Positions 1-64,000 of a DNA stretch of 64,000 nucleotides are shown piece by piece. Each line of letters starts with the position of its first letter. Within the stretch, counting starts at the first letter, position 1. The translations under genes and the position numbers were made by a program. The stretch is from assembly GCA_016935525.1 (NCBI GenBank), contig JAFGQU010000013.1, forward strand, positions 26,523-90,522, in the 5' to 3' direction. The notes under the pieces were generated by a model. It was given only the letters and a program-made list of their open reading frames with translations, was not told the DNA's origin and searched no databases. The stretch is from Candidatus Omnitrophota bacterium. GTDB lineage: Bacteria; Omnitrophota; Gorgyraeia; Duberdicusellales; 4484-171.

Positions 1-1
1 T

Positions 2-451
2 GCCGCCCGGTTCTATTATATCAGCCGGCGTAATTCGTCGCCGCTTGATTTTGATATTGATCTGGCCCGGCAGATATCGTTTGATAATCCCTTGTATTAC
101 GTCCAGTACGCGCATGCCCGGATATGCAGTATATTCGAAAAAGCCGGGGATATGAAGACCGACCTTGCCGGGAGCGCCGCATTGGCCGATGAAGAAGAAT
201 ACCTTCTGTTAAGAAAATTATTTCAATTTACCTATTGTCTCGATAAGATCTATTACAGTTGGGAACCGGTATTTTTGATCGAATTCCTTAAAACCGCCGC
301 GACCGCGTTCCATAAATTTTATGAACAGAAAAAAGTGCTGGACGAAGATCCCCACATAAGACAAGCCCGGTTGAACCTCTTGAGGGCGACCCGGATCACC
401 CTTGCCTGTGGTTTAAAATTGTTAGGTATTACTCCTTTAGAGAAAATGTGA
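2..451 (+). CDS. argS: arginine--tRNA ligase, C-terminal part (5' end lies outside the window)
   Basis: Frame-2 translation from position 2 reads ...LDFDIDLARQISFDNPLYYVQYAHARICSIFEKAG..., which matches the ArgRS anticodon-binding (DALR) domain. Stop TGA at 449-451. Confidence 0.85.
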   Translation, partial: AARFYYISRRNSSPLDFDIDLARQISFDNPLYYVQYAHARICSIFEKAGDMKTDLAGSAALADEEEYLLLRKLFQFTYCLDKIYYSWEPVFLIEFLKTAATAFHKFYEQKKVLDEDPHIRQARLNLLRATRITLACGLKLLGITPLEKM

Positions 452-2112
452 TGAGAACCGAATGGCTGCTTGCCGACCTTAATCCCGATGCCGTTGAATT
501 AGGCGAGGTGTACGGTCTTAATCCGTTGATCGTCCACCTTTTACTTGCCCGCGGGATACCTCAAAAGGAGTTCCTCTCGTTTCTTAATCCTTCGCTCGGC
601 GACCTCTATTCTCCTCATCGTCTGCCGGATATGGAAAAGGCTCTCGGCCGCATACGCAGTGCGATCGAGAAAAAAGAAGATATCCTGCTGTTCGGTGATT
701 ATGATGTCGATGGGATCACCTCGGTCATCATTCTTAACGAATATCTTAAAACTACTCCCTGTAAAGTGCATTTCTATATTCCGCACCGGGTCGAGGAAGG
801 GTATGGGTTGAACACCGCGGCGATCGATGAAGCACGCCGGAAGAATTGTCCGCTTTTGATCGCGGTAGATTGCGGGACTAATTCGTATGAAGAGATCGAA
901 TATGCCCGTTCGTTCGGTATCGATGTGATCGTCCTTGACCACCATACTCCCAAGAAAGGCCTGAACACGCCGTACGCGTTTATCAACCCTAAACGCGAAG
1001 AGAGCGATTATCCTTTTGGCGAACTCTCTTCCGGCGGGATCGTATTTAAATTCGTCCAGGCCCTGAGCGGACGTGATTGTTTCGAACTTCTGGATCTGGT
1101 CGCGCTTTCGGTCGTCTGTGATGTCGCGCCCCTGCGCGGAGAGAACCGGATATTCCTTGTCGAGGGGTTAAAACAACTGAGAGATCCCCAGAGGCTCGCG
1201 CTGAAAGTGTTATGTGAGACCACCAAAATAAAGCCGGCCAATATCCAGCCGTATCATCTGGGATATATCCTCGGGCCGCGGATCAACGCCTGCGGCCGGA
1301 TAGCGTCGGCAAAAGAAGTGTTAGACCTGTTTTTATCGGACGAGTACGATACCGTCCGTGAAGTCGCCCAAAAGATGAACGAGTATAATACTGCCCGGCG
1401 TAGTATCGAAAGCGCGATCTATAAAGAGGCGGAACTGCTCGTCGAGAAAGAGTATAAAGACGATACGGTACTGGTGTTATCGAAAGAGGGGTGGCATCAG
1501 GGGGTGTTGGGGATCGTCGCGTCCCGGCTTGCCGATAAATATTCCCGTCCGGCGTTTTTGATCGGATGTGACGAGAAGAAAGGGAAAGGGTCGGCCCGGT
1601 CGGTTGCCGGCGTGCATATCATGGACGCGTTAGGCGAATGTCAGGATTATCTTGCGACGTATGGCGGACATAAAAAAGCCGCCGGGATCGAGATCTTAGA
1701 AGAAAATATCGAGGCGTTCCGGGTAAAGATCAACGCGGTAGTCAAAGACACGTTTTCCCAAAAGCAGCCGGCAACCCGATTAACGGTCGATGTACAACTT
1801 GATTTTAAAGATATTACGCTTGGATTTGTCGACGATATAGAACGGTTAAGCCCGTTTGGCGAAGAAAACCGGGCTCCCTTATTTTTGAGTAAAGGTATCT
1901 TACCTAAAACTTCCCCCCAGAAGTTACGGTATACCATGTATTCGGTATGGCTTACCGACGGGTCGTGCACCTATGAGGCGATCTTTTATGAACGTAACGG
2001 GTTTTTCGACCTGATCAATTACGGTAAACCGCTGGATGTGGTATACAGTCTCGAAAGAAATTATTATCACAATAGTGTACGGTTGGTATTAAAAGATGTG
2101 CGGTTAGCCTGA
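451..2112 (+). CDS. recJ: single-stranded-DNA-specific exonuclease RecJ
   Basis: 554-aa ORF with DHH phosphoesterase motifs (LLFGDYDVDGITS, DCGTNS, VIVLDHHTP) and a DHHA1 region. Start overlaps the argS stop; GTG at 448 or ATG at 451. Confidence 0.9.
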   Translation: MRTEWLLADLNPDAVELGEVYGLNPLIVHLLLARGIPQKEFLSFLNPSLGDLYSPHRLPDMEKALGRIRSAIEKKEDILLFGDYDVDGITSVIILNEYLKTTPCKVHFYIPHRVEEGYGLNTAAIDEARRKNCPLLIAVDCGTNSYEEIEYARSFGIDVIVLDHHTPKKGLNTPYAFINPKREESDYPFGELSSGGIVFKFVQALSGRDCFELLDLVALSVVCDVAPLRGENRIFLVEGLKQLRDPQRLALKVLCETTKIKPANIQPYHLGYILGPRINACGRIASAKEVLDLFLSDEYDTVREVAQKMNEYNTARRSIESAIYKEAELLVEKEYKDDTVLVLSKEGWHQGVLGIVASRLADKYSRPAFLIGCDEKKGKGSARSVAGVHIMDALGECQDYLATYGGHKKAAGIEILEENIEAFRVKINAVVKDTFSQKQPATRLTVDVQLDFKDITLGFVDDIERLSPFGEENRAPLFLSKGILPKTSPQKLRYTMYSVWLTDGSCTYEAIFYERNGFFDLINYGKPLDVVYSLERNYYHNSVRLVLKDVRLA

Positions 2113-2343
2113 ATAAGCCGGTACGTTTACTTTACCGCTTTTAAGGCATTTAGTGCAGATAAGGGCTTTTTTGATCTTACCGTTTACGAGGATGCGTTTA
2201 TTCTGCAGGTTAGGCAAAAACCGCCGTTTGGTGATCCCGGTCGTTTTCTTACCGACACCACCTTTCTTTTTTGCCATACCGCGGCGAGTGATCGAATTAC
2301 CGGTCATCGCGGTTTTTCCGCAGATCGCGCATTTACGTGCCAT
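2104..2343 (-). CDS. rpmB: 50S ribosomal protein L28
   Basis: MARKCAICGKTAMTGNSITRRG...ICTKCLKSGKV is typical of L28. Internal ATG at 2343 chosen as start (track ORF extends to 2379). Confidence 0.85.
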   Translation of the reverse strand: MARKCAICGKTAMTGNSITRRGMAKKKGGVGKKTTGITKRRFLPNLQNKRILVNGKIKKALICTKCLKSGKVNVPAYSG

Positions 2344-2518
2344 AGGCAGTAATATACTTATGTATGGATTATCTGTCAAGCTTTTTTTAGAAAGGGATTA
2401 CGGTGATTATATGTACATGTGAGTACAGTGATGAGAGAGGAATAAGGGGAGATCGTGGTAATATATGCCGTTATCACCGTAATCAAATTGCGGCATTTTG
2501 CCGCAATTACATAAACTA

Positions 2519-2547
2519 TTTGACACAGAGACGCCAACCATTTAAAA
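2519..2547 (+). promoter_or_regulatory. sigma70-like promoter (TTGACA-17-TAAAAT) upstream of the PagL-like gene
   Basis: TTGACA at 2519-2524, 17-nt spacer, TAAAAT at 2542-2547, about 55 nt before the ATG at 2601. Confidence 0.5.
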
Positions 2548-2600
2548 TTAGTTCTAACTTATATAAAATTATCTTTGGTCTGTAACCGAAGAAGGGGATA

Positions 2601-3158
2601 ATGAGAAAAAGGTTAATTTTATTGGTGTCTTGTTCGTTCTTTGTCTTTCATCTGGCGGGTTTTTCTTTAACCGGTATCGAATATTTTACCGGATGGGTCA
2701 ACGGAAAGGTCAAAGAGAAAGGCTCATTTAACGGGATGCCGGTTTCGGTCGCGTTTAATTTCGATTCGCGCCCGGTACAGGAAAAACTCTCTCTTGACCT
2801 GAAAGGGCAATTGGATTTCGTGGTCGAACCGGGTATTACGGCAGTGTTTGACCCGGCGGCCGAGGCGGAGGTTTTTACTAATTTTCTTATCAAATATACA
2901 TTCCCGGTCGATTGGCGCCTGAAACCTTACCTGAAAGCCGGTGCCGGGCTGATCTACATGACCCTGAACTCGCGGGAACAGGGGACTCAGTTCAATTTTA
3001 CGCCGCAGATAGGGGTGGGGGCTCATTGGTGTATCAATGAGAAGAAAGCATTGACCCTGGAATACCGGTTCCGGCATCTATCGAATGCTGCTGCGAGAAA
3101 ACCGAATAAAGGGATCGATGTCGATATGATGCTTGTAGGTGTTTCCAATTTCTTTTAA
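2601..3158 (+). CDS. outer-membrane beta-barrel protein, PagL-like lipid A deacylase family (putative)
   Basis: N-terminal signal peptide, alternating beta-strand-like composition, C-terminal RFRHLSNA resembling the PagL His-x-Ser catalytic motif, terminal aromatic residue (F). Confidence 0.45.
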   Translation: MRKRLILLVSCSFFVFHLAGFSLTGIEYFTGWVNGKVKEKGSFNGMPVSVAFNFDSRPVQEKLSLDLKGQLDFVVEPGITAVFDPAAEAEVFTNFLIKYTFPVDWRLKPYLKAGAGLIYMTLNSREQGTQFNFTPQIGVGAHWCINEKKALTLEYRFRHLSNAAARKPNKGIDVDMMLVGVSNFF

Positions 3159-3182
3159 CGGAAAGCCGAAAAAAACTATCCC

Positions 3183-3641
3183 ATGTTAAGAAAAGCTACG
3201 CTTAAAGACGCTAAAAAAATACAAAAATTGATCCATTTCTGGGCGAAAAAAGGACGAGTCCTTAACCGTCCGCTTAATTATATTTACGAAAATATCCGCG
3301 ATTTCTGGATATACCAGGAGAACCGTAAAGTCCTGGGTGTATGCGCTCTCCATGTAGTGGGATGGGACGATCTGGCTGAGGTCAAATCACTGGTAGTCGA
3401 TGAAGGTGCGCATAAACGGGGAGTAGGGAGAAAACTCGTTGCGGCCTGTATAAAAGAAGCCGCGCAGTTAGGCGTAAAGAACCTGTTCGCATTGACCTAT
3501 GTCGAGGTTTTTTTTAAAAAGATGGGGTTTAAGAAGATCTCTAAAAGTAAACTGCCGCATAAGATCTGGAATGAATGTATTAATTGTGTCGATTTTCCTA
3601 ATCAATGCTCGGAAATAGCGTTGCTATTGAAGATTAAATGA
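3183..3641 (+). CDS. GNAT family N-acetyltransferase (ArgA C-terminal-domain-like)
   Basis: 152 aa with acetyl-CoA-binding motif VDEGAHKRGVGRKLV. Resembles short N-acetylglutamate-synthase-like GNATs. Confidence 0.7.
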   Translation: MLRKATLKDAKKIQKLIHFWAKKGRVLNRPLNYIYENIRDFWIYQENRKVLGVCALHVVGWDDLAEVKSLVVDEGAHKRGVGRKLVAACIKEAAQLGVKNLFALTYVEVFFKKMGFKKISKSKLPHKIWNECINCVDFPNQCSEIALLLKIK

Positions 3642-3649
3642 GCACATGA

Positions 3650-3734
3650 CTTATGGAGCGCAAGCGCTCATAAGTCATAGGTGCGAATTTAACCCTTGAC
3701 AATTTTACGTAAAATCGTCAAGGGTCAATGCGAC
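3650..3734. promoter_or_regulatory. two long near-perfect palindromes (15/16-bp and 16/17-bp stems) between the GNAT and acyl-CoA dehydrogenase genes
   Basis: ATGACTTATGGAGCGC-aa-GCGCTCATAAGTCAT and ACCCTTGACAATTTTAC/GTAAAATCGTCAAGGGT. No T-tract directly after either, so they could be operators or a terminator pair. Confidence 0.4.
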
Positions 3735-3798
3735 TACAACCTTTTTTATTCGCTTCGCTCACTAAAAAAGATTAAGTCTTATTGAAAGGAGGACTTCA

Positions 3799-4959
3799 AT
3801 GCTTGTAGATTACGGTTTTACCGAAGAACAGAAAATGTTACGAGACCTATGCCGTCAGATCGCTGAAGAAAAGATCCGGCCGGTTTCACGCGAGCTCGAT
3901 GAAAAAGAAGAGTTCCCCTGGGATATCATCAAAGTGATGGCTCAGTCTGATCTGTTCGCGTTGTGTATTCCGGAGGCGTACGGCGGGATAGGCGGAAACC
4001 TTATGGACTTGGTGATCGCGACCGAAGAAATATCCCGGGTCGACGGCGGAGTCGCTACCTGTTATGCCGCGTCCTATTTGGGGATGTTCCCGATATTACT
4101 GTACGGGACCGAAGAACAAAAGAAAAAATATTTACCGGATATCGCCTCAGGTAAAAAACTCGCGGCATTCGGATTGACCGAACCGGAAGCCGGTTCTGAC
4201 GCGTCCGCGGTCAAGACGAGCGCGAAAAAACAAGGCGACAAATATATATTGAACGGAACGAAACATTTTATCACTAACGGCGGGGATGCCGAGGTATATA
4301 CGATCATTGCCGTGACGAATAAAGCTAAGGGCCCGCGGGGGATTTCGGCGTTTATTCTGGAAAAAGGGCAGGACGGGTTTACGTTCGGAAAAAAAGAGGA
4401 AAAACTGGGGATACGAGCGTCTTCGACCGGCGAACTTGTTTTTAATGACGTGGAAGTATCAAAAGATAACCTGTTAGGCGGTAAAGAAGGGCTGGGGTTT
4501 ATCGCGACGATGAAGACATTTGACCAGTCACGTCCCGGTGTCGCCGCACAAGCTGTCGGGATCGCGCAAGGGGCTCTGGAACTTGCGACCGCGTACGCTC
4601 ATACCCGGATACAGTTCGGTAAACCGATCACGTCGTTTCAGGGGATCCAGTGGATGCTCGCCGATATGGCGACAAAAGTCGAAGCCGCCCGCAGTCTGGT
4701 ATATGCTGCCGCGGCAATGGTCGATCGCGGGGTAAAAGATGTCGGCGGGGCAAGCGCGATGGCTAAGTTGTATGCGTCCGATATCGCCATGGAAGTCACG
4801 ACCGATGCCGTCCAGATCTACGGCGGGTACGGGTATATGCGTGACTATCCGGTTGAAAAGTTCATGCGTGACGCGAAGATCACTCAGATCTATGAAGGGA
4901 CTAACCAGATCCAGAAAAACATTATCGCTCTGAATCTCATCAAGAAATACACGAAATAA
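3799..4959 (+). CDS. acyl-CoA dehydrogenase (short/butyryl-chain type)
   Basis: 386 aa with canonical ACAD N-terminal, middle and C-terminal regions (GLTEPEAGSDA, YASDIAMEVTTDAVQIYGGYGY, FMRDAKITQIYEGTNQIQ). RBS AAAGGAGG upstream. Confidence 0.9.
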   Translation: MLVDYGFTEEQKMLRDLCRQIAEEKIRPVSRELDEKEEFPWDIIKVMAQSDLFALCIPEAYGGIGGNLMDLVIATEEISRVDGGVATCYAASYLGMFPILLYGTEEQKKKYLPDIASGKKLAAFGLTEPEAGSDASAVKTSAKKQGDKYILNGTKHFITNGGDAEVYTIIAVTNKAKGPRGISAFILEKGQDGFTFGKKEEKLGIRASSTGELVFNDVEVSKDNLLGGKEGLGFIATMKTFDQSRPGVAAQAVGIAQGALELATAYAHTRIQFGKPITSFQGIQWMLADMATKVEAARSLVYAAAAMVDRGVKDVGGASAMAKLYASDIAMEVTTDAVQIYGGYGYMRDYPVEKFMRDAKITQIYEGTNQIQKNIIALNLIKKYTK

Positions 4960-4984
4960 CAAACGATTATTTTGTATAGATGAT

Positions 4985-5018
4985 AAAAACCCTGGGGAAT
5001 CCCGGGGTTTTTGTTTTT
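4985..5018 (+). terminator. intrinsic terminator downstream of the acyl-CoA dehydrogenase gene
   Basis: AAAACCCTGGGGAATCCCGGGG hairpin followed by TTTTTGTTTTT. Confidence 0.55.
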
Positions 5019-5168
5019 AGAATGTCCGCAGAACTGTTCCTTTTTCTTGAATCACCGCAATCTTTTTTAATTTCTACGCAGACCCCCCCGAGCTTCAGAC
5101 CGGGATGAATACGAGAAATTATCCGCCTCAGTGCGGATGTCCCGCCGAACGAAGTTTGGCGGAACGTG

Positions 5169-5195
5169 AAAAAACCTCGGGCTTTTAGCCCGAGG
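5169..5195 (-). terminator. minus-strand intrinsic terminator with no annotated minus-strand gene feeding it
   Basis: Perfect 8-bp hairpin CCTCGGGC-TTTTA-GCCCGAGG with a T6 tract on the minus strand only (AAAAAA on plus at 5169-5174). Confidence 0.45.
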
Positions 5196-5257
5196 AGATT
5201 CACTCACTGGGATCAGGCGCCGGTGCGTTTGCGCGACAGCGCCAAACAAGAGGTTGC

Positions 5258-5286
5258 TTGACAAAAAAACGATTGTAGTATACATT
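5258..5286 (+). promoter_or_regulatory. candidate sigma70 promoter for aroK (TTGACA-17-TACATT)
   Basis: TTGACA at 5258-5263, 17-nt spacer, TACATT at 5281-5286, ATG at 5295. Confidence 0.4.
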
Positions 5287-5294
5287 TTGAAGTA

Positions 5295-5813
5295 ATGAAT
5301 AAAATAGATAAAAATATATATCTTATAGGATTTATGGGTACGGGAAAGACTACCGTTGCCAAAATCCTTGCCGATGACCTTGGCCGTGAGTTTCGGGAGA
5401 CCGACGAAGAGATCGAGAAATCGGAGCAGAAAAAGATAAAAGATATCTTTGCCGAACACGGCGAGAAGTATTTCCGTCAAAAAGAAAAAGCGGTGCTTAA
5501 AAGGTTGTCTGGCGAGCGAGGGCTCATCGTCAGTTGCGGGGGCGGTGTCGTGATCGACCCGGAGAACCGCGATCTGCTTAAAGTTACGGGGACAGTGGTC
5601 TGTCTTACGGCAAGCCCCGAAACTATTTATCAACGGACAAAAGGGCTGGACGATAGGCCGCTTTTAAATGTTTCCGATCCTTTGGGAAAGATCAAAGAAC
5701 TGCTTGTTTCCCGGGATGAGTATTATCGGGAAACCGGTCATCTTATTATCGATACCGATTCGTTGAACCCGAAAGACGTGGCGGTGAGGATCAAAGAGGG
5801 CATACCTGAATGA
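5295..5813 (+). CDS. aroK: shikimate kinase
   Basis: Walker A motif FMGTGKTTV and shikimate kinase core (VVSCGGGVV...). 172 aa. Confidence 0.85.
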   Translation: MNKIDKNIYLIGFMGTGKTTVAKILADDLGREFRETDEEIEKSEQKKIKDIFAEHGEKYFRQKEKAVLKRLSGERGLIVSCGGGVVIDPENRDLLKVTGTVVCLTASPETIYQRTKGLDDRPLLNVSDPLGKIKELLVSRDEYYRETGHLIIDTDSLNPKDVAVRIKEGIPE

Positions 5814-6871
5814 AAGAGTTAGCTATTCTTTTCAATAAAGCCGGTGTTTCGTTTACGAAGTTTCAGGAGGTTGCCGCCGGGAATAGAGACCTCCTACGTA
5901 CGGTTCAAGACAAAGATGCTTGGGGTGAATTCCCTTTCCTTACCGAAAAAGAGCGTGAACGTCTAAAAGGTCTACAAAGACAGGATTTCGTAAAAAACGA
6001 ATTACAGCGGGCCCAAGAATCGAACGTACAGATCATCGATTTTTATTCTGAAGAATACCCTCAATTATTACGGGAAATCCCGCATCCGCCGGTCGTCCTT
6101 TATGTGCAGGGTTCGCCGGCGGTGATTTCGAAACTGTGTATCGGGATCGTGGGGACGAGGTTACCTACGTTTTACGGGATAGAGATGGCCAAGAAATTTT
6201 CTTACGCTCTGGCGTCGTTAGGATTAATTGTTGTTTCGGGGCTTGCCCGGGGTATCGATACTGCCGCGCATCTGGGGGCGCTTGCCGGCGGGGATACTAT
6301 TGCGGTACTGGGGTGCGGATTGAACTATCGGTATCCTAAAGAGAATGAGAGTCTTGCCGCGCGTATTTCTGAACGGGGTGCGGTGATTTCCGAATTTGCT
6401 CTTGAAGAAAGGCCCCGCCGGGAATATTTTCCCCGGCGTAACCGTATTATCAGCGGTGTGTCACGCGGTGTGCTTGTGGTCCAGGCGGCCGACCGAAGCG
6501 GGGCGTTGATCACCGCCCGGTACGCGCTGGAACAGAACCGGGAAGTATTTGCTCTGCCGGGGGATGTGAATTCTTCAAAAAGCCGGGGAACCAATAAGCT
6601 TATTAAACAAGGCGCGAAACTTGTCGATTCAGTAGAAGATATATTACAAGAGTTACCTTATGATTTTTCCCGGCCGGGAAATGCCTTATCGTTATCCGAT
6701 GAAGAGAAAGGCGTGTTTGATATCATCACCGAAGGAGGTATCAGTCTTGAGGAGATGCTCTTGCGGTATCAACTCAAACGCGATATTATCAATAAAGTAG
6801 TGTTATCGTTACAGATAAAAGGGCTGATCAAAGAGGCTAAACCTTTATATTATGTAAAAGCACAACTTTAA
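5810..6871 (+). CDS. dprA: DNA processing protein DprA (Smf)
   Basis: Rossmann-like DprA core GIVGTR...VVSGLARGIDTAAHLGAL...GRSGALITARYALEQNREVFALPG. Overlaps the aroK stop by 4 nt. Confidence 0.9.
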   Translation: MKELAILFNKAGVSFTKFQEVAAGNRDLLRTVQDKDAWGEFPFLTEKERERLKGLQRQDFVKNELQRAQESNVQIIDFYSEEYPQLLREIPHPPVVLYVQGSPAVISKLCIGIVGTRLPTFYGIEMAKKFSYALASLGLIVVSGLARGIDTAAHLGALAGGDTIAVLGCGLNYRYPKENESLAARISERGAVISEFALEERPRREYFPRRNRIISGVSRGVLVVQAADRSGALITARYALEQNREVFALPGDVNSSKSRGTNKLIKQGAKLVDSVEDILQELPYDFSRPGNALSLSDEEKGVFDIITEGGISLEEMLLRYQLKRDIINKVVLSLQIKGLIKEAKPLYYVKAQL

Positions 6872-6987
6872 GGGGATATGGCAATAAACCAGTCGATAGT
6901 CGACGGTCTATGGTCGATAGTATAGAAAAATAAAAACTAAATGCCAAAGACTAACGACCAACGACTCTATACGGAGCTTTTAAGAAG

Positions 6988-8940
6988 ATGAGTGATTATT
7001 TAGTCATAGTCGAGTCTCCCACAAAAGTAAAGACGATTTCCAAGATCCTCGGGCCGGAATATGTCGTGCTTTCTTCTATGGGGCATGTCATCGATCTGCC
7101 GCCGAAGTCGCTCGCGGTAGACGTCGAAGACAGTTTTAATCCCCGTTATAAAGTCATTCCCGGAAAGAATAAGGTGCTTTCGTTATTGAAAGCTCAGGCA
7201 AAAGGTAAAAAAACGATCTATGTCGCGACCGACCCGGACCGGGAAGGAGAAGCGATCGGCTGGCATATCCGTAACGAATTGAAAAAAGACGCGAAAAGGT
7301 TTTTAAGAGTGAATTTCCATGAGATCACGCCGGAGGCGGTCAAAGACGCGTTTACCCATCCCCGCGATTTCGATATGAACCTTATTTACGCGCAGACCGC
7401 ACGCAGGGTGCTCGATAGGATCGTGGGATATCTGCTTTCCCCGTTATTATGGAAGAAGATCGTGCGGGGATTGTCCGCCGGACGAGTCCAGTCGGTTGCG
7501 CTTAAGTTCATCGTCGAGAGAGAAGAGGCGATCAACGCGTTTGTCCCTAAAACTACGTACGGGGTCGAAGCGTTACTTTTAAAAGGGACCACTGAATTTA
7601 CCGGCCGCCTGGTAAAATTCAGAAAAGAGAAGCCGCCGTTTGAAGAGAAATCGCACGCTGAGGAAGCTATCGCCTATGCGAGGGGTGAAAAATTCATCGT
7701 CGATAAGATCGAAAAGAAAGAAAGTAAACGAAAACCGCCGCCGCCGTTCATCACTTCCTCACTCCAGCAGGAGGCGTTTTATACATACCGGTTCTCTTCG
7801 CAGAAGACGATGCTTTTGGCTCAGAAACTGTATGAAGGGATCGAGATCGATAACCAGATGGTCGGGTTGATCACCTATATGCGTACCGATTCTTATAACG
7901 TAGCCGACCGGGCAAAAAAGGAAGTGAAAGGATATATCGAAAGTAATCACGGCAGCGAGTATTTGCCCGCCAAAGACTATGTCTATAAAGCCAAGAAAAG
8001 AGCCCAGGAAGCTCATGAAGCGATCCGGCCGACTACGGTCGCGCGTACTCCGAATTCGCTACGGGACTATCTTACCGGCGATCTGTTCAAGTTATACGAA
8101 CTGATCTGGCGCCGGTTTGTCTCTTCGTTTATGGCCGAGACGGTATATGAATCGACAAAAGTGACGATGAGCGTCGGGGAAGCCCAGTTTGCCAGTGACG
8201 GCCGACGGATCGTGTTTGACGGGTTTCAGAAGATATGGGAACGAGAAGAAGAACAACCGTTACCGGAATTTACCGAAGGCGAAGGAGTGCAGCTTAAAAA
8301 GATGGATTTTATCGAACATACCACCAAACCTCCCCCGCATTTTAACGATGCGTCGCTGGTAAAACTGCTTGAAGAAAAAGGTATCGGCCGGCCTTCTACT
8401 TACGCGCCGACTATCGCCACGCTTATCCGCCGTGATTACGTGAGCCGGGAGAAAGGGCATTTTGAACCGACCGAACTGGGCAGTAAAGTCTGTAAACTGT
8501 TACTGGAAAATTTTCCCGATATTATGGATGACCGGTTTACCGCCCAGATGGAAGACAAACTGGATGAGGTGGAAGCCGGCGGTATCGAGTGGAACCGGAT
8601 ATTAAAAGATTTTTATCCGTCATTTAAAGAAGCGGTAGATGAAGCCACCAAAAAAGTCCAGAAAGACGTCGAGTACACCCAGGAAATTTGTCCTCAATGC
8701 GGTAAGCCGCTTGTGGTAAAATGGTCTCGTCGGGGGCGGTTCTTAAGCTGTGCCGGATATCCGGGGTGTAAGTTCGCAAAAAGTATCACTACCGGCATCG
8801 AATGTCCCGGCTGTCATGACGGAGAGTTAATCGAAAGGAGAAATCGCAGAGGACAGCGGTTCTACGGATGTACCGCCTACCCTAAATGCACGTATACTTC
8901 TCGGACGCTTCCCGACCAAAACAATACAGAAGAGCAATGA
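6988..8940 (+). CDS. topA: DNA topoisomerase I
   Basis: Toprim N-terminus ([13 protein letters not shown]), topoisomerase IA core and three C-terminal Zn-ribbon motifs ([25 protein letters not shown]). The dprA-topA synteny supports the call. Confidence 0.9.
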
Positions 8941-9818
8941 TACCATTTTCCTATTATCGGGATAAGTTCCTTTCCTGCCTGGAAATCGAGAAGAATTATT
9001 CCCCGCATACCCTTCACAGCTATAAAAAAGATCTGGACGATTTCTCCGGGTTTCTCGAAGAACACTATAAAGGCGAAGATATCAAAAAAATAGATTATTT
9101 TATCCTGAGAAAATTTTTAAGTGTCCTTACTTCTCATCCGCTTAAAAAACGGAGTATTTCCCGCAAGATATCGACATTGAAAAGTTTTTTTAAGTTTCTG
9201 GTAAAGGAAGGCGTGACTAAAAATAACCCTTCGGCAAGCCTTATCTATCCTAAACTGGATAAACCGTTACCGAAATTCCTTACTGAACAGGAAGTCCTCA
9301 CGCTCCTGGGGAGCGTGAAAGAGGATACCCTGCTGGATTTGAGAGATAAGGCGATCCTTGAGTTTTTGTATTCTACCGGCGCCCGGGTCAGTGAAGCCGC
9401 GTCTCTAAAAAAAGAACAGATCGAGTTGATCGGCGGGATCGCGAAAGTAAAAGGGAAGGGCAGGAAAGAGCGGTTGCTCCCTCTGGGTGATCCGGCATTG
9501 GATGCGCTCAGGGCATATTTTAAAGCGCGTACCGATAGTAATCCTTATGCCTTTGTAAATAAAAGAGGCGGCACTTTGAGTGACCGTTCGTTTCGGCTCA
9601 TTGTCGATAAATATATAAAAAAGATCTCATCTTCCATGAAGATATCGCCGCATACGTTTCGTCATTCATTTGCTACCCATCTTTTAAATCGCGGGGCCGA
9701 TTTGCGGTGCGTACAGGAATTGTTAGGCCATTCCAGTATCGCGACGACTCAGGTGTATACTCATCTTACGATCGATACCCTAAAAAAAGTCTATGATAAA
9801 GCTCATCCGCGCGCCTGA
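8937..9818 (+). CDS. xerC: tyrosine site-specific recombinase XerC/XerD family
   Basis: N-terminal SAM-like domain and C-terminal catalytic domain ([31 protein letters not shown]). Start ATG at 8937 overlaps the topA stop (ATGA). dprA-topA-xerC order as in Bacillus. Confidence 0.8.
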
Positions 9819-9820
9819 TC

Positions 9821-11116
9821 ATGATTAAAAGACGTATTTTTTCATTTTTTTATGACAGTATATTTTTTCTGGGAGTAATCGTATATCTGCCGGTTTATTT
9901 TAAACGGAAAAAGATCACCTGGTCGGCGTTTAAAGAGAAATGTGCGGTGTACCCGGAAAAAGCCAGATCGATCGCGCCGAAAAACAGGAAAGTCGTCTGG
10001 ATCCAGGTGGTAAGTGTGGGCGAGGTGACGTTGATCCGGTCGTTAGTCGAATATCTTAAAGCTCAGGGCGAAAGTGACGTGGTGATTTCGGTGACCACAT
10101 TGACCGGGCGTAAGGTCGCCGAGAAGATGTATCCGGGGAACCTGGTGGTCTATTTGCCTTTTGATATCAGTTTCCTGATCCGCCGGGCGATACGGTTCAT
10201 TAAACCGGCGGTATTCGTCGCGATCGAGACCGAGATCTGGCCGAACCTGTATCTTCAACTTAAAAGGGAAAATGTCCCGGTCATCATTTTAAACGGCCGG
10301 ATATCGGAAAGAGCTTTTGCGCAATACCGTAAAATAAAGTTTTTCATGAAAAAGATATTGAACCTGGCTGAGTGTATCGGAGTACAAAACCAGTTTTATA
10401 AAGAGCGGTTTCTCGAGTTAGGGGCGGACATCGAGAAAACCATTATTACCGGCAACCTTAAGTTCAGTAATTACTCTATCGATGAGAAAAAGTACGCGGC
10501 ATTTGTGGAAAAATATTATCCTTACCTGAAAAACGACGATTCGCTGCTTTTTTTAGCGGCAAGTACCCACGCGCCTGAGGAGACCTATGCGCTTGATTGT
10601 TATAAAACACTTATTGTCCGTTATCCGAATCTGCGGTTGATGGTAGTGCCCCGGCATATCGAACGGGTTGACGAAATAGAGCGTATTTTTGCCGCGGCCG
10701 GGTTCCGTACGCTTAAACTGAGCGAAGGATTTAAGGGCGGAACATCGTCACAGGATGTGTTTGTCGTCGACACCGTGGGTGATCTTCTGGCTTGTTATAG
10801 TATGGCTGATTTCTGTTTTGTGGGAGGGAGTCTTGCCGATTACGGCGGACATAATATTCTTGAACCGCTGTATTTCGCTAAACCGACTCTGTTCGGCCCG
10901 TGTATGAGTAATTTTAAAGAGATCGAACAGACGGTCCTTGATCACCAGGCGGGTATTCAGGTCGCACATAGCGAAGATCTCCGGGAGAGACTTGAAGAAT
11001 TGATACAGGATGTATCGTATCGCCAGAAACTTTCAGGTAACGCCCATGCGATTTTTACCGAAGGGCAGGAAACTTTAAAAAACAGTGTCGCATGTATTCG
11101 TCGTTGGTTGTATTAA
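9821..11116 (+). CDS. waaA: 3-deoxy-D-manno-octulosonic acid (Kdo) transferase
   Basis: GT30 signature WIQVVSVGEV near the N-terminus. 431 aa. Confidence 0.85.
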   Translation: MIKRRIFSFFYDSIFFLGVIVYLPVYFKRKKITWSAFKEKCAVYPEKARSIAPKNRKVVWIQVVSVGEVTLIRSLVEYLKAQGESDVVISVTTLTGRKVAEKMYPGNLVVYLPFDISFLIRRAIRFIKPAVFVAIETEIWPNLYLQLKRENVPVIILNGRISERAFAQYRKIKFFMKKILNLAECIGVQNQFYKERFLELGADIEKTIITGNLKFSNYSIDEKKYAAFVEKYYPYLKNDDSLLFLAASTHAPEETYALDCYKTLIVRYPNLRLMVVPRHIERVDEIERIFAAAGFRTLKLSEGFKGGTSSQDVFVVDTVGDLLACYSMADFCFVGGSLADYGGHNILEPLYFAKPTLFGPCMSNFKEIEQTVLDHQAGIQVAHSEDLRERLEELIQDVSYRQKLSGNAHAIFTEGQETLKNSVACIRRWLY

Positions 11117-12114
11117 AACAAAAATATTTAGGGCTTATCCAGGAGAAAAACCGTACTCCTCTCGGTCAGGCGTTATTTTTGGTATTGGTCGGGCTTTCCG
11201 GTATTTTCTGGATATTGGTCAAGGCGCGCGGCCTTTTTTATGAAAAAGAAGTGTGTAAGACGTATCAGTCCGAAAAGAGGATCGTCAGTATCGGGAACAT
11301 ATCCTGGGGCGGGACCGGTAAGACCAGTTTAACTCTGTATCTTTATAAAACACTGCAGGTCCCGGTAAGGGCGTGTATTATTACCAAAGGGTATGCTAAA
11401 GACGAATATGCTCTTATCCGGCGTAGTACAAAAAGTGTATACGATTCCCGTAACCGGATACGGATGATCCGGCGTCTCGAAAAAGAGTATGACCTTTTCC
11501 TTCTCGATGACGCGTTCCAATATCGCGGATTGGCTCGGGACCTCGATATTGTCCTTATCAATAAACAGGAGATCATTACCAGACCCCGGCTTATACCGGC
11601 CGGGCCGTTACGGGAACCGTTCAGCAGTCTTAAGCGTGCCGATATCGTCATCGTATCGTATTGCAGTAAAGAGGATTTAGCCGGTATTTCTCCTCGTATA
11701 GCGCGGATCAATAAAAATGCGGCGGTGTTCGCCGCCGATTATAAAGTGACCGGTCTATTGGACCATAACTTGAAGAGAGTACCTCAGGAATATTTGAAAG
11801 GTAAAAAACTGGGAGTACTTACCGCGATAGGATATCCTCAAGGATTTTTAGATAAAATACACGGGATCTCTTATGAGCCGTCCCGGGTATCGGTATATCC
11901 CGATCATTATGAGTTTAGCGGCGAACATCTGCGGGAAATCGAACGGGAATTTTTAAAAGACGGTATCGAAAATGTCTTGATCACGTATAAGGATTATTAT
12001 CATACCGATTTTTCCCGTAAAAGGCTTAACTATTTTATCGTGCAGGTGGAACTTATTATTCATGACGAGGAGAAGTTTTTAGAAGTCGTCCATAACCGTA
12101 TAAGATCTTTATAA
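11092..12114 (+). CDS. lpxK: tetraacyldisaccharide 4'-kinase
   Basis: P-loop IVSIGNISWGGTGKTS typical of LpxK. Overlaps the waaA 3' end by 25 nt. Confidence 0.85.
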   Translation: MYSSLVVLKQKYLGLIQEKNRTPLGQALFLVLVGLSGIFWILVKARGLFYEKEVCKTYQSEKRIVSIGNISWGGTGKTSLTLYLYKTLQVPVRACIITKGYAKDEYALIRRSTKSVYDSRNRIRMIRRLEKEYDLFLLDDAFQYRGLARDLDIVLINKQEIITRPRLIPAGPLREPFSSLKRADIVIVSYCSKEDLAGISPRIARINKNAAVFAADYKVTGLLDHNLKRVPQEYLKGKKLGVLTAIGYPQGFLDKIHGISYEPSRVSVYPDHYEFSGEHLREIEREFLKDGIENVLITYKDYYHTDFSRKRLNYFIVQVELIIHDEEKFLEVVHNRIRSL

Positions 12115-12119
12115 TCGCG

Positions 12120-13931
12120 ATGGCCAGGCTATTGTTGAGATTAATAAATGTATTTGTGCATCTTTTACCGCGTCCGGCGGCCCGGGCGTTAGGCGGGATG
12201 ATCGGCTTTTCCTTTTACCGTAACCGCCGCAGACGCCGGAACGCGTTTATCAATATCAAACAGGCGTTTCCCGAAAAAAGTAATCGTGAGCTTTTCTCGA
12301 TCATCCGCCGCAGTTTTATCTCTTTCGGCGTGAGTATTATCGAGACGTTCCTGGTCGAACAGATGAAAGAAGAAGTAACCCGGCAATGGTCGGAAAAAAT
12401 GACTCAAACCGGGGAGATATTCGTCGGGCTCCATCAGGGGAACTGGGAATCGTATCATGCGGATTTCGCGCGTACCGCGCCGCTGGCATTACTGGCAAAA
12501 GCGCAGAGATATTCAGTGCTTGACGATTATTTGAACGATCTGCGCAAGACCCATCTTGTTACGGTGTGTTTTTCCCTGAAAGAGGCGATCGCGGCTCTTA
12601 AAAAAAATATGTGGGTCGGGCTGGTCATCGATCACGGCGCGGAAAAAAACGCCCGGTTCGTCGATTTTTTCGGCCAGCTGGTGCCTACTCCGGGAGGAGC
12701 GGTGTCGCTCGCGAAAAAATTCGATAAACGGATTTTCCCGACGTTCGGGTATCGTAAGGGGAAAGAGCAGATATTCGTCATCGATGATCCCCTGGATTGC
12801 CGGGATCTTTCCGAAGAGGAAGCCTTACGTAAGATCAATGAAATGTATGAAGAGTTTTTAAGGGCGCATCCTTACGAGTATATGTGGTGGTTTAAACGGT
12901 TCAAACGGAAAAAGAACCGTAGTATCCTTATTTTGAGCGATGGTAAAGCCGGGCATCTTAAACAGTCTTTCGCGTTGAGTAAAAAAGTGGAGGAAGCCGG
13001 GTACCGGGTGGCTACCGAGACCGTAGAGGTAGCGTATCGTCACCGGTGGTCCCGGGCGGGCCTGGATATCGTTGCTTGTTTCAGTTCGCCCTGGGCAGTA
13101 GGTAGAACAAGAGCGTTGCGGTTCTTTCTTAAAAAGGAAATATGGGAGAAGTTAGAGAAGAGGTTTTACGATATTGTCATCTCTACCGGTTCAAGCGTGG
13201 CCGCGGCGAATGTGTTGTATGCCCGGTCACTGGGAGCAAAATCGTGCGTGATCTTAAGACCGAATGTTCCGTTAGTTAAATTCGATACAGCGCTCGTGCC
13301 CGAGCATGACGGGATAAAAGGGAACAATGTGATCACGACTAAAGGGGCGTTAGCCTATTTCGAACACTGGCAGGAACATGTGTTACGCGGGAAGGAGCAT
13401 TTCCGGTTTACCGAAGAGAAAAAGATCGCGGTATGTATCGGGGGGGCGCTCAATGACCACGGGCAATATCGTGAACGTCTCGGCATGTTCCTTGCGGCGT
13501 TAAAAGAATACGCTCTTAAACATCAGTACAGAATCGTCCTCACCACGTCGAGACGTACCGAAAGGCTGGTTGATGAGATCATCGAACGTGAACTTTCCTC
13601 ATTCCCCAATACTGAAGCGCTCCTCCTGGTAAGTCGCGAGAATCATCCGTTTGTAGTGCCGGCGTTTCTCGCGGTAAGTGAAATAGTCTGTGTGAGTGCC
13701 GAGAGCGTATCGATGATCTCCGAAAGCCTCTCCCAGGATAAAACAACGGCAGCGGTGTTTCTTGAAGACCTGAAATCGAAACCGCATCGGCGGTTTCTGG
13801 CATCACTGGAGAAAGAATATCTGAATTTTTTAAAGTATCCTTATGGCCAGTTTTCGTTCCGGCACCCGACGAGGTCGCTTAGGGCGCAGAACGAAGAACG
13901 GCTGGCGGAGGCGGTAACGCGGTTGTTATGA
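12120..13931 (+). CDS. fusion protein: LpxL/HtrB-family lipid A late acyltransferase (N-terminal) with ELM1/DUF1022-type domain (C-terminal)
   Basis: Residues 1-~265 look like lauroyl/myristoyl acyltransferases. From ~270 the sequence ILILSDGKAGHLKQSFAL... matches the bacterial ELM1 (mitochondrial-fission-ELM1-like) family start (KxxxLxDGKxGHxNQ). Confidence 0.65.
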   Translation: MARLLLRLINVFVHLLPRPAARALGGMIGFSFYRNRRRRRNAFINIKQAFPEKSNRELFSIIRRSFISFGVSIIETFLVEQMKEEVTRQWSEKMTQTGEIFVGLHQGNWESYHADFARTAPLALLAKAQRYSVLDDYLNDLRKTHLVTVCFSLKEAIAALKKNMWVGLVIDHGAEKNARFVDFFGQLVPTPGGAVSLAKKFDKRIFPTFGYRKGKEQIFVIDDPLDCRDLSEEEALRKINEMYEEFLRAHPYEYMWWFKRFKRKKNRSILILSDGKAGHLKQSFALSKKVEEAGYRVATETVEVAYRHRWSRAGLDIVACFSSPWAVGRTRALRFFLKKEIWEKLEKRFYDIVISTGSSVAAANVLYARSLGAKSCVILRPNVPLVKFDTALVPEHDGIKGNNVITTKGALAYFEHWQEHVLRGKEHFRFTEEKKIAVCIGGALNDHGQYRERLGMFLAALKEYALKHQYRIVLTTSRRTERLVDEIIERELSSFPNTEALLLVSRENHPFVVPAFLAVSEIVCVSAESVSMISESLSQDKTTAAVFLEDLKSKPHRRFLASLEKEYLNFLKYPYGQFSFRHPTRSLRAQNEERLAEAVTRLL

Positions 13932-15982
13932 GAGTGTTACAGATATTGCCTAAGATGAATATCGGAGGAGTGGAGAAAGGGGTGCTTGATTTTTCTTCTT
14001 ATTTTAAATCGGACATGGTCGTCGTCTCCGGCGGAGGAAGATGGGTGAAAAAGCTGGAAGAGGCCGGGGCGAAACATTATACCCTTTCGGTATACCGGAA
14101 ATCTCCGGTAAGTATTTTCTCAATCGGAAAATTGCGCCGGATAATCAAAGAAGAAAAGGTCGATATCGTCCATGCCCGTTCACGCGTGCCGGCGTGGATC
14201 GCTTTTTTCGCGACCCGGGGATTAGACGTCCCTTTTATGACTACCGCGCACGGAGCCTATTCGGTCCACAATTTCAGTGAAGTGATGGGGTGGGGTAAAT
14301 TCGTGATCTGTCCTTCGAAAAGTATCATCCGGCATATGATGGACAATTTCGGCGTACGTGAAAATAAAGTAAGGCTTGTCCCGCGGTGGGTAGATCTTGA
14401 TAAGTTCACTTTTAAACCGCAAACAGACCGGCGCCTGTGTAATTCGATCCTCAGTATCGGGCGGATCTCTCCTTCAAAAGGATACGAATACCTGATCGAA
14501 GCGTTCCGGAAGATCGCCCGGCATAATCCCTATTTGACCCTGACTATTGTCGGAGAAGCGGAACCTTCCAAAACGAAATATTTTCAATATTTAAAAAGTC
14601 TGGTCACACGATACGCTTTAAATTATCAGGTGCGTTTTCTGGGGTACCGGGAAGATGTCAATGAACTGCTCGATACCGCCTTCGCTTTGGTGATCCCTTC
14701 GGTCGTCGAAGAAGCGTTCGGCCGGGTGGTCGTTGAGGCGTTTGCCGCTGGCGTTCCGGTAGTCGCCACACGCATGGGAGCGTTGGAGGAGATCATCGAA
14801 CATCGTCAAGACGGGATCCTCGTGTTTCCCCGTAATGCCGACAGCCTCGCCGAAGGGCTTTTAGAGATCGTAAATAACCCGCCGCTGGCCCAGAAGCTCA
14901 TAGAGAATGCCCGCAGAAAAGTCGAAACCCTTTATTCTTTTTCCCATTGTGTGCGGGAGGTGGAAAAAGTATACCGGGAAGTGGTGCGTCATAAAAGAAT
15001 ACTGGTGATGAAGATATCTTCTTTAGGAGATGTGATCCTTTCGATCCCTTCTTTGAAAGCGATCAAAGAACAATGTCCCGACAGCGAACTTGTATTGCTT
15101 ACTCTCAAGAAGTACTCGTCTCTGTTCTACGGGTGTCCGTATGTCGATAGAGTTATCGGCCTTGACGCCGACTATAAACGGTTGCGTAACATCGTCCAGT
15201 TAAGCCGCTCTTTGAGAAGAGAGAGTTTCGATTACGTGATCGACCTGCAGAATAACCGCGCTTCCCACCTGATCGCTTTTTTGACGTTACCGCAGAAGTC
15301 GTTCGGATATTCCCGGAAATGGGGCAGATTATTGACGCATAAGGTTCCGGTATCGAAAAAGAGTGTTTCTCCTTTAGAATCTCAGGAAAAGATATTGAAC
15401 GCGGCCGGTATCGTTTTGACCGATAAAAGGCTCAGGTTATGGGATATGAACGTGTCTCAGCCTCAAAAATGGGAATTCTCCGATGAAGCCTGTATCGGTA
15501 TTAATATGTCGGCGTCGGTAAAGTGGCAGACTAAAAACTGGCCGTTGGCGCATACCAAGAAACTTATCGAATTGATCTTAAGAGAATTCCCTAAAATGAA
15601 GGTCGTATTGCTCGGTGACGAACATAGCGTAGCTGAATCTAAACTACTGGAGAAGATCGCGCCGCATTCGGTGATCAATCTGTGCGGAAAGACTACTCTG
15701 GGGGAACTGGTCGGTGTCCTTGCCCATGTAAAGATATTCATCACTCAGGATACAGCCCCTTTACACCTTGCCTGCGCGTTAGGGATCAAAGTGATCGCTC
15801 TTTTCGGCCCGACAGATCCGGATCGTCATACGGTAAAAAGCGATTATCTCCATCTGGTGGTGAGGAAAATACCCTGTTCATTCTGTTATAAACCGGTATG
15901 TAAAGATAACGTCTGTATGACCAAGATCACTCCTCAGGAAATAATGATGAGAATACAGAGTATATTAGGTAAATCAGGTTAA
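13928..15982 (+). CDS. bifunctional glycosyltransferase: GT4 (N-terminal) fused to GT9 LPS heptosyltransferase (C-terminal)
   Basis: N-terminal part has the GT4 E-x7-E region (EEAFGRVVVEAFAAGVPVV). From ~aa 355, ILVMKISSLGDVILSIPSLKAIKE... is the GT9/ADP-heptose heptosyltransferase N-terminus. Confidence 0.7.
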   Translation: MRVLQILPKMNIGGVEKGVLDFSSYFKSDMVVVSGGGRWVKKLEEAGAKHYTLSVYRKSPVSIFSIGKLRRIIKEEKVDIVHARSRVPAWIAFFATRGLDVPFMTTAHGAYSVHNFSEVMGWGKFVICPSKSIIRHMMDNFGVRENKVRLVPRWVDLDKFTFKPQTDRRLCNSILSIGRISPSKGYEYLIEAFRKIARHNPYLTLTIVGEAEPSKTKYFQYLKSLVTRYALNYQVRFLGYREDVNELLDTAFALVIPSVVEEAFGRVVVEAFAAGVPVVATRMGALEEIIEHRQDGILVFPRNADSLAEGLLEIVNNPPLAQKLIENARRKVETLYSFSHCVREVEKVYREVVRHKRILVMKISSLGDVILSIPSLKAIKEQCPDSELVLLTLKKYSSLFYGCPYVDRVIGLDADYKRLRNIVQLSRSLRRESFDYVIDLQNNRASHLIAFLTLPQKSFGYSRKWGRLLTHKVPVSKKSVSPLESQEKILNAAGIVLTDKRLRLWDMNVSQPQKWEFSDEACIGINMSASVKWQTKNWPLAHTKKLIELILREFPKMKVVLLGDEHSVAESKLLEKIAPHSVINLCGKTTLGELVGVLAHVKIFITQDTAPLHLACALGIKVIALFGPTDPDRHTVKSDYLHLVVRKIPCSFCYKPVCKDNVCMTKITPQEIMMRIQSILGKSG

Positions 15983-15993
15983 GAAATAGTTCG

Positions 15994-16076
15994 CGCGTTC
16001 ACCCGTGCTCGCGTTTCCCGCCACAGGCGGGATTCCCGTTCAAAAGAACGGGTACACGGGCGAACGGGAAAACGGG
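15994..16076. repeat. GC-rich nested palindromic element in the LPS cluster intergenic region
   Basis: Nested inverted repeats CGTTCACCCGTG/CACGGGCGAACG and GTTTCCCG/CGGGAAAAC around the hairpin CCCGTTC-AAAA-GAACGGG. Confidence 0.35.
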
Positions 16077-16098
16077 CTAACTCGACTATAGATTAAAT

Positions 16099-17157
16099 AT
16101 GAATATATTAATCTTAACTACTCATCTGGACCCGGGCGGGATCACCCGTTATGCCTTAAATTTAAGTGAAGAGTTATCCCGAGATCACCGGGTATGGGTC
16201 GCCTCCTCCGGCGGCTCCTGGCAGGATAGATTTTCCCGCTCCGGCGTAGGGTTTAAATGGATCCCGATTAAGACCAAATCGATACTGGATCCTAAGATCA
16301 TAGCCTGTTTTTTTAATCTTCTTCCGTTTTTGGTAAAAAATAAGATCGACGTTATCTGCGCCAATACCCGGGTTACTCAGTTTCTGGCTTACCTTATGTA
16401 TCGGGCCGGCGGGATCCCTTATGTTTCGGTATATCATGGTTTCTATAAAGCCCGGTATGAACGTAAAGTCTTAAAATTTCAGGGGGCCCGTACAATCGCG
16501 GTCAGTGAATCGGTAAAAAGACACCTGACCGAAGACCTGGGTGTCCCCTCAGAACAGATCCGGGTGGTCTATAACGGAATCGATCCGGCCCGGTTTGCGC
16601 CTCGTTCTAAAAAGCAGGATAGCCGGGGGAGAATACGGTTAGGTATTTTAGGCCGGATCTCGGCGGAAAAAGGGCACCTGTTGGTGGTCGAGACGGTAAA
16701 AGAACTTATCGCTGACGGCGTGAACGTGTCGTTATATATTGCCGGTGAAGGGAAATTGAAAAAGAAAGTCACCGAATACGTGACGAGGTGCGGATTGGAT
16801 GCGTATGTGGAGTTCGTTTCTGCCGACGGCGAGCGGTTCCTGGATATGATCGACATCCTGATCGTCGCTTCATCCAAAGAAGGGTTTGGCTATATTATTT
16901 TAGAGGCGTTTGCGAAAGAGGTGCCGGTAGTCGCCTACGCGGTAGGCGGTATCAAAGAGATCGTGAGCGACGGACAAAACGGATTGCTTTTCTGGCAGTA
17001 CAATGCCGGGAGTCTCAAAGAGAAGCTGGTAGAGATCATCAACGATTACGAATTACAACAACAGTTGGTAATAAACGGGAAAGGAAGTCTGAGCCGGTTC
17101 AGTTTAGAGCAGATGGCCAGAGAAACCGCCCGAGTGTTAGGGGAAACTTTAAGATGA
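16099..17157 (+). CDS. glycosyltransferase family 4
   Basis: GT4 fold with EGFGYIILEAFAKEVPVVAYAVGG (E-x7-E). 352 aa. Confidence 0.8.
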   Translation: MNILILTTHLDPGGITRYALNLSEELSRDHRVWVASSGGSWQDRFSRSGVGFKWIPIKTKSILDPKIIACFFNLLPFLVKNKIDVICANTRVTQFLAYLMYRAGGIPYVSVYHGFYKARYERKVLKFQGARTIAVSESVKRHLTEDLGVPSEQIRVVYNGIDPARFAPRSKKQDSRGRIRLGILGRISAEKGHLLVVETVKELIADGVNVSLYIAGEGKLKKKVTEYVTRCGLDAYVEFVSADGERFLDMIDILIVASSKEGFGYIILEAFAKEVPVVAYAVGGIKEIVSDGQNGLLFWQYNAGSLKEKLVEIINDYELQQQLVINGKGSLSRFSLEQMARETARVLGETLR

Positions 17158-17924
17158 TAAAAAGAATATTTTTTGCAGTCTTTGCGGTTTTGGCTGTTTT
17201 ATTTTTAGGGTTTTATATCTGGCTGTATCCGCAATACGAGGTGCCGGTCTTTATGTACCATTCGTTGAATGAAGCCCGGTTAGGTGAATATTCCGTCGTG
17301 CCGCTTGAGACTTTTCGTGCCCAGATGGAATATATCAAAAAGAACGGATATACGGTGTTGCGATTGGAAGAGTACTGCCGCCGGTTAAAAGAAGGCTTAA
17401 GTGTACCGCGGCATAGCGTGGTGATCACTTTTGACGACGGGCATCGTGATAATACGCGTGCGGTCGAGGTGCTGGACAGCCTGGATATCCCGGCAACCAT
17501 ATTCCTCATAGTCGATAAGATCGGAACCGAGGCCTATCTTACTAAAGAACAGGTCGTAGCATTTCTTCAAAATACCCCGGTCGATATCGGTTCGCACACG
17601 ATGAGCCATGCCTATTTACCGGACTTGGTCGATAGCGAAGTTTTCTATCAGATCAATGAATCTAAACATACCTTAATCGAAGAGTTCGGCGTGCCGGTTG
17701 AAACGCTCACCTATCCGGTAGGAGGGTTTAACGAAACCGTATTAAAAGAAGTAGAACATGCCGGGTACCTGTGCGCGTGCACTACGAACCGGGGATTTTC
17801 CAAAGAGAAACACCTGTTCGCGTTACGCCGGATCAAGATCACCGATCGTGACCGGGGGATAGCGCTATGGGCGAAACTGAGCGGGTATTATAACGTATTT
17901 AAAAAACCTAAAAATCCTTACTAA
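17154..17924 (+). CDS. polysaccharide deacetylase (CE4/NodB family), membrane-anchored
   Basis: Start ATG at 17154 overlaps the upstream TGA. N-terminal TM helix, then CE4 motifs VVITFDDGHRD and IGSHTMSHAYL. Confidence 0.75.
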   Translation: MIKRIFFAVFAVLAVLFLGFYIWLYPQYEVPVFMYHSLNEARLGEYSVVPLETFRAQMEYIKKNGYTVLRLEEYCRRLKEGLSVPRHSVVITFDDGHRDNTRAVEVLDSLDIPATIFLIVDKIGTEAYLTKEQVVAFLQNTPVDIGSHTMSHAYLPDLVDSEVFYQINESKHTLIEEFGVPVETLTYPVGGFNETVLKEVEHAGYLCACTTNRGFSKEKHLFALRRIKITDRDRGIALWAKLSGYYNVFKKPKNPY

Positions 17925-17930
17925 TGAAAA

Positions 17931-18100
17931 GTTACACGACACACGCCACACGCATGCCTGCTACGCAGGCCGTCACACGTTGCACGACACACGTCACATG
18001 TATTAATTCTTTCTCGACGTGTGACTATGTGACCTTGTGTCCTTGTGACTTGCCGAAGGCATACGTATGACGTGTGACCTTGTGACTATGTGACCTGCGT
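17931..18100. repeat. family-1 intergenic repeat element (GTCACA/TGTGAC octamer arrays), copy A
   Basis: Tandem NGTCACAN octamers followed by tandem NTGTGACN octamers, with embedded hairpins GCCTGCTACGCAGGC and TGCCGAAGGCA. Approximately the reverse complement of copy C at 44245-44408. Confidence 0.7.
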
Positions 18101-18103
18101 GTT

Positions 18104-19117
18104 ATGGAACGAGTACTCGTCGTCAACGTAAACTGGCTGGGTGACTGTATCATGACTTTGCCGGCATTCAGTGCCCTGAAGAAAGAATATCCCCACGTAT
18201 ATACCGCGGTAATGGCGCCGGGGCGGGTCGCCGAGATATTTGAAAAAGATCCTTCTATCGATGAGGTCCTGGTGTTTGACGAACGAACCACGCATCGGAG
18301 CCTGCCGGCGAAACTGCGGTTTATCCGTGCATTAAAAGAAAAGAGATTTGATACGGCGATATGTATCCATCGTTCGTGTACCCGTATATTGATCTGTCGG
18401 CTTGCCGGTATTCCCCGGAGGATCGGGTATCACCGCCGCAAGACTTCCTGGCTGATCAATCATAAAGTAAAACCGCCGGCAGGTACCGGGCATCGTCAGG
18501 ATTATTATTTGTGTCTTTTCGAAGCGGCCGCAATACCGGTAAAGACGAGGATTCCGCAGGTATTCATCGACGATGATGTGCGTCATCGTATGTATTACCG
18601 TCTGCAGAGGCCTGAGCATACGCACGCTCATCTTATCGGGGTACAGGTCTCGGCAAATTGGGACCAGAAACGCTGGCCGGCACAATCGTATGCCGAGTTG
18701 TGCGACCGGCTGATCAGCCGGTACTCCTGCGCGATATTCTTTGTCGGAACGCAAAAAGACGCCCCCGCGGTAAGCGCGGTCACCGAAAAAATGAAACGTA
18801 AGGATTTTTACGATTTTTGCGGACAGACGACTCTTTCCGAACTTGCCGCGGTTATGGAGAATTTTGATTTGTTTATATCCAACGATTCCGGGCCGGCGCA
18901 TCTTGCCGCGGCCGTCGGTATTCATACGCTTGTTCTTTTCGGTCCGACCGATCCGGAGGTCACCTCTCCGCGCGGTAAGTATGTCCATATCGTCAAAAGC
19001 GATGTGCCCTGCGTGATACCCTGTTATAAGACCGACTGTAAGGATAATTTCTGTATGAGCGGGATATCGGTCGATGAAGTGATAGAGACCGTACAGTACA
19101 TATTCGACAATGAATAA
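18104..19117 (+). CDS. LPS heptosyltransferase (GT9)
   Basis: VLVVNVNWLGDCIMTLPAFSALKKEYP N-terminus and C-terminal GPAHLAAAVG...LFGPTDP GT9 motifs. Confidence 0.8.
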   Translation: MERVLVVNVNWLGDCIMTLPAFSALKKEYPHVYTAVMAPGRVAEIFEKDPSIDEVLVFDERTTHRSLPAKLRFIRALKEKRFDTAICIHRSCTRILICRLAGIPRRIGYHRRKTSWLINHKVKPPAGTGHRQDYYLCLFEAAAIPVKTRIPQVFIDDDVRHRMYYRLQRPEHTHAHLIGVQVSANWDQKRWPAQSYAELCDRLISRYSCAIFFVGTQKDAPAVSAVTEKMKRKDFYDFCGQTTLSELAAVMENFDLFISNDSGPAHLAAAVGIHTLVLFGPTDPEVTSPRGKYVHIVKSDVPCVIPCYKTDCKDNFCMSGISVDEVIETVQYIFDNE

Positions 19118-20042
19118 AGGGATTTTAATAAATTTTCCTACGAATATCGGCGACGTGATCCTCTCTCTGCCGCTTCTAGACCGGATCAGGAGCCTTTATC
19201 CGGACCGTCCGATTACGGCGATCGTATCGTCCCGTACCCGCGAATTTTTAGAAGCGCATACGTTCATCGATGAAGTGATCGTGTTTGATAAACATTGGCC
19301 GGGTAAAACCAAATTGCAATTCGCTTTCCGGTTACGGAATAAATTCGATATCGTGGTCGATTTAAAGAATTCGCTTCTTCCTTTTGTGATCGCGCCACGG
19401 TGGCGGACCCGGTTTATCCGGTTTTTTAAACCTACCCAGCATATTACTCACCGTTATCTATCGCTGATCTCAAAACTGGGGTTGCCGGCGGCGACCGTAC
19501 GCGGAGACGTGCGCATCGCGGCCGAAAAAAAGGCCCGCTGGGATGGGTTGAATCTGTCCGGCGCGGTAGGCGTGGGCTGTTCTTCACAGTTTTATCTGAA
19601 ACAGTATCCTTACGAAAACTTAAAACAAGTGATCGAAAGATTGCACGGCCAATATCCGGTCGTGATCTTGGGCGAAGAAAAAGAACGCGGGTTCTACCGT
19701 GATATCCTTGGCCTGCCGGGGGTGAGAGACCTTGTCGGGAAGACTACGTTGACCGATGTGTTTTATATTTTAAAAAATTTCTGCCGGGTTATGGTCGCGG
19801 TCGATTCCAGCCTCATGCATATGGCCGGATACCTTAATGTGCCGGTCATCGGGTTGTTCGGCCCTACCGCGCCGGGCCGGTCCTATCCGCTTTCGGAAAA
19901 ATCGGTAATATTACAGAACACCCATATCATGTGTGTCCCCTGTGACGGTACATTATGTGAGCATGAGAATATATGTATGAATATCGATCCCGAAACGGTA
20001 ATCGGGACGGTAAGAGGTATTATCGATGCTGAAGGAGCCTGA
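19110..20042 (+). CDS. LPS heptosyltransferase (GT9) paralogue
   Basis: ILINFPTNIGDVILSLPLLDRIRSLYP N-terminus, LMHMAGYLNVPVIGLFGPT C-terminal motif. Confidence 0.75.
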   Translation: MNKGILINFPTNIGDVILSLPLLDRIRSLYPDRPITAIVSSRTREFLEAHTFIDEVIVFDKHWPGKTKLQFAFRLRNKFDIVVDLKNSLLPFVIAPRWRTRFIRFFKPTQHITHRYLSLISKLGLPAATVRGDVRIAAEKKARWDGLNLSGAVGVGCSSQFYLKQYPYENLKQVIERLHGQYPVVILGEEKERGFYRDILGLPGVRDLVGKTTLTDVFYILKNFCRVMVAVDSSLMHMAGYLNVPVIGLFGPTAPGRSYPLSEKSVILQNTHIMCVPCDGTLCEHENICMNIDPETVIGTVRGIIDAEGA

Positions 20043-21069
20043 AAAGATCCTCGTGGTACGTACCGACCGGATGGGGGACGTGATCCTGTCTACTCCGGTG
20101 ATTTCGGCGTTACGCCGGCGATATCCCCACGCGTATATCGCGTTTATGTGCCGGCCGTATACCCGGCCGTTACTGGAAGGCAATCCCGGTCTAAACGAAG
20201 TGATCGAGTGTGATAAATCCGGATCTCATAAGGGATTCTGGGGGACAGTACGGTTTATCCGCGCCTTGCGGCGTACACGGTTCGATGTAGCGATCATTCT
20301 TCATCCTACGGTCCGGGTCCATCTGGTCACTTTTTTTGCCGGGATCCCCCGGCGTATCGGGTGGGATAAAAAGAATAGTTTTCTGCTTACCAGAAAAATC
20401 CCTCATCTTAAACAGCAAGGGGAAAAACATGAGTCTCAATATACTTTGGATATTTTACGGGCTCTTGGTATCGAGACGCGAGAAATAAAACCGTTTGTGC
20501 CGGTGAGTGAGGCGGCCCGGATGAACATAGCCAAAAGGCTTCAGGATAAAGGAATAAAAGTAAACGAACCATTCATTGTCGTTCATCCTTCGGCGTCATG
20601 CCCTTCTAAACGCTGGCCACAAGAACATTTCGTGACGTTAGTCAATAAGATCAAAACCGGATTAAGGCTGCCGGTGGTACTGGTGACTTCCCGTGATGAG
20701 AAAGAATTCGGCGGTAAAGTCGCTCAGGTCCCTGAGGTGATCGATCTGAGAGGCGCACTGGAGCTTTCCGAACTTATCGCTCTTATCGAAAAGGCCGCGC
20801 TGTTTATTTCCAACGATTCCGGGCCGGTGCATATCGCAGCAAGCCTGGATGTGCCGGTGATCTCTATCTTCGGCCGGAGTGATCCGGGACTTTCTCCGGA
20901 ACGTTGGAAGCCGCTCGGTGAGCATTCGGTGTTTGTCCATAAAGATGTAGGCTGTCCGGTCTGTTTCGCTCACGATTGCCGAAAAGGATTTTTATGTTTA
21001 GAGTCCATTACTCCGCAGGAAATATTTGCTCTGGTTGAGAAAATCCTTGCCAAACATAAAAAAATCTGA
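20026..21069 (+). CDS. LPS heptosyltransferase (GT9) paralogue
   Basis: ILVVRTDRMGDVILSTPVISALRRRYP and SNDSGPVHIAASLDVPVISIFGRSDP. Confidence 0.8.
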   Translation: MLKEPEKILVVRTDRMGDVILSTPVISALRRRYPHAYIAFMCRPYTRPLLEGNPGLNEVIECDKSGSHKGFWGTVRFIRALRRTRFDVAIILHPTVRVHLVTFFAGIPRRIGWDKKNSFLLTRKIPHLKQQGEKHESQYTLDILRALGIETREIKPFVPVSEAARMNIAKRLQDKGIKVNEPFIVVHPSASCPSKRWPQEHFVTLVNKIKTGLRLPVVLVTSRDEKEFGGKVAQVPEVIDLRGALELSELIALIEKAALFISNDSGPVHIAASLDVPVISIFGRSDPGLSPERWKPLGEHSVFVHKDVGCPVCFAHDCRKGFLCLESITPQEIFALVEKILAKHKKI

Positions 21070-21200
21070 TATCACTATTGTTAATATATACTTTTGAGTT
21101 TGTTTAAATAATTTTCAGAATAACCAATCACCAAACTGTCCAATTGATTTTACTTTATAAGGATGTCCGATTATTGAAATTTGATTATTGGTTATTGTTT

Positions 21201-21280
21201 CCCCCTAGGAATCGCCTTTCCCTTAGGCAGGCGATTCCAGGGACTCGGTCCCGGGAATTCTCCGAATTCCACGGGGGGGT
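21201..21280 (+). promoter_or_regulatory. structured 5' leader: three hairpins enclosed by a C5/G7 outer stem (4-way-junction-like), candidate metal-sensing riboswitch
   Basis: CCCCC...[GGAATCGCC-loop-GGCGATTCC][GGGAC-TCG-GTCCC][GGAATTC-TCC-GAATTCC]...GGGGGGG, immediately upstream of a Ni/Co transporter gene. Confidence 0.35.
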
Positions 21281-21302
21281 ATTGTTTCTTGGTTATTGGT
21301 GA

Positions 21303-22043
21303 TTGCAACCTAATATAACTAGAAAAATGATGACTCCGGAAACATATGTATTGCTCGGTACGGCACTGACGATAGGGTTTATTCATACCCTGTTCGGTCC
21401 GGACCATTATCTTCCTTTTATCGTAATGTCTAAAGCGCGTTCCTGGAGCATGACGAAGACTGCAGTGGTTACGATCCTCTGCGGGATAGGTCATGTGGCA
21501 AGTTCCATCGTTCTGGGATTTGTCGGTATTGCTTTGGGAGTTGCGGTATTCCATTTAGAGAATATCGAATCGGTCCGCGGAGAAGTCGCGGCCTGGCTGT
21601 TTTTAGCGTTCGGATTGGCTTATTTTATCTGGGGTATTCGTCATGTCGTGCGTCGGCGGGGGCATCATCACCGGCATGTCCATTTTGACGGAGAAATCCA
21701 CGATCACCCGCATACTCATCTTAAAGAACACAGCCATGTGCATAGCGGACCGAAAGGCGTGAACCTGACTCCCTGGATCCTGTTCACTATTTTTGTGTTT
21801 GGGCCGTGTGAACCGTTGATCCCGATCTTGATGTATCCGGCGGCGAAAGGGAATATGTTTTTGGTGGCAGCGGTTTCTCTCGTGTTCGGAATCACTACGA
21901 TCACGACGATGCTGGCTATCGTGCTTGCCGTCTCCTACGGGCTCGCGAAACTGCCGATGGGGCGGTTAGAAAGATATTCTCACGCTCTGGCCGGACTCGC
22001 GATTTTTCTAAGCGGCGCGGCGATCAAATTGTTCGGCCTTTAA
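21303..22043 (+). CDS. Ni/Co transporter, RcnA/NicO-like with central His-rich loop
   Basis: Six predicted TM segments. HTLFGPDHY resembles the RcnA HGLEPGHSK motif. His-rich loop RRRGHHHRHVHFDGEIHDHPHTHLKEHSHVHSG. GPCEPLIP resembles RcnA GLIPCP. Confidence 0.6.
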   Translation: MQPNITRKMMTPETYVLLGTALTIGFIHTLFGPDHYLPFIVMSKARSWSMTKTAVVTILCGIGHVASSIVLGFVGIALGVAVFHLENIESVRGEVAAWLFLAFGLAYFIWGIRHVVRRRGHHHRHVHFDGEIHDHPHTHLKEHSHVHSGPKGVNLTPWILFTIFVFGPCEPLIPILMYPAAKGNMFLVAAVSLVFGITTITTMLAIVLAVSYGLAKLPMGRLERYSHALAGLAIFLSGAAIKLFGL

Positions 22044-22117
22044 TCGGATTGTCAAAGGACACACAATAAAAAATTATTTGACAAGGTTTTGCGAATATGT
22101 TATCTTTGTCAAGATAT

Positions 22118-22135
22118 ATGTGAACGTATTCACAA
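22118..22135. promoter_or_regulatory. Rex operator upstream of the hydrogenase operon
   Basis: ATGTGAACGTATTCACAA matches the Rex box consensus TTGTGAA-N4-TTCACAA in 17 of 18 positions. A TTGACA -35-like hexamer lies 25 nt upstream. Confidence 0.6.
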
Positions 22136-22153
22136 AATAGAGAGGATGATCCA

Positions 22154-23188
22154 ATGACTCAATACGTAATTCTTAATAAAACCGATCTTGACGAATTTAT
22201 TTCCCGTCTTGCTCAGATTAAAAAGACCGTCGCTCCCGTAAAACGGGGAGTGAAGAATTATGCGTTCGAAGAAGTCACCTCCGGAAAAAACGTCGCCGTA
22301 AAATATATACCTACTATTCTGCCTCCGAAAAAGTATTTCCTGCCTCAGACCGAAACGTTACAGCAGTATGATAAGAGTAAGAAGACCTGGAACGCGGTAA
22401 TGGAGTTTCAGGAAATGATCATATTCGGGGTCCATACCTGCGACCTTGCCGGTATCCAATGTCTTAATATGGCCTTTTCCGATAAACCCAAAGATATCAA
22501 TTATCTTGCCCGTAAGAACAGAATATTGATCATCGGCCTTGAATGTAATGATTATTGCGATGAATACGCGAGCTGTAAGGTGATGGATAACCATATGCCC
22601 AACGGAGGATATGACCTTTTCTTCACCGAACTCGATGACTTTTTTATGGTCCATATCAATACGCTCGAAGGTGAAGATTTGATCGAGAAGACCGGTTTGT
22701 TCAAAGAAGCGAAAGAAGAGCATAAGAAAGCCCTGAAAGCGATGAGGGAAGAGAAAAGGAAACGGTTTAAGGATGAAGTCAATGTGACCCATAACCAGTT
22801 AAAACCGCTATTCGATAAATCGTTCGAAGCGCCGGTGTGGCAGAGTCTCGAGGCGCGCTGTGTTTCCTGCGGAAATTGTACGAATGTCTGTCCTACCTGT
22901 TATTGTTTTGATATCGAAGATGAAATAGACCTGAATCTTACTACGGGCGTGAGAAAACGCCGGTGGGATTCCTGTCAAAACGAACCGTTTGCTCAAGTAG
23001 CCGGCGGTGAGAATTTCCGGGAAGCCCGCGGCGAACGCCAGCGTCACCGGTACCTGCGTAAATTCAAATATCCCGTAGATAAATACAGCCGGTATTTCTG
23101 TACCGGGTGCGGACGATGTTCCCGGACCTGTATGGCTAAGATTAATTTAAAAGAGACCATAAACGAGTTAGCCCAAGGAGCAAAATGA
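22154..23188 (+). CDS. [NiFe] hydrogenase (group 3b-like, sulfhydrogenase-type) beta subunit, 4Fe-4S protein
   Basis: C-terminal ferredoxin-like Cys clusters (CVSCGNCTNVCPTCYC, CTGCGRCSRTC). Position and architecture match HydB of the tetrameric sulfhydrogenase. Confidence 0.7.
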   Translation: MTQYVILNKTDLDEFISRLAQIKKTVAPVKRGVKNYAFEEVTSGKNVAVKYIPTILPPKKYFLPQTETLQQYDKSKKTWNAVMEFQEMIIFGVHTCDLAGIQCLNMAFSDKPKDINYLARKNRILIIGLECNDYCDEYASCKVMDNHMPNGGYDLFFTELDDFFMVHINTLEGEDLIEKTGLFKEAKEEHKKALKAMREEKRKRFKDEVNVTHNQLKPLFDKSFEAPVWQSLEARCVSCGNCTNVCPTCYCFDIEDEIDLNLTTGVRKRRWDSCQNEPFAQVAGGENFREARGERQRHRYLRKFKYPVDKYSRYFCTGCGRCSRTCMAKINLKETINELAQGAK

Positions 23189-24021
23189 AAAGAGTTACCT
23201 TAAAAGAATCGGCGTATAACGTAAAGACCGGGAAGATCCTTGTCGCAAAAATGCTTACCGCCCAGGAGAAATATTTTAAGATCGCTCTAGCCGGAGGTGA
23301 GAGCCTCGACCATGAGCCGGGACAGTTCGTGATGGTAGCGGTTCCGGGGGTGGGTGAGGCGCCGATTTCGGTCTCTTCTTCGCCTACGATCAGAGGGTAT
23401 TTTGAATTGGTCGTACGTGATGCCGGTAAACTGACTCATGTATTACATCAATTAGAAGCCGGCGATACGGTGGGTATCCGCGGACCGTTCGGCGTGGGAT
23501 TTCCTACCCAGATCTTAGAGGGAAACGACCTGGTGTTTGTTGCCGGAGGGTTGGGGATCGTTCCGTTACGGTCGCTGATCAATTTTGTGATTGATAACCG
23601 CCGTGATTTCGGAAAGGTGAGTATTCTCCTTGGGTGTAAGACTCCTCAAGATATGCTGTTTGGCGATGAGGTCGATCAATGGGAAAAACGGCTTGATGTG
23701 AATTTCAATTGTACCGTCGATAAAGCCGATCCCGATTGGAAAGGAAACGTCGGCTTGATCACTTCGTTGATTCCGGGGGTGACTCTTGATATCGAACGGA
23801 CGTTCGCTATCGTAGTCGGCCCGCCGATCATGTATAAATTCGTCATTGCCGAACTGCTTAAGAAGAACATCCCTGAACGGCAGATCTATCTTTCCCTGGA
23901 GAGGCACATGAAGTGCGGGGTTGGCAAGTGCGGCCATTGTCAGATCGGAGATGTGTATTGCTGTCAGGACGGGCCGGTATTTTCTTATGATAAGATAAAA
24001 AATAATATTGAGGCCTTATAA
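23185..24021 (+). CDS. hydrogenase gamma subunit, FAD/NAD(P)-binding oxidoreductase with 2Fe-2S (PyrK-like)
   Basis: Ferredoxin-reductase fold (GIRGPFGVGF, VAGGLGIVP) and C-terminal CGVGKCGHCQIGDVYCC cluster. Confidence 0.75.
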   Translation: MKRVTLKESAYNVKTGKILVAKMLTAQEKYFKIALAGGESLDHEPGQFVMVAVPGVGEAPISVSSSPTIRGYFELVVRDAGKLTHVLHQLEAGDTVGIRGPFGVGFPTQILEGNDLVFVAGGLGIVPLRSLINFVIDNRRDFGKVSILLGCKTPQDMLFGDEVDQWEKRLDVNFNCTVDKADPDWKGNVGLITSLIPGVTLDIERTFAIVVGPPIMYKFVIAELLKKNIPERQIYLSLERHMKCGVGKCGHCQIGDVYCCQDGPVFSYDKIKNNIEAL

Positions 24022-24023
24022 TC

Positions 24024-24791
24024 ATGAAAAAACCAAAAGTAGCTTTTTTTGATTTTTCTTGTTGTGAAGGATGTCAGTTGCAGGTTGCTAATTTCGGAGA
24101 AGGATTGTTAGATATCTTAAACCTTATTGAGGTCGTAGAGTTTCGTGAAGTAATGTCCGAAAAATGGGAAGGAGATTTTGATGTCGCGATAGTAGAGGGG
24201 AGCATTACGACCCCTCACGGCGTCGAACGGATAAAAAAGATCAGAGACCGCTCTAAAGTATTGATCGCCTACGGGTCCTGTGCGACTATCGGCGGCATCA
24301 ATGGGATGAAAAATAAATTCGATTTAGACGAGATCAAAGAGTATGTATATAAAGACGGCGCAAAATATTTCGAAACGATTCCGACTCGGCCGGTGCATCA
24401 GGTGGTAAAAGTCGATTACTTTGTGCACGGCTGCCCGGTATATCAGCCGGAATTCGTAAAGGTATTGAAATGCGCTTTACAGGGTATTCCGTATACGGTG
24501 CCGGATCATTCGGTCTGTGTGGAATGTAAACTGAACGAAAACGAGTGTATGTATGATAAAGGGCTTACTTGTTTAGGGCCGGTCACCCGGGCCGGATGTA
24601 ATTCCTGGTGTATTAATAACGGGAATATCTGTTACGGATGCCGGGGGATGGTGAGTAATCCTGCGAAAAACGGGCAGATGGATATCCTGGAGAAACATAA
24701 TATCCCGCTTGACTGGGTAGTGAATAAGATCGATATGTACAATAAACCGCGTGAATTAGAGGAGACCGAGACCAATGGCAAGAAACGTTAA
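24024..24791 (+). CDS. [NiFe] hydrogenase small (delta) subunit
   Basis: N-terminal FDFSCCEGCQL (NuoB/HycG-like proximal cluster motif) and additional C-terminal Cys clusters. Confidence 0.8.
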   Translation: MKKPKVAFFDFSCCEGCQLQVANFGEGLLDILNLIEVVEFREVMSEKWEGDFDVAIVEGSITTPHGVERIKKIRDRSKVLIAYGSCATIGGINGMKNKFDLDEIKEYVYKDGAKYFETIPTRPVHQVVKVDYFVHGCPVYQPEFVKVLKCALQGIPYTVPDHSVCVECKLNENECMYDKGLTCLGPVTRAGCNSWCINNGNICYGCRGMVSNPAKNGQMDILEKHNIPLDWVVNKIDMYNKPRELEETETNGKKR

Positions 24792-26100
24792 AGTCAATGT
24801 CGAGTATCTGACCCGGGTCGAAGGGCACGGGAATATCGTCGTAAATGTCAAAGAAGGTAAATTAGAGGAATGCCGTCTTGATATCGTCGAGTCGCCTCGT
24901 TTCTTCGAAGGTATGTTACGGGGACGTTCTATTTTCGAAGCCCAGCATATCACTTCCCGGATCTGCGGGATCTGCGCCTGCGGCCACACTCTGGCTTCGA
25001 TCCAGGCCGCCGAAGATGCTATCGGGTTTATACCGTCAGAGCAGACTACTATGTTGAGAAAATTGCTTCTTCATCAGGAGAATCTTGACAGCCATATCCT
25101 GCATATCTATCTGTTGGTCGCCCCGGACCTGCTGGGGGTAAAAAGTTTTGTTCCGCTTATCGATACTCATAATAAAGTCGTCCGGCGGGCTTTGCGGATG
25201 AAGAAGAGCTGTAACGATGTCTGCGATATCCTGGTCGGCCGTCATGTCCATCCGATCTCGGCTATCGTCGGAGGATTTACCAAATTACCGCGCGAAAAAG
25301 ACCTGGATGCGATGATGGATATTTTGGTCAGTATGCGCGCGGATATGGATGCGACCGTCGAGTTATGTAAAACGTTGAAGTTCCCTCAGTTTGAACGGGA
25401 AACCGAGTATGTTGGGTTAGTCAGCGATGATGATGAATACCCGATGCTCATCGGCGATGTCGGCTCGACTGACGGGAAACGTATGGATAAACATGAGTAT
25501 CGTAAGATCACCAACGAGTTCGTGATGCCGCATTCTTCGGCTAAACACGCCAAATGGAACCGTGAATCGTATATGGTGGGGGCGCTCGCCCGGGTGAATC
25601 TGAACTACAAGAAGCTTCATCCTAAAGCCAAGGCCGTCGCCGATTTCCTGGGGTTACATAAGATCTGTTACAACAGTTTTCTCAATACCGCAGCGCAATT
25701 GGTCGAATGTATCCATTCACTGGAAGAATCGATCGCGATCCTCGAATATTTTAAAAACCATGGCGTCAAGCATGAGGAAGCTCTGGTGGTAGGGTTGAAC
25801 GAAAAAAAGACTATTCCGGTAAAAGCCGGTAACGGTGTCGGCGCGGTGGAGGTGCCTCGCGGGCTCCTTTTCCATAACTATGAAGTTGACGATGACGGTA
25901 AGATCGTCAATGCCAATTGCATTATCCCTACTTCTCAAAACGTCAATAGTATCGAACATGATATGAAAAAACTGGTACCTCAGATCCTTGAGAAGTCCGA
26001 TGAAGAGATCACTCTGATGATGGAGATGCTGGTACGGGCTTATGATCCCTGTATATCGTGTTCGGCCCATTTCCTCGATGTCAAATTCGTTAACCGCTAG
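24775..26100 (+). CDS. [NiFe] hydrogenase large (alpha) subunit
   Basis: N-terminal RICGICACGHT (L1 Ni-binding CxxC) and C-terminal DPCISCSAH followed by a 9-aa extension (protease cleavage site). Confidence 0.9.
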   Translation: MARNVKVNVEYLTRVEGHGNIVVNVKEGKLEECRLDIVESPRFFEGMLRGRSIFEAQHITSRICGICACGHTLASIQAAEDAIGFIPSEQTTMLRKLLLHQENLDSHILHIYLLVAPDLLGVKSFVPLIDTHNKVVRRALRMKKSCNDVCDILVGRHVHPISAIVGGFTKLPREKDLDAMMDILVSMRADMDATVELCKTLKFPQFERETEYVGLVSDDDEYPMLIGDVGSTDGKRMDKHEYRKITNEFVMPHSSAKHAKWNRESYMVGALARVNLNYKKLHPKAKAVADFLGLHKICYNSFLNTAAQLVECIHSLEESIAILEYFKNHGVKHEEALVVGLNEKKTIPVKAGNGVGAVEVPRGLLFHNYEVDDDGKIVNANCIIPTSQNVNSIEHDMKKLVPQILEKSDEEITLMMEMLVRAYDPCISCSAHFLDVKFVNR

Positions 26101-26563
26101 TGTCCTTTCTGCGTTACGCCGGTATCCCGGCCACAATGTTTTTATTACCGTAGGGAACAGTTTACGGAGTGATGACGGTGTGGGGCCGTATATCTCATCG
26201 GTTCTGGAAAATCTCAAAGACCTGAGTGTGATCGCTGCCGGACAGAATCCCGAGAACGTGATCGATAAGGTGGCCGGGTTGCGTCCCGCCCGTATCCTTA
26301 TTATCGATGCGGCTGATTTCGGGAAGAACCCCGGTTATACCCAGATCGTGGACCGTGAACATATCCCCGAGACCAGTGTCAGTACGCATGCGATTTCATT
26401 GAAAGTCATCGCTCATCTTATAGAGGAAGATACCGGCGTGGCTGTGGAATTTCTGGGTATTCAGCCGCAATCGGTCGAGTTGAAAGAAGGGTTATCCCCG
26501 CAGGTAAAAGAGACTGCCGATGCGATTATCGCCGTAATCAGGAAGGAGTTTTCTCATGCATGA
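26078..26563 (+). CDS. hydrogenase maturation endopeptidase (HycI/HyaD family)
   Basis: FITVGNSLRSDDGVGPYI and IIDAADFG motifs. Start is uncertain: ATG 26078 or 26042, either overlapping the large-subunit gene. Confidence 0.7.
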   Translation: MSNSLTASVLSALRRYPGHNVFITVGNSLRSDDGVGPYISSVLENLKDLSVIAAGQNPENVIDKVAGLRPARILIIDAADFGKNPGYTQIVDREHIPETSVSTHAISLKVIAHLIEEDTGVAVEFLGIQPQSVELKEGLSPQVKETADAIIAVIRKEFSHA

Positions 26564-26798
26564 GATGCATTTGGTAAAAGACCTATTTGAAGATGTTTTA
26601 ACCCATGCTCGCAATAACCAGGCCGATAAGGTGACGAAAGTATACCTTAAAATGGGCGAGTTTACCGAGATCAATGAAGAGGTGCTCCGGTTCTTTTTCA
26701 AAGAAAAAGGGGCCCAGACAATATTAGAAGGTGCCGAATTAGTCATCGAAAAAAGCCCGGCCCGCGAATTACGGCTGGTATCGTTTGATTGCGAGTAA
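26556..26798 (+). CDS. hypA: HypA-like nickel-insertion protein, N-terminal fragment lacking the Zn-finger (possible pseudogene)
   Basis: Starts MHEMHL (HypA MHE Ni-binding N-terminus). Ends at ...ELVIEKSPARELRLVSFDCE*, exactly where the first CxxC of the Zn finger should begin. The stop codon abuts the family-2 repeat. Confidence 0.45.
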   Translation: MHEMHLVKDLFEDVLTHARNNQADKVTKVYLKMGEFTEINEEVLRFFFKEKGAQTILEGAELVIEKSPARELRLVSFDCE

Positions 26799-26893
26799 AG
26801 ATGCAGATGATCGCTGATTTTGGATTCACACAGATGATCGCTGATATTATATCTGTGGCAATCTGTGATTCTCTGAATCTGTGATCATCAGCG
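26799..26893. repeat. family-2 intergenic repeat cluster (CAGATGATCGCTGAT / ATCTGTGATCATCAG units), locus E1
   Basis: Two forward units (GCAGATGATCGCTGAT, CACAGATGATCGCTGAT) and three ATCTGTG units in the opposite orientation within 95 nt. Confidence 0.6.
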
Positions 26894-26912
26894 TGAAGGA
26901 GCGAAGCGACGA

Positions 26913-28211
26913 ATGTGTTATGCTATTCCCGGAAAAGTAAAACGGTTCCAAGATAAGTTTGTCATTGTCGATTATTTCGGCGAAGAACGCCGGGCGTATA
27001 ATGAGCTGGATGATCTCTCAATCGGAGACTATATTTACGCTCAGGGCGGTTACGCCATCCAAAAGATAGCATCGGATGAGGCCGAAAGTATATTGATGAC
27101 GTGGAAAGAGACTTTTTTTGAATTACAGGAAGTCGACCTCCAACTTTCCCGGATGGATCTTGAATCTAAAGACCTTTCGCTCCGAGTCGTCGGGCTGCTT
27201 GATAAAGTGAATCACGGGTTTTCTTTAAAAACCGACGAGTTGGAATACATCCTTGGCCTTGAAGATGAAAAAGAAAAAGAGTTTATATGTAAAAATGCGA
27301 ATTTTTTAAGGCAGAAATATCATAAGAACGCCTGTTGTGTGCATGGGATCATCGAGATATCCAACCGGTGCGCCCGGGATTGTCATTATTGCGGTATTTC
27401 TACGTTTAATAATAATCTTATCCGGTATCATATGGACGCGGATGAGATATTCGCGGTCGCTCAAAAAGCCGTCAAAGAATATAGTTTTAAAGCATTGGTC
27501 TTACAGAGCGGTGAAGAGTGCGGGTATAATACCCGTGAATTGGCGGGAGTGATCTCGAAAATCCGCCGTGAATTAGGCGCGTTGGTATTTATCAGTTTTG
27601 GCGAGATATCTCTTGAAGCTCTCGATCAGTATTATCAGGCCGGGGCCAGAGGGATATTGTTGCGGTTTGAGACGTCGAACGAAGGATTATATAACCGTCT
27701 TCATCCCGGAGGAGCATTGGCTAGGCGTATTGATTTGATCCGGGCGGCCGATAAGCGGGGCTATCTGGTCGCAACCGGCGGTCTCATCGGGTTGCCGGGG
27801 GCGACTGCGCATGATATCGTGAACGATGCTTTGTTAGCTAAAGAGCTGAACGCCGAGATGTATTCGTTCGGCCCGTTTATTCCATCGCACGATACGCCGC
27901 TTTCACAATCTTTTTCGGTCTCACCGGATTATATGCGGATGGTCATCGCCCTTATCCGGCTGGTCGATCCTGCGAAAGGGAAAATATTAGTGACTACGGC
28001 ATTTGAAACGTTAGACCCTTTAGCCAGGCGCCAGGGGCTGCTGTGCGGCGCGAATTCGGTTATGCTGAATGTGACTCCCCGCAGGTACCGTCAGCTTTAT
28101 TCGATTTATCCCGGACGGGCTCACCAGTCGCAGTCGATCCCTGAACAGATAGAAGAGACTATTGTATTACTCAAGTCTTTAGGCCGCGCGCCTACGGATC
28201 TGGGTATTTAA
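26913..28211 (+). CDS. hydE: fusion protein: HypC/HupF-like domain (N-terminal) joined to HydE-type radical-SAM maturase
   Basis: N-terminal MCYAIPGKV...VDYFGEERRAYNEL...GDYIYAQGGYAIQKI matches the HypC signature (MC-x-AIP, essential Cys2). From ~aa 95: EISNRCARDCHYCG (CxxxCxxC), YLVATGGLIGLPG, GANSVMLNVTPRRYRQLYSIYPGR match HydE. Confidence 0.7.
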   Translation: MCYAIPGKVKRFQDKFVIVDYFGEERRAYNELDDLSIGDYIYAQGGYAIQKIASDEAESILMTWKETFFELQEVDLQLSRMDLESKDLSLRVVGLLDKVNHGFSLKTDELEYILGLEDEKEKEFICKNANFLRQKYHKNACCVHGIIEISNRCARDCHYCGISTFNNNLIRYHMDADEIFAVAQKAVKEYSFKALVLQSGEECGYNTRELAGVISKIRRELGALVFISFGEISLEALDQYYQAGARGILLRFETSNEGLYNRLHPGGALARRIDLIRAADKRGYLVATGGLIGLPGATAHDIVNDALLAKELNAEMYSFGPFIPSHDTPLSQSFSVSPDYMRMVIALIRLVDPAKGKILVTTAFETLDPLARRQGLLCGANSVMLNVTPRRYRQLYSIYPGRAHQSQSIPEQIEETIVLLKSLGRAPTDLGI

Positions 28212-28236
28212 TCTAACCGGAACGATTCACAACATT

Positions 28237-28254
28237 TTGTGAATTTTATCACAA
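28237..28254. promoter_or_regulatory. Rex operator upstream of rex (autoregulation)
   Basis: TTGTGAATTTTATCACAA matches TTGTGAA-N4-TTCACAA in 17 of 18 positions. An adjacent TTCACAA-N4-TTGTGAA palindrome lies at 28225-28242. A TTGACA-16-TACACT promoter at 28259-28286 overlaps. Confidence 0.5.
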
Positions 28255-28322
28255 AATATTGACATCCCGGAAGAATATGGTACACTTGTGTTTCTTTAAA
28301 AATAGGCAGGGAGGCCACCACG

Positions 28323-28991
28323 ATGGTAAATAAGAATTATATTATACGTCTTTCTAATTATCGTCACGCTTTGAACCGGTTTAAAACGTTGGGCTTTATT
28401 AAGGTTTTTTCCGACAATCTGGCTGACGCCACCGGGGTGACTTCATCTCAGGTCCGTAAAGATTTTTCGATCTTCGGGATATCCGGGAACAAAAAGGGGG
28501 GGTATCAGGTCGAACTATTATTGGAACGATTAAATGATATCCTCGGTAAAGACCGGCTTCAACGCGTGATCATCGTGGGTGCCGGTAAAATAGGTAAGGC
28601 GCTTATCAATTATAAAGGATTTGAAAAAGACGGCATAAAAGTTGTCGCCGCTTTTGACGTGAATACGGCTGACCGGGTTCCGGTTGAGATCGATGTCCCG
28701 GTGTATCCTCTGGAGAAATTAAAAAATTACGTGAAGAAGAATAACATTGAAATCGGGGTTATCGCCGTACCGGATAACGCGGCTCAAGGGGTAATGGATC
28801 TTCTGGTAGAGTCGGGGATAAAAGGGGTATTGAATTTCGCGCCGATACGGTTACGTTCCGATACCGATACGATCATCAATAACGTGGATCTGCGTTCGGA
28901 ACTGGAAAATCTCGTTTATTTCGTGAACGCGACCGGGAAATCGAAAGCCAGAAATAATGATAAAGGTAAAAAGAATAGAGAAGAGCAATGA
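28323..28991 (+). CDS. rex: redox-sensing transcriptional repressor Rex
   Basis: Winged-helix N-terminus (VTSSQVRKDFSIFG) and Rossmann NADH-binding domain (IIVGAGKIGKAL). 222 aa. Confidence 0.85.
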   Translation: MVNKNYIIRLSNYRHALNRFKTLGFIKVFSDNLADATGVTSSQVRKDFSIFGISGNKKGGYQVELLLERLNDILGKDRLQRVIIVGAGKIGKALINYKGFEKDGIKVVAAFDVNTADRVPVEIDVPVYPLEKLKNYVKKNNIEIGVIAVPDNAAQGVMDLLVESGIKGVLNFAPIRLRSDTDTIINNVDLRSELENLVYFVNATGKSKARNNDKGKKNREEQ

Positions 28992-30490
28992 GTATCACGC
29001 ATAATAAAAAAAACCTGGAAATTTGGATAAAAAACCGTGTACGTCATGACCAGGTCGATAAGTACCTGCATGATCAGAAAGATTTTATCGATGAGGATAA
29101 GATCTTTACCGCGTTAGAAGCCGGGAAATCTCCGGATGCCGGGTATGTGAGAGATATTCTCAAGAAATCTCTGGCTATCGAAACGCTTAATCTTGATGAA
29201 ACGGCGGCCCTTCTCAACGTGACTGATCCGGACTTGTTAGCTGAGATGAGGCAGACCGCCGCAGCGGTGAAAAAGAAAGTGTATGATAACCGGATCGTCA
29301 CGTTCGCGCCTTTGTATCTTTCTAATTTCTGCGTGAACAATTGTCTTTACTGCGGGTTTCGCAGCGATAACATCCTCGCTCGGCGCCGGACGCTTTCAAT
29401 CGACGAGGTAAAGCGGGAAATCGAAGTCCTGGCCGGTACTATCGGGCATAAACGGCTGATCGTCGTGTACGGTGAACATCCTCAAAGTGATATCGATTAT
29501 ATGGTCGATACTATCGCTGCGATCTATGAGGTGAAGGTGAAGACCAAAAAAGGGGTCGGACAGATCCGCCGGGTGAACGTGAATGCCCCGCCGCTTTCGG
29601 TTGAATCGTTACGGTCTTTGAAGGAAGTCGGAATCGGGACCTACCAGGTGTTTCAGGAGACATACCACCACGATACCTACCGCCGCCTTCATCCTCAAGG
29701 TACGATAAAAGGCGATTACCGTTGGCGCCTTTATTGTATGCATCGGGCGTTTGAGGCGGGTATAGATGATGTGGGTATCGGCGTGTTATTCGGGTTGTAT
29801 GACTGGAAATTCGAAGTGCTGGGACTGGTGACTCACGCCCGTATCCTGGAAGCCCATTGCGGGGTAGGCCCGCATACGGTATCGTTTCCGCGGCTGGAAG
29901 AGGCTACGCATATCCCGTTTACGTTACAGAGTAAGTATCGGGTACGTGACGAAGATTTTAAGAAAATAGTGACGGTATTGCGCTTGGCGATCCCTTATAC
30001 CGGAATGATCCTTACCGCCCGGGAAACCGCGTCGATGCGCCGGGAGACTATTGGCTTGGGAGTGACCCAGATCGACGCGTCAACGCGTATCGGTATCGGA
30101 GCCTATAGCGACCGATCAGAAGAACAGGAAGGACGCCGTCAGCAGTTTTTGCTCGGCGATACCCGCAGTTTAGATGAGGTAATCCGTGAACTGGCCCGTG
30201 ACGGGTATATTACCTCGTTCTGTACCGCGGGATATCGTTGCGGACGGACCGGTGAGTGTATCATGGAATTGCTTAAAACCGGTAAAGAAGGACAGTTCTG
30301 TAAATTAAATGCCATCCTTACTTTTCGCGAATGGCTTGACGATTTCGCTTCAAAACCGACCCAGGATATTGGCGAAGAGATCATCAATAAAGAACTTGAT
30401 GAAGTGAAAAAAAACATACCCGGAATGTATCCTCATTTGGTCGAGTATTATGAGCGGGTAGCTCAAGGCGAACGCGACCTCTATTTTTAA
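28988..30490 (+). CDS. hydG: HydG-type radical-SAM protein (tyrosine-lyase family, ThiH/HydG-like)
   Basis: FAPLYLSNFCVNNCLYCGF radical-SAM motif typical of HydG/ThiH. At 500 aa it is HydG-sized, with a C-terminal Cys cluster (FCTAGYRCGRTGEC...FC). Confidence 0.65.
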   Translation: MSITHNKKNLEIWIKNRVRHDQVDKYLHDQKDFIDEDKIFTALEAGKSPDAGYVRDILKKSLAIETLNLDETAALLNVTDPDLLAEMRQTAAAVKKKVYDNRIVTFAPLYLSNFCVNNCLYCGFRSDNILARRRTLSIDEVKREIEVLAGTIGHKRLIVVYGEHPQSDIDYMVDTIAAIYEVKVKTKKGVGQIRRVNVNAPPLSVESLRSLKEVGIGTYQVFQETYHHDTYRRLHPQGTIKGDYRWRLYCMHRAFEAGIDDVGIGVLFGLYDWKFEVLGLVTHARILEAHCGVGPHTVSFPRLEEATHIPFTLQSKYRVRDEDFKKIVTVLRLAIPYTGMILTARETASMRRETIGLGVTQIDASTRIGIGAYSDRSEEQEGRRQQFLLGDTRSLDEVIRELARDGYITSFCTAGYRCGRTGECIMELLKTGKEGQFCKLNAILTFREWLDDFASKPTQDIGEEIINKELDEVKKNIPGMYPHLVEYYERVAQGERDLYF

Positions 30491-30587
30491 TTTGAGAGAG
30501 TTGAAAAACATACTATCACGCTATCTGAGTACAATGAGTATAGAATGATCGCGGCGGTATATATATTTTCTCAATAGGATTGATTTT

Positions 30588-31559
30588 ATGGAATATTCTC
30601 GTATTGCACAATTGGAACTGCCGGTTTCAAAAATCGGATTAGGGTGCTGGGCGTTCGGCGGCGATAGCTGGTGGGGGCCGCAGAACGATCACGATTCACT
30701 GGAGGTTCTTGATCAGGCATTAAAAAGTGAGATCACTCTGATCGATACCGCGCCGGTATACGGACGGGGCCGGTCGGAAACTATTATCGGGAATTTCTTG
30801 AGAAAACGCAAGGTAAGAGAGAAAGTCATCCTTGCGACAAAACTGGGGCTGGCTTGGGAAGGGCCGAATATCCTTCATGATTTAAGTGAAAAAAGGATGC
30901 GTCAGGAATTGGATGCATCACGCCGGCGTCTTTGTACCGATTATTTCGATATCTATCAGGTCCATTGGCCTGACCCTAACATCCCGATCGGTGAGACCGC
31001 GCAGGTGATGCATGAGTTTTACCAAAAAGGTATTATCAAAGCGGTGGGGGTAAGTAATTATTCCGTGGACCAGATGGAAGAGTTTATGAAATATTGTCCG
31101 GTCCATAGCCTTCAACCGCAATACAGCATGTTTGTCCGTGACATCGAGCATGAGACCGTACCATTTTGTGTGCGGCACAATATCGCTATTTTTGCGTACG
31201 CGCCGCTGTATAGCGGGCTTTTAACGGGAAAATTCTTTTTGAACGGAGAAAAAATACCCGATGATACCAACCGGAAGATGAAGCGGAAAGATCTGGAAGA
31301 ACCGTTATTTTCCGTGAATCGTGCGATACTCCAGGAATGTAAAGAGATAGCGTGTGGGTACGGGAAATCGCTTACCCAGCTGGTGATCAATTGGACCTCT
31401 CATCAAGAAGGGATCAGTTCGGTCCTGGTCGGTTCGCGCAGCCGTACCCAGATATGCGAAAATGCCGCAGGAGCCGGTTGGGAAATCTCCGAAAGTGATC
31501 AGGCAAAGATCGATACTCTCTTGCGGCAACGGCAGGAAAAAATAAAAAGTTTAAGATGA
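30588..31559 (+). CDS. aldo/keto reductase
   Basis: AKR motifs GLGCWAFGG, LIDTAPVYGRGRSE, IKAVGVSNYS. Confidence 0.85.
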   Translation: MEYSRIAQLELPVSKIGLGCWAFGGDSWWGPQNDHDSLEVLDQALKSEITLIDTAPVYGRGRSETIIGNFLRKRKVREKVILATKLGLAWEGPNILHDLSEKRMRQELDASRRRLCTDYFDIYQVHWPDPNIPIGETAQVMHEFYQKGIIKAVGVSNYSVDQMEEFMKYCPVHSLQPQYSMFVRDIEHETVPFCVRHNIAIFAYAPLYSGLLTGKFFLNGEKIPDDTNRKMKRKDLEEPLFSVNRAILQECKEIACGYGKSLTQLVINWTSHQEGISSVLVGSRSRTQICENAAGAGWEISESDQAKIDTLLRQRQEKIKSLR

Positions 31560-32491
31560 ACATCCTCGTTACCGGGGCGACCGGGTTTATCGGCAGGCAT
31601 CTTGTACGGAATTTAAGCCGGCATACCGAGTATACTATTTTTGGTCTTACCCGTAACCTTAAGAGAATATCCCCGCCGGTTTCAAGTAATATCCAGTATC
31701 TTCAGGGCGATATAACCTGCCGGGAATCTCTGGATGTTCTGGCTCATCGGAATTTCGATATCGTATTTCATTGCGCCGCCTGCGTGGAGAATGCTCCGAA
31801 AGAGGCGTTGTATCGTACTAATGTGCTGGGTACAAAAAATATCTGTGAGTGTGCGCTTAGAGCGAGAGTATCGCGCCTGGTCTATACCAGTTCGGTCGCG
31901 GTAATAAGCGGTAATGATCGGGCGCCGTTTACCGAAGACATGCCTTATCGCGCGACAAATCCTTACGGCGATTCGAAGATAGCGGCCGAAAAAATAGTGT
32001 GGGACTATCGTGAGAAAGGGGTCCCGGCAGCTATTGTGCGTCCGCCGATGGTGTACGGAGCCGATGAACCGCATATGTTAGGGATATTGTTGACTTTGCT
32101 CCGCTTGCGGATGTTACCGTTTTTAAACGACGGAGCTCAAGCGTTTCATCTGGCTTATGTGGAAAATGTAGTCGCGGCGTTGACTTTGGCGGCGACCCAT
32201 GAAGGGTTTTTGGAGGGTACTTATTTTGTCGCCGATGAAGACGTGTTGTCATATAAAGAAGTCGTTACCTTTTTATGTGAAGGGTTAGGAGTAAAAGTCC
32301 CCGGCCGACTGCCGCGTATGTTCGATGGCCTGGTTGATGCGGTTCCGTGTATGAAGAAGAAAAAAGACCGGCTTTTAAGGCCGAGACAATACTGTCTTGA
32401 CCGTATCCACGCCCTCGGATTTAAAGCTCCTTATGCGGCGAAAGAGAGCCTCATCCTGAGCGCCCGTAATTTCACTGGTCGAGCGTCGTGA
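31556..32491 (+). CDS. NAD-dependent epimerase/dehydratase (SDR family)
   Basis: ILVTGATGFIGRHLV Rossmann motif and YGDSK catalytic YxxxK. Confidence 0.75.
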   Translation: MNILVTGATGFIGRHLVRNLSRHTEYTIFGLTRNLKRISPPVSSNIQYLQGDITCRESLDVLAHRNFDIVFHCAACVENAPKEALYRTNVLGTKNICECALRARVSRLVYTSSVAVISGNDRAPFTEDMPYRATNPYGDSKIAAEKIVWDYREKGVPAAIVRPPMVYGADEPHMLGILLTLLRLRMLPFLNDGAQAFHLAYVENVVAALTLAATHEGFLEGTYFVADEDVLSYKEVVTFLCEGLGVKVPGRLPRMFDGLVDAVPCMKKKKDRLLRPRQYCLDRIHALGFKAPYAAKESLILSARNFTGRAS

Positions 32492-32576
32492 GTCCTGCCC
32501 GCTCCCGACCTGTCGGGAGGGCTGGCGAGCGTACGTCGAGCGTTTTAGGGAACGAAAAAAAGGAAGAGAAAGATCG

Positions 32577-33188
32577 ATGAGCAAGAAAGTGTTTGCGTTT
32601 GATTTAGGGAGGGTCCTTTTCGATTTCGATATCCGTATCGCTCTGCGGGCTTTGGGCAGTACCAGCGAAATGTCCCAAGAGAAGATACTGGAGGCGATTT
32701 ATTATGAGAATTTCGGAGTCGAGTACGAGAAGGGATTAATCACTAATTTCGAGTTTTATAAAAGATTTTCCGACAAGTTCGGGCTTAAAAATAAATACGA
32801 AGACTTTACTGAAGCCTGGTGCGGCATGTTTTCGCCTAAGAATGAGATGATCGAATTTGTCGCAAAGCTCCGCCGGATGTATCCGCTCTATATGATCTCT
32901 AATATCAGCGATCTGCATTTTGAGTATCTGTTTGAAAAATACCGGTACGTCTTTGATTATTTCCGTGGCCTCGTCCTATCGTTTAAAGAGAGATCGGTCA
33001 AACCGGAGGAGAAGATCTATAAAACCCTTGAGACACTCTGCGGGGTTCCTCGGCAGGATATCATCTATATCGATGACCGCCAGGATCTTATTGAGGCGGC
33101 TGAGGGTATGGGGTTCTGTTCTATCCAATTCAAAGATCTCGCCAGATTAATCGAAGATTTAGAAAAAGCAGGAATTGCTCTTCCTTGA
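32577..33188 (+). CDS. HAD-superfamily hydrolase (putative)
   Basis: HAD-like motifs: FAFDLGRVLFD (motif I variant), MISNIS (II), KPEEK (III), IYIDDRQD (IV). Confidence 0.5.
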   Translation: MSKKVFAFDLGRVLFDFDIRIALRALGSTSEMSQEKILEAIYYENFGVEYEKGLITNFEFYKRFSDKFGLKNKYEDFTEAWCGMFSPKNEMIEFVAKLRRMYPLYMISNISDLHFEYLFEKYRYVFDYFRGLVLSFKERSVKPEEKIYKTLETLCGVPRQDIIYIDDRQDLIEAAEGMGFCSIQFKDLARLIEDLEKAGIALP

Positions 33189-33331
33189 TCAGAAATCCCA
33201 CAATTATTTTAACTTCGTTACACTATAGACCATAGATTAGGCGAGATAACATCTTGTCATTGGAAAAAACGGTTGATATAATAAAAAGAGTACGATTTTT
33301 AAGCAAACATAGAAAATGGAAGGGAGGAAGA

Positions 33332-33715
33332 ATGAAGGTTCCAAATTTACTCGTGTTGTGCGCGTTCATCTTTTCCGGATGTGTGCCGGTGCTGCTGGGA
33401 GCCGGAGCGGTTACCGGGTATATGCTCAGTAATGATTATGCGTTAGGTAATGTGAAGACCGATTACCGTACTTTGTGGGATACGTCTTTAGATACAGTGA
33501 GTACTGCCGAATTCAATATCGTGGAAGCGAACGAATCAAAAGGTATCATTAAAATAAAAGATTCCGATGTCGATGTGACGATCAAGATCGACAGCCTGGC
33601 CGTAGACGAACAACGACTGAAAGTATCTTCGCGGAAATATCTTATCCCGAAACCCGCGTATTCTCAGAAAATATTCTTCCGGATCATTCGTGGGTTAGAT
33701 ATGGAATTAGAGTGA
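33332..33715 (+). CDS. hypothetical lipoprotein
   Basis: MKVPNLLVLCAFIFSGC lipobox after the GGGAGG RBS. No recognisable domain. Confidence 0.5.
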   Translation: MKVPNLLVLCAFIFSGCVPVLLGAGAVTGYMLSNDYALGNVKTDYRTLWDTSLDTVSTAEFNIVEANESKGIIKIKDSDVDVTIKIDSLAVDEQRLKVSSRKYLIPKPAYSQKIFFRIIRGLDMELE

Positions 33716-34470
33716 TCAAAAGATTACTTTTTTTGTGTCTGGTTTTTATCGGATGTAGCTCTCCGGTCGATTATTCCCATATAAAAGTCATCGAGGCCAT
33801 TGACGGGGATACCGTGATGTTAGAGAACCGTCACCTGTTGAGGTATATCGGTATCGATACTCCCGAAACGCGTGTTCGTCAGGATGGACGCTGGATTGAA
33901 CAGCCGGCATTGTATGGCCAGGAGGCCAAATCATTTAACCGTGACCTTGTCGAAGGAAAATACGTCCGGGTCGAGTTCGATCTGGAGTCGCAGGATAAGT
34001 ACGGCCGGCTCCTGGGGTATGTATTTGTAGACGATATGTTTGTGAATGAGAAATTGCTTCGGGAAGGGTACGCGGTATTATATACCTATCCGCCTAATGT
34101 GAAATATGTCGACCGTCTGGTTTCCGCTCAACGTGAAGCCCGTCAGACCAATCGCGGCTTTTGGGGAGCTTATGAAATTATAGCGGCTCAGGATGCGTCG
34201 AAATGGTTCGGGCATATCCGTACGGTACGAGGCCGGGTGCAGAACATCTTTCAGTCGGGTAAAGCGGTATTTTTGAATTTTGGGGATAATTGGCGAGATG
34301 ATTTTACCGTGGTCATCTTTAATAACGCGTTTGAATATTTTTATAAACAAAACATACATCCGGTAACATATTATAAAGGGAAAACGGTCGAGGTGACCGG
34401 GCGGATCCGGGAATATAACGGGCCGGAGATCATAGTCAACAGCCCGCAGGAAATTATAATAATAAAATGA
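33712..34470 (+). CDS. thermonuclease (SNase-like) lipoprotein with C-terminal OB-like domain
   Basis: Lipobox FIGC. SNase catalytic region IDGDTV...RYIGIDTPE...GRLLGYVFVD. Confidence 0.75.
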   Translation: MIKRLLFLCLVFIGCSSPVDYSHIKVIEAIDGDTVMLENRHLLRYIGIDTPETRVRQDGRWIEQPALYGQEAKSFNRDLVEGKYVRVEFDLESQDKYGRLLGYVFVDDMFVNEKLLREGYAVLYTYPPNVKYVDRLVSAQREARQTNRGFWGAYEIIAAQDASKWFGHIRTVRGRVQNIFQSGKAVFLNFGDNWRDDFTVVIFNNAFEYFYKQNIHPVTYYKGKTVEVTGRIREYNGPEIIVNSPQEIIIIK

Positions 34471-34558
34471 TTGTGGTCACACGACACACGTCACAAGGTC
34501 ACACGTAAAGAAAACAGGTGATTTACCTGTGACGTGTGACTATGTGACTTTGTGACCC
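34471..34558. repeat. family-1 repeat element, copy B
   Basis: GGTCACACGACACACGTCACAAGGTCACACG, a 22-nt spacer, then TGTGACGTGTGACTATGTGACTTTGTGACC. Confidence 0.7.
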
Positions 34559-34569
34559 GAATAAAAGGT

Positions 34570-35325
34570 ATGGACCATAAAAATAAATTCATGTTTATGA
34601 TAGGGTTTCGCTTTGTTCTTGCGCTGTCGCTATTTCTGGGGAGCGGCTGCGTGACGGTCTACAACCCGGCTACCCAGCGTAACGAGATGTATTTTATCAG
34701 TGAAGATTCAGAACTCGCTATGGGTAAAAAACTTGCTGATGAGGTGATCAAAGAAAATAAATTGATCGAGGATAACACTGTGGTCTCAGCTTTACTCCAG
34801 GTGGCGCATGAGATCGCGCGGGTGTGCGACCGGAGTAATCTTACCTATCATTTTTATGTGATAGATAATGAAGAGATGAACGCGTTTGCTCTACCCGGGG
34901 GATACATTTTTGTGCATAAGGGGCTGTTCGATAAAGTAAGCCGTGACGAACTCGCATTTGTCCTGGCTCATGAGATCGGACATGTCAGCGCCCGGCATTC
35001 CGTCAAAAGATTGCAGGCGGCGATGGGAGTCAACCTGCTTTTAAACCTCGCGTTCGGAAATAACGCTCAATCTATGCAGCAGGCGTTAGGGATAGTCTAT
35101 AACGTGGTTTCCAAAGGATATTCCCGGCAGGATGAATATTTAGCCGATACCCTGGCAGTAAAATATACTCATCGGGCCGGGTTTGATCCTTATGCCGGGG
35201 TGAGTTTGATGGAGAAGTTACAAAAAGAAGGGGCCCAGGGGCATCCGTTTGTCTTTTTAAACAGCCATCCTAAGTCGTCCGACCGTATCGCGAATATTCA
35301 GGACAAAATCCTTCAAATCCGGTGA
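34570..35325 (+). CDS. M48 family metallopeptidase (lipoprotein)
   Basis: HEIGHVSARH (HExxH) and downstream glutamate. N-terminal signal ending LGSGC. Start set at ATG 34570, just outside the repeat. Confidence 0.8.
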   Translation: MDHKNKFMFMIGFRFVLALSLFLGSGCVTVYNPATQRNEMYFISEDSELAMGKKLADEVIKENKLIEDNTVVSALLQVAHEIARVCDRSNLTYHFYVIDNEEMNAFALPGGYIFVHKGLFDKVSRDELAFVLAHEIGHVSARHSVKRLQAAMGVNLLLNLAFGNNAQSMQQALGIVYNVVSKGYSRQDEYLADTLAVKYTHRAGFDPYAGVSLMEKLQKEGAQGHPFVFLNSHPKSSDRIANIQDKILQIR

Positions 35326-35407
35326 AATTCCTGATATTTTTCTTGAGGCAGGTATGAGTTGAAATAAATTGACGCTTGTATCCTCTTTTGGTATTATGTT
35401 TCTTCCT

Positions 35408-36700
35408 ATGATAGCACGATATACCCCCGAAAAGATTGGGAAAATATGGACTGACGAGGAAAAATTCCGCAGATTTCTCGAGATAGAGATCCTGCTCTGT
35501 GAAGCTTTAGAGAAGAACCGGAAAATCCCCGGCGGTGTATCTCGCCGGATACGGAAAAAAGCGAAGATATCGGTAAAAAGGATCCTCCAGATCGAGGAGT
35601 CTACGCATCATGATATTATCGCTTTTCTTAAGGACCTTTCGGCATCGTTAGGGGATGATGCTCAATATCTGCATTGGGGATTGACTTCAAGCGATCTTCT
35701 GGATACTACGCTTGCCTGGCAGATAAAAGATGCGACCGCGGTTATCCTTGCCGATACCGAAAAACTGCTTGCGGCCGTAAAAAAACAGGCCTTGAGGTAT
35801 AAAGATACGCTGTGTGTCGCGCGGACTCACGGGGTCCATGCCGAAATCTATAGTTTTGGCTTGAAATTCGTTTCGTTTTATGACGAGTTGTCCCGTAGCC
35901 ACGAACTTCTGAAAGAGGGGATCGGGCGTATCGCGACCGGAAAAATATCCGGAGCCGTGGGGACGTTTGCGTATCTTGAACCGAAAGTAGAGGAATATAT
36001 CTGTAAAAAACTGGGTATCGGGATATCGCCGGTATCGACCCAGATCGTCTCGCGCGAACGGCATGCCTATTATCTTTCTCTTCTGGCTTTGCTGGCATCG
36101 ACGATAGAACGGTTTTCGACCGAGATCCGGCATTTGCACCGTACCGAGGTGAATGAGGCGAAAGAGCCGTTCTATAAAGGGCAAAAAGGGTCAAGTGCCA
36201 TGCCTCATAAACAGAATCCGATCATCTGTGAACGGATGAGCGGGCTGGCCCGTCTGGTACGCGGGAATATGATGGTTGCGTATGAAAATATCAACCTGTG
36301 GCATGAACGGGATATTTCTCATTCATCGGCCGAACGGGTCATTATCCCCGATGCGACTATTGCTCTTACCTATATGGTAGGCAAATGTATCGAGGTGGTG
36401 AAGAATTTAAACGTGAATCCTCAGAATATGCTTAAAAACATCGAGTTAAATCGCGGATTGATCTATTCTCAGAAGATCCTTTTGACGCTTATGCAGAAAG
36501 GGGTCTCAAGGATGCAGGCGTATGACCTGGTGCAAAGTATCTCGCTTAAGGTCATCAATGATCACTCCGATTTTAAGAAAGAGATCATGGCTGATTCCCG
36601 GATTAAGAAGTATTGCTCGAAACAGGAACTGGAAGATATTTTCGATCCTTACGAATATCTTGCCAATATTGAAAAAATCTACAAACGTGTGCTTGGATAA
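35408..36700 (+). CDS. purB: adenylosuccinate lyase
   Basis: MIARYTPEKIG N-terminus and fumarate-lyase signature GSSAMPHKQNP. Confidence 0.85.
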   Translation: MIARYTPEKIGKIWTDEEKFRRFLEIEILLCEALEKNRKIPGGVSRRIRKKAKISVKRILQIEESTHHDIIAFLKDLSASLGDDAQYLHWGLTSSDLLDTTLAWQIKDATAVILADTEKLLAAVKKQALRYKDTLCVARTHGVHAEIYSFGLKFVSFYDELSRSHELLKEGIGRIATGKISGAVGTFAYLEPKVEEYICKKLGIGISPVSTQIVSRERHAYYLSLLALLASTIERFSTEIRHLHRTEVNEAKEPFYKGQKGSSAMPHKQNPIICERMSGLARLVRGNMMVAYENINLWHERDISHSSAERVIIPDATIALTYMVGKCIEVVKNLNVNPQNMLKNIELNRGLIYSQKILLTLMQKGVSRMQAYDLVQSISLKVINDHSDFKKEIMADSRIKKYCSKQELEDIFDPYEYLANIEKIYKRVLG

Positions 36701-36720
36701 GAAAGAACCACCCATTTTCA

Positions 36721-39606
36721 ATGATCTGGCGTATAGACGTTTTTTCTCAAATCAAACCTAATGACCATAGCGTGTGTTCCCATATCCAGGACCTCGGAAT
36801 TCAGAAGGCCTGTGAGGTCACTGTCAGAAAAGTCTATTGTATTGAGTCAGATCCCCCGCGAAATCGTATTGAAGATATTTCCCGTAAGTTATTGATCGAT
36901 CCGGTGATCGAACGGTTCACGGTAAGCGAGGGGTTTTATGAAAAACCGCCGGGACCGGGTGAGATTATGATCACCTATAATCCCGGGGTCTGTGACCCGG
37001 TTTCTTTGTCTTTGGCGAAAGCCCTCGGCGATCTTGAGTTTGATGCGAAAAACGTGTGTACGGGGAGGGCGTATACATTCGAGGGGCTTACCGATGAAGA
37101 AATACGGTATGTTGCCGAGAAGTTGTTATACAATCCTTTGATCGAGCATATCGTCGAATACGAAAAAGTGAAAGATCTGGTTACTCTCGATGTGTTTAGC
37201 GGTACGGCATATTCGTTTCGTCTTAACACCGTACCGATTACCCAAGCTACCGATGATGAGTTGATGGAGATATCGCGTAAAGGGTGTCTCTCGCTTAATA
37301 CGGCCGAGATGAAACTCATCCAGCGTTATTTTAAAGATCAAAGGCGTGAGCCGACCGATTGTGAACTGGAGACTGTCGCTCAGACCTGGTCGGAACATTG
37401 CGCGCATAAGACGTTTCGCGGATTGATCACGTATGAAGAACGCGACGACCAGGGTAAACTCATCGAATCTCAGGAAATACATAATCTGCTGAAATCGACG
37501 GTGATGAAAGCTACCGAGGATATCGGTTCTCAAGATTGTATATCGGTATTCAGCGACAATTCCGGAGTTGTCCGGTTTAATGAAGATTCGCATCTTTGTT
37601 TTAAAGTAGAGACCCATAACCATCCTTCAAGCCTTGAGCCTTATGGCGGGGCGTCTACCGGCATCGGCGGGGTGATCCGTGATATCCTCGGTACCGGATG
37701 CGCGGCTCGTCCGTTTGCTTCGATCGATGTGTTTTGTTTTTCGCCCTGGCGGATGTCATACCAGGATGTCCCCAAAGGGCTGCTTCATCCCCGGCGGGTG
37801 ATCAAAGGAGTAGTGCGGGGGGTACGGGATTACGGGAACCGTATGGGGATTCCGACGGTCGCCGGCGCGGTAGTATTTGATGAGCGGTTTTTAGGAAATC
37901 CCCTGGTATATTGCGGTACGTTAGGCCTTATTCCTCACGATAAAGTAGAAAAACAGGTATCGTGCGGCGATGTGGTGATCGTCTGCGGCGCGCGTACCGG
38001 ACGCGACGGTATCCATGGCGCGACGTTCTCATCGATCGAACTCGATGAAACGACGATCACCCTTACTCAGGCAGTACAGATCGGTAATCCTATCGAAGAG
38101 AAAAAACTTACCGAAGCGATCCTGCGGGCTCAAAGAGCGGACCTTTTCTCCGCCATTACCGATTGCGGAGCCGGGGGCTTAAGCAGCGCGGTAACTGAAC
38201 TTGCGGCGGATCATGGGGTACGGGTGGATCTGGAAAAAGTGCCGCTTAAATATGCCGGCTTGACGTATACCGAAATATGGATATCGGAGTCTCAGGAACG
38301 GATGGTCTTTTTTACTCAAAAAGATAAAATCGAAGATATCCGCAGGATTTTTCAGGAAGAAGAAGTGGAATTCAGCGTGATCGGCGAGGTTACGCAAGAT
38401 AAACAACTCGCTCTTTTCTATGAAGGCAATCAGGTGTGCCGGTTGGATCTCGATTTTCTTTTTAAAATACCGCGTCTTGAAAAAAAAGCGGTCTGGGTGA
38501 GGCCGCAGGAGATCAGGATCGCCCTGGATGAAAAAGACAATTACACCCATGACCTGAAATCGTTGCTGGCGTCTCCCAATATCGCTCCTAAAGACTGGAT
38601 CGTGACCGAATATGATCATGAAGTGCAGGGCGGGTCGGTAGTGAAACCGTTTAAAGAAACAGGCAATATCGCGGTAAGCGATGCCAGTGTCGTGAGGCCG
38701 GACTTACATAGTGAAAAAGCGGTCGTAATCGGGTTAGGCATAAATCCGTTCTATTCGGATATCGATCCTTACTGGATGGCGGCGTTGGCGATCGATGAAG
38801 CGATACGTAATATCATCGCATCCGGCGGTACCCTTACCCATACGTTTTTGCTCGATAATTTCAGTTGGGGAGCGCCTACCGACGAGAAAGTCTTAGGGGG
38901 CTTGGTGAGGGCAAGCCGGGCTTGTTACGATTTTGCCACACAGTTCGGGACCCCGTTTATTTCCGGTAAAGACAGTCTTTATAACGAATATATTGTCGAA
39001 GATACACGGATCTCAATACCGGGAACACTGCTTATTTCGGCGGTCTCGGTGATCGAGAGCTGGAAGAAGACGATTAAAAACCATTTCACTAAAAAAGATG
39101 ATCTGATCTATCTGGTAGGACAGACAAAACCGGAAATGGGCTCATCAGAATATTTTCGTCAACATAACGTCGCCGGCGGTATCGTCCCTAAAATAGAGCC
39201 TTATGCCTGCGAGATATTCAAGAAATTGAGCGAAGCGATTACGAAAGGGTATGTCTCATCTTGCCATGATTGTTCAGAGGGCGGATGCGCGGTTGCACTT
39301 GGCGAGATGTGTATCGGAGCCAATATCGGAGCGAATATATTTTTGGCCGAGATGCCCCAAACCGAGAATATGAGGTCTTATGAACTGCTTTTTTCCGAAT
39401 CTCCTTCCCGGTTTATCGTCGAGGTGAGAAAAGAAAATAAAGAGAATTTCGAAAAGATCATCCAGGGCGTTCCTTACGGGTTGATCGGATGTGTTTCCGG
39501 CGATGAGAAGCTGTTGATCCATGATAAGAACAATGATGTGGTCGTCGGGGCATCCCTTTCCGAATTAAAACAGGCCTGGATACACACGTTCAGTGAATTT
39601 CGATGA
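36721..39606 (+). CDS. purL: phosphoribosylformylglycinamidine synthase, PurS-PurS-PurL fusion
   Basis: Two tandem PurS-like ~75-aa segments (KLLIDPVIERF, KLLYNPLIEHI) then the small-type PurL core (SEHCAHKTF, THNHPS). 961 aa. Confidence 0.85.
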   Translation: MIWRIDVFSQIKPNDHSVCSHIQDLGIQKACEVTVRKVYCIESDPPRNRIEDISRKLLIDPVIERFTVSEGFYEKPPGPGEIMITYNPGVCDPVSLSLAKALGDLEFDAKNVCTGRAYTFEGLTDEEIRYVAEKLLYNPLIEHIVEYEKVKDLVTLDVFSGTAYSFRLNTVPITQATDDELMEISRKGCLSLNTAEMKLIQRYFKDQRREPTDCELETVAQTWSEHCAHKTFRGLITYEERDDQGKLIESQEIHNLLKSTVMKATEDIGSQDCISVFSDNSGVVRFNEDSHLCFKVETHNHPSSLEPYGGASTGIGGVIRDILGTGCAARPFASIDVFCFSPWRMSYQDVPKGLLHPRRVIKGVVRGVRDYGNRMGIPTVAGAVVFDERFLGNPLVYCGTLGLIPHDKVEKQVSCGDVVIVCGARTGRDGIHGATFSSIELDETTITLTQAVQIGNPIEEKKLTEAILRAQRADLFSAITDCGAGGLSSAVTELAADHGVRVDLEKVPLKYAGLTYTEIWISESQERMVFFTQKDKIEDIRRIFQEEEVEFSVIGEVTQDKQLALFYEGNQVCRLDLDFLFKIPRLEKKAVWVRPQEIRIALDEKDNYTHDLKSLLASPNIAPKDWIVTEYDHEVQGGSVVKPFKETGNIAVSDASVVRPDLHSEKAVVIGLGINPFYSDIDPYWMAALAIDEAIRNIIASGGTLTHTFLLDNFSWGAPTDEKVLGGLVRASRACYDFATQFGTPFISGKDSLYNEYIVEDTRISIPGTLLISAVSVIESWKKTIKNHFTKKDDLIYLVGQTKPEMGSSEYFRQHNVAGGIVPKIEPYACEIFKKLSEAITKGYVSSCHDCSEGGCAVALGEMCIGANIGANIFLAEMPQTENMRSYELLFSESPSRFIVEVRKENKENFEKIIQGVPYGLIGCVSGDEKLLIHDKNNDVVVGASLSELKQAWIHTFSEFR

Positions 39607-40373
39607 GTATTAAAACGTTAGTGTTAAGGACTGCCGGGATCAATTGTGACGCCGAAAGCGAATACGCCTTTCGCAGCTTAGGCTCCCAAGTCGACCGGCT
39701 GCATATTAACCGTCTTAAACAAAGAGTGTCGCTCACCGATTATCAGATCATCTGTGTGCCGGGGGGGTTTAGTTATGGAGACGATCTGGGTGCCGGTAAG
39801 ATATTTTCTTTAGAACTGTTGTTGTGGTTTAAAGACCAGTTACAGCAGTTTTTAAAAAAAGACGGGTTGATCATCGGTATTTGTAACGGATTCCAGGTGC
39901 TGGTGAAAACCGGGATACTTCCTGATACCGATTTTGTCCAGAAAGTGACTTTGACCGATAACGATTCCGGACGGTTTGAAGACCGTTGGATCCACTTGAA
40001 AGTCCCCCAGGATCCTTCTCATCCGGCTCGGCGGATATGGCTTAAAAGTCTGCCTGAGATCATCCAGTTGCCGGTAGCTCACGGCGAAGGTAAATTCTTT
40101 GCGAACGACAAAGTTTTAGATACAATAAACGGATCGGAACAGGTCGCGTTACGTTACGTGGATGCGTCCGGGAAAGTGTCCGGGTATCCGGCTAACCCTA
40201 ACGGGTCTTTAGAAAGTATCGCCGGGATCACCGATACCCAGGGTAAGGTGTTCGGGTTGATGCCTCACCCGGAAAGATGTTTCCAGGAACACCATCATCC
40301 TTTCTGGCAGCAGAAAGAGAAAGTCACTTTTGGCCGTAAAATTTTTCAAAACGCCATCGACTATTTCAAATGA
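39603..40373 (+). CDS. purQ: phosphoribosylformylglycinamidine synthase glutaminase subunit
   Basis: Class I GATase: GICNGFQVL (Cys nucleophile), HPE motif. Confidence 0.85.
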   Translation: MSIKTLVLRTAGINCDAESEYAFRSLGSQVDRLHINRLKQRVSLTDYQIICVPGGFSYGDDLGAGKIFSLELLLWFKDQLQQFLKKDGLIIGICNGFQVLVKTGILPDTDFVQKVTLTDNDSGRFEDRWIHLKVPQDPSHPARRIWLKSLPEIIQLPVAHGEGKFFANDKVLDTINGSEQVALRYVDASGKVSGYPANPNGSLESIAGITDTQGKVFGLMPHPERCFQEHHHPFWQQKEKVTFGRKIFQNAIDYFK

Positions 40374-41401
40374 GATCTTCTAAAAGGGTATCCTACAAAT
40401 CGTGCGGGGTGAGTATCGCCGGCGGCGAAAAATTCGTCACGACCATTAAACGCCTCTTTCCGAAAAAAGCCAAAGAGACGGTATCGGCGTTCAGCTCGTT
40501 GTTTCCGCTTGCAAAGTTGTCAAAACACTACCAGGAGCCGTTACTGGTCGCTTCCACCGACGGGGTAGGGACTAAACTGCTTATCGCGCAGAGTCTCAAT
40601 ATCCATCATACCGTGGGAATAGACCTGGTAGCGATGAATACGAACGATATTATCAGTATCGGGGCCCGTCCGCTTTTCTTTTTAGATTATATCGCTTGCG
40701 GTAAAGTGCATCACCGCCTTTTGACTACATTGATGCAGGGGATAAAACGCGGCCTGGAATTTTCCGAATGTCAGTTGATCGGGGGAGAGACGGCCGAGAT
40801 GCCGGATATGTATACACCTAGCGAGTATGACCTTGCCGGGTTTTGTACGGGAATAGTGGATAAAAAAAGGATCATCGACGGCCGAAAGATCTCCCGGGGC
40901 GACATAGTGATCGGCCTGGCTTCAAGCGGTATCCATTCTAACGGGTATTCTTTGGTGAGGAAAGTGTTTACTCCTTTAGAAATAAAAAAATATTCCCGTC
41001 AGATCCTGGAGCCGACCCGTATTTATGTGAAACCTATATTGAATTTGATCGAGAAGATCAAAGATCTGCATACGGTAGTGAAAGGTATCGCTCATGTTAC
41101 CGGCGGCGCGTATTACACAAAAGCGACTAAGATCATCCCTCACCGGTACAGTATGTCGCTCGATAAGAGGGCCTGGCCGGTACCGGAGATATTTACACGG
41201 ATACAGAAAAAAGGGCGGGTATCGGAAAAAGAGATGTATTCGGTATTCAATATGGGGATCGGGATGATCGTGGTCGTACATAAAGACCATCTCGAACGTT
41301 GTGTGAAGAAATTACGTAATTATTGTAAATGTTATGTGATCGGCGAGATCGTGAAATCCAAGAAGGCAGGAGAGAAAGTCGTATGGGCAAAAAAGTCCTG
41401 A
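40370..41401 (+). CDS. purM: phosphoribosylformylglycinamidine cyclo-ligase (AIR synthetase)
   Basis: AIRS domain VASTDGVGTKL and C-terminal AIRS_C region. Confidence 0.9.
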   Translation: MRSSKRVSYKSCGVSIAGGEKFVTTIKRLFPKKAKETVSAFSSLFPLAKLSKHYQEPLLVASTDGVGTKLLIAQSLNIHHTVGIDLVAMNTNDIISIGARPLFFLDYIACGKVHHRLLTTLMQGIKRGLEFSECQLIGGETAEMPDMYTPSEYDLAGFCTGIVDKKRIIDGRKISRGDIVIGLASSGIHSNGYSLVRKVFTPLEIKKYSRQILEPTRIYVKPILNLIEKIKDLHTVVKGIAHVTGGAYYTKATKIIPHRYSMSLDKRAWPVPEIFTRIQKKGRVSEKEMYSVFNMGIGMIVVVHKDHLERCVKKLRNYCKCYVIGEIVKSKKAGEKVVWAKKS

Positions 41402-42681
41402 TTATAGGAAGCGGCGGCCGGGAACATAGTCTTGCCTGGAAAATCGCGCAATCACCGCTTACCGAAAAGATCTATTGCGCCCCCGGTAACGGCGGGACAC
41501 ACGATCTGGGAGAAAATGTTCCGATAAAAGCTACCGATCCGGATGCATTATTGGCTTTTGCTCAGAAAAAAGAGATAGATTTTGTGATCGTAGGGCCTGA
41601 GGCTCCGTTGGTCGACGGGATTGTCGACCTATTTGAATCGGCGGATATCCCTATCTTCGGCCCTTCGGGCGAACTGGCCCGGCTGGAGGGAAGTAAGGTC
41701 TATAGTAAAGAACTGTTAAAGAAGTTCAATATTCCTACCGCGGACTTTCAGGTGTTCGATAATGCCGATGAGGCGCTATCTTACGTACGGGCGAAAGGAG
41801 CTCCGATCGTCATTAAAGCCGACGGGCTTGCCGCCGGTAAAGGCGTGATTATTGCCAAGACTCTCGATGAAGCCGCCGGTGCGATCGATATGATTATGCG
41901 GCAAAAACAGTTCGGGTTTGCCGGCAGCCAGATAATAATCGAAGATATGCTTGAAGGTGAAGAAACTTCGATCCTGGTCGTGACCGACGGGACGACGATT
42001 GTGCCGCTTGTCGCGTCCCAGGACCATAAACGGGTGGGTGACGGTGATCAGGGGCCTAATACCGGCGGGATGGGCGCGTATGCTCCGGCACCGCTGGTCG
42101 ATGAGGCTATGGCTCATAAGATCATCTCGGAAGTATTTGAACCGTTGATCCGGGGATTGAAAAAAGAAGGTAAGAAATATAAAGGTATACTGTATGGCGG
42201 GCTAATGATCAAAGATAACCAGCCTTATGTCTTAGAGTTTAACGTGCGGTTCGGCGACCCGGAAACCCAGGTGGTGTTACCTAAACTAAAGTCTGACCTG
42301 TTGGAATTGATGATAAAGACTACCGAGGAACGTTTAGAAGGAGTGATGTTGGAATGGGATCCGCGTTATTGTGTCGGGGTAGTGCTCGCATCGGAGGGGT
42401 ATCCCGGTAGTTATGAAAAAGGAAAAGAGATCTCCGGTTTAGATACAGTAGCCGCCCAGAAAGATATCTATGTGTTCCATGCCGGGACACAACGGACCGA
42501 AGGCGGGAAAATCGTAACTGACGGGGGTCGGGTGCTTAATGTCGTGGGAATGGCCGATACGCTCATTTTGGCTAAACAGAAAGCTTACCAGGGAGCCGAG
42601 ATGATCGACTTTAACGGTGTTCATTTCCGTCGTGATATCGGCGATAAGGGTTTAAAATTACTTTTCCCTCAGGCGAAATGA
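41383..42681 (+). CDS. purD: phosphoribosylamine--glycine ligase
   Basis: MGKKVLIIGSGGREHSLAWKI N-terminus, ATP-grasp core. Start ATG 41383 overlaps purM by 19 nt. Confidence 0.9.
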   Translation: MGKKVLIIGSGGREHSLAWKIAQSPLTEKIYCAPGNGGTHDLGENVPIKATDPDALLAFAQKKEIDFVIVGPEAPLVDGIVDLFESADIPIFGPSGELARLEGSKVYSKELLKKFNIPTADFQVFDNADEALSYVRAKGAPIVIKADGLAAGKGVIIAKTLDEAAGAIDMIMRQKQFGFAGSQIIIEDMLEGEETSILVVTDGTTIVPLVASQDHKRVGDGDQGPNTGGMGAYAPAPLVDEAMAHKIISEVFEPLIRGLKKEGKKYKGILYGGLMIKDNQPYVLEFNVRFGDPETQVVLPKLKSDLLELMIKTTEERLEGVMLEWDPRYCVGVVLASEGYPGSYEKGKEISGLDTVAAQKDIYVFHAGTQRTEGGKIVTDGGRVLNVVGMADTLILAKQKAYQGAEMIDFNGVHFRRDIGDKGLKLLFPQAK

Positions 42682-42727
42682 TGAGGGATTGCAATTTCCA
42701 AGGTGAACAGATAAAATAGGGGGGAAT

Positions 42728-43186
42728 ATGAAAGCAAAAATAGCGATCGTATTGGGTAGTAAATCGGATAAGGCCAGATTAGAAGAAGGTTTTTCTCTGC
42801 TCAAAGCCGTCCGTATCGGGTATACGTTAGAAATAATCTCTGCCCATCGCAATCCCGATGAGTTGCGTACGTTTTGCAAATATGCCAAACGCCGTGGGAT
42901 AGAGGTCATTATCGCCTGCGCGGGGCTGGCTGCGGCTCTGCCCGGATTTATCGCTTCTTATGTCGATATCCCGGTGATCGGAGTCCCGCTTGAAGGCGGA
43001 CCGCTTAATGGGTTTGAGAGTCTCGTTTCTATTGTCGAGGTGCCAAAAGGTATCGGCCTGGTCAGTACCGGTATCGGTAAAAAGGGGTTCTTTAACGCGA
43101 TCATCTTTGCGTTACGGATACTCGCTTGCCAGCATAAAGAATATCAGAAAGCGTTGGTTACCGTCACCAATAAATTTAAAAAATGA
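42728..43186 (+). CDS. purE: N5-carboxyaminoimidazole ribonucleotide mutase
   Basis: KIAIVLGSKSD...EIISAHRNPDEL...AGLAAALPG PurE motifs. Confidence 0.9.
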   Translation: MKAKIAIVLGSKSDKARLEEGFSLLKAVRIGYTLEIISAHRNPDELRTFCKYAKRRGIEVIIACAGLAAALPGFIASYVDIPVIGVPLEGGPLNGFESLVSIVEVPKGIGLVSTGIGKKGFFNAIIFALRILACQHKEYQKALVTVTNKFKK

Positions 43187-44244
43187 AAAGGATTTCTCTT
43201 AACGCTCAAAATTCCGATCTGTCTCTTTTCCAGGAAGTAAAAGATATTATCCTGAAAGGAGGAATCGTGGCGTTACCGACCGAGACCGTATATGGGCTGG
43301 GAGCGTTGGCCCGTAGTAAGTCGGCAGTCGAAAAACTGGTTGCGCTTAAACAACGGGATCTGAACAAACCGTTTACTCTGGTCGTAGGGAACATCGATCA
43401 GGCATTGAATATTTTTATGACCTTGCCTCCTTACGGGTACCGGCTCATCGAACGGTTCTGGCCCGGGCCGTTGACGCTTATTTTCTATGATAAAAAAGGG
43501 GATAAGGTGGGCATACGGGTGCCGGCCCATGAAGTATTACAACGGATATTGACCGGATTGACCGAACCGATCTATCTTCCTTCGGCCAATATCAGCGGAA
43601 ATAAGGAATCGTTAAGCGCCGATGAAGTAGAAACCGTGTTTAACGGGAGGATCGACCTGATCGTCGATAGCGGCGCTCCTCAGTATTGTCAGCCTTCTAC
43701 GGTGTTGGATATTACGTATCATCCTTTTAAGATCCTGAGGGAAGGGGTGGTGAGTACCCGGGAGATCGTCGAGAGTTTTGTGAGAAAACGGCTGGTATTT
43801 GTATGTACGGGTAATACCTGCCGTTCGGTACTTGGTGAATATCTTTTGAAAAAATATTTATTCGAATATGATCCGGGCCTTGCCGATCGATACGAGATCA
43901 TCTCCCGCGGAGTTTCTGCCGGCATTGGATGCGGAGCTTCCGATGGGGTGCTCGATATCCTTTTTCATGAAGAACAGATCGGGGCGGTAGACCATATATC
44001 GCAACGGTTAGACCATTATACGGTCCTTTCGTCAGACTTGATATTTACTATGGAAGAAAGTCAGAGAGAGTATGTGCTTCAAATGGAGCCCACGGCGGAG
44101 GCGAGAGTATTTGCGTTAAGTAAATTCTTGCCGGGAAGCCCGCAAAAAGATATTCAGGACCCTATCGGCCAGCCGAAGGAAGTGTATCAAAAAGCCTATG
44201 AATTGATAAAACAGAGTGTGGTAGAATTGAGAGAATGGCTGTAA
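43183..44244 (+). CDS. tsaC: fusion protein: L-threonylcarbamoyladenylate synthase (TsaC/YrdC) with C-terminal low-molecular-weight protein phosphatase domain
   Basis: YrdC fold (LPTETVYGLGA, KPFTLVV). From ~aa 200, VFVCTGNTCRSVLGEYL is the LMW-PTP CX5R P-loop, and DPIGQ is the LMW-PTP DP general-acid motif (YwlE-like). Confidence 0.75.
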   Translation: MKRISLNAQNSDLSLFQEVKDIILKGGIVALPTETVYGLGALARSKSAVEKLVALKQRDLNKPFTLVVGNIDQALNIFMTLPPYGYRLIERFWPGPLTLIFYDKKGDKVGIRVPAHEVLQRILTGLTEPIYLPSANISGNKESLSADEVETVFNGRIDLIVDSGAPQYCQPSTVLDITYHPFKILREGVVSTREIVESFVRKRLVFVCTGNTCRSVLGEYLLKKYLFEYDPGLADRYEIISRGVSAGIGCGASDGVLDILFHEEQIGAVDHISQRLDHYTVLSSDLIFTMEESQREYVLQMEPTAEARVFALSKFLPGSPQKDIQDPIGQPKEVYQKAYELIKQSVVELREWL

Positions 44245-44408
44245 TCACGTCACAAAGTCACATAGTCACAAGGTCACACGTGTGCCTTCGGCATGTCACA
44301 AGGACACATAGACACATGGTCACAAGTAAAGAGAAAAATACGTGTGACGTGTGTCGTGCAACGTGTGACAAGCCTGCTGGGTAGGCTTTCGTGTGTCGTG
44401 TGACTTAT
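44245..44408. repeat. family-1 repeat element, copy C (longest)
   Basis: CACGTCACAAAGTCACATAGTCACAAGGTCACACG - TGCCTTCGGCA - TGTCACAAGGACACATAGACACATGGTCACAAG ... GTGTGACGTGTGTCGTGCAACGTGTGAC - AAGCCTGCTGGGTAGGCTT - TCGTGTGTCGTGTGAC. Reverse complement of copy A. Confidence 0.7.
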
Positions 44409-44423
44409 ATGGATATTAATGTT

Positions 44424-44873
44424 ATGAAGATAGGTTTCGCGTGTGACCATCGCGGTTTTAATTTAAAAAACTTTCTTATGGATGTAAGTAAAGAGAAAGG
44501 ACATAGTGTCATAGATTATGGCACCTATTCCCGGGATTCTTGTGATTATCCCGATTATGCGGTAGCTTTAACAAGCGGGATAAACGAAAAAAAAGTCGAT
44601 CGCGGCGTCTTGATCTGTTATACGGGAGTGGGGAGTTCGATCGCCGCCAATAAAGTAAAAGGGATACGGGCGGCGTTAGTATCGAATACGAAGATGGCGG
44701 CACTCACCCGTAAACATAATAACAGTAATGTCTTGGTATTGGGATCGGGGTTTCTTACCCGTGATGATGCGAAAAAAATCATGCTGAAATGGTTCGCAAC
44801 TGACTTTGAAGGCGGGCGGCATCTGCGCCGGTTACGTAAAATCAAGAAAATCGAGGAGACAAATGATGTATGA
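44424..44873 (+). CDS. rpiB: ribose-5-phosphate isomerase B
   Basis: [27 protein letters not shown] (RpiB/LacAB family). Start ATG 44424, just outside the repeat. Confidence 0.85.
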
Positions 44874-46128
44874 AATTCTCAAAAATGTAGATCCCCAGGT
44901 ATATCAGAGTATCGTCCACGAGATCCATCGTCAGCGGGATCAGATCGAATTGATTGCCAGTGAAAATTTTGCGCCACTTGCGGTATTGGCGGCGGCGGCT
45001 TCTCCGCTTACCAATAAATACGCCGAAGGGTACCCCCGGGCCCGCTGGTACGGCGGATGTCAGTATATCGATCAGGCCGAAGACCTCGCCCGGGAACGTG
45101 TAATAAAACTTTTCGGTGCCGAACATGCTAATGTCCAGCCTCATTCGGGGACTCAGGCTAATATGGCGGTCCTTTTGGCGATGTTGGACGCAGGAGACAC
45201 GATCTTAGCTATGGATCTTGCCTGTGGCGGGCATCTTTCTCACGGCCATCCGATGAATTTCAGCGGGAAGTTCTATAATGTGGTTTCCTACGGAGTAGAC
45301 CGTAAGACCGAACAATTGGATTATAACGAAATCTCAGAGCTTGCCTCGACTCATAAACCGAAATTGATCATTGCCGGGGCAAGCGCCTATCCGCGGATCA
45401 TAGATTTTGCCAAGTTCCGGGCGATCGCCGATAAAGTAGGTGCCTATCTTCTGGTGGATATGGCCCACTTTGCCGGAATGGTCGCCGCCGGAATATATCC
45501 TAATCCCGTAGAATATGCCGAGTTTGTGACTTCGACTACTCATAAAACATTACGCGGACCCCGCGGTGGGTTCATCCTTTGTCAGAAAAAATTTGCCAAA
45601 AAAATCGACTCAGCCGTCTTTCCCGGGATCCAGGGCGGCCCGCTTATGCATATTATTGCCGCTAAAGCCGTAGGGTTCGGGCTTTCATTGAAAGATGAGT
45701 TTAAAGAGTATCAGAAAAAACTGGTGCGCAACGCGGCCTATTTCGCCGATGCCTTGAGTAAGAAAGATTTCCGCATTGTCTCAGGCGGTACCGATACGCA
45801 TCTGTTTTTAGTCGATGTGAGGGCAAAAGGATTGACCGGCAAAGAATGTGCTACCTTTTTAGAAGAGGTCAATATTACGGTGAATAAAAATCTTATCCCT
45901 TATGATCCCGAGCCGCCGCTGGTAACCAGCGGTATTCGTATTGGGACTCCGGCAATCACTACCCGGGGGATGGGGACTCTTGAGATGGAAATACTTGCCG
46001 AATGTATTGAGATGGCGGTATGCAATCGTAAAGATGCCGGAAAGATGGATCAGGTAAAGGAAAAAGTCGCGCAATTGGCGGAAAAGTTCCCGCTTTATCC
46101 GGAGATCAAAGACGCGGATGATCGCTGA
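44863..46128 (+). CDS. glyA: serine hydroxymethyltransferase
   Basis: [20 protein letters not shown] (PLP-Lys). RBS GAGGAG before ATG 44863, overlapping the rpiB stop. Last codons DADDR* lie inside a family-2 repeat unit. Confidence 0.9.
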
Positions 46129-46155
46129 TTTGAAGAAACACAGATGATCGCAGAT
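46114..46155. repeat. family-2 repeat units, locus E2
   Basis: GCGGATGATCGCTGAT and CACAGATGATCGCAGAT span the glyA stop and the probable comEB start region. Confidence 0.5.
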
Positions 46156-46167
46156 ATGAGTATGAAT

Positions 46168-46650
46168 ATGCCACGTGTTGAGAAGAAAAAAAACAAAAGG
46201 AAACGTCCGGATTGGGAACAGTATTTCATGAAAGCGGCAGATCTGGTCAGTGAACGATCTACTTGTCTGCGCCGCCAGGTAGGGGCGGTATTGGTTAAAG
46301 ATAAACGGATCCTGGCAACCGGGTATAACGGGGCTCCTTCGGGGGTATCTCATTGCGAAGTTTCCGGATGTCTGCGGCAGAAACTTAAGGTCCCTTCCGG
46401 ACAGCGGCATGAGTTATGCCGCGGCCTTCATGCCGAACAGAATGTGCTTTTGCAAGCGGCGCTTCACGGGGTTTCGGTAAAAGGGAGCGTGTTGTATGTC
46501 ACTTGTGTGCCGTGCAGTATTTGTGCTAAAATGATCATCAATGCCGGCATAAAAGAAGTGTTCTATAAGGACAGCTATCCTGATGAGATGGCTGAATCGT
46601 TTTTAAAAGAAGCGAAAGTGAAATTAAAGAAATATAAAGGAAAGGAATAG
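46168..46650 (+). CDS. comEB: dCMP deaminase (ComEB-like)
   Basis: CMP/dCMP deaminase zinc motifs HAEQNVLL and [12 protein letters not shown]. Start uncertain (ATG 46144-46168). Confidence 0.75.
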
Positions 46651-46665
46651 TCCACTGCGAAGCAT

Positions 46666-47127
46666 ATGAAATGTCCTTTTTGTCACAGTAATTCCGATAA
46701 AGTTATCGATTCCCGGGAGACCCAGGAAGGGGTTTCTATCCGCCGTCGCCGGGAATGCACCAGTTGTAACCGGCGGTTTACTACCTATGAGTATATTGAA
46801 AAAGTGCCGTTGATGGTGGTAAAGAAAGACGGCCGGCGCGAGCCGTTTAGCCGGGAAAAGATATTGAGCGGCCTGATGCGGGCCTGCCAGAAACGGCCGA
46901 TCAGCATGGAACGATTGGATCAGCTGGTGAGCGAAGTCGAAAGTGTTATTCAGAAAAAATTTGATCAGGAAGTGCCTTCCAGCGCCGTCGGAGAGTTGGT
47001 GATCGAGAAGCTTCCCCAGATCGACGAGATCGCGTATGTGCGGTTTGCCAGTGTCTATCGGCATTTCAAGGATGTAAACCAATTCATGAAAGAACTGCGG
47101 GACGTGTTGAATAAAAAAATAAAATGA
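46666..47127 (+). CDS. nrdR: transcriptional repressor NrdR
   Basis: [18 protein letters not shown]...[12 protein letters not shown] Zn-ribbon plus ATP-cone. Confidence 0.9.
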
Positions 47128-47522
47128 TTGAAGTAGAATTATCAAGGATCATTATTGACGAACAAAAAAAAGAACAGATCGTCGTGCTTAAAGAAAAAAA
47201 CGGCACGAAACTCCTGCCGATAGTCATCGGGATCAATGAAGCCGCAGCGATCCGAATGAAGTTGAGCGGATTTGTGCCGCCGCGTCCACTTACCCATGAT
47301 CTGATTAAAAATCTTATTGAGAACCTCGGTGTAAGTCTGGAGAAAGTAGTGATTGATAAATTGGTGGACAGTACTTTTCATGCCAAATTGTATATACGGA
47401 GAAACGGCGAAACGCAAATGATCGATGCCCGCCCTTCAGACAGTATCGCTTTGGCAGTACGTACTAAATCGCGGCTTTTTGTCGAAGACGCCATCTTTGA
47501 ACAGCTTACCGGAAAAAGTTAA
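47124..47522 (+). CDS. bifunctional nuclease family protein (BFN/DUF151)
   Basis: [14 protein letters not shown]...PRPLTHDL...[14 protein letters not shown] are typical of PF02577. Confidence 0.7.
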
Positions 47523-47544
47523 CATTAAATCCTCACCTTCTTGT

Positions 47545-48993
47545 ATGCGATTAAAAGATACAATAAGACTGATCCCTTATCTTTCTTCGCTTAAATCGAT
47601 TGCCGCGAAACTCGATGCCGATGTCTATTTAGTGGGCGGGTTTTTGCGGGATTTCTATCTGGGTGATGTAAAGATGTGCCGGGATTTTGATTTTATCGTC
47701 GCCGCCGGCGCGTTTTCTTTCGCTCAAGAATTCGCCAAAAAGACGGATTCTAAGATTATCGTTTTGGATGATGATGAAAAAACGTACCGGGTGATCCTGA
47801 AAAAGGCAAAGACGCATTATTATTACGATTTTGCCCAGATGCGCGGCAATTCATTGGATGAAGATCTGCGCTTGCGGGATTTTCCGCTCAATACGTTATC
47901 GGTACGGCTTGGCCGTGGTTCCCCAATAGAACTCTATGATCCTCTCGGCGGGAAAAAGGATATCGCCCGTAAACTGATAAGGGTCGCTGATAAAAACGTG
48001 TTAAAACAGGATCCGTTACGGATCCTGCGGGCGTTCAGCCTTTCTGTCAAGTATGGATTACGGATCGAACCGCTCACATTTACATATCTCGGTCAATACC
48101 GGAAGTTACTGAAAAAGGTATCGCCGGAACGGGTGAACGAAGAGCTGTTCAAGATCCTGGGGTGCGAGAAATGTTATCCGGTGATTAAAAAAATGGCTGA
48201 TCAGGAAATACTTGATGAGATCCTTCCCGGATTAAAGAGATGCCGGGGTGTGACTCAAGAAGGAGGGTTTCACCATCTTGACGTATTCGACCATTCCCTG
48301 GAGACTCTCCTGCGGTTTGAGATGATGTATAGTACACAGTTGGCCCGCAGGTCTCTGGTAAAGGAGTATCTTGATCAGGAATTGGCTAAAGGGCGCCGCC
48401 GGATTCAGATCATCAAACTGGCCTGTCTCCTGCACGATATCGGTAAACCGCGGGCAAAAAAGAGAAAAGATAAAAAAACCATTTTCCATCAACATGAAAA
48501 ATTCGGTTCGCGGATGAGCGAAGAGATCGCCGAAAAACTTAAATTTTCGGTCAAAGAAAAAGAATCGCTTAAAAAACTTGTTTTCTGGCATCTGCGTCCC
48601 GGGTATCTGGCGGATATCCGTTTGCCGTCGAGGCGGGCAGTATACCGGTTCTTTCGTGATTCGCAAGATGACGGGATCGGTATTATCCTGCTGTCGCTTG
48701 CGGATTGGCGGGCGACGCGTGGGCCGAAGACTTCCGAACGTGAAAAGATACAACACGAGAAAGTGATGTTTTCCCTTCTGAGACAGTATTTTGCCGAAAA
48801 AGGGAAAAAACCTCTCCGGAGGGTTCTTGACGGATACGATGTTATGAAAAAGTTCAAGATCGCCCCATCGCCTTTGGTGGGCGATATCCTTTCGGTGATC
48901 TATGAAGAACAAGCGTTAGGAAAGATCACTCATAAAAAGGACGCCTATGCTCTGGCAGCAAAATTAATCGCAAAAAAGAGAGGTACCCGGTGA
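47545..48993 (+). CDS. cca: CCA tRNA nucleotidyltransferase / poly(A) polymerase family with HD domain
   Basis: Pol-beta NTase head YLVGGFLRDFYLG...DFDF, and HD domain HHLDVFDHSL...LLHDIGK. Internal ATG at 47545 chosen as start. Confidence 0.8.
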   Translation: MRLKDTIRLIPYLSSLKSIAAKLDADVYLVGGFLRDFYLGDVKMCRDFDFIVAAGAFSFAQEFAKKTDSKIIVLDDDEKTYRVILKKAKTHYYYDFAQMRGNSLDEDLRLRDFPLNTLSVRLGRGSPIELYDPLGGKKDIARKLIRVADKNVLKQDPLRILRAFSLSVKYGLRIEPLTFTYLGQYRKLLKKVSPERVNEELFKILGCEKCYPVIKKMADQEILDEILPGLKRCRGVTQEGGFHHLDVFDHSLETLLRFEMMYSTQLARRSLVKEYLDQELAKGRRRIQIIKLACLLHDIGKPRAKKRKDKKTIFHQHEKFGSRMSEEIAEKLKFSVKEKESLKKLVFWHLRPGYLADIRLPSRRAVYRFFRDSQDDGIGIILLSLADWRATRGPKTSEREKIQHEKVMFSLLRQYFAEKGKKPLRRVLDGYDVMKKFKIAPSPLVGDILSVIYEEQALGKITHKKDAYALAAKLIAKKRGTR

Positions 48994-49757
48994 AGATAGA
49001 TACTACGGAGATCATTGTCTTACGGGAAAAGGTAGATAAGATTTCTGCGGATGCGGTCGTCTCTGTTCCCGGACAGTTTACCGATGAGGAGAAGGTACGT
49101 AGATTTACTTTCGATTCTTTAGGCGAAGCGCAGAAAAAAAAGAATAAAATCGTTGTGTTTTCCCTGTTGCCAGAGGAGCCCACAGGGTTAGGCTCCGGTA
49201 TCGTATCCAAAATAATGGCGCAGGAAGTCTTACGGTATGTGCGGACCGCTACACCGGATTTCTCGAAAATCATCTTTGTCGTATCTACCGAAGAGATGCG
49301 TTTGCTTTTCGAAAAGAATATGTATGGGTATCTGCACCATATGACTCACACCTTGAGCCGGGGCCCGTATCTTACCGTAGACGCGATCATCGAATATGGC
49401 GGCGGTATCGTGATGGTCGAACGGAGTAACCCTCCCCTGGGGTGGGCATTACCCGGGGGGTTCGTCGATTACGGCGAAAGCGCCGAAGATGCCGTATGCC
49501 GGGAGGTGAAAGAAGAGACACATCTTGATTTCGAAAATATAACACAGTTTAAGGTGTATTCTCAACCCTCACGGGATCCCCGATTCCATACGGTTTCGGT
49601 AGTCTTTTATGGGGTCGCCCGCGGCGAACCGACGGCTGATTCCGACGCCAAAGGGGTCGGGGTATTTGATTTAGATGAACTGCCTTCAATAATCGCTTTT
49701 GATCATCGTCAGATCATTGAAGATTATAGAAAATTAAAAATGAAAGATGAAAAATAA
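48990..49757 (+). CDS. NUDIX hydrolase with uncharacterised ~125-aa N-terminal domain
   Basis: Nudix box GGFVDYGESAEDAVCREVKEETHL. The N-terminal domain is not confidently assignable. Confidence 0.7.
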   Translation: MKIDTTEIIVLREKVDKISADAVVSVPGQFTDEEKVRRFTFDSLGEAQKKKNKIVVFSLLPEEPTGLGSGIVSKIMAQEVLRYVRTATPDFSKIIFVVSTEEMRLLFEKNMYGYLHHMTHTLSRGPYLTVDAIIEYGGGIVMVERSNPPLGWALPGGFVDYGESAEDAVCREVKEETHLDFENITQFKVYSQPSRDPRFHTVSVVFYGVARGEPTADSDAKGVGVFDLDELPSIIAFDHRQIIEDYRKLKMKDEK

Positions 49758-49843
49758 AAAATGTTAATTTTTATTTCCAGTTTTCATCTTTAACTTTCTT
49801 CGATTTTTTATTTTTAATATTTAATTTTTCATATTTATTTGCT
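49725..49843. repeat. AT-rich ~100-nt element (family 3), copy 1, spanning the nudix 3' end and the recG leader
   Basis: ATTAAAAATGAAAGATGAAAAATAAAAAATG...TTTTTTATTTTTAATATTTAATTTTTCATATTT. Shares ~85% identity over the first ~33 nt with 62175-62268 and shares the TTTTTTATYTTTAATWTTTAAYWTTTAATTTT block. Confidence 0.45.
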
Positions 49844-51904
49844 ATGGAACAAGTTGAATTACGTTACCTTAAAGGGATCGGCCCGAAAAACGAGAAGTTA
49901 TTTAATAAACTGGGGATCTATTCCGTAAGAGACCTGTTATATTTCTTTCCCGTACGGTATGAAGACCGCCGCGCCGTTACCTCGATAAAAGACCTTAAAG
50001 AAGAAGAACCGGCCCTCATTCATGCCCGGATAATGGCTAAACAGGTAAAACGGGTAGGTAAGAACCGGTTTTCCCGCCGCGGAGGGATATTCCAGATAAT
50101 CGTTGCCGATTCTTCCGGTAAAATCGAATGTGTCTGGTTTAACCAGTCTTATTTGAACGATTCGGTGAGTGTCGGCGATTGGCTGCTTGTGTACGGAAAA
50201 GTAACACGATATAAAGGTAAGCTGCAGTTTACCTGCCCGGATTTCGAAAAAACCGAAAAAGATGAAACTGCCGATAGTTCCTTGAATTTCGGCCGGATAG
50301 TCGGTATGTACCGTTTGACTGAAGGGATAAGTCAAAAACGTATGCGTCGGGTCATGGCCGAGAATGTGAAGAACTATGTGCATAAGATCGAAGATTACCT
50401 CCCGTTTACCATACGTAAAGAAAAGGATTTTCTCAATATCACCCAGAGTATAACCAATATCCATTTACCGTGCGATTTCGCCGCCGCCGAAAGAGCCCGG
50501 GCACGGTTCATCTTTGAAGAACTGTTTTTTTCGCAGATCACCGTATATTTACGTAAAGCTAAACGCGTCATGCAATCGGGGGTCGCATTTAAGATGGTTT
50601 CCCGTCTCCTGGATACCCTGAAACAACGGTTAGGGTTTTCGCTCACATCCGCTCAGCTGAAAGTGATCGGCGAGATCTGTGAAGATATGCAGAAACCTTA
50701 TCCGATGCACCGGTTACTCCAGGGAGATGTGGGTTCCGGTAAGACCGTCGTCGCGTTATGCGCCCTGGCGATTTGTGCCGCCAATGAATACCAGGCGTCG
50801 CTGATGGTGCCTACTGAGATCCTCGCATACCAGCATTATGAGACGTGTAAGCGGCTCCTGGGCCCGTTTGGATATACGATCGAACTGTTAGTATCTAAAA
50901 TACCGAAAGCTAAACGCCGCCGGTTACTGGAAAACCTTGCCGGCGGGAAGATCGATATCGTTATCGGGACTCATTCGCTGATCGAAGAGGATGTCCAGTT
51001 CAAACAGTTGGGATTGGTCGTTATCGATGAACAGCATAAGTTCGGAGTGTCTCAAAGAGCGCTTCTCCCTAAAAAAGGAGTCAATCCCGATTGTCTGGTG
51101 ATGAGTGCGACTCCTATCCCGCGCAGTCTTGCCCTTTCGCTTTACGGGGATCTGGACTTATCGATACTGGATGAATTGCCTCGCGGCCGTAAGAATCCCG
51201 AGACTCTGTTGATCCCGGAGGGAAAACGGAATAAAGTGTATGAGTTCATAAAAGGAAAATTGCGTGAGGGGAGACAAGCGTATATCGTATTCCCGGTCAT
51301 CGAAGAATCTCAGGATCAGGATCTGTTATCGCTTAATCAGATGTATGGCGAGCTTAAAAAGATCTTTAGTGAATTCCAGGTGGCGATATTCCACGGTCGG
51401 ATGAAAAAAGAGGAAAAACAAAAAGTAGTTGAACAGTTTTGTCAGAAAAAAACACATATTCTGGTGGCGACGACGGTGATCGAGGTAGGGGTAAATATAG
51501 AGAATGCGACAGTTATGGTGGTAGAGAATCCCGAACGGTTCGGGTTAGCGCAGTTACATCAGTTGCGGGGCCGGATCCGCCGGGCCGATTATCAGCCCCA
51601 TTTTATAATGATGCGCAGACAGAATTTAAGCGAACACGCGCTCGCCCGGCTCAGAGTGATCGCCGGCACGTGCGATGGGTTTCGTATTGCGGAGGAGGAC
51701 CTTAAATCACGGGGACCGGGAGATTTTTTCGGGCATTCTCAGTCGGGATTCCCTTATTTAAAGATCGCAAACCCTCTGAATGACATCAAGATCCTTCAGG
51801 AAGCCCGTCGGTATGCCTATCAGATAATAAAGAAAGATCCCCAGCTTATCGAATCGGCGCATAAACCTATCCGTAATTACCTGAAAGACTGGTTTTTAAG
51901 TTGA
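49844..51904 (+). CDS. recG: ATP-dependent DNA helicase RecG
   Basis: Wedge domain, helicase motifs (GDVGSGKT, DEQHKFG) and C-terminal RecG region. 686 aa. Confidence 0.9.
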   Translation: MEQVELRYLKGIGPKNEKLFNKLGIYSVRDLLYFFPVRYEDRRAVTSIKDLKEEEPALIHARIMAKQVKRVGKNRFSRRGGIFQIIVADSSGKIECVWFNQSYLNDSVSVGDWLLVYGKVTRYKGKLQFTCPDFEKTEKDETADSSLNFGRIVGMYRLTEGISQKRMRRVMAENVKNYVHKIEDYLPFTIRKEKDFLNITQSITNIHLPCDFAAAERARARFIFEELFFSQITVYLRKAKRVMQSGVAFKMVSRLLDTLKQRLGFSLTSAQLKVIGEICEDMQKPYPMHRLLQGDVGSGKTVVALCALAICAANEYQASLMVPTEILAYQHYETCKRLLGPFGYTIELLVSKIPKAKRRRLLENLAGGKIDIVIGTHSLIEEDVQFKQLGLVVIDEQHKFGVSQRALLPKKGVNPDCLVMSATPIPRSLALSLYGDLDLSILDELPRGRKNPETLLIPEGKRNKVYEFIKGKLREGRQAYIVFPVIEESQDQDLLSLNQMYGELKKIFSEFQVAIFHGRMKKEEKQKVVEQFCQKKTHILVATTVIEVGVNIENATVMVVENPERFGLAQLHQLRGRIRRADYQPHFIMMRRQNLSEHALARLRVIAGTCDGFRIAEEDLKSRGPGDFFGHSQSGFPYLKIANPLNDIKILQEARRYAYQIIKKDPQLIESAHKPIRNYLKDWFLS

Positions 51905-52476
51905 AGATATTAAAAGGAGAATTTAAAAACCGCAGTATCATCGTTCCCGGGAAGACCAGGCCGGTCGCGTTACGGGTAAAACGCTCTCTTTTCGATATCT
52001 TGCAAGACGTAATCCCCGAAAGTCATGTATTGGATCTGTTTGCCGGTTCCGGAGCCCTGGGAATAGAATCAGTTTCTCAAGGAGCCCATCACGCCGTGTT
52101 CGTCGATAGCGGGCTCAGTCCGGTTAAGACGATCCGGCAGAATGTGAATAGCTTGAAAATAGCCCATAAAACAAAGGTTATTTGTAAAGATGCCCTTGCC
52201 GTGGTGAAGCGTTTTCATGAACGCGGCGACCATTTTGATATTATTTATGCCGATCCGCCGTATTATCAGGGCCTGACGAGAAAAACCTTGCATACCTTAG
52301 AGGCTTATGATATATTAACCCCTCGTGGTTTTGTGGTTGTGACCTGTTTCTATAAAGACATTTTCGACTCTCAATTTACACATTTTCAAGAAATATCCAG
52401 AAGATCGTATGGACAAACAGTGATTATAGTCTATCAAAATCGTGATGAGAAAAGTCATATATCCCGGGACATTTGA
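51901..52476 (+). CDS. rsmD: 16S rRNA (guanine966-N2)-methyltransferase
   Basis: LDLFAGSGALGIE and IIYADPPY motifs. Confidence 0.85.
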   Translation: MKILKGEFKNRSIIVPGKTRPVALRVKRSLFDILQDVIPESHVLDLFAGSGALGIESVSQGAHHAVFVDSGLSPVKTIRQNVNSLKIAHKTKVICKDALAVVKRFHERGDHFDIIYADPPYYQGLTRKTLHTLEAYDILTPRGFVVVTCFYKDIFDSQFTHFQEISRRSYGQTVIIVYQNRDEKSHISRDI

Positions 52477-52924
52477 TCCGATTACGTTAGGCCATTTAGA
52501 TATTATTCAAAGGGCTTCTTGTATCTTTGATAAAGTGATCGTGGCGGTTGTGAAAGTCCCTTCTAAACAGACAATGTTTTCTTTCGAGGAACGGCTGGCA
52601 ATGGTAAAAGAGGCGACCGTTTCTATGCAAAAGATTGAGGTACAAGGGTTTACGGGATTAGTCGTTGATTTTGCCCAAACCTTAGGAATACACGTGATTG
52701 TACGGGGACTGAGAATGATCTCGGATTTTGAGTATGAATTCCAGATGGCTTTGACCAATCGCCGTCTTAATGACGAAATCGAAACCATATTCCTTATGCC
52801 TCATCCGGAATATTCTTATATTTCTTCACGTTTGATCAAAGAGGCGGCTCAGTTAGGGGCGTCTCTTTCCGAATTTTTACCGCCGATTTCCGCCCAATAC
52901 GTAAAGGAGAAATTGAACAAGTGA
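52442..52924 (+). CDS. coaD: phosphopantetheine adenylyltransferase
   Basis: IYPGTFDPITLGHLDII (T/HxGH nucleotidyltransferase motif). 160 aa. Confidence 0.85.
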   Translation: MMRKVIYPGTFDPITLGHLDIIQRASCIFDKVIVAVVKVPSKQTMFSFEERLAMVKEATVSMQKIEVQGFTGLVVDFAQTLGIHVIVRGLRMISDFEYEFQMALTNRRLNDEIETIFLMPHPEYSYISSRLIKEAAQLGASLSEFLPPISAQYVKEKLNK

Positions 52925-53433
52925 AAGTGGCTATCGAGACTTTAAATGAAGAGCCGTTTCGTGTCCAGGAAGATATCGTCGCCCAGGATTGGGGTATGGA
53001 TAGTTTTGATATTAAGTTTATCGATACGCTCAGTGTGACCGCCGATTTTACCAGAATAAAAAAAGATATTTATGTGCAGACCGAGGTCATCTCAAAACGG
53101 ATAATCGTCTGTTCGCGTTGTATGGATAAGGTCAAACAGACCGTCCGTCAGAATTTTCATTTTCATTTTGACCGCTCCGGTTTACGCGATACGCTGGAAA
53201 TGGATAATGCTATCCGCGAAGAGATCCTTTTACATTTTCCTATGAAAGTATTATGTAAAACCGACTGTAAAGGGTTATGTACGGTGTGCGGAAGCAACCT
53301 TAACCACAGCCGGTGTGATTGTCAGAAGGCTATTCATCGTGACCTTTCCTCTTCGGTCACCGCCGGCAGGTTTCAAGAGGCAGAGGGTGATACTGAATCA
53401 CAGATCCTTGAAAGAGAGTATATCGAGGAATAA
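52921..53433 (+). CDS. yceD: YceD/DUF177 family protein (large-subunit rRNA accumulation)
   Basis: CKGLCTVCGSNLNHSRCDC C-terminal motif. Conserved position upstream of rpmF-plsX. Confidence 0.75.
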   Translation: MKVAIETLNEEPFRVQEDIVAQDWGMDSFDIKFIDTLSVTADFTRIKKDIYVQTEVISKRIIVCSRCMDKVKQTVRQNFHFHFDRSGLRDTLEMDNAIREEILLHFPMKVLCKTDCKGLCTVCGSNLNHSRCDCQKAIHRDLSSSVTAGRFQEAEGDTESQILEREYIEE

Positions 53434-53465
53434 AAAATAACCCGTGTTACCGATAAGGAGGCATT

Positions 53466-53660
53466 ATGGCACATCCTAAACGTAGACATTCTCATTCTCG
53501 AACCAGAAAAAGAAGGACGCATCAAAAACTGACCGTACCGGCATTGGTCGTCTGTACCGAATGCAAAAAGATGAAGCCGGCACATATGGTGTGCCCTTTC
53601 TGCGGCTACTATAAAGGGCAACCGGTAGTGGTCTTGGAGAAAAAAGATAAAAAACGATGA
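53466..53660 (+). CDS. rpmF: 50S ribosomal protein L32
   Basis: MAHPKRRHSHSRTRKRRTH...CTECKKMKPAHMVCPFCGYYKG. Confidence 0.9.
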   Translation: MAHPKRRHSHSRTRKRRTHQKLTVPALVVCTECKKMKPAHMVCPFCGYYKGQPVVVLEKKDKKR

Positions 53661-54688
53661 ACTATAAGATCGGTCTTGATGTTTCCGGTGGAGATTGTGC
53701 TCCTCTTGAACCATTGAAAGGAGCCGAGCTTGCCCGGGGTGAATTAGATGCCTCGATCGTACTTTTGGGGATGAAAGAGGAGATCGCCCGCGGCGCCCAG
53801 GAAGCTAATATCGACCTTTCGCATTTTGAGATCGTTGAGGCCGAAGAGAAAATAGAGATGGCTGAATCTCCCGCCTATTCCGTCCGCCGTAAAAAAAGAT
53901 CTTCTATCGTAATCGCCAGTAATATGATCAAGAACCGCCAAATAGACGCGTTCGTCTCTTGCGGTAATACCGGAGCGGTGGTATGTGCCAGTTCTCTTTT
54001 GATCAGGTTGATCGAAGGAGTGGAACGGCCGGGTATCGGGATCCTTCTGCCTACATTGAAAGGGGTATGTCTTTTGATCGATGCCGGCGCAAATATCGAG
54101 CCGAAACCGCTTCATCTTTTTCAGTACGGGATAATGGCGTCTTTGTATTATTCGTCGATCCTCGGGAAAAAAGAACCGGTAGTAGGCTTATTAAATATCG
54201 GCGAAGAAGAGAGTAAAGGGCCGGATTTCATGAAGACGACTCACCGGCTTTTTTCTCAATCAACGCTTAATTTTGCCGGGAACATCGAACCTAAAAGTAT
54301 ATTTTCCGGAGATTGTGATTGTGTTATCTGTGACGGTTATGTGGGGAATGTCGTTTTAAAATTATCGGAAGGGCTGGCTGACGCTATGGGGAAGTTTCTG
54401 GCACTGAATATCAAGAACGATCCGTTAGGCAAAGTCGGTGCGTTATTGATGCGTAGTAGTTTGCAGAAATTCAAGAAGTCGACCGATTATGCCGAGTATG
54501 GCGGAGCCCCGTTGCTGGGTATTGACGGGGTCGTGATTATCGGACATGGCCGTTCTCATGCCTATGCGATCAAGAATGCTTTAAAAGTCGCCCAAGAAGA
54601 ACTTAAACGGGATCTAAACGCCCGAATAAAAGGAAGGATCGATGAGGTCAGCAAAGATAGTAGGATTAGGGAAATACTTGCCGCCTAG
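53657..54688 (+). CDS. plsX: phosphate acyltransferase PlsX
   Basis: IGLDVSGGD N-terminus and PlsX core. 343 aa. Confidence 0.9.
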   Translation: MNYKIGLDVSGGDCAPLEPLKGAELARGELDASIVLLGMKEEIARGAQEANIDLSHFEIVEAEEKIEMAESPAYSVRRKKRSSIVIASNMIKNRQIDAFVSCGNTGAVVCASSLLIRLIEGVERPGIGILLPTLKGVCLLIDAGANIEPKPLHLFQYGIMASLYYSSILGKKEPVVGLLNIGEEESKGPDFMKTTHRLFSQSTLNFAGNIEPKSIFSGDCDCVICDGYVGNVVLKLSEGLADAMGKFLALNIKNDPLGKVGALLMRSSLQKFKKSTDYAEYGGAPLLGIDGVVIIGHGRSHAYAIKNALKVAQEELKRDLNARIKGRIDEVSKDSRIREILAA

Positions 54689-55622
54689 AAAATTGACAAA
54701 TAGCGACCTGGAAAAAATGGTCGAAACTTCCGACGACTGGATTACGACCCGGACCGGTATTAAAAAACGCCATATCGTAGAGAAGGGGATGTCGGCGTCG
54801 ACACTTGCTAAATATGCCGCCCGTCAGGCTTTAAAACGGGCCGGGATCAAATCTTCCGATCTTGATTTGATCATTGTCGCAACGATTACGCCCGATACTC
54901 AGTTTCCTTCTACCGCCTGTTATCTGCAGAACCATCTGCATGCCCGTCACGCGGCCTGTTTTGACGTGTCCGCGGCCTGCGCCGGGTTCGTGTATGCGCT
55001 TACCTGTGCCTGGCAATTCATCAGTACCGGGTTTTATAAAAACGCTCTTATTGTCGGAAGTGAAGTACTCTCTTCGATTACCGATTGGCAGGACCGTTCG
55101 ACCTGTGTGTTGTTCGGAGACGGGGCCGGGGCGGCAGTGCTTACTTCTACCAGCCGGGGCGGGATATTAAGCGCGTATCTCGGTTCGGATGGTTCTAAAG
55201 GTGATTTCCTTATTTTGCCCGGAGGCGGGTCACGGTTTCCGTCGTCACATGAGACTATCGACCAAGGGTTGCATCATATTAAGATGAAAGGGAATGAACT
55301 TTTTCGTATTGCGGTCAGGATCATGGTCCAGGCGGCAAAAAAAGCGTTAAAAAAAGCAAAAGTCCCGGTGCGAGATGTAAAAATGTTGATCCCTCATCAG
55401 GCTAATATAAGGATCATCAACGCGGTTACCAAAAGGTTAAAACTAACGCCCGAACAGGTCTATGTGAATATTGCCCGTTACGGGAATATGTCTTCGGCCT
55501 CCAGCGCGATTGCGCTTTGTGAAGCCTGGGAAGAAGAGAAGATCAGCCGCGGCGATGTTATCGTGCTTGACGCGTTCGGGGGGGGACTGGTATGGGGCAG
55601 TACGGTGATCCGGTGGATCTGA
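54642..55622 (+). CDS. fabH: 3-oxoacyl-ACP synthase III
   Basis: KIVGLGKYLP start, active-site Cys (AACAGFVYAL), His/Asn region. Overlaps plsX by 47 nt. Confidence 0.9.
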   Translation: MRSAKIVGLGKYLPPRKLTNSDLEKMVETSDDWITTRTGIKKRHIVEKGMSASTLAKYAARQALKRAGIKSSDLDLIIVATITPDTQFPSTACYLQNHLHARHAACFDVSAACAGFVYALTCAWQFISTGFYKNALIVGSEVLSSITDWQDRSTCVLFGDGAGAAVLTSTSRGGILSAYLGSDGSKGDFLILPGGGSRFPSSHETIDQGLHHIKMKGNELFRIAVRIMVQAAKKALKKAKVPVRDVKMLIPHQANIRIINAVTKRLKLTPEQVYVNIARYGNMSSASSAIALCEAWEEEKISRGDVIVLDAFGGGLVWGSTVIRWI

Positions 55623-55627
55623 CGTTC

Positions 55628-55720
55628 GCCGATGATCACAGAAGGAAAGACACAGATGATCACTGATGGAAATATCTGCGATAGTCTGTGTATATTCAAA
55701 ATCTGTGCTCATCTGTGCAT
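55628..55720. repeat. family-2 repeat cluster, locus E3
   Basis: GATGATCACAG, CACAGATGATCACTGAT, ATCTGCGAT, TCTGTGTAT, AATCTGTGCTCATCTGTGCAT between fabH and fabD. Confidence 0.55.
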
Positions 55721-55741
55721 GTCGAACGAAGTGAGGCAGAG

Positions 55742-56647
55742 ATGAATGCGATGATTTTTCCCGGACAGGGAGCTCAATATGCAGGGATGGGTAAGAGCCT
55801 TTATGATAGTTTTGAAAAAGCGCGGGGCGTATTTACCGCGATAGATGAAGTCCTTGGTTTTAAAATATCCGATATTTGTTTTGGCGGGTCTGAAGAAGAA
55901 TTGAAAAACACCCGGAATCAGCAGTTAGCTATTTTAACGGTCAGTCTTGCCGCATTTGAAGTGTTCAAGGATACCTCAGCTTTGGATATTACCTATTTTT
56001 CCGGGTTGAGTTTAGGAGAATACACCTGTCTTTATGCGGCCGGTGTCCTTGCCCTTTCTGAGGTCGCCCGGTTAGTCAACGTACGGGCCCAGGCTATGGA
56101 AGATGCGGCAAAGCTGAACCCTTCTACGATGCTTGCCGTAATCGGCTGGAATAGGGAACAACTGGTTGCCAAAGAGGGATTAGGGTTTTATGTCGCCAAC
56201 ATAAATGCTCTTACTCAGATCGCAGTCTCGGTAAGTGCCCAGAAGAAAGCGGAAGTAGCCGAGGCTTTGACTAAAGAGGGGGCAAAAGTAATAGAGTTAG
56301 CGGTAAGTGGGGGATTCCATTCTCCGTTTATGGCCCAGGCCAAAGCTCCGCTTGCCGAGATCATCGGATCACTTGATTTTCAGGACGCGAAGATCCCGAT
56401 TGTGAGCAATGTAACGGCCAAGGCGCATACCAATGCCGAGGAAATCAAACAGAACCTCGTTACCCAGATGGTATCTCCGGTCCTTTGGAACGGATGTGTA
56501 AATTTTATGGCTCAAACCGGGGTCGATACGTTTGTGGAAACCGGACCTTCCCGGGTATTGCGGGGATTAATGCGGAAAATCAACTCTCAGTTAAAAGTGA
56601 TAAATATTGAGAAGAAAGAAGATATTGAAAATCTCACTATTTCTTAA
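55742..56647 (+). CDS. fabD: malonyl CoA-ACP transacylase
   Basis: MIFPGQGAQY and GLSLGEY active-site Ser motif. ATG 55742 after the GAGGCAGAG RBS. Confidence 0.9.
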   Translation: MNAMIFPGQGAQYAGMGKSLYDSFEKARGVFTAIDEVLGFKISDICFGGSEEELKNTRNQQLAILTVSLAAFEVFKDTSALDITYFSGLSLGEYTCLYAAGVLALSEVARLVNVRAQAMEDAAKLNPSTMLAVIGWNREQLVAKEGLGFYVANINALTQIAVSVSAQKKAEVAEALTKEGAKVIELAVSGGFHSPFMAQAKAPLAEIIGSLDFQDAKIPIVSNVTAKAHTNAEEIKQNLVTQMVSPVLWNGCVNFMAQTGVDTFVETGPSRVLRGLMRKINSQLKVINIEKKEDIENLTIS

Positions 56648-56700
56648 TCTGTGATCATCAGTCCGGTCCGAAGGACCGTATCTGCGATTGTCTGCGTATA
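56646..56700. repeat. family-2 repeat units, locus E4
   Basis: AATCTGTGATCATCAG (identical to a unit at 26873-26888) and TATCTGCGATTGTCTGCGTAT, with internal hairpin GGTCCGAAGGACC. Confidence 0.5.
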
Positions 56701-56713
56701 AAAGGAGGAAATA

Positions 56714-57448
56714 ATGGATGTTCAGGGGAAAGTTGCGGTAATAACCGGAGCGGCTCAGGGAATAGGAAAAGAAATAGCCACCGTATTGGCCAGGAACAAA
56801 GCGAAGATCGCCCTTCTGGACGTGAATGAGGAAAGCCTTGCTCAGACCGAAAAGGAGCTTTCTCAATATTCAGAAGTAATACGTTTTTCCGTTGATGTGA
56901 CTCAATTAAGCCAAGTGCAGGATTGTATTAATAAAATTGTTGACAAGTTTTCAAGAGTTGATATATTAGTTAACAACGCGGGTATCACTCGCGACAATTT
57001 AATATTACGGCTCTCTGAAAACGATTGGGATAAGGTATTAGACGTTAATTTAAAAGGCGCATTTAATTGCGCGAAGGTCGCTGCGAAGTATATGTTGAAA
57101 CAGCGAGCCGGGAAAATCATTAATATCTCATCAATCATCGGTCTTATCGGCAATGCCGGGCAGGTGAATTATGCTGCTTCTAAGGCCGGGTTAATCGGGA
57201 TTACGAAATCCCTTGCCAAAGAGTTGGGGTCACGTAACATTTGTGTGAATAGTATTGCTCCGGGATATATTCGTACGGCAATGACTGACCAGTTAGACGA
57301 GAAAATCAAGGCACACATGATGGAAAAGATCCCGCTTGCCCGTTTTGGTGAAGCGAAAGATGTGGCGAATGCGGTGCTTTTCCTGGCATCGACTGCGGCC
57401 GATTACATCACCGGACAGGTGCTGGTAGTTGATGGCGGAATGGCTTAA
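56714..57448 (+). CDS. fabG: 3-oxoacyl-ACP reductase
   Basis: ITGAAQGIGKEIA, NNAGI, YAASKAG (SDR motifs). Confidence 0.9.
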   Translation: MDVQGKVAVITGAAQGIGKEIATVLARNKAKIALLDVNEESLAQTEKELSQYSEVIRFSVDVTQLSQVQDCINKIVDKFSRVDILVNNAGITRDNLILRLSENDWDKVLDVNLKGAFNCAKVAAKYMLKQRAGKIINISSIIGLIGNAGQVNYAASKAGLIGITKSLAKELGSRNICVNSIAPGYIRTAMTDQLDEKIKAHMMEKIPLARFGEAKDVANAVLFLASTAADYITGQVLVVDGGMA

Positions 57449-57544
57449 ACGGTGTATACAAAAATTGACATTTCTAAGGAATAGGACATTAAAATGGCAG
57501 ATCGAAACAAAAGATCTGCCAGGGGGTTGAAAGGAGGGCTAAAG

Positions 57545-57790
57545 ATGAGCAATGTTGACGGAAGAACAATGGAGATCATTGCTGAGCAGTTAGGTGTAAA
57601 AAAAGAAGAAATCAAAAATGAGAGCTCATTTGTAGATGATTTAGGAGCTGATTCTTTAGATACAGTAGAGATCGTAATGGCTTTGGAAGAGGAGTTTGGT
57701 ATCGAGATCCCTGATGAAGATGCCGAGAAGATGGCGACAGTCGGAGAAGCCATTAAGTATATTGAAGATAAAATAAGTAAAAAAGCATAA
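57545..57790 (+). CDS. acpP: acyl carrier protein
   Basis: [11 protein letters not shown] phosphopantetheine site. RBS AAAGGAGGG before ATG 57545. An 8-bp leader hairpin GGCAGATC/GATCTGCC lies just upstream. Confidence 0.9.
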
Positions 57791-57808
57791 CCTAGTTCTT
57801 TAACACAG

Positions 57809-59050
57809 ATGGAGCCGCGACGCGTAGTTATTACAGGGTGTGGTGTTGTCTCTCCGGTCGGAATAGGCACGCCAGGTTTCTGGAAGAGCCTTATCGCAGG
57901 GAAAAGCGGGGTTTCCCGGATCACCCAGTTCGATCCTTCCCATTTCGATTCAAAGATCGCCGGTGAAGTAGGCGATTTCGATCCTTCCCAATATCTCAAT
58001 TATAAAGAATTAAGAAGAACTCCCCGGTTTGTACAGTTTGCTATCGCTGCCAGTGATCAGGCGGTAAAAGACAGCGCTCTTCGTTTGGAAGAGATGGATC
58101 CTTACCGTATCGGAGTGATCATCGGTTCGGGTATAGGAAGCCTGCGTAGCGTGGAAGAAGAACACGGGAACTATTTGGCGAAAGGGCCGCGGCGGATATC
58201 CCCTTTTCTCATACCGATGTTGATCACTAACGAAGCTGCCGGAACGGTAGCGATCCGGTATCATCTTAAAGGAGTAAATTTCTGTACGGTCACCGCGTGT
58301 GCTTCAGGCGCCCATGCGATCGGTGAGGCGTACCGGCTTATCAAATATGACCATTCGGACGTGATCGTCTGCGGAGGGACCGAAAGTTGTATTACTCATC
58401 TGGGAGTGGGAGGGTTTTGTTCTTTAAAAGCGTTATCGACCCGTAATGATGAACCCGAAAGAGCCAGCCGGCCGTTTGACCGTACTCGTGACGGGTTTAT
58501 CATGGCTGAAGGGGCCGGGATCGTGGTCCTTGAGGAACTGAATTCGGCCCGCAGACGGGGCGCGAAGATCTATGGAGAACTGGGTGGATACGGGTCGACC
58601 TGTGATGCCTATCACATTACTGCGCCCGATCCCGAAGGTAAATCCGCGGCCCGGGCGATAGAAGATGCTTTAAAAGAAAGTAACATATCGTTAGAGCAGC
58701 CGATCTACATCAATGCGCATGGGACGTCGACCCAGTTGAATGATAAAATGGAAACTCAGGCGATAAAGACCGCTTTTGGAAATAAGACCGATAAGATCAT
58801 GGTGAGTTCTACCAAATCGATGATGGGACATACTCTGGGAGCCGCTGGCGCCATTGAGTTTATCGTGAGTTGTCTTGTATTACAGAATAAGATAATCCCT
58901 CCTACTATTAATTATGAAGAACCTGATCCTGAATGCGATTTAGATTATACCCCCAACCACGCTCGCGAAGTAGATGCGCAGGTAGCATTATCTAATTCTT
59001 TGGGGTTTGGCGGTCATAATGCTGCGTTACTGGTAAAAACGTATACATAA
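57809..59050 (+). CDS. fabF: 3-oxoacyl-ACP synthase II
   Basis: KAS I/II architecture with active-site Cys (VTACASGAHA) and two His regions. 413 aa. Confidence 0.9.
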   Translation: MEPRRVVITGCGVVSPVGIGTPGFWKSLIAGKSGVSRITQFDPSHFDSKIAGEVGDFDPSQYLNYKELRRTPRFVQFAIAASDQAVKDSALRLEEMDPYRIGVIIGSGIGSLRSVEEEHGNYLAKGPRRISPFLIPMLITNEAAGTVAIRYHLKGVNFCTVTACASGAHAIGEAYRLIKYDHSDVIVCGGTESCITHLGVGGFCSLKALSTRNDEPERASRPFDRTRDGFIMAEGAGIVVLEELNSARRRGAKIYGELGGYGSTCDAYHITAPDPEGKSAARAIEDALKESNISLEQPIYINAHGTSTQLNDKMETQAIKTAFGNKTDKIMVSSTKSMMGHTLGAAGAIEFIVSCLVLQNKIIPPTINYEEPDPECDLDYTPNHAREVDAQVALSNSLGFGGHNAALLVKTYT

Positions 59051-59062
59051 TCATCGGACAAT

Positions 59063-60334
59063 ATGGGATTGACGTTAATTAAAAAAATTTTGCAGGCGCA
59101 TTCTTCTCAAAGCACATTGGAAGATTTTATCTATGCGGATGTCGATTTCTGTTTTGGGAACGATATTACCGCGCCTCTGGCCGTGAAAGCGTTTGGCGCG
59201 GCCGGATTTACCACTATTTTTGATAAAAATAAAATAGGTTTTATTTGCGACCATTTCTTGCCGGCCCGGGATCTTAAAGCGGCTAACAACGTGAAGCTTT
59301 TGCGTGATTTCGCAAAAGAGTATAGCATAACGAATTTTTATGATATTCAGCAATGCGGGGTCGAACACGTTTTTCTCGTCGAGCGAGGCCTCGTAAAACC
59401 GGGAAATCTGGTCATCGGCGCCGATTCGCATACTTGTACGTACGGAGCGATCGGGTGTGCCGCGTTTGGAGTAGGGTCGACGGATCTGGGATGTGTGATG
59501 AAAGAAGGTAAAGTCTGGTTAAGGGTCCCTGAGACTCTTCGTTTTATATATAAAGGTAAACCGGGGAAATGGCTTTGCGGGAAAGATCTGATCCTCGCGA
59601 CAATCGGAAAGATCGGGGTTGACGGGGCACTCTATAAAGTAATGGAGTTTTCCGGCCCGGTGATGAAGAAGATGGGGATAGAAGATAGATTGACGATGAC
59701 GAATATGGCAGTTGAAGCCGGCGCGAAAACCGGGATCGTCGAACCGGACGAGGCGACATTTGATTATCTGAAAAAAGTCCAAAAAGGATTTACATTCACG
59801 AAATCGCTGCGGGATTTAAAACGCGACGAAGATGCCGAGTATGCCGATAGTATAGAGATCGATGTGACCAACATGCAGCCTCAGGTCGCCTGTCCCCACC
59901 TGCCGAGTAATACCAAACCGGTAGGCAGTTTAAAAAAGATAAAATTAGACCAGGTGTTTATCGGGTCTTGTACCAACGGTAGATTCTCTGATTTAGAGGT
60001 TGCCGCCCGTATGTTACGGGGAAAAAAAGTGAAACGGGGCCTGAGGGTGATCGTGAGCCCGGCAACACCGGCTATTTTTAAACAGGCAGAAAAAAAAGGA
60101 TTTTTGAAAATATTTGTCGAAGCCGGCTGTATGGTCGCCCCGCCTACCTGCGGGCCTTGTTTAGGCGGGCATATGGGTATCCTTGATAAAGGTGAGACGG
60201 CGCTTGCGACCAGTAACCGTAACTTTATCGGCAGGATGGGAGATCCTGATTCATTTTTATATCTCTCTTCACCGGCAGTGGCGGCGGCCAGCGCGATTAA
60301 AGGGCGGATTACGCATCCGGATGAGATTGCGTAA
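59063..60334 (+). CDS. leuC: 3-isopropylmalate dehydratase large subunit (archaeal-type LeuC; could be homoaconitase-type)
   Basis: Aconitase-family large subunit, ~420-aa short type, with cluster-ligand cysteines (GSCTNGR, CGPCLG). Confidence 0.8.
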   Translation: MGLTLIKKILQAHSSQSTLEDFIYADVDFCFGNDITAPLAVKAFGAAGFTTIFDKNKIGFICDHFLPARDLKAANNVKLLRDFAKEYSITNFYDIQQCGVEHVFLVERGLVKPGNLVIGADSHTCTYGAIGCAAFGVGSTDLGCVMKEGKVWLRVPETLRFIYKGKPGKWLCGKDLILATIGKIGVDGALYKVMEFSGPVMKKMGIEDRLTMTNMAVEAGAKTGIVEPDEATFDYLKKVQKGFTFTKSLRDLKRDEDAEYADSIEIDVTNMQPQVACPHLPSNTKPVGSLKKIKLDQVFIGSCTNGRFSDLEVAARMLRGKKVKRGLRVIVSPATPAIFKQAEKKGFLKIFVEAGCMVAPPTCGPCLGGHMGILDKGETALATSNRNFIGRMGDPDSFLYLSSPAVAAASAIKGRITHPDEIA

Positions 60335-60403
60335 CGCGAAACGAGTAACGCGTACCGCGAAAAAGACACGAAGTACGAACGACTCACGACGAACGACGAG
60401 ATT

Positions 60404-60883
60404 ATGATCATAAAAGGGCATGTACATAAATTCGGTGACGATATAAATACCGACGATATTATCGCGGCAAAATATCTTGATTCTCAGGATCCGGAATATT
60501 TAGGGGCGCATTGTATGGAGAATATCGATGAAGGGTTCCCGCGAAAAGTCAAAGAAGGGGATATTATCGTCGGGGGTAAAAATTTCGGATGCGGTTCCAG
60601 CCGGGAACATGCTCCCTGGGCGATTAAAGGATGTAAGATCAGCATGGTTATCGCGAGCAGTTTTGCCCGTATTTTTTACCGTAATTGCATCAATATCGGA
60701 TTGCCGATTTTGGTCTCGCCGGATGTAAATAAGATCAAACAACATGATTTCTTAGAGGTTGACTTGATTGAAGGTAAAATACATAATATTACCCAGGGAA
60801 GCACGTACCTTTGCGAAAAATTTCCTAAATTCATGCAGGAGTTAATAAAAAACGGCGGGTTAGTGAACTGGATAAGGAGATAA
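60404..60883 (+). CDS. leuD: 3-isopropylmalate dehydratase small subunit (short type)
   Basis: [15 protein letters not shown] and [14 protein letters not shown] motifs. Confidence 0.8.
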
Positions 60884-60885
60884 GT

Positions 60886-61134
60886 ATGAATGACCGATGT
60901 GAGATGAAAGCGGTTTTCTTTACCGAAAAATTCAAGATCGAGGGGACAGTCTATATTGAAGCCGGTTTTCGAGTAAGTGACCTGTTAAACGCGCCTAAAA
61001 ACGGGTTTGTCCCGTTGACGAAAGTTTCAATATCGGATTGGCAGGATAACTTGATTTTGAAACAGGATTTTATCTGTCTGAATAAAAGTTTTATTCTCTT
61101 TGCCAGAGACGTGATGTGTCAGAAAGAAGGTTAA
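60886..61134 (+). CDS. hypothetical small protein (82 aa) between leuD and leuB
   Basis: Strong RBS AAGGAGA 5 nt upstream. Tightly packed: 2 nt after the leuD stop and 2 nt before the leuB start. No recognisable domain. Confidence 0.45.
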   Translation: MNDRCEMKAVFFTEKFKIEGTVYIEAGFRVSDLLNAPKNGFVPLTKVSISDWQDNLILKQDFICLNKSFILFARDVMCQKEG

Positions 61135-61136
61135 TC

Positions 61137-62204
61137 ATGAGTAAATATAGTATCGCGGTGGTTGGAGGAGACGGGACCGGGCCGGAGGTGGTAAAAGAAG
61201 GATTGAAAGTCCTTAAGGCTACCGCTTCCGTATGCGGGTTTACCTACGAAACTGTCGATTATGATATCGGAGGGGAAAGATATTTAAAAACGAACGAGAT
61301 CCTTCCCGATTCCGTGGTCGAAGGACTGAAAAGGTGCGATGCGATCTATTTGGGAGCAATTGGCGATCCGCGGGTTAAACCGGGCATCTTGGAAAAAGGG
61401 ATATTGTTGAAACTCAGGTTTACTCTCGATCAATATGTGAATCTTCGGCCGGTGGTTTTGTACGATAAACGGTTTTGTCCTCTGAAGGATAAAAAAGAAG
61501 AAGATATTGATTTTGTAGTGGTGAGGGAAAATACCGAAGGGCTCTATTGTGGAGCCGGGGGATTCCTTAAAAAAGGGACAAAAGATGAAGTCGCGATCCA
61601 GGAAAGTATTAATACCTATAAAGGAGCTGAACGGGTGATCCGGTTTGCTTTCGAATATGCCCGCAGAAGAAATAAAAGGAAAAAAGTCACTCTTTGCGGG
61701 AAGACCAACGTGCTGACCTATGCGTTTGATCTGTGGGAGCGGACGTTTTACGCGGTCGCGAAAGAATATCCCGATATCCAGGCCGATTACGCTCATGTCG
61801 ATGCGACCTGTATGTGGATGGTCAAAAGTCCGGAATGGTTTGATGTGATTGTGACCGATAATATGTTCGGAGATATCATCACGGACCTGGGTGCGATGAT
61901 CCAGGGGGGGATGGGGATCGCGGCCGGAGGGAATATCAATCCGCAGGGGGTCTCCATGTTCGAACCCATCGGCGGGAGCGCTCCTAAATATACCGGGAAG
62001 AACGTGATCAATCCCCTGGCGGCAATATGCGCTGTAGGGATGTTATTAGACCAGATCGGCGAACAGGACGCCGGCCAAAGAATAGAGACTGCGGTGAAAA
62101 AAGTGGTAAAAGAGAAACTAGAAAGTTTTTCTGCCGGGAAAATGGGCTATTCTACGTCGGAAGTAGGAGATCTGGTCGCGGAATATATTAAAAATGAAAA
62201 ATGA
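61137..62204 (+). CDS. leuB: 3-isopropylmalate dehydrogenase (isocitrate/isopropylmalate DH family)
   Basis: MSKYSIAVVGGDGTGPEV N-terminus and NMFGDIITDLGA signature. Confidence 0.8.
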   Translation: MSKYSIAVVGGDGTGPEVVKEGLKVLKATASVCGFTYETVDYDIGGERYLKTNEILPDSVVEGLKRCDAIYLGAIGDPRVKPGILEKGILLKLRFTLDQYVNLRPVVLYDKRFCPLKDKKEEDIDFVVVRENTEGLYCGAGGFLKKGTKDEVAIQESINTYKGAERVIRFAFEYARRRNKRKKVTLCGKTNVLTYAFDLWERTFYAVAKEYPDIQADYAHVDATCMWMVKSPEWFDVIVTDNMFGDIITDLGAMIQGGMGIAAGGNINPQGVSMFEPIGGSAPKYTGKNVINPLAAICAVGMLLDQIGEQDAGQRIETAVKKVVKEKLESFSAGKMGYSTSEVGDLVAEYIKNEK

Positions 62205-62268
62205 AAAACAAAAAAGGGTTATTCTTTTTTTCTATATTTTTTATCTTTAATTTTTAACATTTAATTTT
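62175..62268. repeat. AT-rich element (family 3), copy 2, spanning the leuB 3' end and the asd leader
   Basis: ATTAAAAATGAAAAATGAAAAACAAAAAAG...TTTTTTATCTTTAATTTTTAACATTTAATTTT. See copy 1. Confidence 0.45.
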
Positions 62269-63294
62269 ATGAAGAAGTATCATGTAGCGGTAGTCGGTGT
62301 GGGGGTCGTGGGGATTGAGATTTTGAAATGTCTTAAAAGCCGCAGTTTCCCCATAGCGAATTTACGGGTGTTTGCCCGTTCGGCGCGCGCGATAGAAGTC
62401 GAGGGGATCGAATATGAAGTCGAAGCAATAGGTGATGAACGGTTTGACGGGGTTGAGATCGCTTTGTTTGCCGGTACCGAAGGAGAAAAAGGAGCAAGTA
62501 AGCTCTATGCCCATAAATTTATCGAGAAAGGGGCAATCGTCGTTGATAACGGCGCCGATTTCCGGCTCGAACATGATGTCCCGTTGGTCGTGCCGGAAGC
62601 TAATCGTGACGCGGTCAAGAACCATAAAGGCCTTATTGCCAATCCTAATTGTACTACTATCCAGGCTATCGTCGCATTGTGCGGTATTCACCGTGAGTTC
62701 GGTTTAGAGAGAATATTGCTTACCAGTTTTCAGGCAACCAGCGGTGCCGGGAAAAAAGCCGCGATGAAATTATGGGAAGAAGCCCGTACTCTTGTGAACA
62801 TAAACAGAAATAAAGAGTTTGACGAGATTCATAAGGATGTCGATAGTGAATTTGATGTGTTCAGCCATCAGATCGCGTTTAACGTGATCCCCCAGATCGG
62901 CGGGTTTGCCGAAGACGGATATACTTCTGAAGAATGGAAAGTGGTGAACGAGACCCATAAGATCCTGAATGATGATTCTATCCGGATTTCTTCTACCTGC
63001 GTGAGAGTACCGGTATTTACTGCCCACAGTGAAGCGATCTATTTTGAAACTAAAAAAGACGCCGATCATGCTCAGATCGAGAAAGTCCTTAAAGATTCTG
63101 AAGGAGTGAAATACTTCGCGGATTCGTCGTTCCCTTTGCCTCTGGAAGTCGAGGGGACCGATCTCACATATGTTGCGCGTCTCAGACGCGATCCGTTCAA
63201 CAAGAATTGTTTTTGGATCTGGGTGGTCGCTGACAATCTGCGTAAAGGGGCCGCTTTGAATGCGGTCCAGATCGCGGAAGAACTTACCAAATAA
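62269..63294 (+). CDS. asd: aspartate-semialdehyde dehydrogenase
   Basis: VAVVGVGVVG N-terminus and active-site IANPNCTTI. Confidence 0.9.
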   Translation: MKKYHVAVVGVGVVGIEILKCLKSRSFPIANLRVFARSARAIEVEGIEYEVEAIGDERFDGVEIALFAGTEGEKGASKLYAHKFIEKGAIVVDNGADFRLEHDVPLVVPEANRDAVKNHKGLIANPNCTTIQAIVALCGIHREFGLERILLTSFQATSGAGKKAAMKLWEEARTLVNINRNKEFDEIHKDVDSEFDVFSHQIAFNVIPQIGGFAEDGYTSEEWKVVNETHKILNDDSIRISSTCVRVPVFTAHSEAIYFETKKDADHAQIEKVLKDSEGVKYFADSSFPLPLEVEGTDLTYVARLRRDPFNKNCFWIWVVADNLRKGAALNAVQIAEELTK

Positions 63295-63380
63295 GGTCAC
63301 ACGACACATAGACACACGTCACATGTTTTTGCTTTCTGGTTTTTACGTGTGACTCTGTGACCATGTGACTTTGTGACTAT
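63295..63380. repeat. family-1 repeat element, copy D (intergenic part)
   Basis: GGTCACACGACACATAGACACACGTCACATG, a T-rich spacer, then ACGTGTGACTCTGTGACCATGTGACTTTGTGACT, immediately before the truA ATG. Confidence 0.65.
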
Positions 63381-63384
63381 CTAC

Positions 63385-64000
63385 ATGAAGAACATACTAT
63401 TAAGATTGGAATATGACGGAAGTGATTATTTTGGATGGCAGATCCAGTCCGAAAAAAAGTCACACGGCACACGACATACGACACACGTGAAGAGCGAAAA
63501 AGCCAAAACAGTGCAGGGTGAGGTGGAAAAGGCGATAGAAAAGCTTTTTCGTCAAAAGGTAAAGTTGATCTATGCCGGCCGGACCGATCGCGGCGTACAT
63601 GCCAAAGATCAAGTCTTGAATTTTTTCGTCGATACCACCATCCCTATTGCCAATATAAAAGGCGCGCTGAATAGTTTTTTACCCGGAGATATCCGCGTGA
63701 AACGGGTAAAGAAAGTATCTGATGATTTCCATGCCCGGTTCAGCGTTTCAACGAAGATATACCGGTACCGTATCCTTAACGTAAAAGAACCTTCGGTGTT
63801 TGAACGTACTCGTTCCTGGTGGGTGCCCGATCCACTCGATCTTAAAGTTATGCAGTCGGTCGCCAAAAAGCTTATCGGATATAAAGACCGTAGCCTTTTT
63901 GCGAAACAGCCGGACCTTTATCATGACTGCCGCCGAAGGATCTTTGCCATACATATTAAGAAAAAAAGTCCGTTTGTTATTATCGATATTGAAGCTGACG
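63385..64000 (+). CDS. truA: tRNA pseudouridine(38-40) synthase TruA (3' end outside the window), with an in-frame repeat-derived insertion
   Basis: MKNILLRLEYDGSDYFGWQIQ...YAGRTDRGVHA (catalytic Asp)...FHARFS...YRYRI. No stop before position 64000. Codons 63459-63489 (SHGTRHTTHV) are a family-1 repeat arm. Confidence 0.85.
   Translation, partial: MKNILLRLEYDGSDYFGWQIQSEKKSHGTRHTTHVKSEKAKTVQGEVEKAIEKLFRQKVKLIYAGRTDRGVHAKDQVLNFFVDTTIPIANIKGALNSFLPGDIRVKRVKKVSDDFHARFSVSTKIYRYRILNVKEPSVFERTRSWWVPDPLDLKVMQSVAKKLIGYKDRSLFAKQPDLYHDCRRRIFAIHIKKKSPFVIIDIEAD
63459..63489. repeat. family-1 repeat arm embedded in-frame inside truA
   Basis: GTCACACGGCACACGACATACGACACACGTG, heptad CACACG-type units identical in style to the left arms of copies A-D. 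Flanked by the imperfect direct repeat CGAAAAAAAG / CGAAAAAGCC. Confidence 0.6.

Follow-up and report, generated by a model that had tools for sequence, protein, structure and literature searches.

A widespread fusion of a HypC domain with a HydE-like radical-SAM enzyme, encoded mostly behind [NiFe] hydrogenase genes

The closest described relatives of the protein reported here belong to the maturation machineries of [FeFe] and [NiFe] hydrogenases. On the [FeFe] side, HydG makes an Fe(CO)2(CN)(Cys) synthon from tyrosine by established chemistry, and to our knowledge no other enzyme is known to produce CO and CN on iron under anaerobic conditions. Maturases may be fused within this system, as in the algal HydEF, and Rex is a typical regulator of [FeFe] hydrogenase genes. 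In HydE, M224 and M291 are the two Fe(I) holders, which bind Fe(I)(CO)2(CN) intermediates. The CN ligands are reported to be contacted in the dimerization cavity by R54, T134, R155 and T269 (PMC11826987). On the [NiFe] side, His51 of HypC is implicated in Fe binding on HypC-HypD, HypX is the aerobic source of CO for the cofactor, which it obtains by decarbonylating formyl-CoA, and the anaerobic CO source has been called "the most pressing" open question in a paper that considers no radical-SAM route (PMC12134894).

In this report, we focused on a gene from an Omnitrophota bacterium that lies in a window of 64,000 nucleotides (the whole stretch of DNA that was analyzed). An earlier note on this DNA had claimed that the gene encodes, as a single polypeptide, a HypC domain followed by a HydE-type radical-SAM maturase. 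The gene and its parts, in which HydE' denotes the radical-SAM module, are as follows.

26913..28211, plus strand: HypC-HydE' fusion ORF, uninterrupted, 432 aa, ATG start
26913..27104, plus strand: HypC domain, residues 1-64 (PF01455), with Cys2 and an OB-like beta-barrel
27072..27197, plus strand: linker, a long helix (residues 54-78, WKETFFELQEVDL) and then a variable loop (about 79-95)
27198..28211, plus strand: HydE' radical-SAM barrel, residues 96-432, by HydE family match and fold
27333-27344, plus strand: HydE' clade signature Cys141-Cys142-Val-His144
27369-27392, plus strand: CX3CX2C radical-SAM motif (C153/C157/C160)

The first finding of this study is that the junction is real. The ORF, whose start is preceded at about 10 nt by a ribosome-binding site of the GGAG type, contains no stop or frameshift, hundreds of orthologous fusions exist, and an independent Logan assembly of run SRR13394437 yields an identical fusion protein with the same neighbors as the NCBI MAG. 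The claimed HypC N terminus was borne out as well: residues 1-64 match Pfam HupF_HypC (PF01455) over the full profile (47.9 bits, E 1.5e-12, for a gathering score of 28.5 bits) and begin with MCYAIPG including Cys2, while the NCBIfam HypC family TIGR00074 gives 37.4 bits, below its cutoff of 48. The description of the rest as a HydE-type maturase holds with one correction. Residues 147-306 match the Pfam Radical_SAM profile with 59.7 bits, the other motifs quoted in the earlier note (CX3CX2C, GGLIGLPG and GANSVMLNVTP) are all present, and HydE TIGR03956 is the best NCBIfam family, with a match of 227.2 bits that spans positions 2-317 of its 340-position profile, outranking PylB (123 bits) and BioB (89 bits) by more than 100 bits. 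However, this score falls below the TIGR03956 equivalog cutoff of 254.6 bits, so the barrel is HydE-like rather than certified HydE, and it belongs to a separate paralogous clade described below. The T. maritima HydE structures align end to end with residues 108-427 (E 6e-57), and an AlphaFold2 model of the fusion (pLDDT 89, pTM 0.88) superposes on HydE 3CIX in Foldseek with an rmsd of 1.5 Å over 336 columns and a target-normalized TM of 0.93. The two-domain structure that had been anticipated is what this model predicts: a HypC barrel with beta strands in residues 6-52, a linking helix at 54-78 (pLDDT 74-91 for strands and helix), and a full HydE-fold barrel, with a pLDDT of 70-72 for residues 61-90. 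The linker residues W64, E66, F68, F69, L71, D75 and S79 do not vary within alignments A1 and A2.

The fusion is also far from unique. We collected more than 240 fused homologues, from Omnitrophota, WOR-1, Thermodesulfobacteriota, anammox Planctomycetes and CPR, so that the orthologous fusions that the earlier note proposed to look for were found in their hundreds and in several phyla. Both domains are present in 118 of the 120 best-listed database clusters (56-78% identity), JGI metagenome contigs hold 524 fusion-encoding stretches, and a scan of genome contigs for the fusion gave four loci. In public data the protein is labeled "HydE," "HypC" or "biotin synthase," the last being the label of many JGI members. 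We found neither a HypC-HydE fusion nor a "HydE-like" description of it in the searchable literature, and found nothing on maturases in Williams 2021 and Matheus Carnevali 2019. The view that the architecture was undescribed therefore stands for the searchable literature, although the protein itself is common in public data under other labels. HypC-HydE' is thus a widespread yet undescribed protein with a module from each hydrogenase machinery. Like the algal HydEF and P0137, a canonical bacterial HydE-HydG fusion, it is a Rosetta-stone fusion of consecutive maturation enzymes, but those fusions stay within one maturation system, whereas HypC-HydE' joins modules of the [NiFe] and [FeFe] machineries.

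The HypC domain shares with HypC, HybG and HupF a full-length profile match, the MCxxxPG start with a free Cys2, a barrel with a C-terminal helix (predicted here), and a gene position beside hypA, hycI and the large subunit. Across 245 fusions neither Cys2 nor Pro6 varies, and the HypC domain invariably comes first in the chain, so that Cys2 stays free. Unlike HypC itself, the domain forms one covalent chain with a radical-SAM enzyme, and no hypD is adjacent in any of the 71 loci examined, whereas hypC and hypD are adjacent genes in E. coli. The domain aligns to T. kodakarensis HypC (2Z1C), and the position of His51 (E. coli numbering; H45 in T. kodakarensis) is occupied in the fusion by Gln44. 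A His at this position is absent from 245/245 fusions, being replaced by Gln in 118/118 Omnitrophota-type sequences and mostly by A, I, T or S in a second branch, a universal absence that fits loading of the iron by another partner.

The second module departs from HydE in a comparably specific manner. Fused, triple-fused and CxHG-unfused sequences form one clade relative to 90 canonical HydE, with a bootstrap of 59/60. Six contigs encode the fusion plus a second, unfused HydE, and TIGR03956 scores, obtained for three such copies, are 332-370 bits, versus 227 for the fusion; one of these contigs also holds HydF, AspA and HydG. Judging from the tree and the residues, the radical-SAM part of the fusion is a separate paralogous clade and not the HydE of [FeFe] hydrogenases, with which it can coexist. 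We compared residues in 39 fused and 88 canonical sequences, using TmHydE numbering. Common to both are CX3CX2C, E58, Q107, R159, E161, R180, T268/T269, M224 and M291, each of the single residues being kept in 37-39 of the 39 fused sequences. In contrast, three of the four cyanide-contacting residues are replaced (R54H, T134F, R155G) and only T269 is kept: R54 is His in 39/39 fused and Arg in 88/88 canonical sequences, T134 becomes Phe (also Cys or Tyr), and R155 becomes Gly (also Ala). The clade furthermore gains an invariant Cys at H52, a 100% difference, and V289 to Ser is a further fixed change. In all, the fusion resembles T. maritima HydE (3CIX/7O1T) in fold, CX3CX2C, upper substrate-site residues, both methionines and HydG as a usual neighbor, and differs from it in its N-terminal HypC domain, in having [NiFe] rather than [FeFe] genes upstream, and in lacking the C-terminal accessory-cluster cysteines.

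The genes that surround the fusion in the window are listed below.

21303..22043, plus strand: His-rich polytopic membrane protein, possibly a Ni/Co transporter, immediately 5' of the hydrogenase operon
22154..26100, plus strand: cytoplasmic [NiFe] hydrogenase of group 3b (sulfhydrogenase) type, four subunits
22154-23188, plus strand: its beta subunit
23185-24021, plus strand: its gamma subunit
24024-24791, plus strand: its small subunit
24775-26100, plus strand: its large subunit (best NCBIfam sulfhydrogenase HydA, 276 bits)
26042..26563, plus strand: HycI-type maturation endopeptidase of the [NiFe] large subunit (TIGR00142 hycI, 123.5 bits for a cutoff of 119.1; Pfam HycI match)
26556..26798, plus strand: short HypA, 80 aa, with the N-terminal MHE nickel-binding domain only and no zinc domain (Pfam HypA)
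26799..26912, no strand: intergenic region that holds direct and inverted repeats resembling an operator (putative operator) as well as the ribosome-binding site of the fusion
28323..28991, plus strand: Rex-type redox-sensing repressor (Pfam Put_DNA-bind_N and CoA_binding)
28988..30490, plus strand: HydG radical-SAM tyrosine lyase (TIGR03955, 460 bits for a cutoff of 312)

The transporter assignment is only suggested by features of the first of these proteins, which has the loop HHHRHVHFDGEIHDHPHTHLKEHSHVHS and a sole, weak Pfam match (DsbD_2), and whose homologues adjoin the same cassette in two other loci (L018 and L044). The [NiFe] large subunit carries RICGIC and DPCISCSAH motifs and a nine-residue C-terminal extension, and identical hydrogenase genes in another locus (L102) match Pfam Fer4_22, NAD_binding_1/DHODB_Fe-S_bind, Oxidored_q6 and NiFeSe_Hases. 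HypA matches its Pfam profile over positions 1-70 of 112. We rejected the possibility that it is a truncated pseudogene because many loci (L005, L010, L013, L097 and others) encode a similarly short HypA of 80-84 aa. The putative operator contains two copies of CAGATGATCGCTGAT, two copies of AATCTGTGAT, and a 21-nt inverted repeat in which TTCACACAGATGATCGCTGAT pairs with ATCTGTGATCATCAGCGTGAA. HydG aligns end to end with TiHydG 4WCX (E 3e-135) and keeps the equivalent of His265, but has C-x5-C-x19-C as its C-terminal motif in place of the usual CX2CX22C. Reading this motif as the mark of a [NiFe]-specific HydG was likewise rejected, since both motif types adjoin fusions and the variant has already been noted for clostridial HydG.

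This arrangement recurs in a set of 71 distinct loci (<90% identity) with 754 kb of flanking DNA, up to 10 kb per side. Where at least 2.5 kb of upstream DNA was available, a [NiFe] large subunit, HycI or HypA lies within 6 kb upstream of the fusion in 42 of 47 loci, with no [NiFe] gene upstream in the other five (for example L005 and L100). HydG is found within 10 kb in 38/71 loci, HypA near the fusion in 31/71, and Rex adjoins it in 28/71, whereas [FeFe] HydA and HydF occur within 10 kb in only 5/71 and 3/71, respectively. Among the best 120 of more than 8000 matches to a query with HydF, which is highly conserved, none was recognized on known long fusion contigs. No HypD, HypE or HypF was detected within 10 kb in the 754 kb of flanks of the 71 loci (blastp 1e-5, phmmer 0.01). 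The HycI-HypA-fusion-Rex-HydG cassette stays constant while the type of hydrogenase varies between group 3b and Mrp-linked group 4, and a WOR-1 locus (L002) shows the same link to [NiFe] genes in another phylum. Two further architectures are informative. In HypC-HydE'-HydG triple fusions (P0123 and P0132), HydG is C-terminal and the gene is beside or inside [NiFe] group 3b operons, while the gene for an unfused HydE' (P0140), which is followed by HydG, overlaps a [NiFe] large-subunit gene at the latter's stop codon. The coupling to [NiFe] maturation advanced in the earlier note is therefore supported by gene context, both in the 42/47 loci and in the triple fusions, and it is on these grounds that we infer it.

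Taken together, these findings lead us to lean, with no great assurance, towards the fusion being a dedicated maturase of [NiFe] rather than [FeFe] hydrogenases, in which HydG, HydE' and HypC act in this order to supply carbonylated iron. HydG, encoded two genes downstream, would cleave tyrosine and build an [Fe(Cys)(CO)2(CN)] synthon, which the HydE' barrel would bind in its conserved upper site and from which, as the conserved residues suggest, it may strip cysteine via a 5'-deoxyadenosyl radical as HydE does. HydE' would probably not pair two Fe(I) units into a [2Fe] precursor. Instead, the remodeled lower chamber, which has lost two Arg and a Thr contacting the cyanides and gained Cys142 and His144, might retain a mononuclear Fe-CO/CN unit and pass it to Cys2 of the tethered HypC domain, which could then install it in the apo large subunit of the neighboring [NiFe] hydrogenase, of group 3b or 4. 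The short HypA would then add nickel, and HycI would cleave the C-terminal tail. Several observations speak against parts of this scheme. The HydG synthon has two CO and one CN, whereas the [NiFe] site has one CO and two CN, a mismatch in stoichiometry that argues against the HydG route. In the accessible part of the Seymour 2023 source data, an Omnitrophota genome (231) with [NiFe] and Mrp genes lists the KOs hypA, hypC, hypD, hypE and hypF, and no bioB/thiH KOs; according to this source, the canonical route thus exists in the phylum, in at least one [NiFe] genome, which argues against replacement of the Hyp route. Some fusion hosts have an [FeFe] hydrogenase a few kilobases downstream with a full HydEFG set, which, together with Rex, argues against a purely [NiFe] role. 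Finally, the 5/47 loci that have no upstream [NiFe] gene are at odds with the dedicated [NiFe] maturase that we favor.

The alternative that survives best, although we consider it unlikely, is that the two domains do independent jobs, HypC serving [NiFe] enzymes with HypD, HypE and HypF encoded elsewhere and HydE serving [FeFe] enzymes with HydG and HydF, and that they are fused only because hydrogenase maturases are co-expressed. Both hydrogenase classes do occur within 10 kb of the fusion in several hosts (L006-9, L026, L039 and L046), neither the HydE substrate site nor the two methionines have been altered, canonical HypACDEF sets are present within Omnitrophota as far as the accessible source data go, and maturase fusions are known, P0137 being one. 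However, contigs with the fusion carry a separate canonical HydE above the equivalog cutoff, so that the fusion is not needed as HydE, and the fused sequences form a monophyletic group in which cyanide-contacting residues have undergone fixed changes. Independent jobs are also difficult to reconcile with loss of the His for the HypCD scaffold in every one of the 245 fusions, with the presence of HydG on the same chain within [NiFe] operons, or with an [FeFe]-only Omnitrophota genome (58) that has no HypC domain in the accessible part of the Seymour 2023 source data.

It is less probable still that the HypC-like domain has no [NiFe] role and is an iron-synthon carrier in H-cluster assembly, moving Fe(CO)2CN among HydG, HydE and HydF. 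Apart from the [NiFe] genes, HydG is indeed the partner that recurs most consistently, loss of His51 shows that the domain has ceased to act as a classical HypC, and Rex and [FeFe] hydrogenases are near some loci. Nevertheless, the position of the gene behind [NiFe]-specific genes in most loci, the scarcity of HydA and HydF, and the overlap of an unfused member with the stop of a [NiFe] large subunit all contradict such a role, and the replaced residues are precisely those needed in the dimerization cavity for the [2Fe] product. Lastly, a non-hydrogenase radical-SAM chemistry (BioB-, PylB- or ThiH-like) or an assembly or frameshift artefact, to which the "biotin synthase" labels at JGI and the HydE score below the curated cutoff might point, is effectively refuted by the lead of HydE over PylB and BioB, the match to the HydE fold, the retention of HydE-specific M224, M291, E161 and R180, the identical protein in two independent assemblies, and the hundreds of orthologous fusions.

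Returning to a dedicated [NiFe] maturase, its implications extend from annotation to cofactor biosynthesis. Hundreds of these genes are labeled "[FeFe] hydrogenase maturase HydE" or "biotin synthase," and such labels would falsely suggest [FeFe] hydrogenase capacity in genomes whose hydrogenases may all be of the [NiFe] class. The link of HydG and a HydE paralogue to [NiFe] operons and to the [NiFe] iron chaperone, genetic in most loci and covalent in the fusions, provides a concrete and testable candidate pathway of three or four proteins. A far-reaching and rather doubtful extension is that HydG and HypC-HydE' constitute a tyrosine-derived radical-SAM route to the CO/CN iron of [NiFe] hydrogenases without HypD, HypE and HypF in Omnitrophota, WOR-1, Thermodesulfobacteriota, anammox Planctomycetes and some CPR. 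As proposed, it would parallel HypX in being an accessory route that gives a carbonyl ligand to HypC-carried iron, but through unrelated sequence and chemistry, radical-SAM cleavage of tyrosine in place of formyl-CoA, and in anaerobes, whereas HypX operates under oxic conditions. If true, the [NiFe] active site would have a second biosynthetic pathway, independent of the first, and the origin of its CO ligand under anoxia would be answered, at least in these lineages.

The protein encoded at 26913-28211 (+) joins a HypC domain and a HydE-like radical-SAM enzyme in one chain, as the earlier note had correctly read. Its gene is a single unbroken frame of 432 codons with a ribosome-binding site of the GGAG type, in which residues 1-64 form a complete HupF/HypC domain (Pfam, 47.9 bits; gathering score 28.5) and residues 147-306 a Radical_SAM domain (Pfam). 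By a wide margin, the top NCBIfam family is HydE (TIGR03956): the match spans profile positions 2-317 of 340 and, at 227 bits, falls short of the curated equivalog cutoff (254.6). PylB reaches 123 bits and BioB 89 bits. All structures of Thermotoga maritima HydE (TmHydE) align to residues 108-427 without large gaps (E 6e-57). Our AlphaFold2 model, for which 50 homologues served as input (mean pLDDT 89, pTM 0.88), shows from N to C terminus a small beta-barrel (6-52), a long helix (54-78), a lower-confidence loop and the radical-SAM barrel, which superposes on the HydE structure 3CIX at 1.5 A over 336 columns, with PylB and BioB trailing at a distance. Scores and fold mark this part as HydE-like rather than as BioB or PylB.

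The fusion is real and common. An identical protein lies on a 161-kb contig of an NCBI Omnitrophota MAG, and a Logan assembly of run SRR13394437 holds an independent copy with the same neighbours, which settles the doubt that the note had raised about the junction. Orthologous fusions, whose existence it had left to be checked, are plentiful: of the 120 top-ranking database clusters (56-78% identity), 118 carry both domains, and a degenerate-pattern scan of JGI metagenomes returned 524 fusion-encoding stretches. A second, deeper branch with the N-terminus MCLTIPAK is found in Thermodesulfobacteriota/Deltaproteobacteria, Planctomycetes (including Ca. Kuenenia and Ca. Wunengus) and Ca. Falkowbacteria; the fusion also occurs in WOR-1 (Saganbacteria) and one Pseudomonadota MAG. 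The component families are known, and databases already list these proteins, although with labels that mislead ("HydE," "HypC family chaperone," "radical SAM protein," "biotin synthase"). Our literature search found no description of the architecture, nor any link of HydG or HydE to [NiFe] maturation.

The fusion gene sits in the following neighbourhood.

21303-22043, His-rich membrane protein
22154-26100, four-subunit group-3b-type [NiFe] hydrogenase, large subunit with RICGIC...DPCISCSAH and a 9-residue tail
26042-26563, HycI endopeptidase
26556-26798, 80-aa HypA without zinc domain (HypA80)
26913-28211 (+), fusion
28323-28991, Rex
28988-30490, HydG (TIGR03955, 460 bits; cutoff 312)

No [FeFe] hydrogenase, HydF, HypB, HypD, HypE or HypF was seen among the ORFs of at least 150 aa read in the 64 kb. 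The membrane protein, directly upstream of the hydrogenase, has a strongly His-rich loop (HHHRHVHFDGEIHDHPHTHLKEHSHVHS) and is probably a Ni/Co transporter; homologues adjoin the same cassette in loci L018 and L044. Ahead of the fusion gene, a 114-nt spacer contains, at 26803-26897, two copies each of CAGATGATCGCTGAT and AATCTGTGAT and an imperfect 21-nt palindrome (TTCACACAGATGATCGCTGAT / ATCTGTGATCATCAGCGTGAA); it looks like an operator, and the Rex encoded downstream is possibly its binder. The C terminus of HydG (residues ~410-445) carries C-x5-C-x19-C (FCTAGYRCGRTGECIM...FCKLNA), with one extra Cys in between, in place of the usual auxiliary-cluster motif CX2CX22C. This variant has been noted for clostridial HydG (PMC9431212), and two HydG types adjoin fusions, one of ~499 aa with C-x5-C-x19-C and one of ~460 aa with the canonical motif. 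Before the hydrogenase locus, 9821-21069 is an ordinary, long lipid A/LPS core run (KdtA, LpxK, several heptosyl-/glycosyltransferases).

Gene linkage was assessed across ~95 collected loci with flanks of up to 10 kb per side, whose ORFs were compared with window proteins, E. coli Hyp proteins and co-resident [FeFe] genes; counts refer to the 71 loci left after collapse (fusions <90% identical; 754 kb of flanks). A [NiFe] large subunit is present in 48/71, HydG in 38/71 and Rex in 28/71, and the large subunit, HycI or HypA lies within 6 kb upstream of the fusion in 42 of the 47 loci with at least 2.5 kb upstream. [FeFe] HydA (5/71), HydF (3/71), canonical HydE (6/71) and HypB (1/71) are rare, and HypD, HypE and HypF occur in 0/71 within these flanks, phmmer at E 0.01 likewise finding none. 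The hydrogenase ahead of the cassette varies (group 3b or Mrp-linked group 4), and the HycI-HypA80-fusion-Rex-HydG block and the downstream genes are syntenic whichever precedes. In Omnitrophota, an aldo-keto reductase, NAD-dependent epimerase, HAD hydrolase, SNase-domain protein and M48 peptidase follow HydG (window 30588-35325; L010 13476-18011; L013 13434-16857). Locus L005 (CP070684.1) has no adjacent hydrogenase. HypA is also short (80-84 aa) in L005 (9751-9993), L010 (9647-9889), L013 (9753-9998) and L097 (18951-19205), keeping the N-terminal MHE nickel-binding domain and lacking the CxxC...CxxC zinc domain; we rejected a pseudogene because this length is conserved across many loci.

Several independent arrangements tie HydG, the HydE-like part (HydE') and HypC to one another and to [NiFe] hydrogenases. 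Triple fusions of the order HypC-HydE'-HydG occur in two database representatives, P0123 (906 aa) and P0132 (881 aa), whose HydG parts score 607 and 631 bits. The unfused HydE' P0140 has its start 4 nt ahead of a [NiFe] large subunit's stop codon (...DPCMSCAAHFLKVRWNEA*), with HydG next. P0123 (L095 10001-12721), on a 589-kb contig, immediately follows a group 3b hydrogenase and HycI; P0132 (L097 10001-12646) interrupts a split group 3b cluster, sitting between its gamma and small-subunit genes, with a short HypA nearby.

The fusion is not the organism's HydE. Six contigs (L026, L032, L035, L039, L046, L085) also encode an unfused HydE (344-366 aa), only ~35% identical to the fusion, that adjoins HydG and, on three of these contigs, an [FeFe] hydrogenase. 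The three full-length ones scored (L032, L035, L085) clear the TIGR03956 cutoff comfortably (332-370 bits), and in L085 HydF (509 bits) and aspartate ammonia-lyase make the canonical [FeFe] maturation set complete. There, AspA-HydF-HydG-(B12-binding radical SAM protein, 570 aa)-HydE occupies 3366-10324, 1.4 kb downstream of the fusion. When 1.84 billion cluster representatives were searched with the radical-SAM part alone, nearly all of the best ~20 had a ~95-residue N-terminal extension, mostly starting MC[YLI]x[IL]P, and canonical unfused HydE ranked below them. A neighbour-joining tree of 134 sequences separates 90 canonical HydE from a single clade (bootstrap 59/60) made up of the other 44, namely the fused and triple-fused proteins and the unfused ones that bear the signature. 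An unfused HydE'-HydG pair (L099 4766-7208) stands on an archaeal-looking contig (histone-fold protein, inositol-1-phosphate synthase/CDP-alcohol transferase), with no hydrogenase within the flanks in view; the clade may therefore extend to archaea.

Fused and canonical sequences share the radical-SAM cysteines, E58, V105, Q107, L157, R159 (K/R), E161, R180, T268, T269 and Y306, as well as M224 and M291, which hold Fe(I)(CO)2(CN)S intermediates according to crystallography and QM/MM (PMC8855341; PMC11826987). Other positions are replaced, and HydE' has no accessory-cluster cysteines.

Replaced residues in 39 fused versus 88 canonical sequences (TmHydE numbering)
R54: canonical Arg 88/88; HydE' His144, 39/39
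H52: canonical His/Tyr/Phe; HydE' Cys142, 39/39
V51: canonical Val/Ile; HydE' Cys141, 33/39
T134: canonical Thr 98%; HydE' Phe226, 82%
R155: canonical Arg 99%; HydE' Gly247, 90%
V289: canonical Val 91%; HydE' Ser382, 97%

R54, T134 and R155, together with the retained T269, are reported as CN-ligand contacts of the dimerisation cavity (PMC11826987). From this pattern, the substrate-binding and radical machinery look unchanged; the product chamber has two positive charges fewer and additional thiol and imidazole ligands. The HypC domain is altered too. It aligns end to end with T. kodakarensis HypC, whose conserved histidine corresponds to Gln44. All 245 fused proteins keep Cys2 and Pro6, and none has His at this position, where 118/118 proteins of the Omnitrophota type have Gln and those of the other branch mostly Ala, Ile, Thr or Ser. 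Cofactor assembly on E. coli HypC-HypD requires C2 and H51 (PMC12134894); Cys2 is common to both proteins, whereas the H51 equivalent is replaced in the fusions. The domain is N-terminal in every fusion, thereby leaving Cys2 at a free N-terminus.

The domain architecture, the clade, the pattern of residues and the linkage of the genes were observed directly. The most economical reading, which we modestly favour, is a hybrid maturation line running from HydG through HydE' and HypC to the [NiFe] large subunit, in which we infer substrate, mononuclear product, hand-off and target. HydG would build the [Fe(Cys)(CO)2(CN)] synthon, from which HydE' would strip cysteine by radical chemistry, its remodelled chamber keeping the Fe-CO/CN unit mononuclear, without dimerisation; the tethered HypC domain would accept this unit on Cys2 and pass it to the large subunit, the last steps falling to short HypA and HycI. 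The CO:CN ratio, 2:1 in the HydG synthon and 1:2 in the [NiFe] site, counts against this line. The fusion might instead be merely bifunctional, serving both hydrogenase classes, and hosts with both types do exist; this is unlikely given that a canonical HydE is co-resident, that His51 is lost, that cavity residues are replaced and that the neighbours are [NiFe]-specific. Such hosts could equally accommodate a HypC-derived carrier operating inside the [FeFe] pathway, which the same four observations weaken and which we consider less likely still. The accessible source data of Seymour et al. include one [NiFe] genome that has hypA, hypC, hypD, hypE and hypF, and one [FeFe]-only genome, in which the HypC domain is absent; with one genome of each kind, they are consistent with a complementary distribution.

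A 2025 review of [NiFe] cofactor biosynthesis, which mentions neither HydG nor radical SAM, names the anaerobic source of CO as the main open problem (PMC12134894). With a low but not negligible probability, the fusion may mark a categorically new, HypDEF-independent pathway.

Follow-up and report, generated by a model that had tools for sequence, protein, structure and literature searches.

Repeats inserted in frame in protein-coding genes are known from the Rickettsia palindromic elements (RPE) and from other repeats of the MITE/REP type (reviewed in PMC10969869). The RPE are palindromic units of about 150 bp, each with a conserved peptide, which occur across many genes. Tandem repeats are found in coding regions as well. 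The contingency loci of host-adapted bacteria such as Neisseria and Haemophilus, which vary in phase by slipped-strand mispairing, typically lie in surface or restriction-modification genes; they have many repeat copies, and on/off alleles have been demonstrated for them. Housekeeping genes normally purge non-triplet tandem repeats, because one slip destroys the frame. In coding microsatellites and low-complexity loop expansions, with units of 3 or 6 nt, a loop grows or shrinks by tandem duplication, and the resulting peptide is disordered and poorly conserved. Finally, the thumb loop of the TruA superfamily differs in length and position between members (PMC10631681), and these differences are fixed between paralogues; in yeast PUS1 this loop comprises Tyr83-Thr99, follows the first strand and contacts RNA beside the active-site cleft.

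The window analysed here, a 64,000-nt stretch of DNA from a Candidatus Omnitrophota bacterium, ends within truA, a tRNA pseudouridine synthase gene that combines traits of these systems. The features at this locus are:

62269-63294, plus strand: aspartate-semialdehyde-dehydrogenase-like (asd-like) gene, directly upstream of truA.
63385-64000, plus strand: truA coding sequence, first 205 codons, continuing past the window end, with a match to PF01416.
63448-63507, plus strand: expanded L1 / thumb loop, codons 22-41 (SEKKSHGTRHTTHVKSEKAK), between GWQIQ and TVQGE, of low pLDDT and with no secondary structure in the model.
63459-63489, plus strand: heptanucleotide tandem array GTCACACG GCACACG ACATACG ACACACG TG, translated as SHGTRHTTHV.

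Translation from the ATG at 63385 begins with MKNILLRLEYDGSDYFGWQIQSEKKSHGTRHTTHVKSEKAKTVQGEVEKAIEKLFRQKVKLIYAGRTDRGVHA, and the frame is open to the window end; the full-length product has 261 aa (P0255 / MBN2483419.1). It matches the PseudoU_synth_1 profile PF01416 (E = 1.2e-15, 58.3 bits, cut-off 23.3), and its orthologues carry the name TruA in their source records. The catalytic motif AGRTDRGVHA (GRTD(x)GVHA, including the catalytic Asp) is located at residues 64-73, with R66, T67, and D68 invariant in alignment A1. The best PDB match of the structure model (pLDDT 92.7, pTM 0.88) is E. coli TruA with tRNA (2NQP_D; TM 0.89, rmsd 1.7 A). Apart from the expanded loop, the modelled enzyme is a normal TruA, with predicted pseudouridylation of U38-40. 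The neighbourhood of asd-like gene and truA is kept in both Omnitrophota truA clades considered below. A promoter and terminator scan of 62900-63700 revealed neither a plus-strand terminator nor a convincing promoter in the asd-truA spacer.

The L1 loop comprises 20 aa, compared to 4 aa in most bacteria. An earlier note on this DNA had described an extra in-frame segment in the conserved N-terminal region of TruA, about 16 residues longer than the E. coli enzyme; both points are correct, since the HMMER alignment places a 16-residue gap of E. coli TruA (1DJ0) exactly opposite KSHGTRHTTHVKSEKA, the extra residues coming after LEYDGSDYFGWQIQ. The 31-nt string GTCACACGGCACACGACATACGACACACGTG (63459-63489) occurs once in the window, and its in-frame reading is SHGTRHTTHV. 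Tandem Repeats Finder (TRF) reports 3.9 copies of the unit CACACGA at 63461-63487, with period 7 and 85% matches. The units are arranged purely as direct repeats, with neither terminal inverted repeats nor a complete palindrome, and the array is read through all three codon phases, giving a peptide rich in S, H, T, R, and V. About 20 arrays of period 7 or 8 with at least three copies are present in the window, 92% of which is coding, and the truA array alone lies inside a real gene.

In the predicted structure the loop (pLDDT 51-73, no secondary structure) is disordered on an otherwise intact TruA fold, and SHGTRHTTHV is modelled as a flexible surface loop, in agreement with the loop suggested in the earlier note. 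The segment Y24GWQRQNEV32 of E. coli TruA is in contact with RNA, and the major groove of the anticodon stem-loop is contacted by the L1 finger loop (PMC10631681, PMC11258540). The array site is this RNA-contacting L1/thumb loop that grips the tRNA anticodon stem-loop, and not an arbitrary surface loop.

The locus resembles the RPE in that DNA of an intergenic repeat family is read in frame in a housekeeping gene and the added peptide is compatible with the fold. It differs from them in being a 31-nt single-arm array of 7-nt units without a palindrome, located at one site of one gene phylum-wide, with lineage-specific units and 21-nt steps. As in contingency loci, a non-triplet repeat with highly similar units lies near the 5' end of the coding region, and its copy number varies between close relatives; here, however, the gene codes for a tRNA pseudouridine synthase, there are about 4-5 copies, all observed differences comprise three units and preserve the frame, and switching is putative. 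The growth and shrinkage of the loop and the character of the peptide are like those of coding microsatellites, whereas the unit is 7 (sometimes 8) nt, with three-unit frame steps and all phases read. The loop itself corresponds to the thumb/L1 finger loop of PUS1; unlike in the thumb loops of the superfamily, its length is governed by a DNA repeat and varies within species-level clusters. At this locus a 7-nt array lies in the loop by which a near-universal tRNA-modifying enzyme touches its substrate; the array recurs at this one site in two deep clades of an uncultured phylum, with turnover between near-identical strains.

The segment described as an insertion is a coding short tandem repeat of four 7-nt units (NCACACG) that probably arose by slippage in situ, a mechanism that we infer. 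With its 7-nt unit and period-7 array it is a tandem, non-triplet, in-frame coding repeat of the slipped-strand type, with unit identity of 85% here and 100% in the relative L001. Slipped-strand mispairing would start from a seed that the loop codons (AAG TCA CAC G..) provided, creating the array and keeping it repetitive. Because 7 is not a multiple of 3, three-unit changes or compensated slips alone keep the frame, and the surviving changes would be of these kinds, with steps of 21 nt or 7 aa. The window sequence minus three units reads SEKKSHVKSEKAK, corresponding to a loop of 13 aa.

The closest comparison is provided by GCA_964483625.1 (protein P0002, nucleotide sequence L001), with 65% amino acid identity to the window TruA. 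Its loop contains SHDTRHTTHV, encoded by GTCACACG(ACACACG)x3TG, a perfect array ((CACACGA)x3.9, 100% matches) with the same codons as in the window. The segment is thus not an insertion private to the lineage of the window; by the criterion of the earlier note the loop counts as ancestral, at least for the window and P0002 lineages. Between the two genomes, no other part of truA is as well conserved in nucleotide sequence as the array (93%, compared to 43-90% in other 10-codon windows), and identical residues are encoded by identical codons in 8 of 9 cases within the array and in 55 of 121 outside it (Fisher p = 0.013). Such an excess is expected from homogenised or young arrays. In the neighbor-joining tree L003 is sister to L001, yet its array (GTCGCCGT GTCACCAT GTTGCCAC GTCACCGG) is octamer-like and quite different, although of the same length; this difference requires replacement, since simple vertical decay is insufficient. 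A profile scan of genome contigs with the TruA alignment yielded, among the matches listed, mostly other phyla and at least six Omnitrophota loci, none of them close.

Arrays at the same site are widespread in the phylum. Fifteen other Omnitrophota truA sequences, from two deep clades that are both labelled Omnitrophota by their sources, have 4-5 tandem units of 7 or 8 nt, and the unit differs from one sequence to the next. Examples are (GTCACCAN)x4 in L084, a perfect (AGAAGTC)x4.1 in L233, (GTCACAG)x3.7 in L234 and (GGTCCAC)x4.4 in L235; others are found in L085, L181, L191, L197, L209, L216, L236, and L238. Autocorrelation at lag 7 or 8 reaches p <= 0.0065 in 13 of 42 distinct long loops. 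In clade 2 a 7-aa (21-nt) periodic signature is present in 22 of 67 loops, compared to a mean of 0.58 after shuffling, and other lags are at background. By sequence comparison, the truA loop site is a phylum-wide repeat hotspot in Omnitrophota, whose lineage-specific units would be quickly gained, lost and replaced. A second position-conserved array occurs in argC. The idea of histidine-codon (hisT) autoregulation was dropped, as many arrays encode no histidine. An argument from strand bias, in which the reverse orientation would introduce TGA stops, holds partly: the window array has a stop in one of its three reverse frames, and several other array units are open on both strands.

Length changes follow the frame. 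L216 and L241 (82% amino acid identity) are separated by a single 21-nt indel at the array, and within 90%-identity clusters KSKVQSKKSKVK is found against KSKVK, and KSPQSIVHSPQTK against KSNIKNQISKSK. Close relatives and members of single clusters thus differ by exactly 21 nt, that is, three units or 7 aa. In P0251 and P0253, on contigs of 22-23 kb, the called ORF begins with the VQ of GWQVQ. The window's own species, whose cluster comprises two identical entries, showed no length variant; the imperfect window array (85% matches) may now be fairly static. The array units elsewhere match the local basal loop codons. The arrays with other 7-8-nt units at this site and the three-unit differences point to tandem amplification in situ and not to transposition, and show that loops which look inserted in an alignment can be local repeat amplifications. 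The thumb loops of different length that occur naturally could also serve to examine the grip of TruA on the anticodon stem-loop.

The same arrays could form a contingency locus under selection, in which one-unit slips would switch TruA, and with it pseudouridine 38-40, off and on, while three-unit slips would tune the loop length. The repeat is non-triplet and located towards the 5' end of the coding sequence; in many lineages its units are identical or nearly so (100% in L001, L216, and L233), and its length is polymorphic within 90%-identity clusters. The site persists phylum-wide while units turn over, and point mutation alone would erase the periodicity. The loop contacts the substrate (PMC10631681, PMC11258540), and the argC array is likewise conserved in position. 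In Pseudomonas putida, loss of TruA is reported to raise the mutation frequency 3- to 5-fold (PMC7822408), which also favors this reading. Against it, no out-of-frame allele was present among the five array-bearing truA sequences recovered by a frame-blind metagenome pattern, a small sample; about four copies are few for high-rate switching; and the window array is degenerate. Neutral persistence in the permissive loop of a non-essential gene explains the same facts, and selection for switching is unlikely. It is also rather doubtful that the Omnitrophota heptanucleotide arrays of the TruA L1 loop and argC are true hypermutable switches, with the intergenic hairpins arising by the same process and some of them seeded by genes. 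If they were, anticodon-stem pseudouridylation would vary at the population level, and hence decoding and possibly mutation rate, and three-unit slips would retune the tRNA-contacting loop. Outside pathogens, the locus offers a candidate case of a translation-related gene that varies in phase or length.

Besides slippage, an origin of the segment from intergenic repeats has to be considered. The family-1 elements of the window, together with the repeats flanking the array, are:

17931-18103, strand not assigned: composite intergenic element of heptamer and octamer arrays and small GC hairpins.
34476-34565, strand not assigned: intergenic hairpin element.
44242-44406, strand not assigned: composite intergenic element that repeats 17931-18103 in inverted orientation, with the arm closest to the truA array (25/30).
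63296-63380, plus strand: hairpin in the asd(usg)-truA spacer, with left arm 63296-63326, a loop, and right arm 63345-63380 (TGTGACNN x4.1).
63450-63459, plus strand: imperfect direct repeat on the left, CGAAAAAAAG, with the codons of S-E-K-K, regarded as coding sequence.
63495-63504, plus strand: imperfect direct repeat on the right, CGAAAAAGCC, with the codons of S-E-K-A, regarded as coding sequence.

The likeness to family 1 claimed in the earlier note is real. The family-1 arm module of about 30 nt, GTCACACG...CAC(A/G)(C/T)GT built of NCACACG heptamers, is present in the truA array. Over 30 nt the array aligns without gaps to the 44242-44406 element in reverse complement (25/30 identical) and to the arm of 17931-18103 (24/30), sharing start and end phase with both. 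Of the 15 copies of GTCACACG in the window, 12 lie in the four family-1 loci, one at 14603, one in truA, and one at a coding start beside the 44242-44406 locus. The local score against the family-1 arm is 35, whereas neither 3000 random 31-mers nor 3000 shuffles exceeded 27, and 9 of 24 8-mers are shared with family 1, compared to a maximum of 6 among 200,000 random 31-mers. The random 31-mers overstate the significance, however, as two low-complexity arrays should be judged by the chance of sharing one heptamer and its phase, estimated at roughly 1e-3 to 1e-2. The in-gene array and the family-1 arms are related, because they share the same heptamer in the same phase; the path may have led from gene to spacer, from spacer to gene, or through conversion between them. 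This relation provides a lead on the origin of the heptamer and octamer hairpin repeats that fill Omnitrophota spacers. A scan of viral contigs for GTCACNNN x4 gave 95 matches and was dropped as uninformative, as generic octamer arrays with this core are common.

It is improbable, however, that one arm of a REP/MITE-like family-1 element was inserted with target-site duplication and kept as an in-frame, permissive loop. Such an event would account for the ungapped match, for array core 8-mers that match almost only family-1 loci, for the family-1 element directly upstream of truA, and for the imperfect direct repeats on both sides of the segment. Nested extra segments within the arrays of L085, P0213, and P0215 would also fit, and that of L085 resembles the small GC hairpin modules of family 1. 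However, L001 shares the array and has no family-1 copy and no other GTCACACG within 20.7 kb, and its two spacers syntenic to family-1-bearing spacers of the window contain unrelated repeats. The truA segment represents a single arm-like module in a coding location, with no inverted partner inside truA. In other genomes the units correspond to the basal codons of the loop concerned, and clean 21-nt indels separate relatives. The mobile-element origin proposed in the earlier note is therefore not supported. The flanking repeats are present, as it had described, but they are probably not a target-site duplication: they are Ser-Glu-Lys codons (SEKK/SEKA) kept in L001 and L003. As evidence they are weak, because CGAAAAAA and CGAAAAAG are locally common A-rich words with 20 and 13 further occurrences in the window.

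The presence of an array at the truA site does not track a matching intergenic family in the partial genomes of L001 and clade 2, the latter having truA arrays with few or no intergenic arrays nearby. Comparison of loop k-mers with the nearby intergenic repeats of the same genome was negative or underpowered in L001, L004, L005, L012, L191, L197, L236, and L238. Some observations speak against slippage: the end-to-end match to family-1 arms and the family-1 element 80 nt upstream also fit transfer between spacer and gene, the L003 array was replaced rather than decayed, and the window copy is imperfect.

The only sequence complementary to the in-gene array is the right arm (63345-63380) of the hairpin upstream of truA. 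An RNA-level cis element, in which pairing of the two would control truA translation or mRNA fate, is nevertheless very unlikely. In both the MFE and the centroid fold of 63290-63520 (z = -3.0), the array base-pairs with the right arm. The duplex of right arm and array (-27.6 kcal/mol) is close to that of the two arms (-29.1), and the MFE is -63.2, compared to -44.3 with the array forced unpaired (expected base pairs 23.5 and 0); the excess nucleotide conservation of the array would also fit. The pairing is, however, not conserved: in L001 the upstream hairpin is unrelated and the array unpaired, and no complementary partner is present in the upstream sequence read of L003, L085, L233, L234, L236, and L238 (that of L084 is only 27 nt). 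Either partner of the right arm would occlude the same region from -40 to -5, so no obvious switch would result, and no Rfam family matches anywhere in the window at the gathering threshold. As a general explanation an RNA switch was rejected despite its strong thermodynamics, being absent in L001 and at other loci.

An assembly artefact or a truA pseudogene, conceivable for repetitive sequence from a metagenome-assembled genome, can be practically dismissed: the array of 31 nt is below read length, the frame is open with the catalytic GRTDRGVHA intact and a confident predicted TruA fold, homologous arrays are found in many independent assemblies, and the same sequence is present in the separate Logan assembly L002, with 100% identity over 2034 nt, and is also represented by the NCBI MAG protein MBN2483419.1.

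The window truA gene and its internal heptanucleotide tandem array have the following positions.

63385 to the window end, + strand: truA, with ATG start at 63385 and a translated reading frame open to the window end
63459–63489, + strand: array string GTCACACGGCACACGACATACGACACACGTG, occurring once in the window and read in frame as SHGTRHTTHV

The TruA product has the order MKNILLRLEYDGSDYFGWQIQ-SEKKSHGTRHTTHVKSEKAK-TVQGEVEKAI...AGRTDRGVHA and matches Pfam PF01416. Its closest relatives are TruA proteins named Candidatus Omnitrophota or Omnitrophica by their sources, and the complete protein of 261 aa (NCBI MBN2483419.1) is encoded on a 161-kb MAG contig. In the HMMER alignment, a 16-residue gap in E. 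coli TruA (1DJ0) falls exactly opposite KSHGTRHTTHVKSEKA, and 2034 nt of the window, the array stretch included, recur without a difference in a separate Logan assembly (L002). Translation, gap and second assembly confirm the claim of the earlier note that truA carries an in-frame extra segment of about 16 residues relative to the E. coli enzyme. On the antisense strand (63459–63482), the array and an A-run resemble a weak terminator (a hairpin, then TTTTTTT); coming from a simple scan that tolerates G-T pairs, this is probably incidental.

Tandem Repeats Finder (TRF) resolves 63461–63487 into 3.9 copies of the unit CACACGA (period 7, 85% matches). The window contains about 20 arrays with period 7 or 8 and at least three copies, and all except the truA array sit in its non-coding 8%. 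The non-coding arrays have several units and often form hairpins from complementary pairs; one such set is family-1, an intergenic hairpin repeat whose arms are NCACACG-type heptamer arrays.

17931–18103: family-1 element
34476–34565: family-1 element
44242–44406: family-1 element
63296–63380: family-1 element
6891–6965: other spacer array
16047–16081: other spacer array
21169–21197: other spacer array
26797–26900: other spacer array
46108–46157: other spacer array
49730–49837: other spacer array
55641–55715: other spacer array
60329–60399: other spacer array
62190–62268: other spacer array

Most spacers of the 92%-coding window carry period-7/8 arrays beyond family-1, often as complementary hairpin-forming pairs. 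These have at least seven units (e.g., AGTCGAT, AACGGGCA, AAAATGA/ATTTTTA, GCGTAAC and CACAGAT/ATCTGTG) and zero matches in Rfam; the CACAGAT/ATCTGTG type is common to window spacers and those of L001, the truA locus of GCA_964483625.1.

The resemblance of the truA segment to family-1, also noticed earlier, is real. A 30-nt ungapped alignment with one family-1 arm (GTCACACGTTGCACGACACACGTCACACGT) has 25/30 matches and a local score of 35; neither 3000 random 31-mers nor 3000 shuffles score above 27. The two share 9/24 8-mers, compared with at most 6 in 200,000 random 31-mers. Since both partners are low-complexity arrays, a fairer null is two arrays with one heptamer and phase in common, the chance of which is estimated at roughly 1e-3 to 1e-2, still significant.

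The loop that separates GWQxQ from T(V/I)Q comprises 4 residues in most bacteria, 7–8 in a large Omnitrophota group and 13–34 in the subclade nearest the window. At the DNA level, many long loops are tandem arrays. Those marked as content-blind come from a scan of metagenome contigs with a pattern fixed on the conserved loop flanks alone, ignoring loop content.

L003 loop: GTCGCCGT GTCACCAT GTTGCCAC GTCACCGG
L084 loop: (GTCACCAN)x4
L085 loop: GTCACCAC GTCACAAA GTCACCCC, a 35-nt nested segment, then GTCACAAG
L233 loop: (AGAAGTC)x4.1, perfect
L234 loop: (GTCACAG)x3.7
L235 loop: (GGTCCAC)x4.4
L236 loop: AGTCACA
L238 loop: CGTCGTC
L181 loop, content-blind: GTCACAA type
L191 loop, content-blind: GTKAAAA
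L197 loop, content-blind: AAACCAG
L209 loop, content-blind: AANTCAA
L216 loop, content-blind: AGTCCAC, perfect

Lag-7 or lag-8 autocorrelation (p <= 0.0065 against shuffles) is present in 13 of the 42 distinct long loops with DNA and is not seen in the other 29, GC-rich non-Omnitrophota-like groups among them. In a crude neighbor-joining tree, the array-bearing loci split into two deeply separated TruA clades, both assigned by their sources to Omnitrophota or the PVC group and both having the neighbourhood leuCD – Iso_dh – asd(usg) – truA. In clade 2, 22 of the 67 loops of 10–16 aa have three or more identities seven residues apart (21 nt, three heptamers), against a shuffled mean of 0.58, with lags 4, 5, 6, 8 and 9 at background. 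The same truA site is a repeat hotspot across Omnitrophota.

The aspartate-semialdehyde-dehydrogenase-like gene lies directly 5' of truA in the window (62269–63294; truA, 63385–64000) and in L001, L233, L238 and L242, in both clades; this order recalls the usg-truA (hisT) operon of E. coli. The loop arrays of L085 (791–870), P0213 (38-aa loop) and P0215 (22-aa loop) are broken by an extra nested segment. That of L085, cgaaggaaagtcttcgacttcctacggggcaggcag, resembles small GC-rich hairpin modules within the window family-1 elements, and that of P0215, SAKGGSAYGGK, is similar to the L085 peptide.

Clade 2 loop lengths are bimodal (4–7 and 11–13 residues), and close relatives switch between 5-aa loops (RKGLK, KSKIK, VSKFK) and 12-aa loops (KSTVHSPQSTLK, KSKIKNQKSKLR). 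One 21-nt indel at the site, exactly three AGTCCAC units, separates L216 from L241 (82% aa identity). Within single 90%-identity clusters, KSKVQSKKSKVK is found versus KSKVK in proteins otherwise nearly identical, KSPQSIVHSPQTK versus KSNIKNQISKSK with the unit replaced, and NSCQLSAVSCQPK versus NKKYR. For the window species itself, whose cluster comprises two entries of one sequence, no length variant was seen. Even the basal KSKIK loop of L242 (AAATCCAAAATTAAA) consists of two imperfect heptamers, and the AGTC core common to many units falls on the Lys-Ser codons (AAG TCN) opening the loop. The window array minus three units becomes SEKKSHVKSEKAK. These contrasts among relatives, with the imperfect basal heptamers and the AGTC core, favour growth of the array by amplification from a local seed in the loop codons, with three-unit changes that would keep the reading frame, over import of foreign DNA.

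In the clusters of P0175 and of P0205/P0262/P0263 (90% identity), about 25 residues past the loop, forming the first helix, diverge more than the remaining protein, a hint that N-terminal segments around the array have recombined or are mosaic. The called TruA of P0251 and P0253 (P0198 cluster; 22–23 kb contigs) begins at VQ of GWQVQ, leaving the first 19 residues, first strand included, outside the ORF; possible explanations are a disrupted N-terminus and a miscalled start just 5' of the array.

The AlphaFold model of the window protein minus its first 7 residues (P0001; 53-sequence alignment) has pLDDT 92.7 and pTM 0.88. The loop is its sole weak region (10-residue blocks averaging 73 and 51; residues 25–27 below 50) and has no secondary structure. 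The model superposes on tRNA-bound E. coli TruA (2NQP) with TM 0.89 and rmsd 1.7 A. In E. coli TruA, Y24GWQRQNEV32 touches tRNA, the yeast PUS1 equivalent being the thumb loop (PMC10631681), and the L1 finger loop touches the major groove of the anticodon stem-loop in PUS3 and the TruA-tRNA complex (PMC11258540). The array is therefore predicted to extend a loop that contacts the substrate next to the active site, as opposed to some arbitrary loop on the surface.

Between the window and L001, whose protein P0002 represents the nearest different lineage (65% aa identity), the array is the most conserved truA stretch, with 93% nt identity versus 43–90% in other 10-codon windows. Identical codons at identical residues number 8/9 in the array and 55/121 outside (Fisher one-sided p = 0.013). 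This excess is consistent with homogenisation of the repeats or with arrays of more recent origin than the flanks, and would likewise be consistent with nucleotide-level selection.

The right arm of the upstream hairpin (63345–63380) is complementary to the truA array (duplex, -27.6 kcal/mol) and pairs with it in the MFE and centroid structures of 63290–63520 (z = -3.0), the MFE being -63.2 versus -44.3 kcal/mol with the array kept unpaired. In L001, however, the upstream hairpin is unrelated and the array unpaired, and upstream sequence read at the other loci contains no complementary partner. The pairing is therefore taken to follow from the relatedness of the two sequences, and is unlikely to act as a regulator of truA.

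Insertion of a mobile element with target-site duplication, as the earlier note proposed, is not the best reading. In L001, the same codons read SHDTRHTTHV from the perfect array GTCACACG(ACACACG)x3TG, GTCACACG has no second occurrence within 20.7 kb around truA, and spacers syntenic to window family-1 sites (asd-truA; downstream of rodA) contain unrelated repeats. The window gene has a direct array only, with no second arm within truA. The supposed duplication consists of codons for SEKK and SEKA, residues also found in L001 and L003, and the window has 20 further copies of its word CGAAAAAA and 13 of CGAAAAAG.

The nearest described cases include in-frame Rickettsia palindromic elements (RPE) and other MITE-type insertions (PMC10969869), slipped-strand contingency loci and ordinary coding microsatellites, all having features in common with the truA array. 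The array lacks the defining features of a MITE/RPE insertion: it has neither a palindrome nor a convincing target-site duplication and, in the partial genomes, its presence does not track the spacer family. Judged from its sequence, the array has the structure of a slippage repeat. Full-text literature searches turned up no account of tandem repeats in truA of Omnitrophota.

In 288 kb of Omnitrophota loci, a stricter TRF threshold gives 24 period-7/8 arrays, ten of them inside ORFs: six in the truA loop, a count biased because the loci are centred on truA and some were picked for their loops, and one in argC. The fair background is about four array-bearing genes among some 250 others.

L236, 3572–3602: argC array, (AAGCCGC)x4.4, perfect
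L238, 12719–12737: argC array, (AAAAGTC)x2.7

Both argC arrays occupy the same codon (about 250) with equal protein length there and different units, making argC a second position-conserved coding array. Coding arrays are not strictly limited to truA, but in the loci covered the L1 loop of truA is their main site. A second array in truA of L191 (1069–1108, minus strand), (GCAAATT/GCAGATT)x5.7, lies some 40 codons 3' of the loop array and encodes ANCRLQIADCKLQ, replacing the usual ANFK..T.. segment with length almost unchanged. In L233, (AATCACC)x4.3 (1559–1588), read KITNHQPPVTN, stands at the very start of a gene of unknown function, 506 aa long, overlapping the stop of truA.
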